This document shows, one piece after another, positions 1 to 64,000 of a DNA stretch of 64,000 nt. Position numbers and translations under genes: made by a program. The DNA is from Eledone cirrhosa (Eukaryota). The DNA lies in the NCBI GenBank assembly GCA_964016885.1, contig OZ024740.1, forward strand, positions 56,172,001 through 56,236,000, written 5' to 3'. Under the pieces are notes generated by a model. The model ran no database searches. It worked only from the letters and a program-made list of their open reading frames with translations, and had not been told where the DNA came from. The first letter of the stretch is position 1. Each line of letters opens with the position of its first letter.

Positions 1-3000
1 GTAAAAACCATCCCTCCTCTACCAAAAGTACGGTAAGTGGTCTTTCCCATCTTTTCCACTCTATTTTAAATATGACCTCACTCAGAATAGGCAGCATAAA
101 TGCGCGTGGCTTGGGGTCGTCATGGAAGCAGGGTCACCTGCTCAACGACCTCAGGTCACTAAACATAGATGTAGTGGCCATCAGCGAGACCAGAATCTCC
201 GAAGCACGGGCCTTCGCACCGATCTTCGGCGGCTACGATGTGTACGCATCTCCCAGCCGTCCTGGATCCGGTGGAGGAGTTGCTGTACTTTTTCGGAGAG
301 GTTTGGATCTCGCCATACGGGCCATCTTCCTGGACCCAGAGGGTAAGCTGGTGGTGCTGGACGTGACCAGCGGAGACGGGCAAGCTTTCAGGCTAGTGGC
401 CGTCTATGCCCCGACAGGAGCAGGGCGGCCTGATTTCTTCCGGCGTCTGGAGACCTTTCTTGGAACGTCGCGCTCTTTAGTGTTAGTGGGCGACTGGAAC
501 GGGATCTTAGATGCACGCTGGGACTGTGTGGGATTAGCGGATAGGGGTGGAGGGTGCAAGAGCCTCACCAACCTGCTCAGGCGTTTTGAACTGTCTGACA
601 GGTACCGATTGGATTTCCCGAATGTGCCAATGTGGACTTGGACAAACCGCATAGGGTCATCCAGATCATATCTAGATAGAGTATTTTGTAGGGAAATAGA
701 TAGGTCTAGCATAGGCTGTCCACAATTCAAGATAGTCAGCTACACGGACCACAAATTCGTGATCTGTGTGCTTGACTTAGATAGGCTTCATAGACGAGGA
801 CCCGGCTACTGGAAGCTAAACGCGTCCTTACCAGCGCGCAAGGCCTACAGAGACCGGATTAGCGAACTAGTTAAGCGGGCGTTGACGGGGGCCATCGTCA
901 ACAACAAGTGGTGGTTTGCTCTGAAAAGAGCGATTAGAATAGAATCGATTAGATTTAGTAAGGCTTTAGCAATAGAGAAAAATAGAGCAGAGGGAGAACT
1001 AGTTAGAAAATTAGACGAGGCGCTTAGCAAAGGCATTGCGACCGACGTGCTTGCGGCGAAATTGGCCCTTGACCAATTCTTCAATGCAAAGCACGAAGGC
1101 TGCGTTGTCAGAGCAAGGGTGCGTGCTCTCAGACACGAGGGGACGAAAGCCGTTCAATGGGCCCGAGTGGCGGAGGCGCGTCGTGGCAACAAAGCCACGA
1201 TCCGGTCTTTGGTGGACCACGACGGGCGCATGCTACTCGATCCCGGGCAAATGTGTGAAGCTTTTCAGCGACACTTCGCTCAGCTGTTCGGGGGCAGCGG
1301 CGGGCCGGGTAGAGGGATGGACTTTAGTGTCTACCTCGACGGACTGCCGCGGCTCTCGGCCACTGAGGCGAAGTGTTGCGAAAAGCCGATAACAGCCGCT
1401 GAAGTAAGGGAGGCAATGACTGGCTGCACAAGGGGTAAATCGCCTGGTTTGGATGGTCTGCCCTATGAACTTTACGTACAGATGCCAGACTTGTTCGGAG
1501 GCCTCTTGGCGGACGTCTACTGCAACTGGCAACAGAACGGGAGAATTCCCAGTTCTGTGAGCCGAGGAGCGGTGGCACTGCTGAGAAAGGATCCGAACAA
1601 GGGGGATAACATAGAAAATTTCCGGCCCATAACTCTGCTAAACACAGAGTTTAAGATTTTGGCCAAGGTGCTAGCAAAGAGGCTGGCGCTTGTCGTTGGT
1701 GGTCTGGTGGGAGAGGCGCAGACATGCGCCATTCCCGACAGATCCATCCACGACAACCTCCACCTCATGCGATACATCGTAGAGAGGGTAGCTAGGGAAC
1801 CTGGCACGGGTGGGTCCTTGATCAATTTAGATCAGTCGAAAGCTTTCGATAGGGTCGACCATCGTTACCTAGCGGCAGTCCTGAGGGCGGCTGGCTTTGG
1901 GCCCGTCTTCAGAGGCTGGATCGCTGCCATGCACAGCGACATCTGCTCTGTGGTGAGAGTGAACGGTCACCTGTCGGAACCGTTCAACATCATGCGCTCG
2001 GTCCGCCAAGGATGTCCCCTCTCGTCCCTCTTGTACGTATTGACTCTCGAGCCATTACTGCACAAACTGGAGACGTTGAGGGGGGTCCCGCGCGAACTAG
2101 GATGCGGAAGATCCGTATCAGCATATGCGGACGATGTCACCGTAGTGGTGTCGAACGCCAAACACATCGAGGCGATCGGCACTACACTAAGAGAATACGA
2201 AGCGGTGACAGGAGCAATGATCAACCAGGAAAAGTCAGTGGGCCTGCAGCTCGGCACCTGGAGAGGCAGGTCCATGCCGTCCAACAGCGTCGTCGGACGC
2301 TGGACGGACGGACCGGTTAAATTGCTAGGGGTCTGGTTCGGTCCGGACCTCCAGACGGACAAAAACTGGGACGAGGTGACGAGCAGGGTGGCTTCTCTCA
2401 CCCAGAAATGGGCCGAGAGGAAGCTATCCCTGAAAGGTCGAGCGGAGGTGGCTAACGCGTACATCGCGTCCGTCATCTGCTACCGCCTGACCGTCGTACC
2501 TTGTCCTAAGCCTCGCCTGACTGTGCTGGAGCGTTTGCTCTTTCGCTTTTTGTGGAAGGGACGCGCTCCGATGGTCAGGCGGTCCATCTGTTGTCAACAC
2601 CCGCTACGTGGAGGGCTGGGCATGCCGTGGCTGATGATGCGCAGGCACGCGCTCAGGCTACGACATCTCCACCTCTTCCTCGACGGTGATCAGGTGTGGT
2701 CGCCGTTTGCTAGACGCGTGTTTCCCCAGCTCGTTTCCTTGACGGAGCTGCAGTCCTGGGTCAAGCGAAGACCGAGAGGGAGCGCCTGGAGACTGGAATG
2801 TCTTCAGGCGCTCACAGCCCTCGACCAATCGGGCAATGTGATCGGTGGAAACTCCACCTCGGCGTTCTATAGAGGATTAGTGGAGGGGAAGAGCGACGAC
2901 GTACTTGGGGAAACTCTAGGCGTCGACGAAAATCAACTAGCCAATCTCTTCGGAAGAACTTTCGGGCCAGGGCCTATGGACAACTTCCAGAAATCTCTGG

Positions 3001-3769
3001 CCTGGCAGTGCTACCGAGGAGCCTTGCCAGTTCGGGATAAACTCTACAGGCATGGAGGTGCCGTCAGCCGGGCATGTCCGAGATGCGCGCAGGGCGACGA
3101 AACCGTCCTGCACGCACTCGTCCAGTGTCCGAAAATTGCTGACTTGTGGGTTTATGTCGAACACCTGCTGTCGCGTTTAGGACGGATCCGGCTATCATCT
3201 GAGTCCATCGTGATGATTACCCCGCCCTCCTCCTTTAGCCGGGAAGGGCAGGCAGTTTTTATCTGCCTGGTGGCCATGGCGAAAGAGATAGTATGGTGGA
3301 CACGTTTGAAAGGGCTGAAGACGAGCACTTACCTCTTCGGTGATGCTCTGATTGACTTTTTCAAATTTCATTTGAAAAGGAAAATCAGAGTAGAGAGGGA
3401 AGTGCTCTCTTCCCAGCATTTTGTTGAAAGATGGGTGAGAGAAGCAAGAATGGCCCGAGTGAATGGGCCTACTCTGAGCATATATCTGTAAATTAAAGGT
3501 GGAAAACTGGGAGAGGGCACTTGCCTTGGTGGTCAGGGTCATTGTGGCTTTTTACTGGGCTTTCTCCACAAATGTCCCTCCGAAGTCTCCCCCCTATTGG
3601 GGAATTTTTCATTGTTATTTTTTGTTACATCCTCTGTTTTTGTTTTTTACACGCAGAAATGCCCATTTGTACCGTCCTGCATTGTCCTGCACTGTCCTTA
3701 ATGTCTACTTTATGTAAACCCTTGTGGTTAATAAAGAAATCATTATTATTATTATTATTATTATTATTG
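1..3769 (+). mobile_element. Tx1/L1-clade non-LTR retrotransposon, copy 1 (5' part lies outside the window)
   Basis: The ORF1 end (VKTIPPLPKVR*, 1-37) is identical to that of copy 2. It is followed by intact ORF2, a ~250 nt 3'UTR, AATAAA near 3730 and a (TTA)n tail at ~3743-3769. Confidence 0.93.
72..3491 (+). CDS. LINE ORF2: AP endonuclease + reverse transcriptase + C-terminal CCHC (Tx1-like), 1139 aa, intact
   Basis: APE motifs SINARGL, AISET, VGDWN, YLDRVF, YTDH. RT motifs KSPGLDG, FRPITLLN, DQSKAFDRV, VRQGCPLS, AYADDV. C-terminal CPRC-x8-H-x4-C. Confidence 0.97.
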   Translation: MTSLRIGSINARGLGSSWKQGHLLNDLRSLNIDVVAISETRISEARAFAPIFGGYDVYASPSRPGSGGGVAVLFRRGLDLAIRAIFLDPEGKLVVLDVTSGDGQAFRLVAVYAPTGAGRPDFFRRLETFLGTSRSLVLVGDWNGILDARWDCVGLADRGGGCKSLTNLLRRFELSDRYRLDFPNVPMWTWTNRIGSSRSYLDRVFCREIDRSSIGCPQFKIVSYTDHKFVICVLDLDRLHRRGPGYWKLNASLPARKAYRDRISELVKRALTGAIVNNKWWFALKRAIRIESIRFSKALAIEKNRAEGELVRKLDEALSKGIATDVLAAKLALDQFFNAKHEGCVVRARVRALRHEGTKAVQWARVAEARRGNKATIRSLVDHDGRMLLDPGQMCEAFQRHFAQLFGGSGGPGRGMDFSVYLDGLPRLSATEAKCCEKPITAAEVREAMTGCTRGKSPGLDGLPYELYVQMPDLFGGLLADVYCNWQQNGRIPSSVSRGAVALLRKDPNKGDNIENFRPITLLNTEFKILAKVLAKRLALVVGGLVGEAQTCAIPDRSIHDNLHLMRYIVERVAREPGTGGSLINLDQSKAFDRVDHRYLAAVLRAAGFGPVFRGWIAAMHSDICSVVRVNGHLSEPFNIMRSVRQGCPLSSLLYVLTLEPLLHKLETLRGVPRELGCGRSVSAYADDVTVVVSNAKHIEAIGTTLREYEAVTGAMINQEKSVGLQLGTWRGRSMPSNSVVGRWTDGPVKLLGVWFGPDLQTDKNWDEVTSRVASLTQKWAERKLSLKGRAEVANAYIASVICYRLTVVPCPKPRLTVLERLLFRFLWKGRAPMVRRSICCQHPLRGGLGMPWLMMRRHALRLRHLHLFLDGDQVWSPFARRVFPQLVSLTELQSWVKRRPRGSAWRLECLQALTALDQSGNVIGGNSTSAFYRGLVEGKSDDVLGETLGVDENQLANLFGRTFGPGPMDNFQKSLAWQCYRGALPVRDKLYRHGGAVSRACPRCAQGDETVLHALVQCPKIADLWVYVEHLLSRLGRIRLSSESIVMITPPSSFSREGQAVFICLVAMAKEIVWWTRLKGLKTSTYLFGDALIDFFKFHLKRKIRVEREVLSSQHFVERWVREARMARVNGPTLSIYL

Positions 3770-3982
3770 AATGCCATGGTTGACGGAGGCTCGGCTCTGT
3801 AAGGTATAGTAATTTTTAACCGTTAAAACAATTGTAAATTGTTTAAAACTTGAACCAAATTGTTGATAAAGACACCCTCCTCCTCGTGAGAGGGGTCTTT
3901 CTGTCCGTTATTTGGCCCTTCGGGGTTAAATAACCAGTTATTGGGGTTTTGTACCCAATATTCATTTTAAACAAAAAACAAC

Positions 3983-6080
3983 ATGGCTACGAAAATGAAA
4001 TTTCATACGTCACTCCCACTCATTCCGTCTTCTTCTTCCTCAATCATCACTACAGCAGAGAGAAGATTGTCTCTCTCCCTCCCTTCTTTAAATGTGTCTC
4101 TCTCCCTCCCTTCTCTTTCGCAAGTGACGAAAGAAAAGAAAAGTCTCGTGCAAAGCGTGCAAGGTTTCACCACGACGACGACGACAGCGACGAAACAGGT
4201 GTGCGGGAAATACGAAAACCCAGTTCATTCGTCTGACGTCAGGAATAATAGCAGTAGCAGCCGTAATAACAACAGCAACAGTGACAATGAAAACAACAGT
4301 AGCAGCCGCAACAGCATCACCAGCAGCATAAACAACAACAGCATTAGCAGCAGCAACACCAACAACAACCACAGCAACAGCGGCGGAGGCAGTAGTCGTA
4401 GTACCTGCAGCAACAACAAAAGTACCAGCAGCTCTGACGACAACAACAACAGCAGAGAAAAACCAATCTCATTTGCAGGTATTGCGAAAAACTTGGAAAC
4501 AATCCTCATAACAAATGAGGAATTAGAGGAAGCGAAGAAGATGGTGACAAAGAACGGACACCGAGCAATCTGCAAGGCAGCGAAAAATTTTTTCGAAACC
4601 CAAGAGCACTGTACGGTCACGTACCGTACAGTAAGTACAAAATCCCGTAGGGTGGAAAGAGCCACAGAGGCCCAAATACAAAAAGCCTTGGGGTCTGTGT
4701 GGCAGAGGAAAACGCACATCACCCGAGGCAAAAAATACGCCACCGTAGACGTACTTTTTGCCACACCCCAGGAGGCAAAGGCCCAATCAGTAGTGACCCT
4801 AAGGAGCGAGGAAATGGTGTTGGTGCCCTCCTACTGCGGGCAAAAAAATTGTGAGGGTCAAACTGACCCACGTCCCCCCCGGAATGACCCCTTCTTGGCT
4901 GGCCGCGTCTGTCCTCGTCGGAATCGAGGACAAAACAACTGTACTGCAAGTACAGAAAAAAGTAAGAGAAGATTGGGTCGGCTCCTCCATTGAGATGCTA
5001 ATCCAAACCAACCAGGAGTGCATCGAAGCTATCCCGGATGTGATAGACTTCGATAACGGCACTCAACTGCCCATAAGTGTTGAGGGCAAACGCCCGAAAT
5101 GCTTTCGCTGTGGATCGAAGACTCACCTCAGGGCCTTCTGCAACGAGAAGACCCTGAGAAAGGAGAAAACCCCCCTCCTTCCGAATCCGGCTCCACGGCT
5201 ACCAGCAACAGGACAAGCGGCAACCAGGAACGATAGGTCCGTGGCACCCATACCCACTCCACGGAAATCAAAGACAGCAGCAGCAGTGGAAATATTAACA
5301 ACAACAACAGCAATACCAAATGCAGCTGCAACAGAGACTCCAGTGCAAACATCACCAACAACAACAAGTGAAAGAGTGGAGCTGGTACCCCTCCCCGACC
5401 TTACAGAATCAGACATGGAGTGTGAGGTGGGAGAGGGATGGCAAAAGGTCGCAAGAAGGCACAAACGCAGAAGCAGCGCATCGTCGCCTTTGAAAAGGGA
5501 GGAAAGAAATGAGAAAAGGGTAAAGTCTACTGCAAAGAGACCCACAGCAGCAACACCACCAACACCATCACCACCCACACCAGCACCACCATCACCACCG
5601 GCGACAACCCCACCGCCAACAACACCTTCAACACCACCACCACAAGCACCAACATCGCAAACACAACAACAAAACACACACACCCAGCAACAACGACAAG
5701 AAAATAGCAGAACCACACCCCACCCCCAGAAAAACAAATGCACGGCAATAAACACACACAACAAGAAACTAATGACTTACATAATTGAACACACAGACAT
5801 TTCACAACAGGACTACATAATACCAGCACCAATCAAAACGCCAACTAACATAAGACTGCTAAAAATAGCACAGAAACAATACACAAACATTAAAACGAAA
5901 TTCCCCAACGCAGTTGGTGATTTCAGGGACCTAGGAGGAACCATTAATCGAAGAGTATATTCAGACATTCTCTTAGAAGAGCCGACGACCAGCCGAAGGG
6001 ACGATTCAACGGTCCCTTCACCAGACGATCAAGTGAAAAGGGATGTAAAAACCATCCCTCCTCTACCAAAAGTACGGTAA
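3983..6080 (+). CDS. LINE ORF1 (gag-like nucleic-acid-binding protein), split by a +1 frameshift in the A7 run at 4842-4848
   Basis: ORFs 3983-4993 and 4851-6080 join as ...VPSYCGQKIVRVKLTHVPPG... if one A is removed. It has a zinc knuckle CFRCGSKTHLRAFC, an RRM-like YATVDVLF segment, and Asn/Ser- and Pro/Thr-rich low-complexity tracts. Confidence 0.85.
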
Positions 6081-6115
6081 GTGGTCTTTCCCATCTTTTC
6101 CACTCTATTTTAAAC

Positions 6116-9100
6116 ATGACCTCACTCAGAATAGGCAGCATAAATGCGCGTGGCTTGGGGTCGTCATGGAAGCAGGGTCACCTGCTCAACGACCTCAGGT
6201 CACTAAACATAGATGTAGTGGCCATCAGCGAGACCAGAATCTCCGAAGCACGGGCCTTCGCACCGATCTTCGGCGGCTACGATGTGTACGCATCTCCCAG
6301 CCGTCCTGGATCGGGTGGAGGAGTTGCTGTGCTTTTTCGGAGAGGTTTGGATCTCGCCATACGGGCCATCTTCCTGGACCCAGAGGGTAAGCTGGTGGTG
6401 CTGGACGTGACCAGCGGAGACGGGCAAGCTTTCAGGCTAGTGGCCGTCTATGCCCCGACAGGAGCAGGGCGGCCTGATTTCTTCCGGCGTCTGGAGACCT
6501 TTCTTGGAACGTCCCGCTCTTTAGTGTTAGTGGGCGACTGGAACGGGATCTTAGATGCACGCTGGGACTGTGTGGGATTAGCGGATAGGGGTGGAGGGTG
6601 CAAGAGCCTCACCAACCTGCTCAGGCGTTTTGAACTGTCTGACAGGTACCGATTGGATTTCCCGAATGTGCCAATGTGGACTTGGACAAACCGCATAGGG
6701 TCATCCAGATCATATCTAGATAGAGTATTTTGTAGGGAAATAGATAGGTCTAGCATAGGCTGTCCACAATTCAAGATAGTCAGCTACACGGACCACAAAT
6801 TCGTGACCTGTGTGCTTGACTTAGATAGGCTTCATAGACGAGGACCCGGTTACTGGAAGCTAAACGCGTCCTTACCAGCGCGCAAGGCCTACAGAGACCG
6901 GATTAGCGAACTAGTTAAGCGGGCGTTGACGGGGGCCATCGTCAACAACAAGTGGTGGTTTGCTCTGAAAAGAGCGATTAGAATAGAATCGATTAGGTTT
7001 AGTAAGGCTTTAGCAATAGAGAAAAATAGAGCAGAGGGAGAACTAGTTAGAAAATTAGACGAGGCGCTTAGCAAAGGCATTGCGACCGACGTGCTTGCGG
7101 CGAAATTGGCCCTTGACCAATTCTTCAATGCAAAGCACGAAGGCTGCGTTGTCAGAGCTAGGGTGCGTGCTCTCAGACACGAGGGGACGAAAGCCGTTCA
7201 ATGGGCCCGAGTGGCGGAGGCGCGTCGTGGCAACAAAGCCACGATCCGGTCTTTGGTGGACCACGACGGGCGCATGCTACTCGATCCCGGGCAAATGTGT
7301 GAAGCTTTTCAGCGACACTTCGCTCAGCTGTTCGGGGGCAGCGGCGGGCCGGGTAGAGGGATGGACTTTAGTGTCTACCTCGACGGACTGCCGCGGCTCT
7401 CGGCCACTGAGGCGAGGTGTTGCGAAAAGCCGATAACAGCCGCTGAAGTACGGGAGGCAATGACTGGCTGCACAAGGGGTAAATCGCCTGGTTTGGATGG
7501 TCTGCCCTATGAACTTTACGTACAGATGCCAGACTTGTTCGGAGGCCTCTTGGCGGACGTCTACTGCAACTGGCAACAGAACGGGAGAATTCCCAGTTCT
7601 GTGAGCCGAGGAGCGGTGGCACTGCTGAGAAAGGATCCGAACAAGGGGGATAACATAGACAATTTCCGGCCCATAACTCTGCTAAACACAGAGTTTAAGA
7701 TTTTGGCCAAGGTGCTAGCAAAGAGGTTGGCGCTTGTCGTTGGTGGTCTGGTGGGAGAGGCGCAGACATGCGCCATTCCCGACAGATCCATCCACGACAA
7801 CCTCCACCTCATGCGATACATCGTAGAGAGGGTAGCTAGGGAACCTGGCACGGGTGGGTCCTTGATCAATTTAGATCAGTCGAAAGCTTTCGATAGGGTC
7901 GACCATCGTTACCTAGCGGCAGTCCTGAGGGCGGCTGGCTTTGGGCCCGTCTTCAGAGGCTGGATCGCTGCCATGCACAGCGACATCTGCTCTGTGGTGA
8001 GAGTGAACGGTCACCTGTCGGAACCGTTCAACATCATGCGCTCGGTCCGCCAAGGATGTCCCCTCTCGTCCCTCTTGTACGTATTGACTCTCGAGCCATT
8101 ACTGCACAAACTGGAGACGTTGAGGGGAGTCCCGCGCGAACTAGGATGCGGAAGATCCGTGTCAGCATATGCGGACGATGTCACCGTAGTGGTGTCGAAC
8201 GCCAAACACATCGAGGCGATCGGCACTACACTAAGAGAATACGAAGCGGTGACAGGAGCAATGATCAACCAGGAAAAGTCAGTGGGCCTGCAGCTCGGCA
8301 CCTGGAGAGGCAGGTCCATGCCGTCCAACAGCGTCGTCGGGCGCTGGACGGACGGACCGGTTAAATTGCTAGGGGTCTGGTTCGGTCCGGACCTCCAGAC
8401 GGACAAAAACTGGGACGAGGTGACGAGCAGGGTGGCTTCTCTCACCCAGAAATGGGCGGAGAGGAAGCTATCCCTGAAAGGTCGAGCGGAGGTGGCTAAC
8501 GCGTACATCGCGTCTGTCATCTGCTACCGCCTAACCGTCGTACCTTGTCCTAAGCCTCGCCTGACTGCGCTGGAGCGTTTGCTCTTTCGCTTTTTGTGGA
8601 AGGGACGTGCTCCGATGGTCAGGCGGTCCATCTGTTGTCAACACCCGCTACGTGGAGGGCTGGGCATGCCGTGGCTGATGATGCGCAGGCACGCGCTCAG
8701 GCTACGACATCTCCACCTCTTCCTCGACGGTGATCAGGTGTGGTCGCCGTTTGCTAGACGCGTTTTTCCCCAGCTCGTTTCCTTGACGGAGCTGCAGTCC
8801 TGGGTCAAGCGAAGACCGAGAGGGAGCGCCTGGAGACTGGAATGTCTTCAGGCGCTCACAGCCCTCGACCAATCGGGCAATGTGATCGGTGGAAGCTCCA
8901 CCTCGGCGTTCTATAGAGGATTAGTGGAGGGGAAGAGCGACGACGTACTTGGGGAAACTCTAGGCGTCGACGAAAATCAACTAGCCAATCTCTTCGGAAG
9001 AACTTTCGGGCCGGGGCCTATGGACAACTTCCAGAAATCTCTGGCCTGGCAGTGCTACCGAGGAGCCTTGCCAGTTCGGGATAAACTCTACAGGCATGGA

Positions 9101-9535
9101 GGTGCCGTCAGCCGGGCATGTCCGAGATGCGCGCAGGGCGACGAAACCGTCCTGCACGCACTCGTCCAGTGTCCGAAAATTGCTGACTTGTGGGTTTATG
9201 TCGAACACCTGCTGTCGCGTTTAGGACGGATCCAGCTATCATCTGAGTCTATCGTGAGGATTGCCCCGCCCTCCTCCTTTAGCCGGGAAGGGCAGGCAGT
9301 TTTTATCTGTCTGGTGGCCATGGCGAAAGAGATAGTATGGTGGACACGTTTGAAAGGGCTGAAGACGAGCACTTACCTCTTCGGTGATGCTCTGATTGAC
9401 TTTTTCAAATTTCATTTGAAAAGGAAAATCAGAGTAGAGAAGGAAGTGCTCTCTTCCCAGCATTTTGTTGAAAGATGGGTGAGAGAAGCAAGAATGGCCC
9501 GAGTGAATGGGCCGACTCTGAGTATATATCTGTAA
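6116..9535 (+). CDS. LINE ORF2 (APE + RT + CCHC), 1139 aa, intact
   Basis: Same motifs as 72-3491; I count 9 amino-acid differences between the two copies. Confidence 0.97.
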   Translation: MTSLRIGSINARGLGSSWKQGHLLNDLRSLNIDVVAISETRISEARAFAPIFGGYDVYASPSRPGSGGGVAVLFRRGLDLAIRAIFLDPEGKLVVLDVTSGDGQAFRLVAVYAPTGAGRPDFFRRLETFLGTSRSLVLVGDWNGILDARWDCVGLADRGGGCKSLTNLLRRFELSDRYRLDFPNVPMWTWTNRIGSSRSYLDRVFCREIDRSSIGCPQFKIVSYTDHKFVTCVLDLDRLHRRGPGYWKLNASLPARKAYRDRISELVKRALTGAIVNNKWWFALKRAIRIESIRFSKALAIEKNRAEGELVRKLDEALSKGIATDVLAAKLALDQFFNAKHEGCVVRARVRALRHEGTKAVQWARVAEARRGNKATIRSLVDHDGRMLLDPGQMCEAFQRHFAQLFGGSGGPGRGMDFSVYLDGLPRLSATEARCCEKPITAAEVREAMTGCTRGKSPGLDGLPYELYVQMPDLFGGLLADVYCNWQQNGRIPSSVSRGAVALLRKDPNKGDNIDNFRPITLLNTEFKILAKVLAKRLALVVGGLVGEAQTCAIPDRSIHDNLHLMRYIVERVAREPGTGGSLINLDQSKAFDRVDHRYLAAVLRAAGFGPVFRGWIAAMHSDICSVVRVNGHLSEPFNIMRSVRQGCPLSSLLYVLTLEPLLHKLETLRGVPRELGCGRSVSAYADDVTVVVSNAKHIEAIGTTLREYEAVTGAMINQEKSVGLQLGTWRGRSMPSNSVVGRWTDGPVKLLGVWFGPDLQTDKNWDEVTSRVASLTQKWAERKLSLKGRAEVANAYIASVICYRLTVVPCPKPRLTALERLLFRFLWKGRAPMVRRSICCQHPLRGGLGMPWLMMRRHALRLRHLHLFLDGDQVWSPFARRVFPQLVSLTELQSWVKRRPRGSAWRLECLQALTALDQSGNVIGGSSTSAFYRGLVEGKSDDVLGETLGVDENQLANLFGRTFGPGPMDNFQKSLAWQCYRGALPVRDKLYRHGGAVSRACPRCAQGDETVLHALVQCPKIADLWVYVEHLLSRLGRIQLSSESIVRIAPPSSFSREGQAVFICLVAMAKEIVWWTRLKGLKTSTYLFGDALIDFFKFHLKRKIRVEKEVLSSQHFVERWVREARMARVNGPTLSIYL

Positions 9536-9795
9536 ACTAAAGGTGGAAAACTGGGAGAGGGCACTTGCCTTGGTGGTCAGGGTCATTGTGGCTTTTTACT
9601 GGGCTTTCTCCACAAATGTCCCTCCGAAGTCTCCCCCCTATTGGGGAATTTTTCATTGTTATTTTCATTGTTATTTTTGTTACATCCTCTGTTTTTGTTT
9701 TTTTACACGCAGAAATGCCCATTTGTACCGTCCTGCATTGTCCTGCACTGTCCTTAATGTCTACTTTATGTAAACCCTTGTGGTTAATAAAGAAA

Positions 9796-9844
<49 letters not shown>

Positions 9845-9970
9845 CACAGTGTTCTGTTTCTGATCTATTGTAAATTATCTAGCTCCAGGGTAGAAAAGAA
9901 TGTTTGACAAGGAAAACTAACTCACGATGTATGAATAAATGTATCCGGCACATTGTCACTATCTATCTAA

Positions 9971-10064
<94 letters not shown>

Positions 10065-10101
10065 GTATATATGTATATATATATGTGTATATATATATAT
10101 G

Positions 10102-10132
<31 letters not shown>

Positions 10133-10241
10133 TTATATATATATACACACACACACATATATATATATATAATATTATATATGTGTGTGTAACGTTAACA
10201 CGTTAAGAGCGAAAAGAAATTTTGTCTTAGATATACATATA

Positions 10242-10331
<90 letters not shown>

Positions 10332-10384
10332 TATACATATATACACACACATATATATATATATATACATATATATACATATAT

Positions 10385-10416
<32 letters not shown>

Positions 10417-10480
10417 GTGTGTCTGTGTGCGCATGCGTATGTGTGTGTTCGCGTGCGAATTTATATATGCGTGTGTGAGT
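9971..10480. repeat. Compound (CT)n/(TA)n/(CA)n microsatellite block
   Basis: Read directly; similar blocks at 10855-10960, 11840-11975, 12170-12307, 15500-15675, 22548-22602, 39545-39632, 46225-46627 and 63688-63945. Confidence 0.95.
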
Positions 10481-10882
10481 TTACACATAATGAATACAAA
10501 AGAATAAATCAGATCTCACGTCTGAATATTGAAGTCATGCAATAATACACTACTCTGATGTTTTTCTAATATAGTAAAATATCTGCGTTTTATCAGGGAC
10601 GTGGAAAAATAAGAACAAGTATTACAAAGTAAGGGTGGAAATTTCCTTCATTTTCTTTCTGTATATGTTTGTATATCAAATTGCTGATTTCTCGATGTCT
10701 ATAACGTCTGAATCACTTTCGGAAAACCTTTATCCAAGGAATAACTGTGATCGACGACATTCTTCAACATTTCTCTCATCAATCTCGTTCTTTCCCGTTT
10801 CACTCTATTTTTGCTTTCTCTCTTCACTCTTCTTTCCCTGCCTCTCTATCTGTTCCTCTCTCTCTCTCTCTGTATATATATA

Positions 10883-10965
<83 letters not shown>

Positions 10966-11855
10966 CCATTGTCTTGTTTACATATATTTAGATTTTTCGT
11001 TTTATATTCGTCTGATAGAAGTAAAAATAAATAAAAGCTAACATAGCGAAATATTCTTTGTCATTCTTTTAATTTTTTCTGTCCTTGTTTTATAACTTAT
11101 TTATCTACTTTTTTGTATTTCTTTCTCGGTGAGGACAGAGAGATAATCAAATATATACACCCATAAAATATAATAAGTAGTGCCACGAATAATATAAAAA
11201 TACAGAAATAAAAATGTGATCAATCCAAGCGACAGGCTAGTTTTTAAAGCAAATTCTTTGTCGCATCTTTGATAATAAAGTTGTATTTTGCTGCGGGAAT
11301 AACTCGTTGGATAAACAAGTCAGTTGCTTTATGTTAAGTTCTTAGTTTAAGTGTGAGAAAATAAAATTACCATCCTCTAGCTTTTGGCCAAAATACTTCG
11401 CCTAAGAGACTCGTTTTATAAGACAGACAACAGGACAAATATTCAATCAGAGTAAAGCTTCGATTTTCTTGAATAGAATCTCAAACGTAATAAAGAAAAG
11501 CTAAGTCTTGCCCTGGGCGGTAGCGAATTGGTTTTCGCAAATAGTCACCCAATGTTCTTTATTGAGAAGGCGATGTTCTCGAAGACTTCAACGCACCTAC
11601 TAATGTCGACTCCACTTCTCTAAACATGATAGTTACCAATTCCTTGGATTTATTTATGTATATATATTTTCCACATTATTATTTTTTCTTAATGTAAGAA
11701 TGCAAAACATATATCTACATACATTTGTGTTTGTGAATAAAGAACTATATTTTCCTGTAAGATTGTTCATGGGTACGTGTGGGTATAATTATGGATATAA
11801 ATATTTATATATGAATATAAGTGAAATGCATAAATGTGTATCTCTCTATCTATTT

Positions 11856-12170
<315 letters not shown>

Positions 12171-12171
12171 T

Positions 12172-12310
<139 letters not shown>

Positions 12311-12367
12311 CGAGTGTATGCTTCTCTATGTTCATACACATGTATCTATGTGTAGCATGTGTTCATG

Positions 12368-12400
<33 letters not shown>

Positions 12401-14408
12401 CTGTGTGTGTGTGTACTTTTTGTATTTTTTTATATCTAGGTGTATGCTCGTTTACGTATGTGTGTATGTGTATATATATATATATATATATATGGTCATG
12501 TATGTTAGTATGCATGAACGTGTTCTTTGTTTATCTAGCTGATTGGAATTACTGGATTTTTTAGTTATGTTGAAGCACTATCCTCATTTTTTCTAGTCTT
12601 TTACTGTATGTAGGTTTCAATATTTATTGTTTATTTCTTATTATTTATGTTATTGTATTTATTTATTTCCTCGATGTTATAGTTGTTATGTTGTTTGAGA
12701 TATTTTATTCTGTTCTTGATTGTCTAAATAATAGTTTTGTTGATAGTCAATTCTTGTATTGTTTGAGTTAATATTTGTATTGTTGGTTGTCAATGATTGT
12801 AACCATATATCTGAAGTTGATGTATCAATGAATTGCTTGAGGCCACCTTACTCTAATTGTAGCCAGCGGGAGTTTACTGATCAGAGACAGCAAGGAGGGA
12901 GAAAAAAATCTATAAAGGATATTTTTGTTTTGATTTTTTGAAAATTTTAAAATTCTTTGACAAGTGCTATTGCCAGGATTTTGATTCATTTTGGTAAACA
13001 GTTAAATAGTTGTTAAATAGTTGAATACACTTTTATAGGAAATACTACTGAAATGTAATGTCGCTCGCACAAACTAGTGGAATGTGGAACATTTTATAAA
13101 AGCTACATAATATTTCAGGGACAATAACCGTAATAAAAATTATATATATATAAAAAATAGGGTAGCATTTTGATGGCTAATGAATCTTGTACAACTCTTT
13201 CTCGTTTGTTCTACGGAAGGCCGTAAAAAGTCAAGTCGGCGATCCTGTGTCTCATTCTAGATACAGGCATTTATTTACCTTCACTGACATTACTAACAGC
13301 ATTGTTGTATCACACTAACAACTCCATCCATTTTACGTGACGTTATTAAGAGTATTTTGGTCATAAGTTAGATATTATAATTTGATTGTGTTCATTTAAT
13401 CCTTAACTGACCATAACTCCTGATGCATTTGAAGTGGTACTGTCTTGAAATACGGCGTGCCTTGGGTATTTTAAACCTGGTGGAACCCATCTTTTTCCGC
13501 GTCTAAACACAACCGATTCTTTTAAAAGAAAAATCAAGAGAGAAATAATTGACTCCAGTAATGGACTGATACTTTATGTAAAGATGAAAGGCAAATTTGA
13601 CATCGGCAGGATTTGAATTCAGAGCACAGTGAATCAGAACAAATACCGAGGCATTTTTCAACCAACACACTAACAACACTGTCAATTCACAGCCTTGTTG
13701 CCTAACATCAGCTTCATAGCATTAACCTTATCTGGCTAATAAAGTACCAAATAAGTAAGGGTGTCGATATAATTGACAGTACTCTCACCTCATATTTATG
13801 AGTTGGAACTTATGTTAGTAAGTATTATCTAGTATTATAATTGGCATATACTATATGGAATTATGTTGGGTTAATTAATCCCGTAACCATATTGGGATGC
13901 TGGGAACAGCACCGAATTGCCAGATAGTGTAATGGATGAGATGTAAGATGGCCTCAAATATGTAACTGGTTAACATGGTACGGAATTGACTAACCCAACA
14001 TAGCGAAATCGTTAGTAGATCTTTTCTTTTCCTCAGAAGAACTACTACGCCCTAGGTGAGCCAATTTCAATGGTATCCTCTTGGTTGTTCCTTGGCGTTT
14101 CTCTCTCAGGTTTTTTCGTGAACAAGGATTTTTTCATCAAATTTCATAATATTCATACACTGGAGAGCATTCAAAATAAATCAAACTGACTTGCTTTCTG
14201 CCCATATATTAATAGCTTCTAACATACACATGAAACCAGAAATTTAGAGGGAAAGCTATAGTTCATTACTTTACTGGATCTTTATTTAATAGACCTCGAA
14301 AAGTAAAAAATAAGTTGAACTCTGTAAAAATGTCCTTAACTAAAAAACGCATCGAATTTTTGCCTAACTATTCTGTCAACAAAACTTCCTCTCTATAAAC
14401 AAAATAAT

Positions 14409-14595
14409 TGTTTCTACTTTTGGCACAAGGCCAGCAATTATCTCAGTGTATTACTGGTACTTTATTTTATCGACCCCGTAAGGATGAAAGGCAAAGTTAA
14501 CCTCGGCGGGATTTGAACTTAGACCATAAGGAACCATAACTCTTTGCTGCAAAGCATAGCGTCCGACCCTCTACTGATACTGCCAATCCACCGCC
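14409..14595 (-). mobile_element. tRNA-derived SINE with a Meta-like central domain
   Basis: A box TGGCAGTATCAG, B box GTTCAAATCC, central GCCTTTCATCCTTACGGGGTCGATAAAATAAAGTACCAG, AATTATT tail, TSD TATAAACAAAATAAT. Older copies lie at ~13545-13695, 14240-14385 and 14795-14985. Confidence 0.85.
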
Positions 14596-15278
14596 CTATA
14601 AACAAAATAATGCTGGATACTTCCATAGTGGCCCAACGATATTATTTCAGCCTGGTTGCTAGAATGATTCAAATATCGGTTTAGTACACAAGATGAGATT
14701 TGAACTCAAAACACAGAGAGATGTTTATACACGATTTATTTTGTCACTTCCCTGTAAGCTCTTCAGTCTATACAAATATGGATTTATTACTTAAGAACAA
14801 GGCCAATTATTGGAGGAGAGGTGGATAGGTGAACCAATGAACATCAGTATATGATTAATACTATATTTCAGGAATACTGTTGTGCGGAACTAAGAAGTAA
14901 TATCGATTTGAAGACTGGACGATGAAAGATGAAATTCAATACTGTAAAGCTTTTAATCCGGCTGTCTAAAGTTGCTGTCACTCACTGTCATTCAATATAA
15001 CATATAGCTAGCTTATTTATCTGGCAACAAAAGAATATAATAATATTACTACATATTACAAAATGTGTAAACGCGGCTGTTAGAACTACTAGAGACAGCA
15101 GGCAGTTTTTCTTTAAATTCCACCCGACAGTCTTTAAAAGAGTATACATCTGAATGAAGTAGCCATGTAAGAGCAAACCCAGAGAGAAGAACAGAATGGT
15201 CATGATTGGAATGCCAGGTCTGTTTCTTCAGGGCTGACTTCAAACCAAAATATATAGCATTATCAAAGAACCATTAAG

Positions 15279-15471
15279 GGGTGGTGGATTGGCAGTATCG
15301 GTAAAGCGTCAGACACCATGATTTGCAGCATAGAGTTATGGCATATACGTTCTGAATTCAAATCCCGCCGAGGTTAAATTTGCCTTTCATCCTTACGAGG
15401 TCGATAAAATAAAGTACCAGTAATGCACTGCGGTAATTACTGGCCTTGTGCCAAAAGTAGAAACAATTATT
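15279..15471 (+). mobile_element. tRNA-derived SINE, same family
   Basis: Full head/core/tail; TSD AAAGAACCATT on both sides. Confidence 0.88.
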
Positions 15472-15495
15472 AAAGAACCATTGCTATGACTGTTA

Positions 15496-15534
<39 letters not shown>

Positions 15535-15621
15535 GTGTGTGTGGCGTGTGTGTTTCTGTGTGTATATGTTTATATATATTTATATCAGGTTCAATTAAAA
15601 AGAAACCATCAGAAAAGCTTT

Positions 15622-15676
<55 letters not shown>

Positions 15677-16364
15677 GTGTTTCCAAGTATTTGTGGGATA
15701 TTCCATATCAGCTAAAACACTAGAGAGGATGGGATGCTATCTCTCTCTTTACCTCTCCAGTACAGAAACTAACAGAGATATACGGATGGATAGTTTCTGG
15801 TTCAACCCATACCGATATATTATAAATATAGTTAGAAAATACTAATCATGAATGAAAGATCTAAAAAATTACTCAGTAAAATTACCCGCTTATCTGTGTA
15901 AGATGAAATATTTAATAAATGAATACATGCTAGATACTGTTCCTATGAAATTTTAATCGTCTTCTATTACAAATACAATTGTATCAGTCAATCATTGTTA
16001 AAAGTTTTCTTCTCTTATTTTCCTTTCTTTTAACCATTCCTCTTCTTGTTACCCCTCCATTTATTTATTTTAGATTTGACCACAACTTTTCATAATATAT
16101 AAGCGTCAGAGTAATCCCTTAATGGCCCTTTGACAGCCCTTGTCATTCTTAATTAATCCCAAAAGCTTAAACGCGACCTTTGTTCAATCGAAAATTTAAC
16201 AAGAAATTCTTCTCTATTCATTCCCCTACGACACATAAATGGTCGGCTCCAGCAATTCTCTTTCATCAAGTATTTTGTCCTGGTGTCAACTATCTGATAA
16301 TTCTTGCTGTTATCTGATAATTCGGAATGTCATGGTATCTTCTACTCTATTCTCTCCTGCTCCC

Positions 16365-17060
16365 ATTATCACTACCACCATCACTATTTTCACGGTCACC
16401 ATCACTAAGACAACCACTCTCATCATTATCACCATTTCTATCACCATCGCCACCACCGGCAACCCCACCAACAACACCAACAACCTGTACCTCCATCCCT
16501 ACTACCACCATTACCCCACCATCATCACCACACCATCATTACCCCACTACCATCACCAACATTACCTCCACACAACTCTTACCACCAGCCGCATTGTCTC
16601 GCCACCATTACCAGCAGTTACAATGCTCCACTACCATTATCACCAGTTTCCTAACCCCCACCACCATCACCACCAGTACCATTTTTGTTTTCTATCTTTG
16701 TAAAGACGTTTCCAGAAAACTTCAGAGTGGGTAACGGTTTCGATGTTTCACCTTCTGGCCCAGTCCATGTTACAATATGTTCATAGATTGAAATATTGTT
16801 TGATTCCACCACTATCACCAACATCAACACCACCAACAAACATCACTCCAGTGTATTGTACTACAATATCCCACTAACATCAACTCTACGCCCACGATTA
16901 CCATAATGATCCCCCATCACCAGAAACAATACCACACCAACATGAACACTACCACTATGATCGACATCCTCAACACCATCATTTCCATCACAAATATTCC
17001 TACTAGTTATCTCACCACATCCATCCACATGTATTCCTTTTACCATCACATTCATTTCTT
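16365..17060. repeat. Degenerate (CAC/CAT)n low-complexity tract
   Basis: ACC/ATC trinucleotide-rich sequence; explains the Thr/His-rich spurious ORFs. Confidence 0.8.
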
Positions 17061-17064
17061 CTCT

Positions 17065-19020
17065 TCTTCGCCCACTTATTCCTAAGAGAGTCACTGGGGC
17101 ACAGTCCTCAAACATTCCTTCCAGCGGGTCCTGTCAGAAGCAACCACCTCCAACTGATCAGGCTGGATTCCCAAACGAGAAGAACCAAGCGGCGCATGGA
17201 TATTATCCAAACATCTTGCTCGGGGTCTGCCTCTGGGTTTTCAGCCGGTTGGTTTTGCCATAAAAGCTGATAAGCGATTCATTCCTGAGACATTCTAACT
17301 ACTTGTCTATAGTATCGGAGCTGTGATCACAATTCGGAGAAGTAGCGACACTACTTGGAGTGGCTCTCTGATTTCTAAGCTACGCACTGTAACACGTAAT
17401 ATTACTCCAAAGACCCAACAGAGGAATCCCATTTTTGCCGTGTGTATTCGTGATCGTGTTATTTCGGTCTTTACCCAAGATTCTAGACCATAGGTAAGTA
17501 TTTGTACGAATACCGAACTGAAGATAGCCTGTTTGGCTTTTACACCTACCTCCCTTTTTCTGATTACCGAATGCGGAAGCTGGCGTTTTACTGCACCAGC
17601 TCCTACAATTCTTGCACTTAATTCAGCTTCCTGCTTTCCATCCCCGAGGTACTTGAAGACAACCTCTAGGTACTTGAACGTCTCCACCTGCTTCACTGGA
17701 AATCAATTCCTTGAGAGAGGACGAGTGTCTCAGTTTTCGAGGCACTGATTTTCATTCCAGCCATGCAGCACTCGGCATCATACTATGAAATGCACGCCGG
17801 AGATGACATTCTGACGTCTGCAAGTTCCAACCGACAGATTTTACACCCGCCGGTCATGATACCGCTTGCTACCCTGGAAGAGAGTTTGAAAATACGCACC
17901 CTCGGTGGCGCCCGACTCCCACATTGAATGGTTTCGAATTAGTACCATTTATCCGAACACAATATTCGAGCATTCGTATAGTGACATCAGAGCAACAAGA
18001 AGCTGACTATCGATCCTATACTCCTGTAGAGCCTTTCACAGCTGGTCCCGAGGAACGTGGTCATGTGACTCTTCAAGGTCGATAAAACAAGATGATATCT
18101 CTTGGCAATATTCCTGCTATTTTTTCGAAGACCTGCCGCAGTGTAAATATTTGGTCGGCTGTGCTGCATCCGGAGAGACAACCGCACAGTTCATCAGCTA
18201 GTCTTTATCAGGAGGCTTTACAAGGAGATCCCTCTGTAATTGAAACAATCTCTCTTGTCTTCGTTTTCGAAAATTGAGGGTGATCACTCCCGATTGGCGT
18301 TGCTTAGGTGCCTTTCCAGAGATCCAAGCCACTCGGCACACACGAGTCAACCAGATAATAGCTTCTCTATTTAGGGCTTTTAACATCTCAGACAAGATTT
18401 CATCTTCCACAACGGCCTTGCTACATTCGAACTCTTTAACTGTTCTTGTGACCTCAACCTCTGAGACATTACCACTCCCAGATGCACTTCGTGTACATCA
18501 GATGATGCTGTTGTAATCGAGTTTAGGAGATCTGCAAAGTATTCTCTCTCCCTTGCGCGGATGTACCTCTCTGAAGAGAGAACTCCAGTCACGTTCATAG
18601 TAGCAGGTGTGGGGGAGGACTTCTTATTGGGAAGTGGGTGGATGGTCGCCAGAATACTTAATTTGCTGATCTGAAGTCGGATTCCAGCTTAACCCCAAAG
18701 TTCTTTGGACGCCTTTACTGTGTCTGCTGCGACTCTTTGTTTCCGGTTTGTATCGCAAGTACAAGAGCGAGGATTTATTTCCAAGCAAAGCTTTGAATGT
18801 CTCGTTCGTTGCTCGGATAGCATCTTTGACCTCATGATTGAACCAAAGGATCCTCCAGCGATCTGGCGCAGCATTTAACAGCTGTCTCGACATCCTCGGT
18901 GTGCTCAAGGGAATTCTCTGATTTTCGATGCAATTGTATCTGCATAAGTGGCTCTGACTTCTTTACTCCCAACGATTCCTTTATGCGACCGTCCCGTGCC
19001 TCACAGGACAGGCCCGCAGG
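17065..19020 (-). pseudogene. Decayed RTE-clade LINE (Rex3/Expander-like) RT region and 3' end
   Basis: Fragmented peptides WFNHEVKDAIR, EILSEMLKALNREAIIWLTRVCRVAW, QVETFKYL, ILTYGLESWV..SRIHTAKMGFL; many stops and frameshifts. Confidence 0.8.
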
Positions 19021-19278
19021 CTCATCTCAGTTTTTGCGGCATGAAATAGAGTCTGTAATATCTTGTGCCTTTTGTACCTGCGCGAAGGACGATTTCTTTG
19101 TAATATTTTTACATCTAAAGATGATTTTTTCATAGTGACCGTTAAACTCTCTCATATACAATTTCGTTTTATAATTTGCAAAGAAGTTAGTGATTAAAGT
19201 AAAACAAAAGACACAATTATCTAGAGAATCTGATATACGTCAATTCAAAATCCAAGTTTCCAATGATTCGACTGTGTT

Positions 19279-19727
19279 AATAATGGTTTCTGATTTCGGC
19301 ACAAGGCCAGCAAATTTAGGGGCGGGGAATGTCGATCAGATCGACCCTAGTGCATGACTGGTACTTTATTTCATCGACTCTGTAAGGATGAAAGGCATAA
19401 TTAGCATTAGCGGGAATAAAACACAGAAGGGTCGTAACTTTATACTGCAAAGCATGTTGTCCAACGTACTGCCCATACTGCCAATAACCGCCCTTGACTG
19501 TCTTAATAATAATTTCAAGTAAAGGCACAAGATCAGTAATTTGGGGGGGAGGGGAAAGTCGATTAAATCGATCTCAGTATGTGACTGGTGCTTTATTTTA
19601 TCGACCCCGTAAGGATGAAAGGCAAAGTTAACCTCGACGAGATTTGAACTCAGACCGTAAAGGACCGTAACTCTATGCTGCAAAGCATGGTGTCCGTCTC
19701 TCTACCGATACTGCCAATACATCGCCC
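19279..19727 (-). mobile_element. Two adjacent tRNA-derived SINEs (~19279-19495 and ~19510-19727)
   Basis: Both carry the Meta-like core; the second is flanked by TSD TGACTGTCTTAATAATA. Confidence 0.82.
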
Positions 19728-20074
19728 TGACTGTCTTAATAATAGTAAATATTAATATTTTGTATTTATTAGTTTTCGTAAACCTCAGCTAGGATCGAGT
19801 GGACCTACAATGAAGTGCTACAGCTAAGAACCTCACCGTTATAATGGGAGGTGGGAGCGCTTTCAGTAGGTACATTGTCCAATATATTCTATTTTTAGTT
19901 GGTCATGTAACCAAATAGACGTGCCATCTTTATCTCACCCTGTGATAAGTACTTACTTGTACTTGTGTCGGTGTTCACCCGGGGTGGGTTGAGCCGACTC
20001 TATCGAAGGAATTCACAGTGAAGTTCATTTCAATAGAGTTACTTCGGGCGATTGGTTTCACGTGCGGTGTCCAG

Positions 20075-22450
20075 CGGCAAAAATATACCCTCAATGCTCA
20101 TATGATGATGTGGACAAACATAATGCAGCCCAATAAACGGACTGCCAACAGCTTCCAGGCCTGGAACAATGACGTGCCAGCGTTGTATGGGCTTCGAAAA
20201 GACCATAAGACAAGCAGTGACCCTGTCACAGGACCACCAACACTGCCAGTCTGTGGAGCTAACATTGCTAGTAACTACAGACTTTCCTGCTTCCTCTCCC
20301 TGATCATACGCCCCATCATTGAAATGTCCCCAGATATATGTGACAGCACGGAGGACCTCCTCAGCTGAATCAGCGATAATAAGCGATCTAGGGACCTAAC
20401 AGACCGTATAATAGGTAGTATGGATGTTGTGTCCCTATATCCATCCATTACCGTGGATTTTGCTGTGGAGAAATGCGTAGAAATGATCAGTGAGAGCAAT
20501 GTTGAATTCCGTGGGATTGATACTAGTCAGCTGGGACTCCTACTTAAACTTACTTATAGTAATGATTATCTAGATACGTATGACCTTAGCAACCTCTGCC
20601 CCACAAGACCAGCAAGAGGCAGACCACCTACCATTACCTCAATGGCCAAGAAAACCCACACAGAAAGATGGAACGGGTGGACCAGAGCCATACGGACCCC
20701 CGAAAACCACGATGAACTAAAGAAAATGATTGCACATGCGGTGGGGGCCAGTATAAAACTAACCCTTAAGGACATATGTTCAAATTTAATGGAAAAACAT
20801 ATGCCCAAGAGGAGGGAGCAGCCATTGGTGTTAGCATTGCAGGTGACATAGCTAACCTATTCATGGTATGGTGGGACAATAAACTTAAACTTAAAGAACA
20901 ATTAGTAGACAGCAACCTCTTAACCCTGATAATATACTCCCGCTACGTTGATGATATAAACATCGTAGTAAAAACACCCCCACTAGAGAACAGTCAGGAA
21001 TTAGAGAAAAACACCATGGAAAGCATCCAGCAAATAGCTAACTCCATCCACCAGAGTATTATAGTTACTATAGACTACCCAAGCAAAAATCCCAACCATC
21101 GATTACCTGTACTGGACACAGAGCTCTGGTTACAAACCATTAATAACAAAAAACAAATCCTCCATTCCCATTATGCCAAACCCATGACTTCCAAATATCT
21201 GATCCACCGAAACTCAGCTGTTTCGGATCACACCAAAATCAACATACTGATTGCGGATTTGGTACGGGTGATGAGAAACGTGTCCCGCATGTGCAACCCC
21301 AAAGAACTAGAGAGACATACAACACTTCATCCGCCGTATGCATTTCTCTGGTTACAATCAGAGAGATAAAATCAGAGTATATAGAGGAGCCAGAACCAAA
21401 TGGGAAAAATGGTAAATAATGATACAAATGGGACCTGCCCCTTGTATAGAAGCAAATTTTAGAATAGAATAGAAAGAACTAGGAATAAGGTTAATAGAAT
21501 AAACTCATGGTATGATAGCAATAAATACCAGAGTGTAATGTTCCTCAATACAACCCCTAGAGGTGAATTAGCTTACAAATTTAGAAGGGCCCTAGATAAA
21601 CATAAACTCAATATTAAGATAGTAGAAAGACCAGGTACCTCCATAAAAACACTTACTAGCAATACATACCCTTTTCAAAGACCTCCCTGTATAGATAAGA
21701 AATGCATAATCTGTAAACTAAGCCCCCATATTTACTCTAAAACTAGAAAGGAAGTATATAGCATAAAATGTACTGAAGGACAATGTAAAGATAAGAATAT
21801 AGTGTACATATGTGAGACAGCTCATAGTATAGGAGAACGGTTAAATGAACACTGGCGAGACCTTCAAGATAGTAAAGAATCATATGTACTCCACCAACAT
21901 GCTAAAAGAGAACATAAGGGCAAATTAGAGAGCATAGAAATAAAAATAGAATCTACACACAGAAAAGACGCAATGTTTAGACAAATCACAGAGGCAATAA
22001 ACATAAATGAACTCCAACCAAAATTAAATAGAAAACATGAATGGAATAGCAACATCACAACTTACAATTAAGGACAAAATGAAAACACACACACATAGAA
22101 CAAACAACCAACCAGTAACATGTAAATAAACAAATAAATAAACAAATAAAAACACACACAGACACCCGGATGTAACATATGTGCAAACTAAGCACACAAC
22201 ACACACAAAAACAAGATGGCGTAGGACAGAACAAAAGAGATGCACAAAACAAAGAAAAGAATCCCCTGTCACTGAAGAGGTCACAGAACTTTGACAATAT
22301 ATGAACAATCGTCCGGTTATGGAACCAACCAACCAACCGGAAATTTATAAATTCTTAAATTTATAAATTTAATTTATAATAAATTGGAGTGAAAGCAACT
22401 GGTGCGTGTGTTTCTTATTGGCAACATGACCCGCCCAAAGCATAACAATA
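20075..22450 (+). mobile_element. 5'-truncated, decayed Penelope-like element (RT + GIY-YIG + pLTR)
   Basis: PLE RT motifs LYGLRKDHK, GSMDVVSLYPSI, FKFNGKTYAQEEGAAIG, YSRYVDDI, LPVLD, with stops and frameshifts. The non-coding 3' part has a CTGAAGA hammerhead remnant and ends in (TA)n. Confidence 0.9.
21538..22071 (+). pseudogene. GIY-YIG endonuclease domain of the PLE
   Basis: CIDKKCIIC linker, VYSIKC..C..VYICET..IGERLNEH, LHQH..EH, RQITEA, PKLNRK; upstream stops disconnect it from the RT. Confidence 0.85.
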
Positions 22451-22481
<31 letters not shown>

Positions 22482-22544
22482 ACTTATTCCTAATTAAAGT
22501 ATATTTCACTGGGAACAATTTGTCAGTATTTTCTTTTCCGTTTA

Positions 22545-22602
<58 letters not shown>

Positions 22603-22607
<5 letters not shown>

Positions 22608-22768
22608 TTGGTGCTCTGAAATAGCTATGTATACATGAATGTATGTATAGTATATTTGGCAATATACCGTATATTTAATTAAAAACATTTAGAAGACCAC
22701 ACGCTATCAGTTTAGAGTAGTGACTATGTTTTTAATTAAACATACGGTGTCTTGCCAAATATACTAGA
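22603..22768 (-). repeat. Short interspersed repeat with a ~41 bp internal inverted duplication; second copy at ~62407-62526
   Basis: TAGTATATTTGGCAATATACCGTATATTTAATTAAAAACAT is mirrored by ATGTTTTTAATTAAACATACGGTGTCTTGCCAAATATACTA; both copies abut (TA)n. Confidence 0.7.
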
Positions 22769-22938
22769 CAGATAGATGAGAAACAAAACGAGGATGTAGT
22801 TTATGGAACACCCAAATGATTTGGATGTCGACGTTAAGTAGGAGCAATAACATTATGAAAGACATGAATGACACCACTTGATTTTGTTTGGAAAATTTTG
22901 AAAGTAGGTTTATAAGTATGAATTTTCTTTAAATGTTT

Positions 22939-23163
22939 GTAGTTGTTTGAGTGGCCTATTTGCAGGTACTAGAGACCGTGGAGATCCCGGCCTTGGGTTC
23001 AATCCTGGTCAAGAGTCACATGTGTCTTTTTCAGTTTTTATTTTACATCCCATAGAAAAAGACTGAAAAGGTTAACCGAGACCATACTCCCGACCATGAT
23101 TGAACTTCAGACCAGGATCACCACCGTCTATGATTCCCCCAGCTAGGCCGCCAAGACAGCTAC
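22939..23163. repeat. Diverged inverted pair of tRNA-like heads
   Basis: 22939-23017 aligns with the reverse complement of ~23086-23163; both have a GTTCAATC B-box-like motif; the centre has TTTTCAGT..ACTGAAAA. Confidence 0.55.
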
Positions 23164-23926
23164 AAAAGTATAGCATTATATATGTAGGTGGGTCCCCTTC
23201 ATCTCCTGGCAACCAATATTTTTAGACCCTGTCCGCCACTGATCAAAGGTATTCCATATATGATGATCTTCGTTGTTTTTGTTTTTGTTTTTGTATATTA
23301 TAAACTAATATAATGTCTCTCATTTAAGTAACTTAAGGGAAACGTGGCTGTTACTACTAACAGAATATATTTATAATCAAGTTAAAATCATAGTGTCGAT
23401 TTCAGTTTAACGACTGACGAGAGAAGATGATGTGTTTAGTCTCTGTCGTATTTGGTCACATCTCCATTGTTTCGAGCAGACATCTTGTAAGTACATTTAG
23501 TTTGTAATTAGCTCTGTTATAATGAGTGTATTAGTAACGAGTTTGGCAGTCGGTGGTCTTATCCACTGGGTGTTTTTTATTGTTGTTTTTTTATTGGTTT
23601 TGTTTTTGGAATATATTGTTAACGTACAGGGACATGCATCTGAGTCTCCTATTTGCTTATTTACATAATAGTTTACCGTTTGTTTCCCACTCCAACAGGA
23701 AGAATTTACATGATGCGATTTACGTATGGGCCGAAGAACACCCGTACGTAAAATATAACTTACATCATGTAAATTTAGTTTTTGTAGTGTGAAATCAAAC
23801 AGTAGCTTATTATGTCATATCATGTATATAGTTAATATTAGCTCGTCCATGATATATAGAACCCTCCTTGCATTTGTTAATCGTTACACTACGCACACAC
23901 TGACACACACTCACATATATACACAT

Positions 23927-23982
<56 letters not shown>

Positions 23983-24027
23983 ATGATAATAAATGTGAAG
24001 ACTAAAATCCGAAGAGGGGAGGGCTCG

Positions 24028-24100
24028 ATAAGTTTCAGAAGATCCCGTTAAGGATGAAAGCAGCGATTCTTTGCTTAAACCTTAATATGTTATTTTAATA
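24028..24100. repeat. Short interspersed repeat; inverted homolog at ~58412-58482
   Basis: AGTTTCAGAAGATCCCGTTAAGGATGAAAGCAGCGATTCTTTGCTTAAAC is matched in reverse at ~58433-58482. Confidence 0.7.
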
Positions 24101-24125
24101 TATATATGTATGATTATATATATAT

Positions 24126-24309
<184 letters not shown>

Positions 24310-24373
24310 ATTGTCACATCTCGGTGTTTTGACTGTCTTTCTCTCTATGTATTTTATATCAGTAATAATGTAC

Positions 24374-24925
24374 ATGGTGGCTGCCAACTCGTTTTCGAGT
24401 ACGGCCACTACTTTATATCCATGTAGGAGAACCCCTACCGATGCGCTGAACGAGTGTGACTTTTTAGTCCAGCCAGCGACTTGAAAACTCTGGTACAAAC
24501 ACTACACTTGTGACAATTATTGACACATAGTGCTGGGCCCATGGTACCATGTGACGACAAGTGCAGAGAGATCTCCAGCTATAAAGCAATGCCTGTGCCG
24601 TGAAGCTTTTATAGTGAGCAAAGGCACAGCACAAAGTCCCACTCTCTTAACCAAGATGATATTTACCAAAAAGAAGAACAAGTCAACATCATTGGATACC
24701 ATCAGGGTTGCAGGTGTTGTATCAGAGTTTTCCTTCTCCTAGAATTCTGCCTTGACAAAGGCTAAGGGGCCATCTCTCCCGTTGATTTTGGATGGCCATT
24801 GAGTCTTAAGAGCTCCTTTGCCCTTTGACAGGTTTTGTTTTTAGTCCTGCAGGATGTCCAAAGTCACCCTCCTCGCGAAGAAACCTTGGTGGGGTTGCCA
24901 GTTTAGTCGCCAACGACCCGACCAT
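24374..24925 (-). mobile_element. RTE-derived internally deleted non-autonomous element, family A (slightly 5'-truncated)
   Basis: On the minus strand: RTE-type 5'UTR motif TCTAGGAGAAGGAAAACTCTG, then a C2H2 remnant HKCSVCTRVFKSLAGLKSHTRSAHR*, a 3' stem-loop GTGGCCGTACTCGAAAACGAGTTGGCAGCCAC and a (TATG) tail. Confidence 0.8.
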
Positions 24926-24967
24926 ACATACATAGATACATGTATATATATATACGTATATATATGT

Positions 24968-25009
<42 letters not shown>

Positions 25010-25035
25010 GTATATATATACGTATATATATGTAC

Positions 25036-25072
<37 letters not shown>

Positions 25073-25121
25073 AAATAAAGTTAAATAAAAGTCAAATGAT
25101 TAAAATTTAGCTTCGTTTATT

Positions 25122-25176
25122 ACTGCTATATATATTTCAGTGACAGCCCTCTTTGGCTGTGACCTCTTCAGGCAGT
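25122..25176 (-). ncRNA. Type I hammerhead ribozyme (inverted-arm copy)
   Basis: Reverse complement of 28968-29022. Confidence 0.8.
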
Positions 25177-26362
25177 TTGAATTAGTATGGTATAGACAAG
25201 TACATATGTTATTTAGGTGTATGATATTGTCAATACTCTGATATGCCCAGTTCCTTGTTGGGTTGTTAATTCACTGGGGAACTGGAGTCATATGAATTCA
25301 AACAAACGAATTTTCGTGTCACAGGTCCCCTTCTCCTCTCATTGGTCAGTTATTAGAACATTCCTCATTCTAAGTGTTGTTATTGTTGGAGTTAGCTTAA
25401 AAATTGATAAAATGGTAGAAGGGACAAGGTGTTAAAGGAACAAAATAACAAAAAAGTGTCAAACTTCCCGTTGTTCAGTTCTGAGAGCATTCCTCAGTCA
25501 GAAGTCTATAGAATTCTTTCTGGGGTGAGGCTCCCTGTAGTGTTTTTGCCTGCTATTGTTCAGTACATTTGACCTCCACCATTATTTTGGTACTGTTGTT
25601 GTTGTAGTGGTCAGCTTATATCTTGCTGCTGCTAACAATTTAGAAGTATCCAGTTTGTGATTTTTCTTCATCCCTCCCGCCACCATCGTAGTGGTGGTGG
25701 TGGGGGGGGGGGTTCATTCATGTATATGAAGAAATATAACGCAATAAATGAAGAAAACAGAAAATAAATAAATAATATAATAAAATAAATTAATTAATAT
25801 AATTTGTGTAATTTGAAAATAAATAAATAAATATAGAATAAAGAATAAAGAGTAAATGAGAGATTGGTGAAAAAGTAATGATAATGTATATGGAGAAGTA
25901 AGAAATAATGTAGGATAAAGTCTGTGTGTGTGTGCTATAACCAATCTCAAGGTCAGAATATGTTGGATAGATTGGTATGATACAAGATGTTAAGATGAGA
26001 TATTCAATGTGTTTGTGTTATAATCTATCTCAACTTAAAATAAATATAAGGTGATACAGTGAAGAGGGCAGAAAACAAATAACAAATTAATAAAGAGAAA
26101 TCAAGATTTAAGATTGGAACTTGAAAGTCAGAAATCTGGTAAATTAAAAGATGTTGGCCAAATTATTATGGCTGTGTCCGATTCTATCTCTAGGCTATCA
26201 TGGTGTCTGCTCCGCCTGGGTTGTTCCCTGTGGCTTGAGGGGAGTTCACAACCTAGGGTGTTGTTATTGCCCATATAGCTTGAGGGAGGTCTGGCCGAGA
26301 GGTGTTTTCATGTTCTGTAGAAGTCCCTATAGCTTGAGGGGAGTTCACATCTTCTTGTGTTG

Positions 26363-27012
26363 CTACTGTCCATATATTTTGAGAAAGGTCCCGGCTCTAA
26401 GGTGTCTGCATGTCCCGAAGAAGTCGGTTCTGAGGTTTATCAGGCCGCTTCCACCTCTTAGTATCTCGAGGGTCTCGTTCAGGCATAGTTTGCATATGCA
26501 AGATCCCCCTTTATCGGGTGGTACTTTCCTGATTATGTACCAGGCCAGAGAGTATGGGGTCCTGTCCAGCTTAAGCTTCCAGATCAGGTCGGAGAGAGCT
26601 GTGCTTTTCCTTTTGGCCTCCTTCTTGAATGAATGGCGATGGTTGTACCAGCGGTCCTTAAAGCTCGTTGATGTGGCTCCTATGTAGATGTGTTCGGAGT
26701 TGGGGGTTTTAACCCTACAACCGTACACTAAGTTCTTCTTGAGACATTCATTACCAAGGGGGCATGATTCGGGGTTTCTGCAGTTGCAGACGGTGGTCGG
26801 CCTCTGCGTGCCTAGATTAGGGTTCTCATTATGTTACATGTTGGTCTTCCCCCATGCTCGGTGGGGGGTCCTTGGGTCTGTTTGTGTTTCTTGGGTGGGC
26901 TCTGGGTCCCCCCTTCCCTCCTTTCACATGGTTCTGCTGAGTGTTTGTATTGCCATCTTCTGGTTGTGTGTGGTTTTTAAGCCTACTTCTGTTGATGCTA
27001 GCTATGTGTTGG
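26363..27012 (-). pseudogene. GIY-YIG endonuclease fragment, inverted arm
   Basis: Mirror of the sense copy; keeps CNCRNPESCPL but has a 2-bp difference near 26835 that shifts the frame. Confidence 0.85.
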
Positions 27013-27014
27013 CA

Positions 27015-27758
27015 CCTGACAAATGCTTCCCGAGTGACCACAGATACCACAGGATCTTCAACAGACACACTGTGAAGCTTTCGTATTCCACCACGAGAAA
27101 TTTGGCCCAACACATAGCTAGCATCAACAGAAGTAGGCTTATAAACCACACAAAACCAGAAGATGGCAATACAAACACTCAGCAGAACCATGTGAAAGGA
27201 GGGAAGGGGGGACCCAGAGCCCACCCAAGAAACACAAACAGACCCAAGGACCCCCCACCGAGCATGGGGGAAGACCAACATGTAACACATAATGAGAACC
27301 CTAATCTAGGCACGCAGAGGCCGACCACCTTCTGCAACTGCAGAAACCCCGAATCATTCCCCCTTGGTAATGAATGTCTCAAGAAGAACTTAGTGTACGG
27401 TTGTAGGGTTAAAACCCCCAACTCCGAACACCTCTACATAGGAGCCACATCAACGAGCTTTAAGGACCGCTGGTACAACCATCGCCATTCATTCAAGAAG
27501 GAGGCCAAAAGGAAAAGCACAGCTCTCTCCGACCTGATTTGGAAGCTTAAGCTGGACAGGACCCCATACTCTCTGGCCTGGTACATAATCAGGAAAGTAC
27601 CACCCGATAAAGGAGGATCTTGCATATGCAAACTATGCCTGAACGAGACCCTCGAGATACTAAGAGGTGGAAGCGGCCTGATAAACCTCAGAACCGACTT
27701 CTTCGGGACATGCAGACACCTTAGAGCCGGGACCTTTCTCAAAATATATGGACAGTAG
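27015..27758 (+). pseudogene. C-terminal linker + GIY-YIG endonuclease of a PLE (probably Naiad-type), 5'-truncated
   Basis: HRIFNRHTVKLSYS, CNCR..PL..CL, LVY..YIGATSTSFKDRWYNH, TALS..IWKLK, CKLCLNE, LINLR..CRH. Clade assignment is from motif recollection only. The part of ORF 26688-27014 is antisense read-through of the inverted arm. Confidence 0.85.
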
Positions 27759-28967
27759 CAACACAAGAAGATGTGAACTCCCCTCAAGCTATAGGGACTT
27801 CTACAGAACATGAAAACACCTCTCGGCCAGACCTCCCTCAAGCTATATGGGCAATAACAACACCCTAGGTTGTGAACTCCCCTCAAGCCACAGGGAACAA
27901 CCCAGGCGGAGCAGACACCATGATAGCCTAGAGATAGAATCGGACACAGCCATAATAATTTGGCCAACATCTATAACACAAACACTTTTAATTTACCAGA
28001 TTTCTGACTTTCAAGTTCCAATCTTAAATCTTGATTTCTCTTTATTAATTTGTTATTTGTTTTCTGCCCTCTTCACTGTATCACCTTATATTTATTTTAA
28101 GTTGAGATAGATTATAACACAAACACATTGAATATCTCATCTTAACATCTTGTATCATACCAATCTATCCAACATATGCTGACCTTGAGATTGGTTACAG
28201 CACACACACACACACTTTATCCTACATTATTTCTTACTTCTCCATATACATTATCATTACTTTTTCACCAATCTCTCATTTACTCTTTATTCTTTATTCT
28301 CTATTTATTTATTTATTTTCAAATTACACAAATTATATTAATTAATTTATTTTATTATATTATTTATTTATTTTCTGTTTTCTTCATTTATTGCCTTATA
28401 TTTCTTCATATACATGAATGAACCCCCCCCCCCCTCCCACCACCACCACCACTACGATGGTGGCGGGAGGGATGAAGAAAAATCACAAACTGGATACTTC
28501 TAAATTGTTAGCAGCAGCAAGATATAAGCTGACCACTACAACAACAACAGTACCAAAATAATGGTGGAGGTCAAATGTACTGAACAATAGCAGGCAAAAA
28601 CACTACAGGGAGCCTCACCCCAGAAAGAATTCTATAGACTTCTGACTGAGGAATGCTCTCAGAACTGAACAATGGGAAGTTTGACACTTTTTTTGTTATT
28701 TTGTTCCTTTAACACCTTGTCCCTTCTACCATTTTATCAATTTTTAAGCTAACTCCAACAATAACAACACTTAGAATGAGGAATGTTCTAATAACTGACC
28801 AATGAGAGGAGAAGGGGACCTGTGACACGAAAATTCGTTTGTTTGAATTTATATGACTCCAGTTCCCCAGTGAATTAACAACCCAACAAGGAACTGGGCA
28901 TATCAGAGTATTGACAATATCATACACCTAAATAACATATGTACTTGTCTATACCATACTAATTCAA

Positions 28968-29022
28968 ACTGCCTGAAGAGGTCACAGCCAAAGAGGGCTG
29001 TCACTGAAATATATATAGCAGT
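28968..29022 (+). ncRNA. Minimal type I hammerhead ribozyme in the pLTR
   Basis: ACTGC-CTGAAGA-G-GTCACAGCC AAAGAG GGCTGTCAC-T-GAAA-TATATA-TA-GCAGT: helix I ACTGC/GCAGT, helix II ACAGCC/GGCTGT, minimal palindromic helix III. Confidence 0.82.
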
Positions 29023-29203
29023 AATAAACGAAGCTAAATTTTAATCATTTGACTTTTATTTAACTTTATTTTACACTACTCCGGAGTAACCAAACCAACC
29101 TGCGCACTTCTTCGAGTGCTCCAGCCTGCATACTGAGGTGTCGGTATACAACGAACATAAACTCAAAATCTCTATATATATATATATATACGTATATATA
29201 TGT

Positions 29204-29267
<64 letters not shown>

Positions 29268-29276
<9 letters not shown>

Positions 29277-29908
29277 TCAAAAATGGCGAGCTGTGTTGTT
29301 GCAATTAAGTATAATAAATGAATGAAGAATTAGAAATAGACGTTAGGAATATCCGTCATCAGTTGTCTACTAGCCATCATAGGTATTTCTTCGCATTACA
29401 GACAATATACCTCCAGCTAGGGCTATACAATAACTGAAATAAGTTATTGGGATAAAAAGAGTTGGGTGGAGAAAGAAGACATGTAAACAGACACGAATGG
29501 TGAGGCAACGTAAAGAGAGGAAACAAATGAAAGGATCAAGTCAATAATTCATTTCGAACATAAGAACGGTCGTATTTGAACGAGCAGATAAAGACACATC
29601 TTAGAAGTACTGATGTGAGCGAGAAAAAGGATCTCTTGCGGTGTGGGACGATGGAGGAAGTGAGAGAGAGAGTGGGTAGCAGAGAGTGAGTGAGTGAAAG
29701 TGCGAGGAAGAAGCTAGCCGAGAGAGGGTGACTAGCAGAGGGGATGAGTGAAGGTAAGAGTGAGAAGGAGAGAGAAGGGGGAGAGGGAAAGATGATAGCA
29801 GTAATGGAAGAGAACAAAGACAGGTCACAGCGAAGGGGAAAGCATATATGAATCAAAAATGGCGAGCTGTGTTGTTGCAATTAAGTATAATAAATGAAAG
29901 AAGAATTA
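29268..29908. repeat. ~640 bp unit with ~63 bp terminal direct repeats
   Basis: TATATGAATCAAAAATGGCGAGCTGTGTTGTTGCAATTAAGTATAATAAATGAA.GAAGAATTA at ~29269 and ~29845; GA-rich interior; a CTGATGA on the minus strand at ~29355-29361. Confidence 0.7.
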
Positions 29909-29916
29909 TACGTATA

Positions 29917-31064
29917 CTAGCAGCAGTACCCAGCGTTGCCTGGGTAGGTAAAATAATATCTGCTTTGATGAAAAGGTGTTGATCTTAGCGACTGCGAGTT
30001 TCTTGAAAATCGGTCGTAAGGTGTAGCAAATAGCGAAATGTTGAGTGAAATCGTATGGAATATGTGGGAGGTGGAAACAATCGTATTTTTAAGAGCTAAA
30101 CGGCTGCCACGCCGTCCCTGAAGAAAAAAATGCAAAGTCTAAAGCTACTATAAGAAGTGCAATGATAGGTTCTATCGTAGTATAAAAGTTGAACCAAATA
30201 AATTGATTTCTGTGTGAGGTGGAGCCGAAGTTTCGAATTTGAAAGAAATCGGTTGAAAAATGTGGGAGCTAATGATAGGTCGCCGTCCCTGAACAAAAAA
30301 TGCAAAGTGTAAAGCTACTATAAGATGTGCAATTACAGGTTCTATCGTAGTATAAAAGTTGAACCAAATAAATTGATTTCTGTGTGAGGTGGAGCCGAAG
30401 TTTCGAATTTGAAAGAAATCGGTTGAAAAATGTGTGAGCTAGAGCCGAAAAGGCGGAAATTTGTGCGAAAAGGTGGTATTTTCGAATATTTCAGCGGCTG
30501 CCACGCCGTTTCTGAACAAAAAATCCAAAATGTAAAGCCACTTTAAGACGTGAAATAATCAGATCTAGCGTAGTGTAAAATTTGAACAAAGTAGGTTGAT
30601 TAATGTGGGAGCTAGAGCCGAAAAAGTGGAAATTTGAGTCTAAAAGTGCTATTTTTGAATATTTAAGCGGCTTCCACGCCGTCCCTGAACAACAAATGCA
30701 AAATATAAAGCCATTACAGGATGTGCAATGATAAATTCTATTTTGCTTTAAACGAAATTTGAACGAAATCGGTGGCAAAATATGGGAGCTAGAGCCAAAA
30801 ACCTTATTTTTCGATACCTAAAAAATGTGACCCCCTCCTCACCCCACCTATCGATTTTTTATCTGCAGAATGACCAGAATGACCCCGGAATAAAAAAAAA
30901 AAAACGTACGCTGATTATAGAAAACACTCCCCGATGACTAATCTATGAGCCTGTAAAGTTTCACGAAAATCGGTCGTAAGATGTAGGCCCCTATAGGTAA
31001 TACACTGACACACACAGACACACACACACACACATATACTTAATTTTATATATATATATACAGA
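29917..31064 (-). mobile_element. Non-autonomous Helitron with internal ~170-210 bp tandem repeats
   Basis: The minus strand starts A|TC (31064) and ends with hairpin TACCCAGGCAACGCTGGGTA then CTAG|T (29917); no TSD; about four diverged units at ~30095-30800. Confidence 0.8.
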
Positions 31065-31514
31065 TATATATATGCATATCACTTTAGTTTTATACATTTA
31101 TGTATGTATGACCGAACGTATGGAAAAGAGTTCAAATATCTGAAAATATCCATGTGTATATGTTAATAAATGTAAGCGTCTATATGTATGTGAGTATGGA
31201 GTGAGATCGAGTGGGAGAGGAAGAGAAAGAGAAGGTGGGGGAGTTAAGAATTGTGCAAGATTTTGTGTGTGACAGTATGTATGTGCTTAAAAGTGTAGGA
31301 GTACTAGAAGACAGTCATATGTTTGCTGGATGACACATTTCAAGTGTAAGAAAACAATTGATTGCAACAAAAATTGTAGGAATAGTTGTACATACAAAAC
31401 CGTTTGTATTTGTTCCTGTCTTCGTGTAAATATGTGTGTGTATGTGTGTGTTTGTGTTAGAATGAGAGTGAAGAGTTATTTCCCTTCACGTAGGTTTAAG
31501 CCATTCTTATAGAT

Positions 31515-31856
31515 CAGAGGTTCTTAAAATGTAGGGGCCACCGCCCCACTCACGGCCACGTATTACCCTCAGCGCCCCACCCTCAGCGCCCCATCCCTAT
31601 TTCCAGAGAGATCTGATTACATGCAAATTATAAATTATATATAATAAATAAAATCGTTAATTTATATATAATAAATATAATATATACTATGTATAAATAA
31701 ATATTATATATTTTTTTTATTTTACTACATTTATATATTTATTATACTCGTATATGTATCATTTGATATTTAATATATTATTGTATCATCTCTACCTCCC
31801 CTTACCTAGCGCCCCTTGGACCTTCTCAAAGCCCCCCTCCTCTTTTAGAACCCCCG
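31515..31856. mobile_element. hAT (Charlie-like) MITE
   Basis: Imperfect TIRs CAGAGGTTCTTAAA / TTTTAGAACCCCCG; perfect 8-bp TSD TTATAGAT. Confidence 0.85.
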
Positions 31857-32049
31857 TTATAGATCTTAAAGACGAGTAACTAAAAAACCAAACAAATATG
31901 TCTAAGTCAGCAAATATTTTAAAGTTTGCTACGTGAGAGTTATGAACTATCGACAGTCGATCGACTTTCGTAAAATCGGACCGTGTAAACAATGTTTCCG
32001 TTGGTCTTTCCAATTGCTAATACTATCTATCGGTCGCAACTCCAGGTAG

Positions 32050-32168
32050 AAGGAACAACGTGAAATATAGTGTCTTGCTCAAGAACATAACGTATCGCCC
32101 GGTCCAGGAATCGAACTCACAACCTCACGATTGTGTATCCAATCCTCTAATCACTCAGCCACGCGCCT
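32050..32168 (-). mobile_element. tRNA-derived SINE head of a second (CORE-like) family
   Basis: The minus strand reads GGCGCGTGGCTGAGTGA..GTTCGATTCC..CTTGAGCAAGACACT; fragments also at ~39130-39270, 45055-45222, 58335-58396 and 60970-61055. Confidence 0.72.
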
Positions 32169-32547
32169 TCACAGAACTATGAACTATTGTTTCCCTAAAT
32201 TACTCACATACATACATACGCATACACACACACACATACATACATACATATATATAAAAACAAATAACGAAACGAAATTAAATTTCGTTTCGCTTCTAAC
32301 TCACTTTTGTATGACTGACGCTTAAACAATTAAGTTAAAGTGTACATCTACATATGTATACGGAAGTATTAGTATGCATATAAATACACATATGTATACA
32401 TATGTACATGTACCGAGCTTTTCACTAGACACTTTGCAGTGAGTGTCCAGCTAGTCTGTATGTAAACACACAGACGAACCGGGTTTTAAAGTCATACGGA
32501 TTTTCAAGGAAACACACTTCCTCTATTCTCCGGAGAGCCAGACAGGA

Positions 32548-32590
32548 ATATTGGACTAGTTTCGATGTTATTACATCTCATCAGCAATAT
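32548..32590 (-). ncRNA. Minimal type I hammerhead ribozyme
   Basis: ATATTG-CTGATGA-GATGT AATA ACATC-GAAA-CTAG-TC-CAATAT: 6-bp helix I, 5-bp helix II, palindromic ACTAGT helix III, GUC site. Confidence 0.88.
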
Positions 32591-32608
32591 ATACCTATCT
32601 TCTGGCTT

Positions 32609-32645
32609 CTTACTCGGTCCTCAATGCTAAACTAATTCATCGCCG

Positions 32646-32681
<36 letters not shown>

Positions 32682-32718
32682 CGGCGATGAATTAGTTTAG
32701 CATTGAGGACCGAGTAAG
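32609..32718. repeat. Perfect palindrome: 38-bp arms around (TA)17
   Basis: CTTACTCGGTCCTCAATGCTAAACTAATTCATCGCCGC-(TA)n-GCGGCGATGAATTAGTTTAGCATTGAGGACCGAGTAAG. Confidence 0.92.
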
Positions 32719-32837
32719 TTAGATTGCAGATATAAAAGACAGCGAGAAGCGAAAACCAACCAAACAGTGAGTGTGTTCTGTTATTAATTCTGGCAATATT
32801 ACGCAAATATGACCCTCCCCAAGTATAACAATATATA

Positions 32838-32929
<92 letters not shown>

Positions 32930-33078
32930 CACACACATATACATACATATATGCATTTTATACATACATGCTTACATACACATACACACATACATACATA
33001 AATACATACACACACAAATATACATGCATACATACACACACGTACATACATACATACATACATACATACATACATACA

Positions 33079-33112
<34 letters not shown>

Positions 33113-33135
33113 CACACACATACATATATACATAT

Positions 33136-33484
33136 ATGATGGCTGCCCCGTCGTTATCGAGTATGGCCATTGCACGATATACCATTATTAATAATTATTA
33201 ATTAATTCTATCGTGCAATGCCTGTGCGTGAAGATATTTTTTAAAGTGGGGAAAGACTGTGCACTGAGCCAATCCCACACTCTGAGCGACAGTAGCTATC
33301 ATCCGAAAAGAAGAAAAGATCAACATCATCGGTAACTACTGAGCCGCAGGTTTTATGTCGGAGTTAACCCAGTTTCCTGAGTTGCCTTCTAGAAGAATGC
33401 CCTGACAAAGGCTAGGGGTCCTTCAATCCAGTGGTTTAACCGCGCGATCGGGTGTCCAGCCCGACCTTTTCTATATCCCCACGC
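33136..33484 (-). mobile_element. RTE-derived internally deleted element, family B
   Basis: 33210-33484 matches the RTE 5'UTR at 50605-50881; the 3' stem-loop ATGGCCATACTCGATAACGACGGGGCAGCCAT resembles family A; lies in TATG/TACA repeats. Confidence 0.75.
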
Positions 33485-33560
33485 ATATACATACAAATGC
33501 ACTCATGTATATACACATATACATACATATGTACATGTGTATATATACATATTTACACAC

Positions 33561-34318
33561 TTTTGGATGGCCGTTGACTCTTATGAATTCTTCCGCCCTT
33601 TGTCAGGTTTTGTTTTTTGTCCTGCAGGGTATCCAAAATCACCCTCTTCACCAAGTAAACTTGGTGGGGTTGCCGGTTTAGTCACCAACACCCGACCATG
33701 TGACAGGTTGTACTGGGTTACATGTTACCATTAGCACTCAAGAGTGATCCGACATACATACATACATACATGGTGGCTGCCAACTCGTTTTCGAGTACGG
33801 CCACTACTTTATATCCATGTAGGAGAACCCCTACCGAAGCGCTGAACGAGTGTGACTTTTTAGTCCAGCCAGCGACTTGAAAACTCTGGTACAAACACTA
33901 CACTTGTGACAATTATTGACACATAGTGCTGGGCCCATGGTACCATGTGACGACAAGTGAAGAGAGATCTCCAGATATAAAGCAATGCCTGTGCCGTGAA
34001 GCTTTTATAGTGAGCAAAGGCACTGCACAAATCCAGTCCCACTCTCTTAACCAAGATGATATTTACCAAAAAGAACAAGTCAACATCATTGGATACCATC
34101 AGGGTTGCAGGTGTTATATCAGAGTTTTCCTTCTCCTAGAATTCTGCCTTGACAAAGGCTAAGGGGTCATCTCTCCCGTTGATTTTGGATGGCCATTGAC
34201 TCTTAAGAGCTCCTTTGCCCTTTGACAGGTTTTGTTTTTAGTCCTGCAGGATGTCCAAAGTCACCCTCCTCACCAAGAAACCTTGGTGGGTTGCCAGTTT
34301 AGTCGCCAACGACCCGAC
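33561..34318 (-). mobile_element. Family A: 5' fragment (33561-33752) and near-complete copy (33770-34318) separated by (CATA)n
   Basis: High identity to 41252-41860; (CATA)n on both sides of the second copy. Confidence 0.85.
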
Positions 34319-34909
34319 ATACATACATACATACATACATACATACATACATACATACATACATACATACTTGTCTACTCGTTAGACGAGCATGGCACCC
34401 CTGTCTTATACCTGATTGTTTCTGCGAACGTGAGATCAGCAGTGACTTTTGAAGGCGACGAGAAACTTACAGAATGTGCTACAAAGACACCAAAGTAAAT
34501 CCCCCTGTTCGGCCTGACAGTAAAAATAGGCACAATCTGTATTTTACTAACGAAGCAGAACTTAGATTAAATTACTTGATGAGGACAATATACGTATATC
34601 ATTACGTTTTCGACATTTTAAGTCGAACAATATGTGACGAAGATGGCCAGCTAAACTTATTCCATTGAGTTGTTTGTCTTGGAAAGTGTGTATATTAGAA
34701 GGATCGCTTGAAGATCTATATGGAATATACTGAAAGAGCGTGTTGGAAAATATTTTTAATAACTTCGATATTTTCTTATAAGATACCATAACCAATACGA
34801 TTTCACATATAAAAAGATTGACAAATTTAGAAGATACAAATAGATAGACATTTGAATTGCTGATATATGTCAACCATTGGCAGATACCTTATCTAACCCA
34901 GATGCTTAG

Positions 34910-34992
34910 TATATATATATATATATCTGTGTGTGTATATATATATATATATATGTGTGTATATATGTGTTCTTGTGTGTGTATGTACACAC

Positions 34993-35074
<82 letters not shown>

Positions 35075-35130
35075 TTATTTATATGTATATATATATATGT
35101 GTATATATATATATGTATATATATATTTAT

Positions 35131-35228
<98 letters not shown>

Positions 35229-35255
35229 GTATATATATATATGTATATGTATATA

Positions 35256-35305
<50 letters not shown>

Positions 35306-35371
35306 CATATGTATATATATATATATATATATTATGTATATATATACATATGTATATATATATATGTGTAA

Positions 35372-35468
<97 letters not shown>

Positions 35469-35488
35469 CATATGTATATATATGTGTG

Positions 35489-35556
<68 letters not shown>

Positions 35557-35779
35557 TATCTGTGTGTGTGCGCGTGTGTGTTTATATCTGTGTGTGTGTG
35601 TACTTAAACCCTGTCACGTATAACCTCGCTTGGTATACTAGACTAGAAAATCTACTGAATGTTCTAGTTTATCTCCATCAGTAAAGAATCAGTAAAGAAT
35701 ATATATATATATATTTATATACATATATGTATATATAGATATATGTATATATATATATATATATATATACATATATGTG

Positions 35780-35852
<73 letters not shown>
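34910..35852. repeat. Long interrupted (TA)n microsatellite field
   Basis: About 900 bp of TA with TG/CA interruptions and one ~100 bp unique island. Confidence 0.95.
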
Positions 35853-35853
<1 letters not shown>

Positions 35854-35952
35854 TTTAGGTTTGTTGGTTCACCACTGGATAGAACTGGTCCTCTTGTCTC
35901 TGATTTTCAGCCCAATGGATTTTATCTGTTATATTCCTTTGTTATATTTCGA

Positions 35953-36010
35953 ATACCTGATGATATTACCGGATTCATACTGAACCCGGTCATTGAAATG
36001 ATCTTAGTAT
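35953..36010 (+). ncRNA. Type I hammerhead ribozyme (probably decayed) in a ~200 bp island between (TA)n tracts
   Basis: ATAC-CTGATGA-TATT-ACCGG-ATTCA TAC TGAAC-CCGGT-CATT-GAAA-TGATCT-TA-GTAT. Confidence 0.65.
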
Positions 36011-36808
36011 AATAAACCTTTCAAGGATTTACACCAGTCCAGCCTCCTGTTATTTTATAATATATATACATATATATATATATACATTAATATATACATA
36101 TATATACATACACCCACGCATACTAAACGACACACAAACAAACGAACACACTCACACAGTCACATTATAAGAAATTATTCATTTAGAAATACATGGCTTT
36201 TTATTCAGGGTTAGAATGAAAGAAACAAAGAAAGAATGAAAGAAAGAAAAAAGAAAGAAAGAAAGAATGAAAGAAAGAAAAGAAAATAGAAAAAAATGAA
36301 AGCGAGAGAGAGAAAGAGAGAAAGAACAACAGAAAGAAAGAAAGAAAGAAAGAGAAAACAAAGAAATAAAGAAAGAGGTACGTAGTAGCACATAGATAGT
36401 TGAAACTATATAGTACAATAGCTCCAGTCTGGCGTCTTTAATATTTCTGCTAATTAAGTAATAATAGTTTCTATTATAGGCATAATGCTACAATTTGTTT
36501 CCTGGGGAGTATAATAGTTAAATCGAACCCAATATTTGATTAGTACCTTATTGTATCAAACCTCGATAAAAGAAATGCGATGTGGAATCCGGAGGTAATT
36601 GAACACGGAATATAAAGCGACGCTACTAAATACCGGAAGGAATTTTGGGGAAAAATCTCCCGAGTCTGCCATCCACCAATTTTAATGTGAAATAATATTA
36701 ATTTAATAACAGTTGTGCTGATGCCAGAGAGCCGAGTTCTCTTCCTAATTTTGATTTACAATTCCAACCATGCCAAGTATATGTTGTTATTTGTGATCAT
36801 GGAAATAC

Positions 36809-37000
36809 CAGACCTGCCAACCTCTAAAATCCCAAACGGGGAGGACCATGAAAAAAAGTGTCCCAAAACGAAGAGAAATGAGGCAAAATGGGGAGATTTT
36901 ACATAATGAAAGCTTTACCCAGTTTCTCAAGAGAAGATAGCTCTCACCCCCAAAGTGGGTGGGAGATCTCCCCGTCAAACGGGAAGAGTTGACAAGGCTA
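36809..37000. mobile_element. Old hAT-type (Tip100-like) MITE
   Basis: Imperfect TIRs CAGACCTGCCAACCTCT / AGAGTTGACAAGGCTA, subterminal GGGAG motifs, partial TSD AAATAC. Confidence 0.55.
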
Positions 37001-38310
37001 AAATACCTCAATGCCACGACACCCATCACTATTCTATTATAAAGTTGGGAGCTTGTGTTTAGTCACCAAAAATAATTTATTTTCGTTATAACCACTACAC
37101 ATACTACAAATTACTTAGATTTTATCTTTCTACAGCAACTATATTTTGATAAAATCAGAATCCATGAATAATGATTTCTGACATGTATGCGACCAGTCTT
37201 TAGAAGAAAATAGACGTTTCATTCAACACAAATAATTGACTAGTACTTACTATATCAACCCATGAAGGCAAAGTCGCTTATTTTATATGTTTAATGAGAG
37301 AATCTTAAGAGTATTCGATTGTGTGACAAGCAGACAGATATACCAACCTGAAACAGCTTCTTAGTGGTTAACCTGCATGTTTATGTAAAAAAAACTATGA
37401 ATGATATGATAGAGTGCCTTGACCTGCTTACAATATATATTGGATTACAATGTATATTGGATTAAGGTTTTGCTGGGATAAATGTCCCAACCTGATTGTA
37501 AAACCACTGAAAATGTGTCTTTCTGCATATCAATGAATGTTCTGGCTCTTTCTCCGATATCTGACCTGGAATGATACCTAAACATGAATGAACATATATC
37601 TATGGTGGAACTTCTAATAAGGAAATCGGAATCAGGGATATTATACTTGGATAAAAAAAACAAATAGGTTTCTAGGAGCTCTTTTGCATAAATCAAATTA
37701 GTGTCCTATAATGCTTTTGCTGTACTAGTAAACCTACCGACATTTGGGCAACTCTAACCGACCCATTGATGATCAAACTAGTAACTCGCATCCTATGTCG
37801 AAAATGTTATCTAAAATGAAAAAAACGTTGGCTGATGCACAACATTAACTCAAACAGACTTTGTCGCAGCATATATGTTTAAGAGAAATCTAGTAATAAT
37901 CACGCGTTGAAATGTGTTCATGGGTCAAGACTACATGTTTGAGCCAAATAGCATAAATAGATATGAAGAGAAGCTACGGGAAAATATGTCAAAGTATATA
38001 CAGGGTAGAATTTGCATAGATCTACTACCCCAAAACATCACCAAATCTTCCTGTTTGTTGGTAGTAGAAATCATTAAACGATAACATAAGGTTAAATATA
38101 AAAGAAATATCTAAATCAGACAAATAAGAAAATTGCTAATATACAACTTTAGATTTATAATTGTGATTATTGGGATACATGGTTATATAGATATCTGACT
38201 CCAATCTTCAAAAGATCTCGCGAAAAACCTTATATCGGAAAATTAGAAGTTTAGCCTATTTGTATGTACATACAAAAATATACATATGCAATAACGTGCA
38301 TGCACATGTA

Positions 38311-38648
38311 CTCTCGGGTCCCAAATAATAGGGGGGATTGGAATAAGCGGATGGTTGGACATTTGCTTACATTCTTATAAGCGTGTGTGGTGGGAAATTT
38401 GTAATTGTATAGTGTACGTTCGTAAATATGAGATTTCTTGTAATGCTCTTTTTTTTTTGTCATATATACAATGTTTTTTAATGTAAAATATAATTATTAG
38501 ATTCTCCAGCTGCATCAATATGAATCACTTAAATAAAATTTAGCCGGAGATTAGCAAAATTTAATAACCAGGATAAAAGCGGAGATAGGGAGTAAACAAT
38601 CTGAAAAACAAATAAGCGAATGGGAGGCGATTATTCAAACTCTGAGAG
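38311..38648. mobile_element. MITE with TA target duplication (Tc1/mariner/pogo-like)
   Basis: TA|CTCTCGGGTCCCAAATAAT ... ATTATTCAAACTCTGAGAG|TA; internal AATAAGCG repeats. Confidence 0.6.
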
Positions 38649-38809
38649 TACGTCTACAGACACATACATACAAGCATGGTACATATCAACTCATGTCCCA
38701 GCAAGATTAATTCTTAGACTAGAACAGCACTTCTTAAATAACAGCAAAAACTGTGGGCGCAGGTGAGCGGATGACCTGAGAATTATGTCTGCTCCCATGC
38801 TACGCTTAC

Positions 38810-39007
38810 CAAAGGACAACGGAAGTTGCATTTTATCGTCGCAGACGTGCCAGTTTCGACAGCCACTGCAACAACTCTGACGATTTCTAAAAGTTCACTG
38901 TTGAGTGTTTGTTCTAAGAAGTCTCTATGCGAGAAATTGATTAATGTGAAATGGACCTCTATCGATTTCAACGATTGGTGTACCATTTGTTCGATCAACA
39001 GAACAAC
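38810..39007 (-). CDS. Candidate 198-nt internal exon of an unidentified host gene
   Basis: Acceptor TTCATTTTACGAGCAG|, donor TTG|GTAAGC, length divisible by 3, one open frame (VVLLIEQMVHQSLKSIEVHF...IKCNFRCPL), non-repetitive. Confidence 0.4.
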
Positions 39008-39539
39008 CTGCTCGTAAAATGAATGTATAAATAGCTGAGCATTCCACAAATACATGTACAGTTAACATCATTTTCAGGGAGATTCACTGTGGCATAGTGT
39101 GTGACAGGTTCAGTCAATACAACGGGCTTTCAAACAGTTTCGGTCTGCCCAATTTCCCGTAAAAGGTTTGAATCGGCCCGGGACTTCGCTAAGTGACACT
39201 CGCTCAAGATATTACGAAGACAAAACCTAATGATTGCGAAATGAACTTCTTAAACATTCGACCAGGCTGCGACCACACAATGAATCAAGCGTATAGAGAA
39301 CTGCATTTACTTTCATATAGTCCCAACGTTGATTGTGACGGCCAAAATCTGAATAATCCTTAGGTTTTATCGCCAGCGTCGTTATGACGTCGGATTAAAA
39401 AGTGACTTGGTATTTGATCCGACTCCCTGCGCTCTGTGTTCAAATCTAGTCGTGGTCAACTTTGTCTTTCATCCTTTCGAAGTCGATAAATAAAGTACCA
39501 GCTCAGTGCTGGGTCTGATTCTATCTATCTTTATTACTT

Positions 39540-39635
<96 letters not shown>

Positions 39636-39638
39636 TGA

Positions 39639-39687
39639 GATTCTACAGGACTAGAACTGTTTCATTCTTTAGAAATCATCAGGAATC
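39639..39687 (-). ncRNA. Type I hammerhead ribozyme in a ~115 bp island between (TA)n tracts
   Basis: GATTC-CTGATGA-T-TTCT AA AGAA-T-GAAA-CAG TTCTAGTC CTG-TA-GAATC. Confidence 0.72.
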
Positions 39688-39746
39688 GCAATGTATTGAG
39701 TACCTTACTTACTGTGGTTACCTCCGATTCAACCCGGAATAACGTA

Positions 39747-39796
<50 letters not shown>

Positions 39797-39804
<8 letters not shown>

Positions 39805-40770
39805 TAGCGAAACAAACGGTTATTAAACAATTTTCTAAATAAATTAAAAAATGATTAAATAATCACCTGCTCAGATGCTGTTACCGACGGTTTCATCATT
39901 CCGAAAGATTGGAAATCCAACGAATTTCCAATGGAAAGAAATGAATCTTCAGACAGCCCTATTTCCACGCTATAAGGTATAGCAAGTAAATATTATGCTC
40001 CCTGCCCAACGCATGCGGTCAAGCCGTTAAAGTGACACACACGCAAATCAGGTCGCTGATAAAAGCTGGATATTATAAACATGTCGAATTGCCACTAAAA
40101 TTAGCGGCATTATTCAACGTTTTAGCATCTGAGCAGGTGATTATTTAATCATTTTTTAATTTATTTAGAAAATTGTTTAATAACCGTTTGTTTCGCTACT
40201 TTTATATTGTTCTGGTATCTCGAATTAGTGCCATTGAACCACATGTATTATAAACAACTTGAATATTTCTACAAGTACATTGTACCTGTTGAAGTATCCA
40301 TCCACTTCTATAATTTATTCTCCTTACGTAGAGAACAAAACGTTGAATAATGCCGCTAATTTTAGTGGCAATTCGACATGTTTATAATATCCAGCTTTTA
40401 TCAGCGACCTGATTTGCGTGTGTGTCACTTTAACGGCTTGACCGCATGCGTTGGGCAGGGAGCATAATATTTACTTGCTATACCTTATAGCGTGGAAATA
40501 GGGCTGTCTGAAGATTCATTTCTTTCCATTGGAAATTCGTTGGATTTCCAATCTTTCGGAATGATGAAACCGTCGGTAACAGCATCTGAGCAGGTGATTA
40601 TTTAATCATTTTTTAATTTATTTAGAAAATTGTTTAATAACCGTTTGTTTCGCTACTTTTATATTGTTCTGGTATCTCGAATTAGTGCCATTGAACCACA
40701 TGTATTATAAACAACTTGAATATTTCTACAAGTACATTGTACCTGTTGAAGTATCCATCCACTTCTATAA
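39797..40770 (+). mobile_element. Non-coding HHR element (retrozyme / non-autonomous PLE): inverted 327 bp + 457-bp monomer + 190-bp terminal redundancy
   Basis: 40124-40313 = 40581-40770 (period 457); 39797-40123 is the reverse complement of 40337-40663; flanked by (TA)n; no ORF. Confidence 0.85.
40503..40583 (+). ncRNA. Type I hammerhead ribozyme with an extended helix II (inverted copy at 39877-39957)
   Basis: GCTGT-CTGAAGA-[TCATT..ATTGGAAAT TCGTTGG ATTTCCAAT..AATGA]-T-GAAA-CCG T CGG-TA-ACAGC; predicted cut after GUA at 40578. Confidence 0.82.
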
Positions 40771-40790
40771 ATATATATATATATATATAT

Positions 40791-40826
<36 letters not shown>

Positions 40827-41251
40827 TTCGAAATATCGGCTGTGTTAAGACCTGGTAAGGGATGGGCTCCACCAGGAATATAATACTCAAGACGGGGCTG
40901 CCAGTATGGTACCTTTACGTTACCATCAAGAATTAAGAGCCCCTTTACATTTTCCTTACTTTAGACATATCTTCGAATAACAACTGGGTTCTATCGCCCA
41001 CATATTGGAATATTGTCTGTCTCCACACAATATTGGTAGATAGTCACTAACCCTATGCTGGATACATCCATCATTTTTACAGGTCATGTTTTTGTTCTTG
41101 TAAGTTTCTAGAGGTCCTGGTTCAATTGCTGACGACCGATCCTATAAAATGTTGCACTGGATTACATTATGCAAGTAGTACACAGAGCAATCTGATATAA
41201 CATATAAACAAATACATATATACATACATACATACATGCATACATACATAC

Positions 41252-41860
41252 ATGGTGGCTGCCAACTCGTTTTCGAGTACGGCCACTACTTTATATCCAT
41301 GTAGGAGAACCCCTACCGATGCGCTGAACGGGTGTGACTTTTTAGTCCAGCCAGGGACTTGAAAACTCTGGTACAAACACTACACTTGTGACAATTATTG
41401 ACACATAGTGCTAGGCCCATGGTACCATGTGACGACAAGTGCAGGGAGATCTCCAGATATAAAGCAATGCCTGTGCCGTGAAGCTTTTATAGTGAGCAAA
41501 GGCACTGCACAAAGCCAGTCCCACTCTCTTAACCAAGATGATATTTACCAAAAAGAAGAACAAGTCAACATCATTGGATACCATCATGGTTGCAGGTGTT
41601 ATATCAGAGTTTTTCTTCTCCTAGAATTCTGCCTTGACAAAGGCTAAGGGGTCATCTCTCCCGGTGATTTTGGATGGCCATTGACTCTTAAGAGCTCCTT
41701 TGCCATTTGACAGGTTTTGTTTTTAGTCCTGCAGGATGTCCAAAGTCACCCTCCTCACCAAGAAACCTTGGTGGGGTTGCCAGTTTAGTCGCCAACGTCC
41801 CGACCATGAGACAGGTTGTACTGGGATACATGTTACCAGTAGCACCAACTGGTGACCTGA
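41252..41860 (-). mobile_element. Family A RTE-derived element, full length (609 bp)
   Basis: Reference copy; (CATA)n on both sides. Confidence 0.88.
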
Positions 41861-41909
41861 CATACATACATACATACATACATACATACATACATACATA
41901 CATACATAC

Positions 41910-42267
41910 ATGATGACTGCCCCTTCGATATCGAGTATGGACATTGCACGATATAACATTATTAATTGGCAGTATCGGTAGAGGGTCAGACGCCATGCGT
42001 TCCAGCATATTTACATCCCTTTACGATCTGAGTTCAAATCCCGCCGAGGTTTACTTTGCCTTTCATCCTTACGGGGTCGATAAAATAAAATACCAGTAAT
42101 GCACTAGGTAATTTGCTGGCCTTGTGCCTAAAGTAGAAACAATTATTAATAATTATCAATTAATGTTGTCGTGCAATGCCTAATTTTTAAAAAAAGTTAA
42201 GTAAGACTGAGCCAATCCCACTCTCTGAGCAACAGTAGCTATAACCCGAAAAGAAGAAAAGATCAAC
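41910..42267 (-). mobile_element. Family B element interrupted by a plus-strand tRNA SINE (~41968-42147)
   Basis: Family B halves flank a SINE inserted in the ATTATTAAT segment. Confidence 0.78.
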
Positions 42268-42279
42268 ATACATACATAC

Positions 42280-42888
42280 ATGGTGGCTGCCAACTCGTTT
42301 TCGAGTACGGCCACTACTTTATATCCATGTAGGAGAACCCCTACCGACGCGCTGAACGAATGTGACTCTTTAGTCCAGCCAGCGACTTGAAAACTCTGGT
42401 ACAAAGACTACACTTGTGACCATTATTGACACATAGCGCAGGGCCCAAGGCACCATGCGACGACAAGTGCAGAGAGATCTCCAGATATAAAGCAATGCCT
42501 GTGCTGTGAAGCTTTTATAGTGAGCAAAGGCACTGCACAAAGCCAGTCCCACTCTCTTAACCAAGATGATATTTACCAAAAAGAAGAACAAGTCAACATC
42601 ATTGGATACCATCAGGGTTGCAGGTGTTATATCAGAGTTTTCCTTCTCCTAGAATTCTGCCTTGACAAAGGCTAAGGGGTCATCTCTCCCGGTGCTTTTG
42701 GATGGCTATTGACTCTTAAGAGCTCCCTTGCCCTTTGACAGGTTTTGTTTTTAGTCCTGCAGGATGTCCAAAGTCACCCTCCTCACCAAGAAACCTTGGT
42801 GGGGTTGCCAGTTTAGTCGCCAACGACCCGACCATGAGACAGGTTGTACTGGGATACATGTTACCAGTAGCACCAACTGGTGACCTGA
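42280..42888 (-). mobile_element. Family A element, full length
   Basis: Colinear with 41252-41860; (CATA)n flanks. Confidence 0.88.
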
Positions 42889-42957
42889 CATAACATACAT
42901 ACATACATACATACATACATACATACATACATACATACATACATACATACATACATA

Positions 42958-43450
42958 CAAATTAAAAACAAATGAGGAGGAATATGTTGAGATAGATGGC
43001 ACTAAGGAATGTTGGTGGAACCTGAAAATAAAAACTGCCACCAATTTAAAGTACAACCGGCCTGATATTGTTGTTTGGGACCACACATTGAAAACGTGCT
43101 CTGTTGTGGCGATCATCTGCCAACGTTGTAAGAAAAATGCAGGAGAAGGGGGAAATCTGCGGATCATGGGGGCTCTACAGATCCAGTATCCAAGATACAC
43201 CTTGAGCTTCATACGCATTATTATTGGAGCTACAGGTTATATAACAACCAAAGTATAACTGAAATTGGATTTGTGAACAAAGAGCGCCACTTCTTAATCC
43301 ATAAACTACAAATGGCAGCGATATCTGGCACCTAAAAATTTGCAAACTTTCTTGCGATTCAAGGGATGACAATTTCTTTTCTTTTACAGCCTTGACATCA
43401 GGAAGGTAGCCGCTGAAAAATGTACTCGAGATTAAGAAAAGGAGAAAAGA
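42958..43450 (+). mobile_element. 5'-truncated, decayed copy of the (CATA)n-embedded R4-clade LINE
   Basis: Matches ~56349-56866 with small deletions; (CATA)n on both sides. Confidence 0.82.
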
Positions 43451-43467
43451 CATACATACATACATAC

Positions 43468-44037
43468 ATGGTGGCTGCCAACTCGTTTTCGAGTACGACC
43501 ACTACTTTATATCCATGTAGGAGAAACCCTACCGATGCGCTGAACGAGTGCGACTTTTTAGTCCAGCCAGTGACTTGAAAACTCTGGTACAAACACTACA
43601 CTTGTGACAATTATTGACACATGGTGCTGGGCCCATGGTACCATGTGACGAGAAGTGCAGAGAGATCTCCAGATATAAAGCAATGCCTGTGCCGTGAAGC
43701 TTTTATAGTGAGCAAAGGCACTGCACAAAGCCAGTCCCACTCTCTTAACCAAGATGATATTTACCAAAAAGAAGAACAAGTCAACATCATTGGATACCAT
43801 CAGAGTTGCAGGTGTTATATCAGAGTTTTCCTTCTCCTAGAATTCTGCCTTGACAAAGGCTAAGGGATCATCTCTCCCGGTGATTTTGGATGGCCATTGA
43901 CCCTTAAGAGCTCCTTTGCCCTTTGACAGGTTTTGTTTTTAGTCCTGCAGGATGTCCAAAGTCACCCTCCTCACCAAGAAACCTTGGTGGGGTTGCCAGT
44001 TTAGTCGCCAACGACCCGACCATGAGACAGGTTGTAC
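43468..44037 (-). mobile_element. Family A element (slightly 5'-truncated)
   Basis: Colinear with the other copies; (CATA)n flanks. Confidence 0.88.
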
Positions 44038-44070
44038 ATACATATATACATACATACATACATACATACA

Positions 44071-44932
44071 TGACCAATTTACAGAAAAGGTTGTGCATGG
44101 ATACTTGAGGCGTAAAACACAGACCATAGAGGGGATAAACCACTCAAAACGCCTGACATGGAGTTCCGACAAGTTTATGACATCACACCTTGAGGGATAT
44201 CTCTATGCAATACAGGAACAAGAACTCCCTACCAAATATCTGCTGCACAAAAAGGAGGGCCAGCAGCTGACAATAAATGTAGGCTAAGTAAAGCAAAGAT
44301 CGAGGATGTAAGCCACATTGTTGCCAGCTGCGAAAGAATGTCATCTCGCTACTACCTCCCCATGAGACACGATGCGATAGTTAGAACCATCTAGAACGCA
44401 CTTCGGAAAACAAAGTTAACAACAAACGAGGAAGAATATATTGAGACAGATGGCACTAAGGAATACTGGTGGAACCTGAAAATAAAAACTGCCACTAAAT
44501 TAAAGCACAACCGGCCTGATATTGTTGTTTGGGACCACACATTGAAAACGTGTTCTGTTGTGAAGATCAGCTGCCCACTTGATGTAAACGTTGTCAGAAA
44601 AATACAGGAGAAGGAGGACATCTACGGACCATTGATGAGGAGTTTACAAATCCAGTATCCAAGATACACCTTTAGCTTCTTACCCATCATTATTGGAGCT
44701 ACGGGTTATATACCAACCCGTTTGGACCAAAGTATGACAGAACTTGGATTTGCGGACAAAAAGCGCAGCTCCCTAATTCATAGTCTACAAATGGCTGCTA
44801 TAGCTGGCACCTTCAAAATTTGCAAAACATTCTTGCGATTCAAGGGATGACAATTTCTTTTCTTTTACAACCTTGCCACCAGGAAGGTGGCTGGTAAAAA
44901 AAAATATACTCGTAATTAAGAGAAAGAGATAA
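44071..44932 (+). mobile_element. 5'-truncated copy of the (CATA)n-embedded R4-clade LINE
   Basis: Matches 56017-56868; RLE motifs RHD, NRPDIVV, ISCP; C-terminus KICKTFLRFKG*; (CATA)n on both sides. Confidence 0.88.
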
Positions 44933-45581
44933 CATACATACATACATACATACATACATACATACATACATACGTACATGCATAGACATATGTAGACACA
45001 TGCATATACACACACATATATACAAGTACCCTTATCGTAGTCCACAAGAAAATTCAGCGCTACAGAGAATGTGGCAAGACTGACGCTTCGAATTACAGGT
45101 ACAACTCATTTTTGACACCTAAGTGGTCTAAATCAACGTGAAATAAAGTGTCTTGCACAAAGATACAATGCCACGCCGGGAATTGAATTCACGACCTTAC
45201 GATGAACACCCTAAGCAAGCCACTACATAAATAACTATCTAATTGATATTGAACAAATTCCAATGAAAAAGCCTTGTTTCTAGATAAGAGATTATCTCAT
45301 TCTCCCTCTTTCTTTCTCTTTCTCTCTCCCTTTCTCTATATCTCTCACTCTCTCTCACTCTCTTCCTCTTTCTCTCTCTCTCTATGTCACTCTTTCTGTC
45401 TCTCTCTGTCACTCTCTCTCTATATATATATCTCTTGCTCTTTTGTCTGTCACACACTCTTTCTCTGCGTCTCACTGCCCCCCCTCTCTCTCTCTATATA
45501 TATATACATCCCACTCTTCCTCCGTCTCTTACTTTCCCTCACTATTTCCCACACTTTCCCTCTCTCTCTACTTCTCCCCTC

Positions 45582-45636
<55 letters not shown>

Positions 45637-46468
45637 ACACACACACACACACACATACACTTGAAGAATTAAACAAGCAAACAAAAATGCACATACATAA
45701 ATGGTATAGAAATGAAAGAAAGCAACAACAAATACAAGTTGTACATTATCACACATGTTTTGTAATGAGCATGATTCGAAACAATTAATATTCTGTTGGA
45801 AATACATAATTTACACAGAATTTGAAAGAAATGAATGAAGTCTACCAGAACATAAATATCCAGATATAGTTCTCTATATAAACAACAATTTTCTTCTTTA
45901 CATAGAATACTGAAATATCACAATGAAGAATACCACGCTTTGTTCTGTGTTATTTAAATAAATCTAGACAAGCTAGAGCGGAGCCAAAAATCTCTCTAAC
46001 TTGATCATTTTATCGAAGACAATCTATTTAACTGGAGTTGCCATATACAATACAAACAGTGTTTCAGCTAAACTCATGCCGCACCAACTTATTCGATGTA
46101 ATCACTTTAGGATCGGCATCTTGTCTTCATCTGCGAATATTTTCTCATTTCATCTTGTGTTGAATGACAGAAAACGATTTTTAAAAAAAGGGGGGGGGGG
46201 GGCATTCTTAAATGCCTTACTTTATATGCATATATATATATATATTTATTTATATACATACATATATATATATATATACATATATATATAGAAAACTTAT
46301 ATATTTATATACATATACATATATATATATGTACATATATATACGTATATATATATATATACATATATATATATGTACATATATATGTAAATATATATAT
46401 GTATATATACATATATATTATATTATATATATATATATATATATGTATACGTATATATAGAAATATAC

Positions 46469-46519
<51 letters not shown>

Positions 46520-46561
46520 CATACATACATATATATATATATAGATATAGATATATATATT

Positions 46562-46629
<68 letters not shown>

Positions 46630-46856
46630 CTTGTTTTAATGTAAAATTAGTGCAGTGAACATGCTTTATTTAAACTTAAAAGCTCCTTGTGTTTACTCTA
46701 ATTAACGATCCTCGAACGAATTTAAATGTCTCGTGAAGACAATGCGAATTAAGTAAATCACGGATGTAAAATAAATGTCTTTTAAAACTAATTAGAAATC
46801 TATGCAAAGTTTCGTGCACTAGCTCATCTGAATATATGCTTATATATATGTATGTG

Positions 46857-46932
<76 letters not shown>

Positions 46933-46934
<2 letters not shown>

Positions 46935-47072
46935 ACGAAAGAAGTGTGGTAAGGAACCAGATGGACCATAACGCACCAGAGTACTCAATACTTAGGGTAG
47001 TAGAGTAGGTAATAGGAAAATATTTCATCCCGACGGCAGAGCTCAAGCCGCTTCGACGGCTATTTCTGGACT
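46933..47072 (-). mobile_element. Half-hammerhead PLE-type fragment without fold-back
   Basis: Homologous to 12031-12170; its 5' end stops at the same AGTCCAGA position. Confidence 0.65.
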
Positions 47073-47229
47073 AAGTTAGAATTTTTTAGCGTGGTAATAA
47101 ATAGTCGAACTTTTCAAGGGGCAATTCCTTATGTGGGAAGATTGTAGCTGTCAAAATGATTGGTCAAAATTTCTTGTAAACACAATTAAATCTTTCGTGG
47201 CAGTGGGTGGGGGTGGCGAACTTGCTGTG

Positions 47230-48793
47230 GTTCTGCGAGAGCTACTTTCACAGGTTTTTCAGGAATGAGTTTGAGGAAATCTTCATTGACGACAGACGGT
47301 TGATTCAAAAGTTCTTCAAAGTGCTCTCGTCACCCTTGTAGAATTCCTTGTGAGTCACGAAGAAGCTCCTTGCCATCCTTGCTGCGAAGCGGTGTCACCA
47401 GAGAAGAAGACGGTCCATAAACTTCACGCAAGAGACTGTACAACAGCTTTGTGTTATTCGAATCTGATGCAGCTTGTATCTCATCAGCCTTCTCACTCCA
47501 CCACTTATCCTTCATCTGAGAAAGACTCCGTCTAACACGGAGTTCCTTATACAACATATTCTTCTCCTGTGGTTTTGCTGTCAAGTAGCGTGACAGAGAA
47601 CGCCTCTTATCAGCCAACAAGTCATCTATATGTTCATCATTCTCATTAAACCAGTTTTGATGTTTTCTCTGTACCAATCCCAGAACACGCCTGCCTACAT
47701 CATAAACCGACTTTTTAAGGGTCGGCCAATCCTCATCAAGATCTGCAACATGCATCTCTTCTCGCAATGTCCTCTTCACATTTTTATCTCTAAGACGAAC
47801 AGCATTCAATCTTCTGGGCAGGGTAACACCAGAAACCCGAATTTTACGTTTAGTGATTAGTTTCACTTTTGCGCGTACCAGGTGGTGTTCCGTCCAGCAC
47901 TCAGCTCCACGAAGAGCACAAACACACTGCACATCCCGTCTGTCACGCATCCTGACAAGGACGTAGTCCAAAAGATGCCATTCCTTAGATGCCGGATGCA
48001 TCAATGTGGTCTTAAATTTGTTCTTTTGCTGGAACATTGTGTTGGTAACACACAGATCCAGCTCTTCACACATCTGCACCAGGAGCATACCATTGTTGTT
48101 GCACTTTCCCACCCCATGCCTTCCGATTACATTCCATGTGTTAAAATCCCTACCCACTTCAGCATTAAAGTCCCCAAGCACGATGACCTTGTCTGCCTGA
48201 GGGATATTTCTTAAACACCTTTCATTGCATGGTAAAAAGACACTTTTTCTTGATCGACAGAATTCATAGTTCGAGCATACACACTCACCAGGGTTGCATA
48301 TCTTCCTTTGTCCAGCGGAATTCCCATGGACATAAGATGCTCACTAATACCACTGGGAATTTTCTAATGTATCCACAAGACCAGTCTTACCAGCAAATGC
48401 TAGCCAGCCCCTCTTCTGGTTCCTTCATCTCTTCCTTTCCAGAAGAATGTATATTTTCCACAAAAATCTGTAAGATAACCAACTCCAGCTAACCTCGTCT
48501 CAGATAAAGCTACGATATCAAGATCGTAACATCGAAGTTCCTTTGCAACAAGAGCGGTCCTTCGTTCAGGATGTTCCAAGGAATCCCTGTCAAGCAGCGT
48601 CCGTACGTTCCAGCAGCCCATATATAATGCCTTGTTTGGCTCTATTACCGTTGCACAATGACGAGCGGGCCCAAGCTGTGATTCCCTGGGACCCCTGCCC
48701 TTATTTCCAATTATCTCTTTTGTTCCCGAACCCTTATTGCTAATTTTCTCCTTTATATTGTTTTGGAACATCATTGAATTTGGAAAATAAAAG
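47230..48793 (-). pseudogene. RTE-clade LINE, APE-coding 5' half (3'-truncated, decayed)
   Basis: GCWNVRTLLD..RTALVAKEL..DIVALSETRL, YTFFWKG, LGDFNAEVG, HPASKEWHLLDYVLVR, GAECWTEHHLV. Confidence 0.88.
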
Positions 48794-48811
48794 TAATAAT
48801 AATAATAATAA

Positions 48812-50578
48812 TTGGATAACCAAAAGCTTAGAGATCTTCAGGGTGGCAGATAACATCAGACAGTTGTTGAGCAAAAGTATGAAGGCCTGGGAAATAGAGT
48901 TAACATCGGGTGGAGAATCCTTGGGAGGCGTGAAGATGAAGAGACGTATCTTCCAGAGAGATAGTTTGTCCCCTCTGTTGTTTGTCCTTTCCCTGATACC
49001 CTAGACCATTATACTGCGAAAAGTGAGAGCAGGATACAAGTTGGGAAATGGAGAGCTTACCATCAACCACCTCCTCTTCTTGGACGATCTTAAACTCTTT
49101 GGGAAGAGTGAGAAGGAGTTGGATGTACCTGTTGACACTGTCTGTATTTTCAGCAATGATATATGTATGCAATTTGGTATTAATAAGTGTGGAGTCCTAG
49201 TGATGAAGAGGGGTAAATTGAGCAGAAGCAACGGAATCCAGGTACCAACAGGTGAGATGATAAAGGAAATTGACACTGAAGAAGGATACAAATATTTAGG
49301 TGTTCTGGAGGCTGATGACATCAACATAAAAAAATGAAGGAATTGATAAGATCTGAGTACATTAGGAGAGTAAGGAGCGTATTAAAATCACATCTAAATA
49401 GTAGGAATGTCATAAGTGCAGTGAATTTCCGCGCTGTGTCTATTATTAGGTACAGTGCGGAAATTCTGAAATGGAATGTTGCTGAACAAAAAGAATGCAT
49501 AGGAAGACTATGAAGCTATTGACTATCTACAACATGTTCCACAAGAGGAGTGATGTCGATAGACTCTACTTAAAGAAGTCTTATCAGCATAGAGGACTGT
49601 GTTCAGATGGAGAAAAACAACCTGCACAAATACGTGACTGACGGTAGGGAGCCAATGCTCAGAATTGTACTGAAGGAGAGGACAATAGACCAGGAGATGT
49701 CCAAGGAGGAAATAACAACAAGGAGGAAGAGCAACCTTCATGAAAAATCCCTTCATAGTACCTTCTTTGAGAAAACTGAATTTAGATATCCACAGACATA
49801 GAACTGGTTAAAAAGAGGAGACCTTAAAAAGGCTACAGAAGGAATGCTAATGGCTGCGCAAGAGCAGGCCCTCAAAACGAAGTGGGTGAAACACCATATT
49901 TACAAGGAGGAGGCTAGTCCACTGTGCAAGATCTGTGGAGAGAGAGGAGACTGTGGCTCACATTGTATCCGAGTGTAAACCCCTAGCCCAGACTCACTAT
50001 AAATGCTGGAGACATGATGTTATGGGCAGGGTGATCCACTGGCACCTATGCAAAGTAAACAATTTACCACGTTCTGAGAAGTGGTATGAGCATAAGCCAG
50101 AGTCGGTGATAGAAAACTATCAGGTGAAGGTGCTATGGGATTTTAGGATACAGACGGGCAACAAACTGGAACACAATAGGCTTGACCTGGTGGTTTTGGA
50201 CAAGGAAAAAAGATCGTGCCTGGTTGTAGATGTAGCCTGCCCATTTGACACGAGAGTGCAAGAAAAGGAGAGGGAGCAAATTAACCGATACCAGGACTTA
50301 AAGTGGGAGGTAAAAAGGATTTGGAACTGCCATGAAGTCAGTGTCGTCCGGATTGTCATAGGCGCACTAGGGACTATCTCAAAAGGTTTCCAGGGATGGT
50401 TAAAGAAAATTGGCCCCGCCACGCTTTTTGGAACGCTTCAAAAGGCATTCTTGCTGGGAACAACAAGAACCCTCCGATACGTCCTGAATATCTGAGGCTG
50501 CAGGTAGTGGCTTGATATTCATTTCAACAAACTTTCCAGTTAACTAACATCAATGACTGAGACTCAAAGAACAATAAT
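48812..50578 (+). mobile_element. 5'-truncated Dong/R4-clade RLE LINE inserted in (TAA)n
   Basis: IFQRDSLSPLLF, HLLFLDDLKLF, YKYLG, ETVAHIVSEC..RHD, KVLWDF, NRLDLVV, DVACPFD; (TAA)6 at the 5' junction and AATAAT-rich at the 3' junction. Confidence 0.9.
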
Positions 50579-50579
50579 A

Positions 50580-50881
50580 CACTATTAATAATTATTAATG
50601 CACTCGTGCAATGCCTGTGCGTGACGAATATTTTTAAAGTGAGGAAAGACTGTACACTGAGCCAATCCCACTCTCTGAGCGTCAGTAGCTATAACCCGAA
50701 AAGAAGAAAAGGTCAACATCATCAGTAACTACTGAGCCGCAGGTTTTATGTCGGAGTTAACCCAGTTTCCTGAGATGCCTTCTCCTAGAAGAATGCCCTG
50801 ACAAGGGCTAGGGGTTCTTCACTCCCAGTGGTTTCACTGCGCGATCGGGCATCCAGCCTGATTATTTCTATGTCCCCGCGC
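50580..50881 (-). mobile_element. 5'UTR of the RTE at 47230-48793, displaced by the Dong-like insertion
   Basis: Same strand, directly upstream once 48812-50578 is removed; contains TCTAGGAGAAGG; homologous to the family B 5' part. Confidence 0.7.
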
Positions 50882-51162
50882 AAAAAAAAAACAAAAAAAA
50901 AACTCACTTCTTGACACTTATACGTACGACATACACACACGCGCATACATACGGGTGCACACACACGCATACATAAGCGCACACACAGCAACACTCATAC
51001 ATACAAACAAACACACACACGCTATTCACTTACACACACATATATATATATTACCGTCATTACTGATACAAGATTACAAGATTATGTCAACTGTTGACTT
51101 TCAAGAGTTTGTATAGTTGAAGCCGTTCGTATTACAGTCCAGTATTATTATAATTGCTTTAC

Positions 51163-51312
51163 AGCATAGAGCTATGGCTCTCCACGCTCTGAGCTTAAAT
51201 CCCGCCGAAGTCAACCTTGCCTTTCAGCCCCACGGTGTCAACAAAAGCGAGTACCAGTAATGCGCTGGACCAGTCGCTAGATCCGTGCCAAAAGCAGAAA
51301 AATTATTATTAT
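51163..51312 (+). mobile_element. Truncated tRNA-derived SINE (Meta-like core)
   Basis: AAATCCCGCCGAAGTCAACCTTGCCTTTCA..GTGCCAAAAGCAGAAA plus (ATT)n; another fragment at ~39395-39520. Confidence 0.7.
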
Positions 51313-51455
51313 TAAAGTTTGTCTTCTTAAGGCCCGGTCGCTGGTGATGGTGATGGCGGCGGTGGTGGTGGTGGTGGTGGCAGTTGATGTTGTTGTGTTG
51401 TGTGAGTTTTTTTGTTTGCGGGTTTTTTTTACATACATACATACGTACATACATA

Positions 51456-51564
51456 CAAACATTCTTACGATTCAAGGGATGACAATTTCTTTTCTTTTAC
51501 AATCTTGCCACCAGGAAGGTGGCCGGTCAAAAAAAATATATTTGAAATTAAGAGAAAGAGATAA
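51456..51564 (+). mobile_element. 3'-terminal ~110 bp copy of the R4-clade LINE
   Basis: Matches 56760-56868; (CATA)n on both sides. Confidence 0.82.
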
Positions 51565-51606
51565 CATACATACATACGTACATACATACGTACATACATA
51601 CATACA

Positions 51607-51640
<34 letters not shown>

Positions 51641-51653
51641 CATACATACATAC

Positions 51654-53020
51654 ATGGTGGCTGCTAACTCATTTTCGAGTACGGTCACTACTATATATCC
51701 ATGTAGGAGAACTACTACCGATGCGCTGAACGAGTGTGACTTTTTAGTCCAGCCAGCTACTTGAAAACTCTGGTACAAACACTGCATTTGTGACAATTAT
51801 TGATACATAGTGCTGGGCCCATGGTACCATGTGATGAAAAGTGCAGAGATCTCCAGATATAAAGCAATGCCTGTGCTGTGAAGCTTTTATAGTGAGCAAA
51901 GGCACTGCACAAAGCCAGTCCCACTCTCTTAACCAAGATGATATTTACCAAAAAGAAGAACAGGTCAACATCATTGGATACCATCAGGGTTGCAGGTGTT
52001 ATATCAGAGTTTTCCTTCTCCTAGAATTCTGCCTTGACAAAGGCTAAGGGTTCATCTCTCCCGGTGATTTTGAATGGCCATTGACCCTCAAGAGCTCCTT
52101 TGCCCTTTGACAGGTTTTGTTTTTAGTCCTGCAGGATGTCTAAAGTCACCCTCCTCACCAAGAAACCTTGGTGGGGTTGCCAGTTTAGTCGCCAACGACC
52201 CGACCATGAGACAGGTTGTACTTGGATACATGTTACCAGTAGCACCAACTGGTGACCTGACACACATACATACATACATACATACATACATGGTGGCTGC
52301 CAACTCGTTTTCGAGTATGGCCACTACTTTATATCCATGTAGGAGAACTCCTACCGATGCGCTGAACGAGTGTGACTTTTTAGTCCAGCCAGCGACTTGA
52401 AAACTCTGGTACAAACATTACACTTGTGACAATTATTGACACATAGTGCTGGGCCCATGGTACCATGTGACGACAAGTGCAGAGAGATCTCCAGATTTAA
52501 AGCAATGCCTGTGCCGTGAAGCTTTTATAGTGAACAAAGGCACTGCACAAAGCCAGTCCCACTCTCTTAACCAAGATGATATTTACCAAAAAGAAGAACA
52601 AGTCAACATCATTGGATACCATCAGAGTTGCAGGTGTTATATCAGAGTTTTCCTTCTCCTAGAATTCTGCCTTGACAAAGGCTAAGGGATCATCTCTCCC
52701 GGTGATTTTGGATGGCCATTGACCCTTAAGAGCTCCTTTGCCCTTTGACAGGTTTTGTTTTTAGTCCTGCAGGATGTCCAAAGTCATATATATCTGTTCT
52801 TTTATAGTTGTATGTATGTATGTATGTATGTATGTATGTATGTATGTATGTATGTATGTATGTATGTATGTATGTATGTATGTACGTACATACATACATA
52901 CATACATACATACATACATACATACATACATGGTGGCTGCCAACTCGTTTTCGAGTACGGCCACTACTTTATATCCATGTAGGAGAACCCCTACCGATGC
53001 GCTGAACGAGTGTGACTTTT
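51654..53020 (-). mobile_element. Three family A copies: 51654-52260 (full), 52290-52786 and 52930-53020 (5'-truncated)
   Basis: All share the same 3' end and (TATG)n tail; variable 5' truncation is typical of target-primed reverse transcription. Confidence 0.88.
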
Positions 53021-53116
53021 ATACATACATACATACATACATACATACATACATACATACATACATACATACATACATACATACATACATACATACATAC
53101 ATACATACATACATAC

Positions 53117-56100
53117 GATTCAAGAACAACGTTTAAAACACAGTTGTAGAATTAAAAACTAACTGAAAAGAAATATTACCCAAGCTGTGAATAACTTTAA
53201 ATTTGATTCTGACAGAACTTTGTCGAAACTTTTAAAGAAGATCATCGACTATTTTGAAAACTAAATACAAAATATTAGTGAATAGACGAACTCATCATGG
53301 CAAAACGTACAAGTCTCCTTCGACCAAATCGCAACTACAACCGTTGTATACAATGGAGCTACGAGCTTAACAAAGAATTATATGAAGCATACAAACAATC
53401 TGAACCCCAAAAAGTTCGGTTTTATGCAAAGGCTAAAAACTTTATAGAACTCCAAACACCCAGAATTAGACTTTTCTCCAAAGCATTTAAATGAACAGGC
53501 AAAACGTATCATTAGATGTAAATTGATACATCTAACGGAATTGAGTGATACTACACATACAGCCCTTGTAGACAACCACCCCACCTCCACTGACAGACAA
53601 AGAGAATGGCCAGCTAAATCTAACAGTGAACAGCTCACCAACAATGTTGCTGAAATCCATCCCACTGCCACTGAAGAACAGCGAGAATGGTCAGCTAACT
53701 CTAGTAGTAATTGTCACCACATCAACAACGAGGCTGAAATTCATGACTCTACTGTACAAACAGAGCACAAAAAACTTGTGAACACCTTACAAGTGATATG
53801 GGACGATATATTTCAAGAGATACACAGCCTTAATGTGAGTGAGAGACCATACAACACCAGAATCAGTAAAGAACCCACTAAATTGGAATTGGAAGCAGTG
53901 AACGAAATAGCTGGCAATTATCTGAAGGATATACGATCTAAAGGTGTAGAAACGACATTTGAAACGTTTAATATTTTGTTATATGTTTCAGCTGTCACAT
54001 TGCTATCTTATAACACACATCTAAAACCACGCAATCAAGTTACAAACAAAAAGCCTGAACCAGCGTGGATGCGAAATTTAAAAAGCAAAATTTTGTCCCT
54101 GAGACGAAGTATCTCACACATCGCAGTTGTTATGAAATGCAACATAGAGAACAACTTCACACGACACCAGGAAAACCTAAAAAAAAGTTAGAGAGACGAT
54201 TTGGAGATACAAAATTTAAAACTTTGAACTCCAAATTACACCAGTTGAAAGAACAACTCACAGCTACAACAGAAAGACTAAAATATAAGTCAACAGCACA
54301 TAAACGACAAGTGCTAAATAGATTGTTTGCCAGAGATCCTAAATCAGTTTATCGCAGCTTCGGTGGCAAAAGCTCAATCTCTGTAAATGACACCCCTTCA
54401 AAAGAACAGGTTGAGAGCTACTGGAGATCTGTATGGGAAACGGATGACGGATTCTACAGACAAACTAATTGGCTAAAAGAACTGGAACAGGACTACTGCC
54501 AACATGTCCAGACAAAACAATATGACATAGATGGGTCAATACTGGAAACAGCTCTACAGAAAATGTCGAATAGGAAATCATCAGGCCCAGACCTCATTAC
54601 AGGATACTGGTTGAAGAATTTCACTTTCTATCGGCAAGATCGCATACGGCTGTTTACAGAAACCATTAAAGGCACACAAGAACTGCCCAGATGATTATCA
54701 ACTGCCACTACTCTCCTCATTTCCCAAAATAGCCAAACCCCTCTTACCGCCCAATAGCCTGCCAAAACATCATGTATAAATTATATACTGGGTGCCTTAA
54801 CCTGTTCCTACAGGATCACTGTGCTACCAACAACATCATAACACCTGAGCAAGCTGGTGGAAAGAGGGAGGTGTGGAGTTGCATAGATCACCTACTAACT
54901 AATAAAATGATTCAAGAAAAAAACAACAAAGAATCGCAGAAACATGACTGTGGTGTGGCTGGACGATCGAAAAGCATTTGATAGTGTACCTCATGGGTGG
55001 ATTGTTAAGGCTTTACAGTTAGCCAAAGTCCCTCAATCACTGGTAGCTGCTGTTGAACGTCTGACCAAGAACTGGTACACCAATTTGATCCTTAGAGGTG
55101 AGAAGGAGCAGGTTAAGACTGATAAGATTCTTTACCAGAAGGGCATCTTTCAGGGTGATAGCTTGTCAGTGCTACTCTTCGTTCTCTCACTAAATCCACT
55201 ATCTTACCTACTCAGGAAACAAGGTGGACAAAGAAGTGGGTCCAGAAGTATCTCCCATCTTTTCTTTGTTGATGACCTGAAGTTGTATGGGCCAAATATC
55301 AATGACATCAAGAAACAATTGGACCTCATTACATAATTTTCAACCGACATCAAAATGAAATTTGGGGAGTCCAAGTGTGTATATTTGGCAGTAAAACGTG
55401 GAAGAGCTGTGCCCTCCTCTAGAAATCTAGAGATGAACGGCCTGACAATACAACCTCTACAGTCAGGTGACAACTACAGATATCTTGGACAGGATGAGAA
55501 TGTCAGATATGATGGACCCATAAATAAGGAGAGAACCAGAACTGAATACCTCAGAAGAGTAAAGAAAATATGGTCATTAGAACTGTCAACGCACAACAAA
55601 TACATTTCCCACAATACTTATGCTGTGCCAATTCTGACGCCAACATTTGGCCTGCTGAACTGGTCATTGCAAGAACTAAGTGAGATGGATGTTAGAACTC
55701 ACAAACTTCTCAGTGTTACTGGGAACTTTAACATCAATGGTGATGTGGATAGGCTATACTTCTCACGCAAGGAAGGTGGCCGGGGTCTAAAATCCATATT
55801 AACATCATATGAGACCCGGATAGTAATACTGAAGCAACACCTTCAACAGAGGAAAAAGGTTAGCAACCATCTTGCCCAGGTTTATGAGCATGAAAAAAAA
55901 TATATCATTAGAATAGCCACTGATCTGGAGGAGAGATATGGAATAAAGCCTGATATAAATCTCTCACACAGAGAAATCGGAAGATCCTATTCAATGTTCA
56001 AACAAGATGAAAAAATTGACCAATTTACAGAAAAAGTTGTGCATGGATACTTGAGACGTAAAACACAGACCATAGAGGGGATAAACCACTCAAAAAGCCT

Positions 56101-56868
56101 GGCATGGAGTTCCGACAAGTTTATGACATCACACCTTGAGGGATATCTCTATGCAATACAGGAACAAGAACTCCCTACCAAATATCTGCTGTACAAATGG
56201 GGAAGGCCATCAGCTGACAATAAATGTAAAACAAAGATCGAGGATGTAAGCCACATTGTTGCCAGCTGCGAAAGAATGTCATCTCGCTACTACCTCTCCA
56301 TGAGACACGATGGGATAGCTAGAACCATCTGGAACGCACTTCGGAAAACAAAGTTAACAACAAACGAGGAAGAATATATTGAGACAGATGGCACTAAGGA
56401 ATACTGGTGGAACCTGAAAATAAAAACTGCCACCAAATTAAAGCACAACCGGCCTGATATTGTTGTTTGGGACCACACATTGAAAATGTGTTCTGTTGTG
56501 GAGATCAGCTGCCCACTTGATGTAAACGTTGTCAGAAAAATACAGGAGAAGGAGGACATCTACGGACCATTGATGAGGAGTTTACAAATCCAGTATCCAA
56601 GATCACCTTTAGCTTCATACCCATCATTATTGGAGCTACGGGTTATATACCAACCCGCTTGGACCAAAGTATGACTGAACTTGGATTTGCGGACAAAGAG
56701 CGCAGCTCCCTAATTCATAGTCTACAAATGGCTGCGATAGCTGGCACCTTCAAAATTTGCAAAACATTCTTGTGATTCAAGGGATGACAATTTCTTTTCT
56801 TTTACAACCTTGCCACCAGGAAGGTGGCCGGTCAAAAAATTGTACTCGAAATTAAGAGAAAGAGATAA
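53117..56868 (+). mobile_element. Apparently full-length R4/Dong-clade RLE non-LTR retrotransposon embedded in (CATA)n
   Basis: A single long ORF broken by frameshifts (53297 to ~56787); ~180 nt leader; ~80 nt 3'UTR; long (CATA)n upstream and short (CATA)n downstream. Confidence 0.92.
53297..56787 (+). pseudogene. RT + CCHC + PD-(D/E)xK restriction-like endonuclease polyprotein, frameshifted
   Basis: KSSGPDLITGYWLK, EQAGGK, WLDDRKAFDSVPHGWI, GIFQGDSLS, HLFFVDDLKLY, YRYLG, RKEGGRGL, EDVSHIVASC, RHD, NRPDIVV, VEISCP. Confidence 0.92.
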
Positions 56869-56889
56869 CATACATACATACATACTATG

Positions 56890-58290
56890 GAATTCTTTTC
56901 ATTCTTTTCCGTCGCCCACATATTCCTGTGTAGGGGCTTCAAGCACTCCTTCCAGTGAGTCCTGTGAGAAGCAACTATCTCAAATTTATCCGTTTGAATC
57001 CCCAAGCGAGAGCAACTGAACTCACGGATGTTATTCAGCCATCTTGTTCGGGGTCTACAACTGGTTCTACTTACAGTTAGTATAGCCCGTAAAATCTATA
57101 CAACATCTCTGAAACATTCAGACCACACATCCGTAATATCGGAGCTGTGATCTTTCTATTCGAAGAAGTAACGGCTCTACGTTAAAGGACTCGCTCGAAT
57201 CTGAGCGACGCACTCTATCGAATAATATTACTTTAAAGACACTTCGGGTAAACCCCATTTAAACAGCGTTGCATTCGTGATCGTATTTTTTTGGTCCTTG
57301 CTCAAGATTCAGGCCATAGGTAAGGGTTTGCACGAATACCGAACTGAAGATAGCGAGTTTGATTTTTACACCTACGTCCCTTTTTCTAATGAACGAATGC
57401 TGAGCTGCTGCACCACTGCACCAGCACCTACAATTACTGCATTTAATTCAGACTCCTGTAATCTATAACTCGTGAACATGGTCCTGAAATAATTGAAATT
57501 CTCCACCTGATTTACTGGACCTCTACTCACATGTAGAGTGCATTGTGCACGTTTCCTTGAGAGGACAAGTTTCTCATTCTTTACTGTACTAGTTTTCATT
57601 CCTGTCGTGCAACAACCGGCAGGAAACCTATCGTGCATGTCTGAGAATATCTTCTGACGAGGTAAGTAATACCAGTCTCGATAGCCGTTCCAACTCGGCA
57701 GTGTATCTCAATCTTGTCCGTGCAGTTTATGGACAGGAGTGGGGATGGTATGCATTCTTGGCGGAGACCGACACTCACATTGAATGGTTTTAACTGAACA
57801 CTATTTATCTGAACACAAAAACGAGGGAATTTCATAGAGGCATCAATACAACAAGAAGCTGTCCATCGATACCATACTTGTGCAGGCCCTGTGGGGAACG
57901 GAGTCTTTCGGGTGTATACGAAACAAGCATACAAATCCTGGTAATATTCCCGCGATTTCTCAAAGACTTTCCGTACTGTGAATATTTATTTGGGCAAAAT
58001 TTCGTCCTGGACAAAATCTGTCTCAGCTATCTTGGACTCAATAAAACCTCATATCGCTTTGCCAGACACTTAACATAGACTTTACCGAATGCACTTAACA
58101 AAGAGATCTCTTTATGATTGGAGCAATCTCTCTTGTTACTCTTTTTAAAAATTGGGATTATCACACCATTTGCCACTGCTTAGATGCCTTTCTAGAGATC
58201 CAGGCCAGCCAACACACATCTATCAGCCACAGAATACCTTCTCTTTTTAAGGCTTTTAACATCTCGCGCCGAATTTCATCCTCTCCAAAC
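56890..58290 (-). pseudogene. Highly decayed RTE (Rex3/Expander-like) fragment related to 17065-19020
   Basis: KPFNVSVGLRQECIPSPLL, NQVENFNYF, ELNAVIVGAGAVVQQL, MYACFV. Confidence 0.72.
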
Positions 58291-59149
58291 TCAAAGTATT
58301 AAAATTTAATGAGTATATATTTTTATTTGCTTGGCACCAGTGACGTCGCAACTCATTTCTACAGCTGAGTAAACTGGAGCAACGTGAAATAAAGTGAGTA
58401 TATATATATATTTATTAAAATAACAGATTAAAGTTTAAGCAAAGAATCGCTGCTTTCACCCTTAATGGGATCTTCTGAAACTAAAAAAGTCAATCTGTGA
58501 ACGCAGAAGTAAATATTTCAAAAAGCGTTGCAACCGGAGGAAGACAGTAAGACGATACTTTGGTTCGTGGAAACGTTCCCTGGCAAAGAACGGGAAAAAA
58601 CGAAGATAATATTTGGATTTTAGTCTTCAAATTTATTATTACTATATATATATATATATATATACAGACATGTGTATGTGTGTGCGCGCACGTGTGTGTG
58701 TCTGTGCAGGTGTGTGTATATGTGTGTGTGTATTTGTATGTTTATTTGGATAGTAGTTCTGTGGAGAGACTGTGATGTTGAATATTTACGAAACAAAATT
58801 ATTGAATGCAATTTTTGAAGGTTAAAAAAATGAGGCCTGCATAACTCCACTAAATATATATTGTTAGTTTGCATGAATGATACAGCTGGGGGAAAAATAG
58901 TATAAGGGGAATTAGATACTGTGTGCGACTAAACTGATATGGGCATGTGATATGTGTAGAAGACGAGAGTTGAGTGAAGAAATACCAAATGATCAAATTA
59001 GAAGGAATCTGTTGAAGAGACAGAATATGGAAGGCATTTGGGAATGCTGAACTCAAGATGCTGAACATCTACCGAATAGATGATGAGACGTTCTACTGAA
59101 GAAGACCTATACAACCCATGTCAAAATGCAAACATAAAAGTTATTATCA

Positions 59150-59549
59150 CTCGGTAGAGGGTCGGACGCAATGCTTTGCAACATAGAGTTACGGCCCTCT
59201 ACGGTCTGAGGTCAAATACCGCCGAGGTTAACTTTACCTTTCATCCTTACGGGGTGGATAAAATAAAGTACCAGTAATGCACTGGGGTAATTGCTGGCCT
59301 TGTGCTAAAAAGTAGAAACAATTATTGGGACGCCAAGGGTGATGAATTTACAGTATCAATAGAGAGTCGGACGCCCTGCTTCGTGGCATAGAGTTGCGGC
59401 TCTTTCCGTTCTGAGTTCAAATCCCACCGAGTTAGCGTTGTCTTTCATCCTTACGGAGTCGATAAAATAAAGTATCAGTCATGCACTGGGGTAGATTTAA
59501 TCGACTTTCCCCTCCTCCAAAATTCTTGACCTTGCACCTACAATTATTA
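59150..59549 (+). mobile_element. Two tandem tRNA-derived SINEs (~59150-59327 and ~59328-59549)
   Basis: Both carry the B box and Meta-like core with AATTATT tails. Confidence 0.82.
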
Positions 59550-61053
59550 TGTGTGTGTGTGTGTCTATATAGGGACCGCATATAAGTACTGTCATGTACA
59601 TTATCTTTGTCAGATTTGCTACAAATTAAACAATAACAATGCAATGTCAAAAATTTGGAAATTGGATAAAAGAATTGTTACCATGATAACCACGCTGTTG
59701 CAGGGGAGGCGAGGTAATTACTATAGCAACCGTTGCCATGCAACTCAAAGCACATACATTACTTTGGTAATGTTGTTTGGCGATTTTCTTTCCGTTACAA
59801 AGGCTGATCAAATTCTGTAACAAGAAAAATCAAAACGATATCACCATTTCATACCACCTGTTCATCTCCTGTTGTTTCCATGACAACGGGGAAATTGTAT
59901 TCTAATTCATTTATGTGAGCATTTAAGAGGATAAATTGTAGGAAAAGTCACCAAATTTCAGGGAAAAATCTGCTTCCTTTCAAAAGTTATGCAAATAGGG
60001 TTAAGCATCCTTTGTAGAAAATAGTTTTGGAACCAGTGACTTAGAGATTATAGAGCCATGTAAGAGAGCCTTAACATTGCAGCTATGTCGGCTAGAAATA
60101 CAAGCTGATTCCCCTTCAAATTAGCGTTTTGAAAGGAAAGGGAAACATTTAATAGTGTAATTCTAGTTAAATATCTGAACGGAAAAAAGATACAAATTGA
60201 CATGACTGCAGCCACTTTGATCATACATCTAATCAATCAAAATTGACCTGAAGCTAAAGGACAACATCTATATTGTGTTTTGGATTTATAGGTTATTTCT
60301 AGTACAGCTTGTGGGATCTAATTTATGCAGTTAGCTACAATTTGGACTGTGTAGTTTGGTGTCTTATGAATATTATTACGCAGAATACTTTTCACTATCA
60401 ATGTCGATCAACATAATCTCAGCATTGACGTTGAGGAAGATTTATGGCTACATTAGTGTTTATACGAAATTTAGATGTGTGTTATCTCTGTTAATCTTCG
60501 ACTATGCTATATTTAAATATATGCTTTTACTGAGTTAAATTTTTTTTTTACTAACCCGGATCTTTTTTCACTATGGTTCAGTTTAGTAAGTTATAAATAC
60601 TTACGCAAAATAATGAATTTTTTAAATATATATCATACGGGTAAAATATAGGGAAAAGAAGTTGAAAATGCAAATAGAGTCTTGAAAAGGATTGTACAAT
60701 AATTTATAATTTTACTGGATTCACAAATTTCGTGATTTTCAAATTTTATGAGAGATGGAGAGATGTGAGTCTATGCAGTCGTGTACCTCGTATCTCATGT
60801 GCAATATCCGATGACATAGCCACAGATGCTATGGTGTTGAAGTCAGGTTGGCGGGATGGTTAATGTTGGTGAATCAGCCATTCCCCTCAGTGTCAAAACT
60901 GGATTCGTACGGATTGAACTCACAGCTTGAAAACGACATTAATGAATGCGGTCTGGAGAATTACCCTATTTGCAACACACATAACGCTTCGCCCAGTCCG
61001 GGAATCGAACTCACAACCTCACGATTGCGAATTCATTTCTCTAACAACTCAGC

Positions 61054-61124
<71 letters not shown>

Positions 61125-61161
61125 ATACTTATATATATATATATATATATATATTGTTATA

Positions 61162-61194
<33 letters not shown>

Positions 61195-61202
<8 letters not shown>

Positions 61203-61555
61203 ATACTTTGGGAGGGTCATGTTGCCAATAAGAAACACACGCACCAGTAGCTTTCACTTCAATTTATTATATATTTATAAATTTATAAATTTACAAACTT
61301 ATAAATTTCTGGTTGGTTGGTTGGTTCCACAACCAGATAGTTGTTTATATATAGTCATAGTCCTTTCGTCACACACTCTGTGACCTCTTCAGTGACTGGG
61401 GATTCCTTTCTTTGTTTCTGTGCCTTTCCTTTCTTCTATCCTACGCCATTTTGTTTCTGTGTGTGTGCTGTGTGCTCAGTTTGCGCATGCGCCACATCCG
61501 GGTGTCTGTGTGTGTTTGTTATTGGCAACATGACCCTCCCAAAGTATAACAATAT
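61195..61555 (-). mobile_element. Solo pLTR of the PLE family at 20075-22450, with 37-bp terminal inverted repeats
   Basis: The interior aligns with ~22150-22450 in reverse; 61195-61231 and 61519-61555 are perfect reverse complements. Confidence 0.85.
61353..61397 (-). ncRNA. Minimal type I hammerhead ribozyme
   Basis: AGTCA-CTGAAGA-G-GTCACA GAGTG TGTGAC-GAAA-GGAC-TA-TGACT. Confidence 0.78.
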
Positions 61556-61609
61556 CGGTTTCAACACACGATTTCAGATAAAGAATCTTGCTAAACAAAT
61601 TCAGAAACG

Positions 61610-61672
<63 letters not shown>

Positions 61673-61689
61673 ATGTATATGTATATCTA

Positions 61690-62165
61690 TATCTAAGGCG
61701 GGTAAAATTCCCGAGATCCATGGACGAGTTCTCTCCAGCGGTCTCTGTCCCTCTTATCGCTGCCATGTCCTGCGTCTCCAACAGACCAGTGTCTGTCCTT
61801 AGGCCATCAACATGCGTTAAGCTTGGTCTTCCTCTTCTAGTGTGTCCATGTAGGGGCTCCCAAAGGAGCACTGAGTGCAATGTCAACTCTGGATGTCGGT
61901 GAGCATGTCCAGCTAACCTCAGTCTCCTCTGTGTCACTTTTGAGCTGACTTTTGGGATGCTCCCATACAGCTCTGAGTTTTTCATCCTCAGTGTATACTG
62001 ATTAATGTTCAGAGCCATCCTCAACATTCTCGTGTAGCACCCATCCACCATCTGAGTGAGTTTCTTGGTCAGTGTCCAAGTCTCAGACCCATACAGCAGC
62101 ACAGACTCCACTACAGCAATGAAGAGGCGGACTTTCAGGTCTCTACGAAGGTCCGACTTCCACAC
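61690..62165 (-). pseudogene. 3' fragment of an RTE-group (RTE/Proto2-like) LINE
   Basis: WKSDL..LKVRLFIAVVESVLLYGSETWTL, DGCYTRMLRMAL, RRLRLAGH, RRGRP; open frame. Confidence 0.82.
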
Positions 62166-62172
62166 CGATCAC

Positions 62173-62348
62173 AACGAAAGAATTGTGGTAACGCACCAGA
62201 GTACTCAATACTTAGGGTAGTAGAGTGGGTAATAGGAAAAAGTATGACCCCGACGGCAGAGCTCAAGCCGTTTCGACGGCTATTTCTGGACTCTGAGTCC
62301 AGAAATAGCCGTCGAAACGGCTTGAGCTCTGCCGTCGGAGTCATACTT

Positions 62349-62352
<4 letters not shown>
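62173..62352 (-). mobile_element. Half-hammerhead PLE-type fragment with a 57-bp fold-back inversion
   Basis: Arms 62236-62292 and 62296-62352 around a 3-nt loop; same family as 11976-12170. Confidence 0.68.
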
Positions 62353-62407
<55 letters not shown>

Positions 62408-62892
62408 GATTGGTGCTCTGAAATAGCGATGTATACATGAATGTATGTATAGTATATTTGGTAATATACCGTATGTTCAATTAAAAACATTTTGAAGACC
62501 TTGCACTATCATTTTAAAGTGACTATACGAAAAATATATTTTAGGGTCTGTTTTTCTTTTTTTTTTTTCTTTGATCCGTCAAAGTGACATTATTGAAAAT
62601 ATGACATTATTGAAGAAATGAGAGGGACAATTCTTATTTAAATGAGTTTTATAATGTATATAAAGTATTACCGGTTTCGATGTATTATTAAAATTCATCT
62701 TATCAAATGTTGAGTATTACAATTAAAAATAATTAATAGGAATTAAAAACTAAAAATTAAAGATTTAAAATAAAGTGCTGGAGTAAGTTTTTTTTTCCCA
62801 TCTTCCATGCTCAGAAGTGGACTGGGGAATGAATTCTTGTTTATAGAGAGAAAAGTGTATAGTCATAATAGTTGCCGCAGATATTACTTTTT

Positions 62893-63385
62893 AAAAAGTG
62901 GCTCACGAAGGCTTTTTTAAATAAATCAAATTACATTTATTAAAAAAAAAAAGCCTTCGTGAGCCACTTTTAGTAAAAAGAAATTCAAACAAACTCACGC
63001 GAAAGCTGATGTGATTATTCACGTGACTGCATCAACCAACCAAACGTCACTCATATATGAAAAAACAACCAACCATATTCACTGAACCAGAACAATTCCC
63101 CCCATCCCACATTTCTCTTGACAATTATCTTTTGTTTGTCATAATATTCTCTAAAAGGCTACAAAATAAATTCCCAAATACGGGCGCGAAATTTAATGAA
63201 CTTGTTCACGTGACAACCATTTATAACCAATCAAATTACATTTATAAGAAAAGAAAAAAAAAAGCCTTCGTGAGCCCCTTTTTTAAGTAAAAAGAAATTC
63301 AAACAAACTGGCGCGAAAGCTGATGTGCTTATTCACGTGACTGCATCAATCAACCAAACTTCACTCGTATATGAAAAAACAACCT
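62893..63385. repeat. ~310 bp-period tandem duplication with an inverted copy of AAAGCCTTCGTGAGCCACTTTT
   Basis: ~62925-63070 is repeated at ~63229-63385; inverted motif at 62894-62918. Confidence 0.7.
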
Positions 63386-63685
63386 GAGCCCCCCCCCCCC
63401 CTTGTTTGAAGAACTTTGTGACGCGAACTGACGCGAAATTTATTATAATTATTGACCAACCAATCAAATTACTTCTCTAAAAACCAGGCGTTTCGAGCCA
63501 CATTTTTCCATATAAAACAAGTAACATTCTAAGACCAACCAAATGTGAGAAAAACCACAGACCCTCCATCTCAACTCTACTTTTGAAAAGCAGAAGAACT
63601 GCGAAACCGGTAAAGGGACCAAATAAATATATATATATTTTTTTTAAATAAGACTCCAGTTGCATTTTCGATTTCATCTTGTTTT

Positions 63686-63747
<62 letters not shown>

Positions 63748-63854
63748 TATATATATATATGTGTGTGTTTGTGTGTGTGTATGTATGTATATATGTATAT
63801 CATGAACCTTATGTAACTATGTAAATTGTCTACTGTGTTTTGTTCGTTCATTTC

Positions 63855-63953
<99 letters not shown>

Positions 63954-64000
63954 AAACATTTATTTATAATATATATATATATGTATCTGTATCTGTGCAT

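What the first reader, a model, noticed from the sequence alone, without database searches (positions are those of the whole stretch)
53117..56868. R4/Dong-clade RLE retrotransposon apparently specific for (CATA)n
Seen: four copies (full-length, ~860, ~490 and ~110 bp) share the 3' end ..GAGAAAGAGATAA, and each has same-orientation (CATA)n at both ends, including the three different 5' truncation points. Known: R4-clade RLE elements are often site-specific (R4 in rDNA, Dong in TAA repeats). I am not aware of a described CATA/TATG-specific member, but cannot check. A second R4-clade family in the same window uses (TAA)n, allowing a direct comparison of specificity determinants. Potentially useful as a sequence-specific integrase scaffold.
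Basis: partly seen in the sequence, partly recalled or inferred. Interest (0 to 1): 0.72.

Follow-up and report, generated by a model that had tools for sequence, protein, structure and literature searches.

The report
CATA-repeat-targeting Dong-like retrotransposon
This is a broken, front-clipped copy of a jumping gene with about 5,000 copies in this genome, most of them inside the four-letter repeat CATA and facing one way; it likely belongs to a separate branch of the Dong/R4 retrotransposons that aims at four-letter repeats instead of the usual TAA, which would allow a test of how such elements change their landing site.

Summary
The CATA link is real. The family has 4,952 exact 3′-end hits in G000. 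CATA follows within 6 nt in 2,111 of 2,434 forward-strand hits. The 5′ flank is (CATA)n in 49 of 61 sampled junctions (40 of 44 young copies) and 29 of 30 true 5′ ends, against a 1.7% background. No flank is best fitted by (TA)n, which is 30-fold commoner. Corrections: the 'full-length' copy lacks ~450 nt of 5′ UTR and is frame-broken, and the ~490-bp copy is a diverged (84%) copy with a different 3′ end. The window's second R4-like family uses (TAA)n but is only 30% identical, so it is a poor comparator. In a protein tree the element falls in a separate branch with a second CATA family of this genome and metagenome relatives flanked by (CATA)n or (CTTA)n. TAA elements form the sister branch. 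Most likely mechanism (inferred): protein-directed nicking and target-primed reverse transcription in existing arrays; tail-guided priming is not excluded. No such target appeared in 8 paper searches, but Repbase and key papers could not be read. This scan has already noted the same family many times in this genome. Verdict: new variant of a known kind.

The parts
53024..53116 (+). (CATA)n array at the 5' truncation point of the long copy (target remnant)
53117..56868 (+). Family A, R4/Dong-type RLE non-LTR retrotransposon; 5'-truncated by ~450 nt of 5' UTR; 97% identical to the family majority; ORF broken
53297..53520 (+). ORF start and N-terminal basic arm plus three-helix SANT/Myb-like domain (frame-broken in this copy)
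   Evidence: fold modelled on sister copy L105
54720..55490 (+). Reverse transcriptase domain (approximate limits; FVDD at 55265-55276)
   Evidence: Pfam RVT_1 E=1e-25 on sister copy L103; motif mapping
56222..56269 (+). CCHC zinc knuckle (first Cys lost in a 9-nt deletion in this copy)
56453..56775 (+). Restriction-like endonuclease (RPD..E motif at 56453-56503) to the ORF stop
56776..56868 (+). Short 3' UTR ending ..GAGAAAGAGA(T/A)AA
56869..56884 (+). (CATA)4 at the 3' junction
44071..44932 (+). Family A, 862-nt 5'-truncated copy, (CATA)n on both sides
42959..43450 (+). Diverged family-A-like copy (84%), different 3' end, (CATA)n on both sides
51457..51564 (+). Family A, 108-nt 3' fragment, (CATA)n on both sides
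48812..50579 (+). Family B, TAA-targeting Dong-type element, 5'-truncated, 30% aa identity to family A
41254..41860 (-). 607-nt non-coding RTE-like element with an (ATGT)n tail, in the same arrays on the opposite strand; further window copies near 42281-42888, 43469-44037, 51655-52260 and 52291-52786

Best explanation
This is a dead, 5'-truncated copy of an abundant R4/Dong-type retrotransposon whose copies sit in (CATA)n arrays in one orientation, likely because its own protein recognises and nicks that repeat and primes reverse transcription there. Shown: the domain layout, ~5,000 3' ends and 337 exact 5' ends, CATA at both junctions including truncation points, one orientation, a fixed resumption phase (element | CATA), no flanks best fitted by the far commoner (TA)n, and a separate branch whose members with visible ends carry (CATA)n or (CTTA)n. 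Inferred by analogy with R2 (PMC10499050, passages read): the N-terminal basic arm and SANT/Myb-like helices bind repeats upstream of the site; the RLE nicks the (TATG)n strand so that a ..TATG(T) 3'-OH primes cDNA synthesis from the RNA 3' end; synthesis usually stops early, and the cDNA is joined to the upstream part of the same array with little or no target duplication. The four-letter target is likely an old property of a whole branch and not a recent switch from TAA in this genome.
For: 4,952 exact 3' anchors, reversed-pattern control 3. 2,111 of 2,434 forward hits have CATA within 0-6 nt. 148 of 151 reverse-strand true 5' ends have YAYA within 0-4 nt, and 29 of the first 30 have >=3 CATA in 24 nt. 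Positional sample: 49 of 61 5' junctions are CATA, 40 of 44 in copies >=96% identical; background 1.7%. Best-fitting unit in 91 5' flanks: CATA 77, TATG 1, none 13, TA/CA/GA/TAA 0, although (TA)n arrays outnumber CATA arrays 242 to 8 in 200 kb. Control family B: TAA at 18 of 21 5' and 29 of 30 3' junctions, CATA at none. Family C (49% aa, 2,674 anchors, unrelated 3' UTR): CATA at 12 of 14 5' and 29 of 30 3' junctions. Metagenome relatives: L282 CATA at both ends, L283 CTTA at both ends, L281 and L286 CTTA 5', L287 CTTA 3'; they form one branch with A and C (SH-aLRT 100). Only 46 of 70 3' junctions have the plain TAA/AAA end, and the second downstream unit starts with C in only 40 of 50 young copies; both fit a target-derived flank better than a uniform RNA tail. 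Upstream arrays were never under 19 nt in the 40 young CATA-flanked copies, while 11 of the same 40 downstream arrays were (threshold chosen after the fact).
Against: No biochemistry. No intact ORF in 32 long copies (longest 708 codons). 12 of 61 5' junctions failed the CATA test: 3 are explained by later events, 1 is rearranged, 1 has a short array, 1 (L154) faces (TATG)n, and 6 have non-repeat flanks. An unrelated RTE-like element lives in the same arrays (51 of 58 truncated 5' ends at TATG; loci mostly chosen through CATA elements), so tail-guided targeting can give a similar pattern. Median upstream and downstream array lengths do not differ (53.5 vs 43.5 nt, p=0.44). The Myb/SANT fold match is weak (best Z 5.8; no Foldseek E<=0.001). 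A helix-3 residue that seemed to separate CATA from CTTA users fails in family C. The tree is a quick SH-aLRT tree, midpoint-rooted, with no named Dong or R4 sequence in it.
Confidence: 0.62

Rival explanations
1. Tail-guided targeting: the endonuclease is lax, read-through transcripts carry a (CAUA)n tail, and only nicks in (TATG)n can anneal to that tail and prime. The preference would then sit in the RNA, and CATA versus CTTA users would differ by tail, not by protein.
For: It explains the fixed orientation and phase equally well. The RTE-like co-tenant, which likely uses a different (APE) endonuclease, shows the same both-ends pattern on the other strand. No N-terminal residue tested separates CATA from CTTA users. 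R2 can be retargeted by 3' homology at a foreign nick (PMC10499050, passages).
Against: One third of 3' junctions are ragged (24 of 70), whereas homology makes R2 initiation precise (PMC10499050). Downstream arrays can be 7-10 nt while upstream ones stay >=19 nt. The repeat class (3-mer vs 4-mer) follows deep protein branches with distinct N-termini.
Confidence: 0.28
2. The arrays are made by the elements: 3' CATA is a tail, and 5' CATA comes from template jumps or head-to-tail stacking onto other CATA-tailed copies, or from later repeat expansion. There is no target preference as such.
For: Stacks are common: 8 of 61 copies have another R4-type 3' end within 250 nt upstream, and 20 of 61 have part of the RTE-like element.
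Against: 33 of 61 have neither upstream, and the RTE-like pieces lie on the opposite strand, so they cannot donate a same-sense tail. CATA abuts truncation points scattered along the whole element. No consistent duplication of flank variants was found.
Confidence: 0.07
3. Assembly artefact: contigs or long reads are mis-joined through CATA arrays.
For: Microsatellite-rich, highly repetitive DNA; a few sampled loci are duplicates of each other (L168/L170, L169/L171).
Against: Family B never shows CATA. Contigs of public run X1 show many CATA-to-internal-position joints and a steep 3'-to-5' depth gradient (possibly the same source as the window). Metagenome contigs from other sources show the same design.
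Confidence: 0.02

Closest known systems
Dong elements of the R4 clade (Bombyx mori Dong; ostracod Dong1/2; Dong-like elements of insects, molluscs and cnidarians)
   Same: Single ORF with a SANT/Myb-like N-terminus and no N-terminal zinc finger, RT and C-terminal RLE; insertion in a microsatellite (PMC7998251, passages read). Families B and D here follow this TAA pattern.
   Different: The target is (CATA)n, and (CTTA)n in relatives, not (TAA)n. Only ~30% aa identity to TAA-flanked elements, which form the sister branch. A conserved N-terminal RxNR[DN]Y arm. No HDV-like ribozyme detected, whereas B. mori Dong has one (PMC3774820, passages read).
R4 of nematodes (28S rDNA-specific)
   Same: Same domain layout. 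28S-flanked relatives L353 and L354 align over RT-RLE at ~25% (28S identity of the flank recognised from memory).
   Different: The target is a dispersed microsatellite with thousands of copies. No fixed target-site duplication was seen; R4's ~13-bp duplication is recalled.
Octopus 'Dong-R4' LINE families
   Same: Five recently active Dong-R4 families with 1,129 insertions averaging ~4.2 kb in O. vulgaris (PMC13282606, passages and Table 1). A Dong consensus in O. bimaculoides (PMC9115989, passages). R4-Dong is almost confined to cephalopods among molluscs (PMC10294476, passages). The closest named protein here is from Argonauta hians, 68% over 57% of the query. Family A may well be one of these catalogued families.
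   Different: No target sequence is stated in the passages read ('target' occurs 0 times in PMC13282606; 'target site' 0 times in PMC9115989). Their sequence libraries and supplements were not examined.
R2 (R2Bm, R2Tg)
   Same: Best solved-structure matches over the RT (E=3e-26); the model for upstream Myb binding and bottom-strand nicking.
   Different: R2 has N-terminal zinc fingers and a unique 28S target; only the RT region matched.
Other microsatellite-specific RLE elements: Togen ((TG)n) and some HERO families
   Same: RLE elements that target microsatellites (PMC4640811, passages read).
   Different: NeSL/HERO-related lineages with different repeats; not compared by sequence here.

Membership tests
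RLE-type non-LTR retrotransposon | Single ORF with RT | tested here: met
   1,169-aa ORF in the majority of 25 long copies; RVT_1 E=1e-25 on natural copy L103
RLE-type non-LTR retrotransposon | C-terminal CCHC, RHD and PD-(D/E)-type endonuclease; no APE domain | tested here: met
   CCHC 980-997, RHD 1009, RPD..E 1058-1075; no APE family hit on L103 or on full-length relatives L282 and L283
RLE-type non-LTR retrotransposon | Fixed 3' end, variable 5' truncation, no LTRs | tested here: met
   4,952 3' anchors vs 337 5' anchors; scattered truncation points
R4 clade | N-terminal SANT/Myb-like domain without zinc fingers | tested here: inconclusive
   Confident three-helix model (pLDDT 80.6) with invariant W20 and W50 shared with TAA elements; top fold matches are mostly Myb/SANT-like, but best Z is 5.8 and none reaches 8
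R4 clade | RT/ORF phylogeny groups it with named R4 and Dong elements | tested here: inconclusive
   Groups as sister to TAA-flanked elements, with 28S-flanked elements outside; no named reference sequence and no R2, NeSL or HERO outgroup in the tree
R4 clade | Sequence-specific insertion in a repeated target | tested here: met
   (genomic pattern; no enzyme assay)
Dong (narrow sense) | (TAA)n target | tested here: not met
   0 of 61 family-A 5' flanks are TAA-rich; met by family B
Dong (narrow sense) | 5' HDV-like self-cleaving ribozyme (shown for B. mori Dong) | tested here: inconclusive
   No Rfam ribozyme hit. My descriptor found none in 7 sequences and had no positive control
R4 (narrow sense) | 28S rDNA target | tested here: not met
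   Copies are dispersed over many contigs in microsatellites
Catalogued Repbase/Dfam family with this target | Sequence match to an entry that states a CATA/TATG target | not testable with these tools
   No Repbase or Dfam here; Kojima and Fujiwara 2004 and Fell et al. 2025 are not held

The most novel reading that the evidence does not exclude
An old, unnamed branch of the R4 clade, sister to the TAA-targeting Dong elements and present in several hosts, is specific for four-letter C(A/T)TA microsatellites. Its protein reads the repeat through an N-terminal basic arm and a single SANT/Myb-like domain, with CATA and CTTA specificities interleaved on the tree. It would give natural pairs at 43-50% identity, including intact ORFs (L282 CATA, L283 CTTA), for mapping how an RLE retrotransposon changes target.
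Probability: 0.45. Interest if true: 0.68.

Novelty: new variant of a known kind. Interest (0 to 1): 0.52.

Why it matters
Target changes in site-specific RLE retrotransposons are seen across lineages but rarely have close, testable pairs, and this protein class is being developed for gene insertion. Here one genome holds two CATA and two TAA families, and relatives with open reading frames are flanked by CATA or CTTA, a one-base difference in the repeat unit. That makes the protein-versus-tail question directly testable. It also explains why (CATA)n arrays in this genome collect polarised stacks of retroposons. As a tool scaffold its value is limited: the target is a dispersed, many-copy repeat, not a safe harbour, and no intact copy was seen among 32 long ones in this genome.

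Tried and rejected
1) 'Recent TAA-to-CATA switch within this genome' (my first reading) was rejected: A and C lie in a deep separate branch from B and D. 2) A one-residue code in recognition helix 3 (LN in CATA users A and L282, LR or QR in CTTA users) was rejected: family C targets CATA and has LR. 3) Target-site duplication: of 16 young copies with variant units downstream, 5 had the variant upstream, mostly trivially; the one 30-nt match (L157) lies next to another copy's 3' end and looks like a tandem duplication. No TSD is claimed; pure arrays cannot show one. 4) Length asymmetry of arrays: the medians do not differ (p=0.44); only the minimum differs. 5) Search for an intact ORF: none in 32 long copies; 337 5' ends exist and most were not examined. 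6) A single-sequence fold of 531 aa gave pLDDT 41 and was discarded. Foldseek on the N-terminal model gave no E<=0.001. Pfam has no family for the N-terminus. 7) A 5' ribozyme was not found. 8) Expression: no RNA holder listed; this is no evidence either way. Runs X5 and X6 (organisms B and C) hold pieces of the element, too patchy to read flanks. 9) double-count on one strand, so only the other strand was used. caught only off-parity junctions (699 hits) and was not used as a fraction. 10) Literature: 8 searches listed no paper on a CATA/TATG- or CTTA-specific R4/Dong element. Five wanted papers were not held, and no supplements were read.
Full report
OBSERVATION. Four related copies lie on the + strand at 53117-56868, 44071-44932, 42959-43450 and 51457-51564, each between (CATA)n runs. 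Three end in GAGAAAGAGATAA (3 exact matches; 0.12 expected with 1 mismatch). The 492-nt copy ends differently and is 84% identical to the family majority. The long copy is not full-length: most copies found with its first 200 nt continue upstream to a fixed start, (CATA)n|(A)ATGGCGACC, about 450 nt further. The majority of 25 long copies is 4,224 nt, and the window copy matches it from about position 450 at 97%. The long copy has six indels and several stops.

WHAT IT IS. The majority sequence (family A) has one 1,169-aa ORF with FVDD at 660, CCHC at 980-997, RHD at 1009 and RPD..E at 1058-1075. A natural 708-aa frame (L103) hits Pfam RVT_1 at 1e-25 and R2 proteins in the PDB at 3e-26 over the RT. 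The first 90 residues, folded with a 44-row alignment, give three helices at pLDDT 80.6. The best fold matches are mostly Myb/SANT-like DNA-binding domains (Zeste Z 5.8, rmsd 2.5, 64 aligned; GT-1; TRF1), but none reaches Z 8 and Foldseek gave nothing at E<=0.001. This fits the SANT/Myb-like N-terminus reported for R4/Dong elements (PMC7998251, passages read) without proving it. The 25 long copies differ from the majority by 1.7% on average (0.6-3.2%; chosen by likeness to the window copy). None of 32 long copies had an intact ORF. G000 is 3.0 Gb. An octopod-like host is inferred from the closest named protein (Argonauta hians, 68% over 57% of the query) and from a SINE recognised from memory.

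GENOME-WIDE FLANKS. An 18-nt 3' anchor that contains no flank has 4,952 exact hits (control 3), and the true 5' end has 337. On the strand without double counting, 2,111 of 2,434 3' anchors have CATA within 0-6 nt, and 148 of 151 5' ends have YAYA within 0-4 nt; neither short motif has a shuffle control. I then examined 70 of the first 73 anchor hits on C1 (3 skipped: one already fetched, two next to a fetched hit; a few of the 70 are duplicates). The 5' junction was in view for 61. Of these, 49 had >=2 CATA in 24 nt, as did 29 of the first 30 true 5' ends. The background in 20 arbitrary 10-kb stretches is 1.7%. In copies >=96% identical it was 40 of 44; in older ones 9 of 17. Of the 12 misses, two are later SINE insertions with CATA at the true junction (L165, L167), one is a small internal deletion by eye (L147), one is rearranged (L140), one has a short array (L180), one faces (TATG)n (L154), and six have non-repeat flanks. 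Among 91 5' flanks the best unit was CATA 77, TATG 1, none 13, and never TA, CA, GA or TAA, although (TA)n arrays outnumber CATA arrays 242 to 8 in the background. At the 3' end, 65 of 70 have CATA within ~10 nt; the link is TAA in 27, AAA in 19 and ragged in 24. No consistent target duplication was found.

OTHER FAMILIES IN THE GENOME. Family B (window 48812-50579) has >=3 TAA at 18 of 21 5' and 29 of 30 3' junctions and CATA at none (30 best hits). It is 30% identical to A. Masking A and B exposed family C (49% aa, a different 3' UTR ending ..AAAACCAGAAGAA|CATA). C has 2,674 anchors and CATA at 12 of 14 5' and 29 of 30 3' junctions. Family D has TAA at the five 3' ends in view. A 607-nt non-coding element with an (ATGT)n tail occupies the same arrays on the opposite strand; 51 of 58 truncated 5' ends abut TATG (loci mostly chosen through A or C, so biased). 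Its first 193 nt match (83%) a copy followed by a weakly APE-like frame (E=0.004), and RT frames with an (ATGT)n tail occur nearby; the label RTE-like rests on recalled motifs.

RELATIVES ELSEWHERE. One metagenome scan kept 80 of 407 relatives. Of the six closest loci placed in the tree, L282 (45% over the full ORF) has (CATA)n at both ends, L283 (43%) has (CTTA)n at both ends, L281 and L286 have it 5', L287 has it 3', and L285 shows only a short CATA run. Of 22 more distant loci (~30%) with a 3' end in view, 19 end in (TAA)n, one in (AATA)n, one in (CAA)n and one in no clear repeat. Two others sit in what I recognise as 28S rDNA, and one related to them (L356) shows no repeat. A quick IQ-TREE tree of 55 rows (4 own families, 31 of 80 loci, 20 of 120 proteins) splits them into a four-letter branch (A, C, L281-283, L285-287 and all 20 proteins; SH-aLRT 100), a TAA branch (B, D and the rest; 99) and the 28S group. 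The 20 proteins were picked as top hits of A and have no known flanks, the root is the midpoint, and no named element is included. The four-letter branch shares an N-terminal RxNR[DN]Y arm. A helix-3 residue that seemed to separate CATA from CTTA fails in family C. These metagenome contigs are single and probably collapsed, so they show ends, not truncation points.

HOW IT LIKELY WORKS. By analogy with R2Bm, where N-terminal domains bind upstream (-34 to -22) and the RLE cuts the bottom strand (PMC10499050, passages read), the protein would bind upstream repeats, nick the (TATG)n strand in a fixed phase and prime cDNA synthesis. Most events stop early and join the upstream part of the same array. 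Support for a protein role: the repeat class follows protein branches, one third of 3' junctions are ragged, the second downstream unit often varies (C at its first position in 40 of 50 young copies), and upstream arrays were never under 19 nt in 40 young copies while 11 downstream ones were (threshold post hoc; medians equal, p=0.44). The main rival is priming guided by a read-through (CAUA)n tail. The RTE-like co-tenant shows that a different enzyme can reach the same arrays, and nothing here excludes that route. Self-made arrays are unlikely: 33 of 61 copies have neither an R4 3' end nor an RTE-like piece upstream. Contigs of run X1 show the same CATA-to-internal joints (possibly the same source as the window). 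I put protein-directed targeting at 0.62, tail-guided at 0.28.

KNOWN OR NEW. It works like Dong (microsatellite-specific RLE element) but fails Dong's (TAA)n target; R4-clade membership is likely but was tested without named references. PMC7998251 states that the Dong target is (TAA)n in most insects, molluscs and cnidarians. Octopus Dong-R4 families are catalogued (PMC13282606, PMC9115989, PMC10294476; passages read) with no target given in those passages; their libraries and supplements were not seen and may contain this family. PMC4640811 (passages) lists other microsatellite-specific RLE elements; PMC3774820 (passages) shows a 5' ribozyme in B. mori Dong, which I did not find here; PMC13708176 (passages) had nothing on Dong. 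Eight searches listed no CATA/TATG- or CTTA-specific member, but Repbase, Dfam, Kojima and Fujiwara 2004 and Fell et al. 2025 were out of reach. This scan has noted the same system before in this genome (111 notes fit the look-up); those notes are not independent support.

VERDICT. Real and well supported as a genomic pattern; a new target variant, and probably a distinct branch, of a known class of site-specific retrotransposon; mechanism inferred. Interest 0.52; new variant of a known kind.

Noticed in passing
L194:250-4095, L157, L251-L280 (not in the window): Family C: a second abundant (2,674 anchors) CATA-flanked R4-type family, 49% aa identical to family A, often stacked head to tail with it.
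   Followed up: yes
L128, L236, L069, L071, L062: Family D: a second TAA-flanked Dong-type family ending ..GATAAATGCAACTG|TAA, often stacked with family B.
   Followed up: partly
window 41254-41860 (-) and six or more other window copies: A 607-nt non-coding RTE-like element with an (ATGT)n tail sits in the same arrays on the opposite strand, with TATG also at its 5' truncation points.
   Followed up: partly
family A nt 33-39 (e.g. L109 near 380); L281, L282, L283 5' ends: A short hairpin followed by GGA(C/T)GTG lies in the first ~35 nt of four members of the four-letter branch. It resembles a downstream promoter element (recalled), but the spacing from the 5' end varies.
   Followed up: no
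L165 and L167, family A nt ~3982: The same tRNA-type SINE (label recalled) has inserted at the same CATTATTATT site inside family A in two loci, suggesting its own ATT preference.
   Followed up: partly
L289, L290, L310: Within the TAA branch, close relatives end in (AATA)n or (CAA)n, so smaller target or tail shifts also occur there.
   Followed up: no
window 5948-9535 (+): An uninterrupted 1,195-codon frame with APE, RT and zf-RVT domains: an apparently intact APE-type LINE ORF, ending near an (ATT)n run at 9798-9844; a 3' piece with the same end lies near 3742.
   Followed up: no
window 47330-48340 (-): Fragment of an APE-type LINE (weak Exo_endo_phos_2 hit) just upstream of the family B copy.
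   Followed up: no
window ~25760-28375: Mirror-image AT-rich repeats at 25761-25856 and 28279-28374 enclose frames at 26148-27758; possibly a DNA transposon with terminal inverted repeats.
   Followed up: no
L193:1484-2300: An older R4-type fragment (34-55% aa to family A) with yet another 3' UTR, followed by CATA-like repeats; possibly a third CATA family.
   Followed up: no
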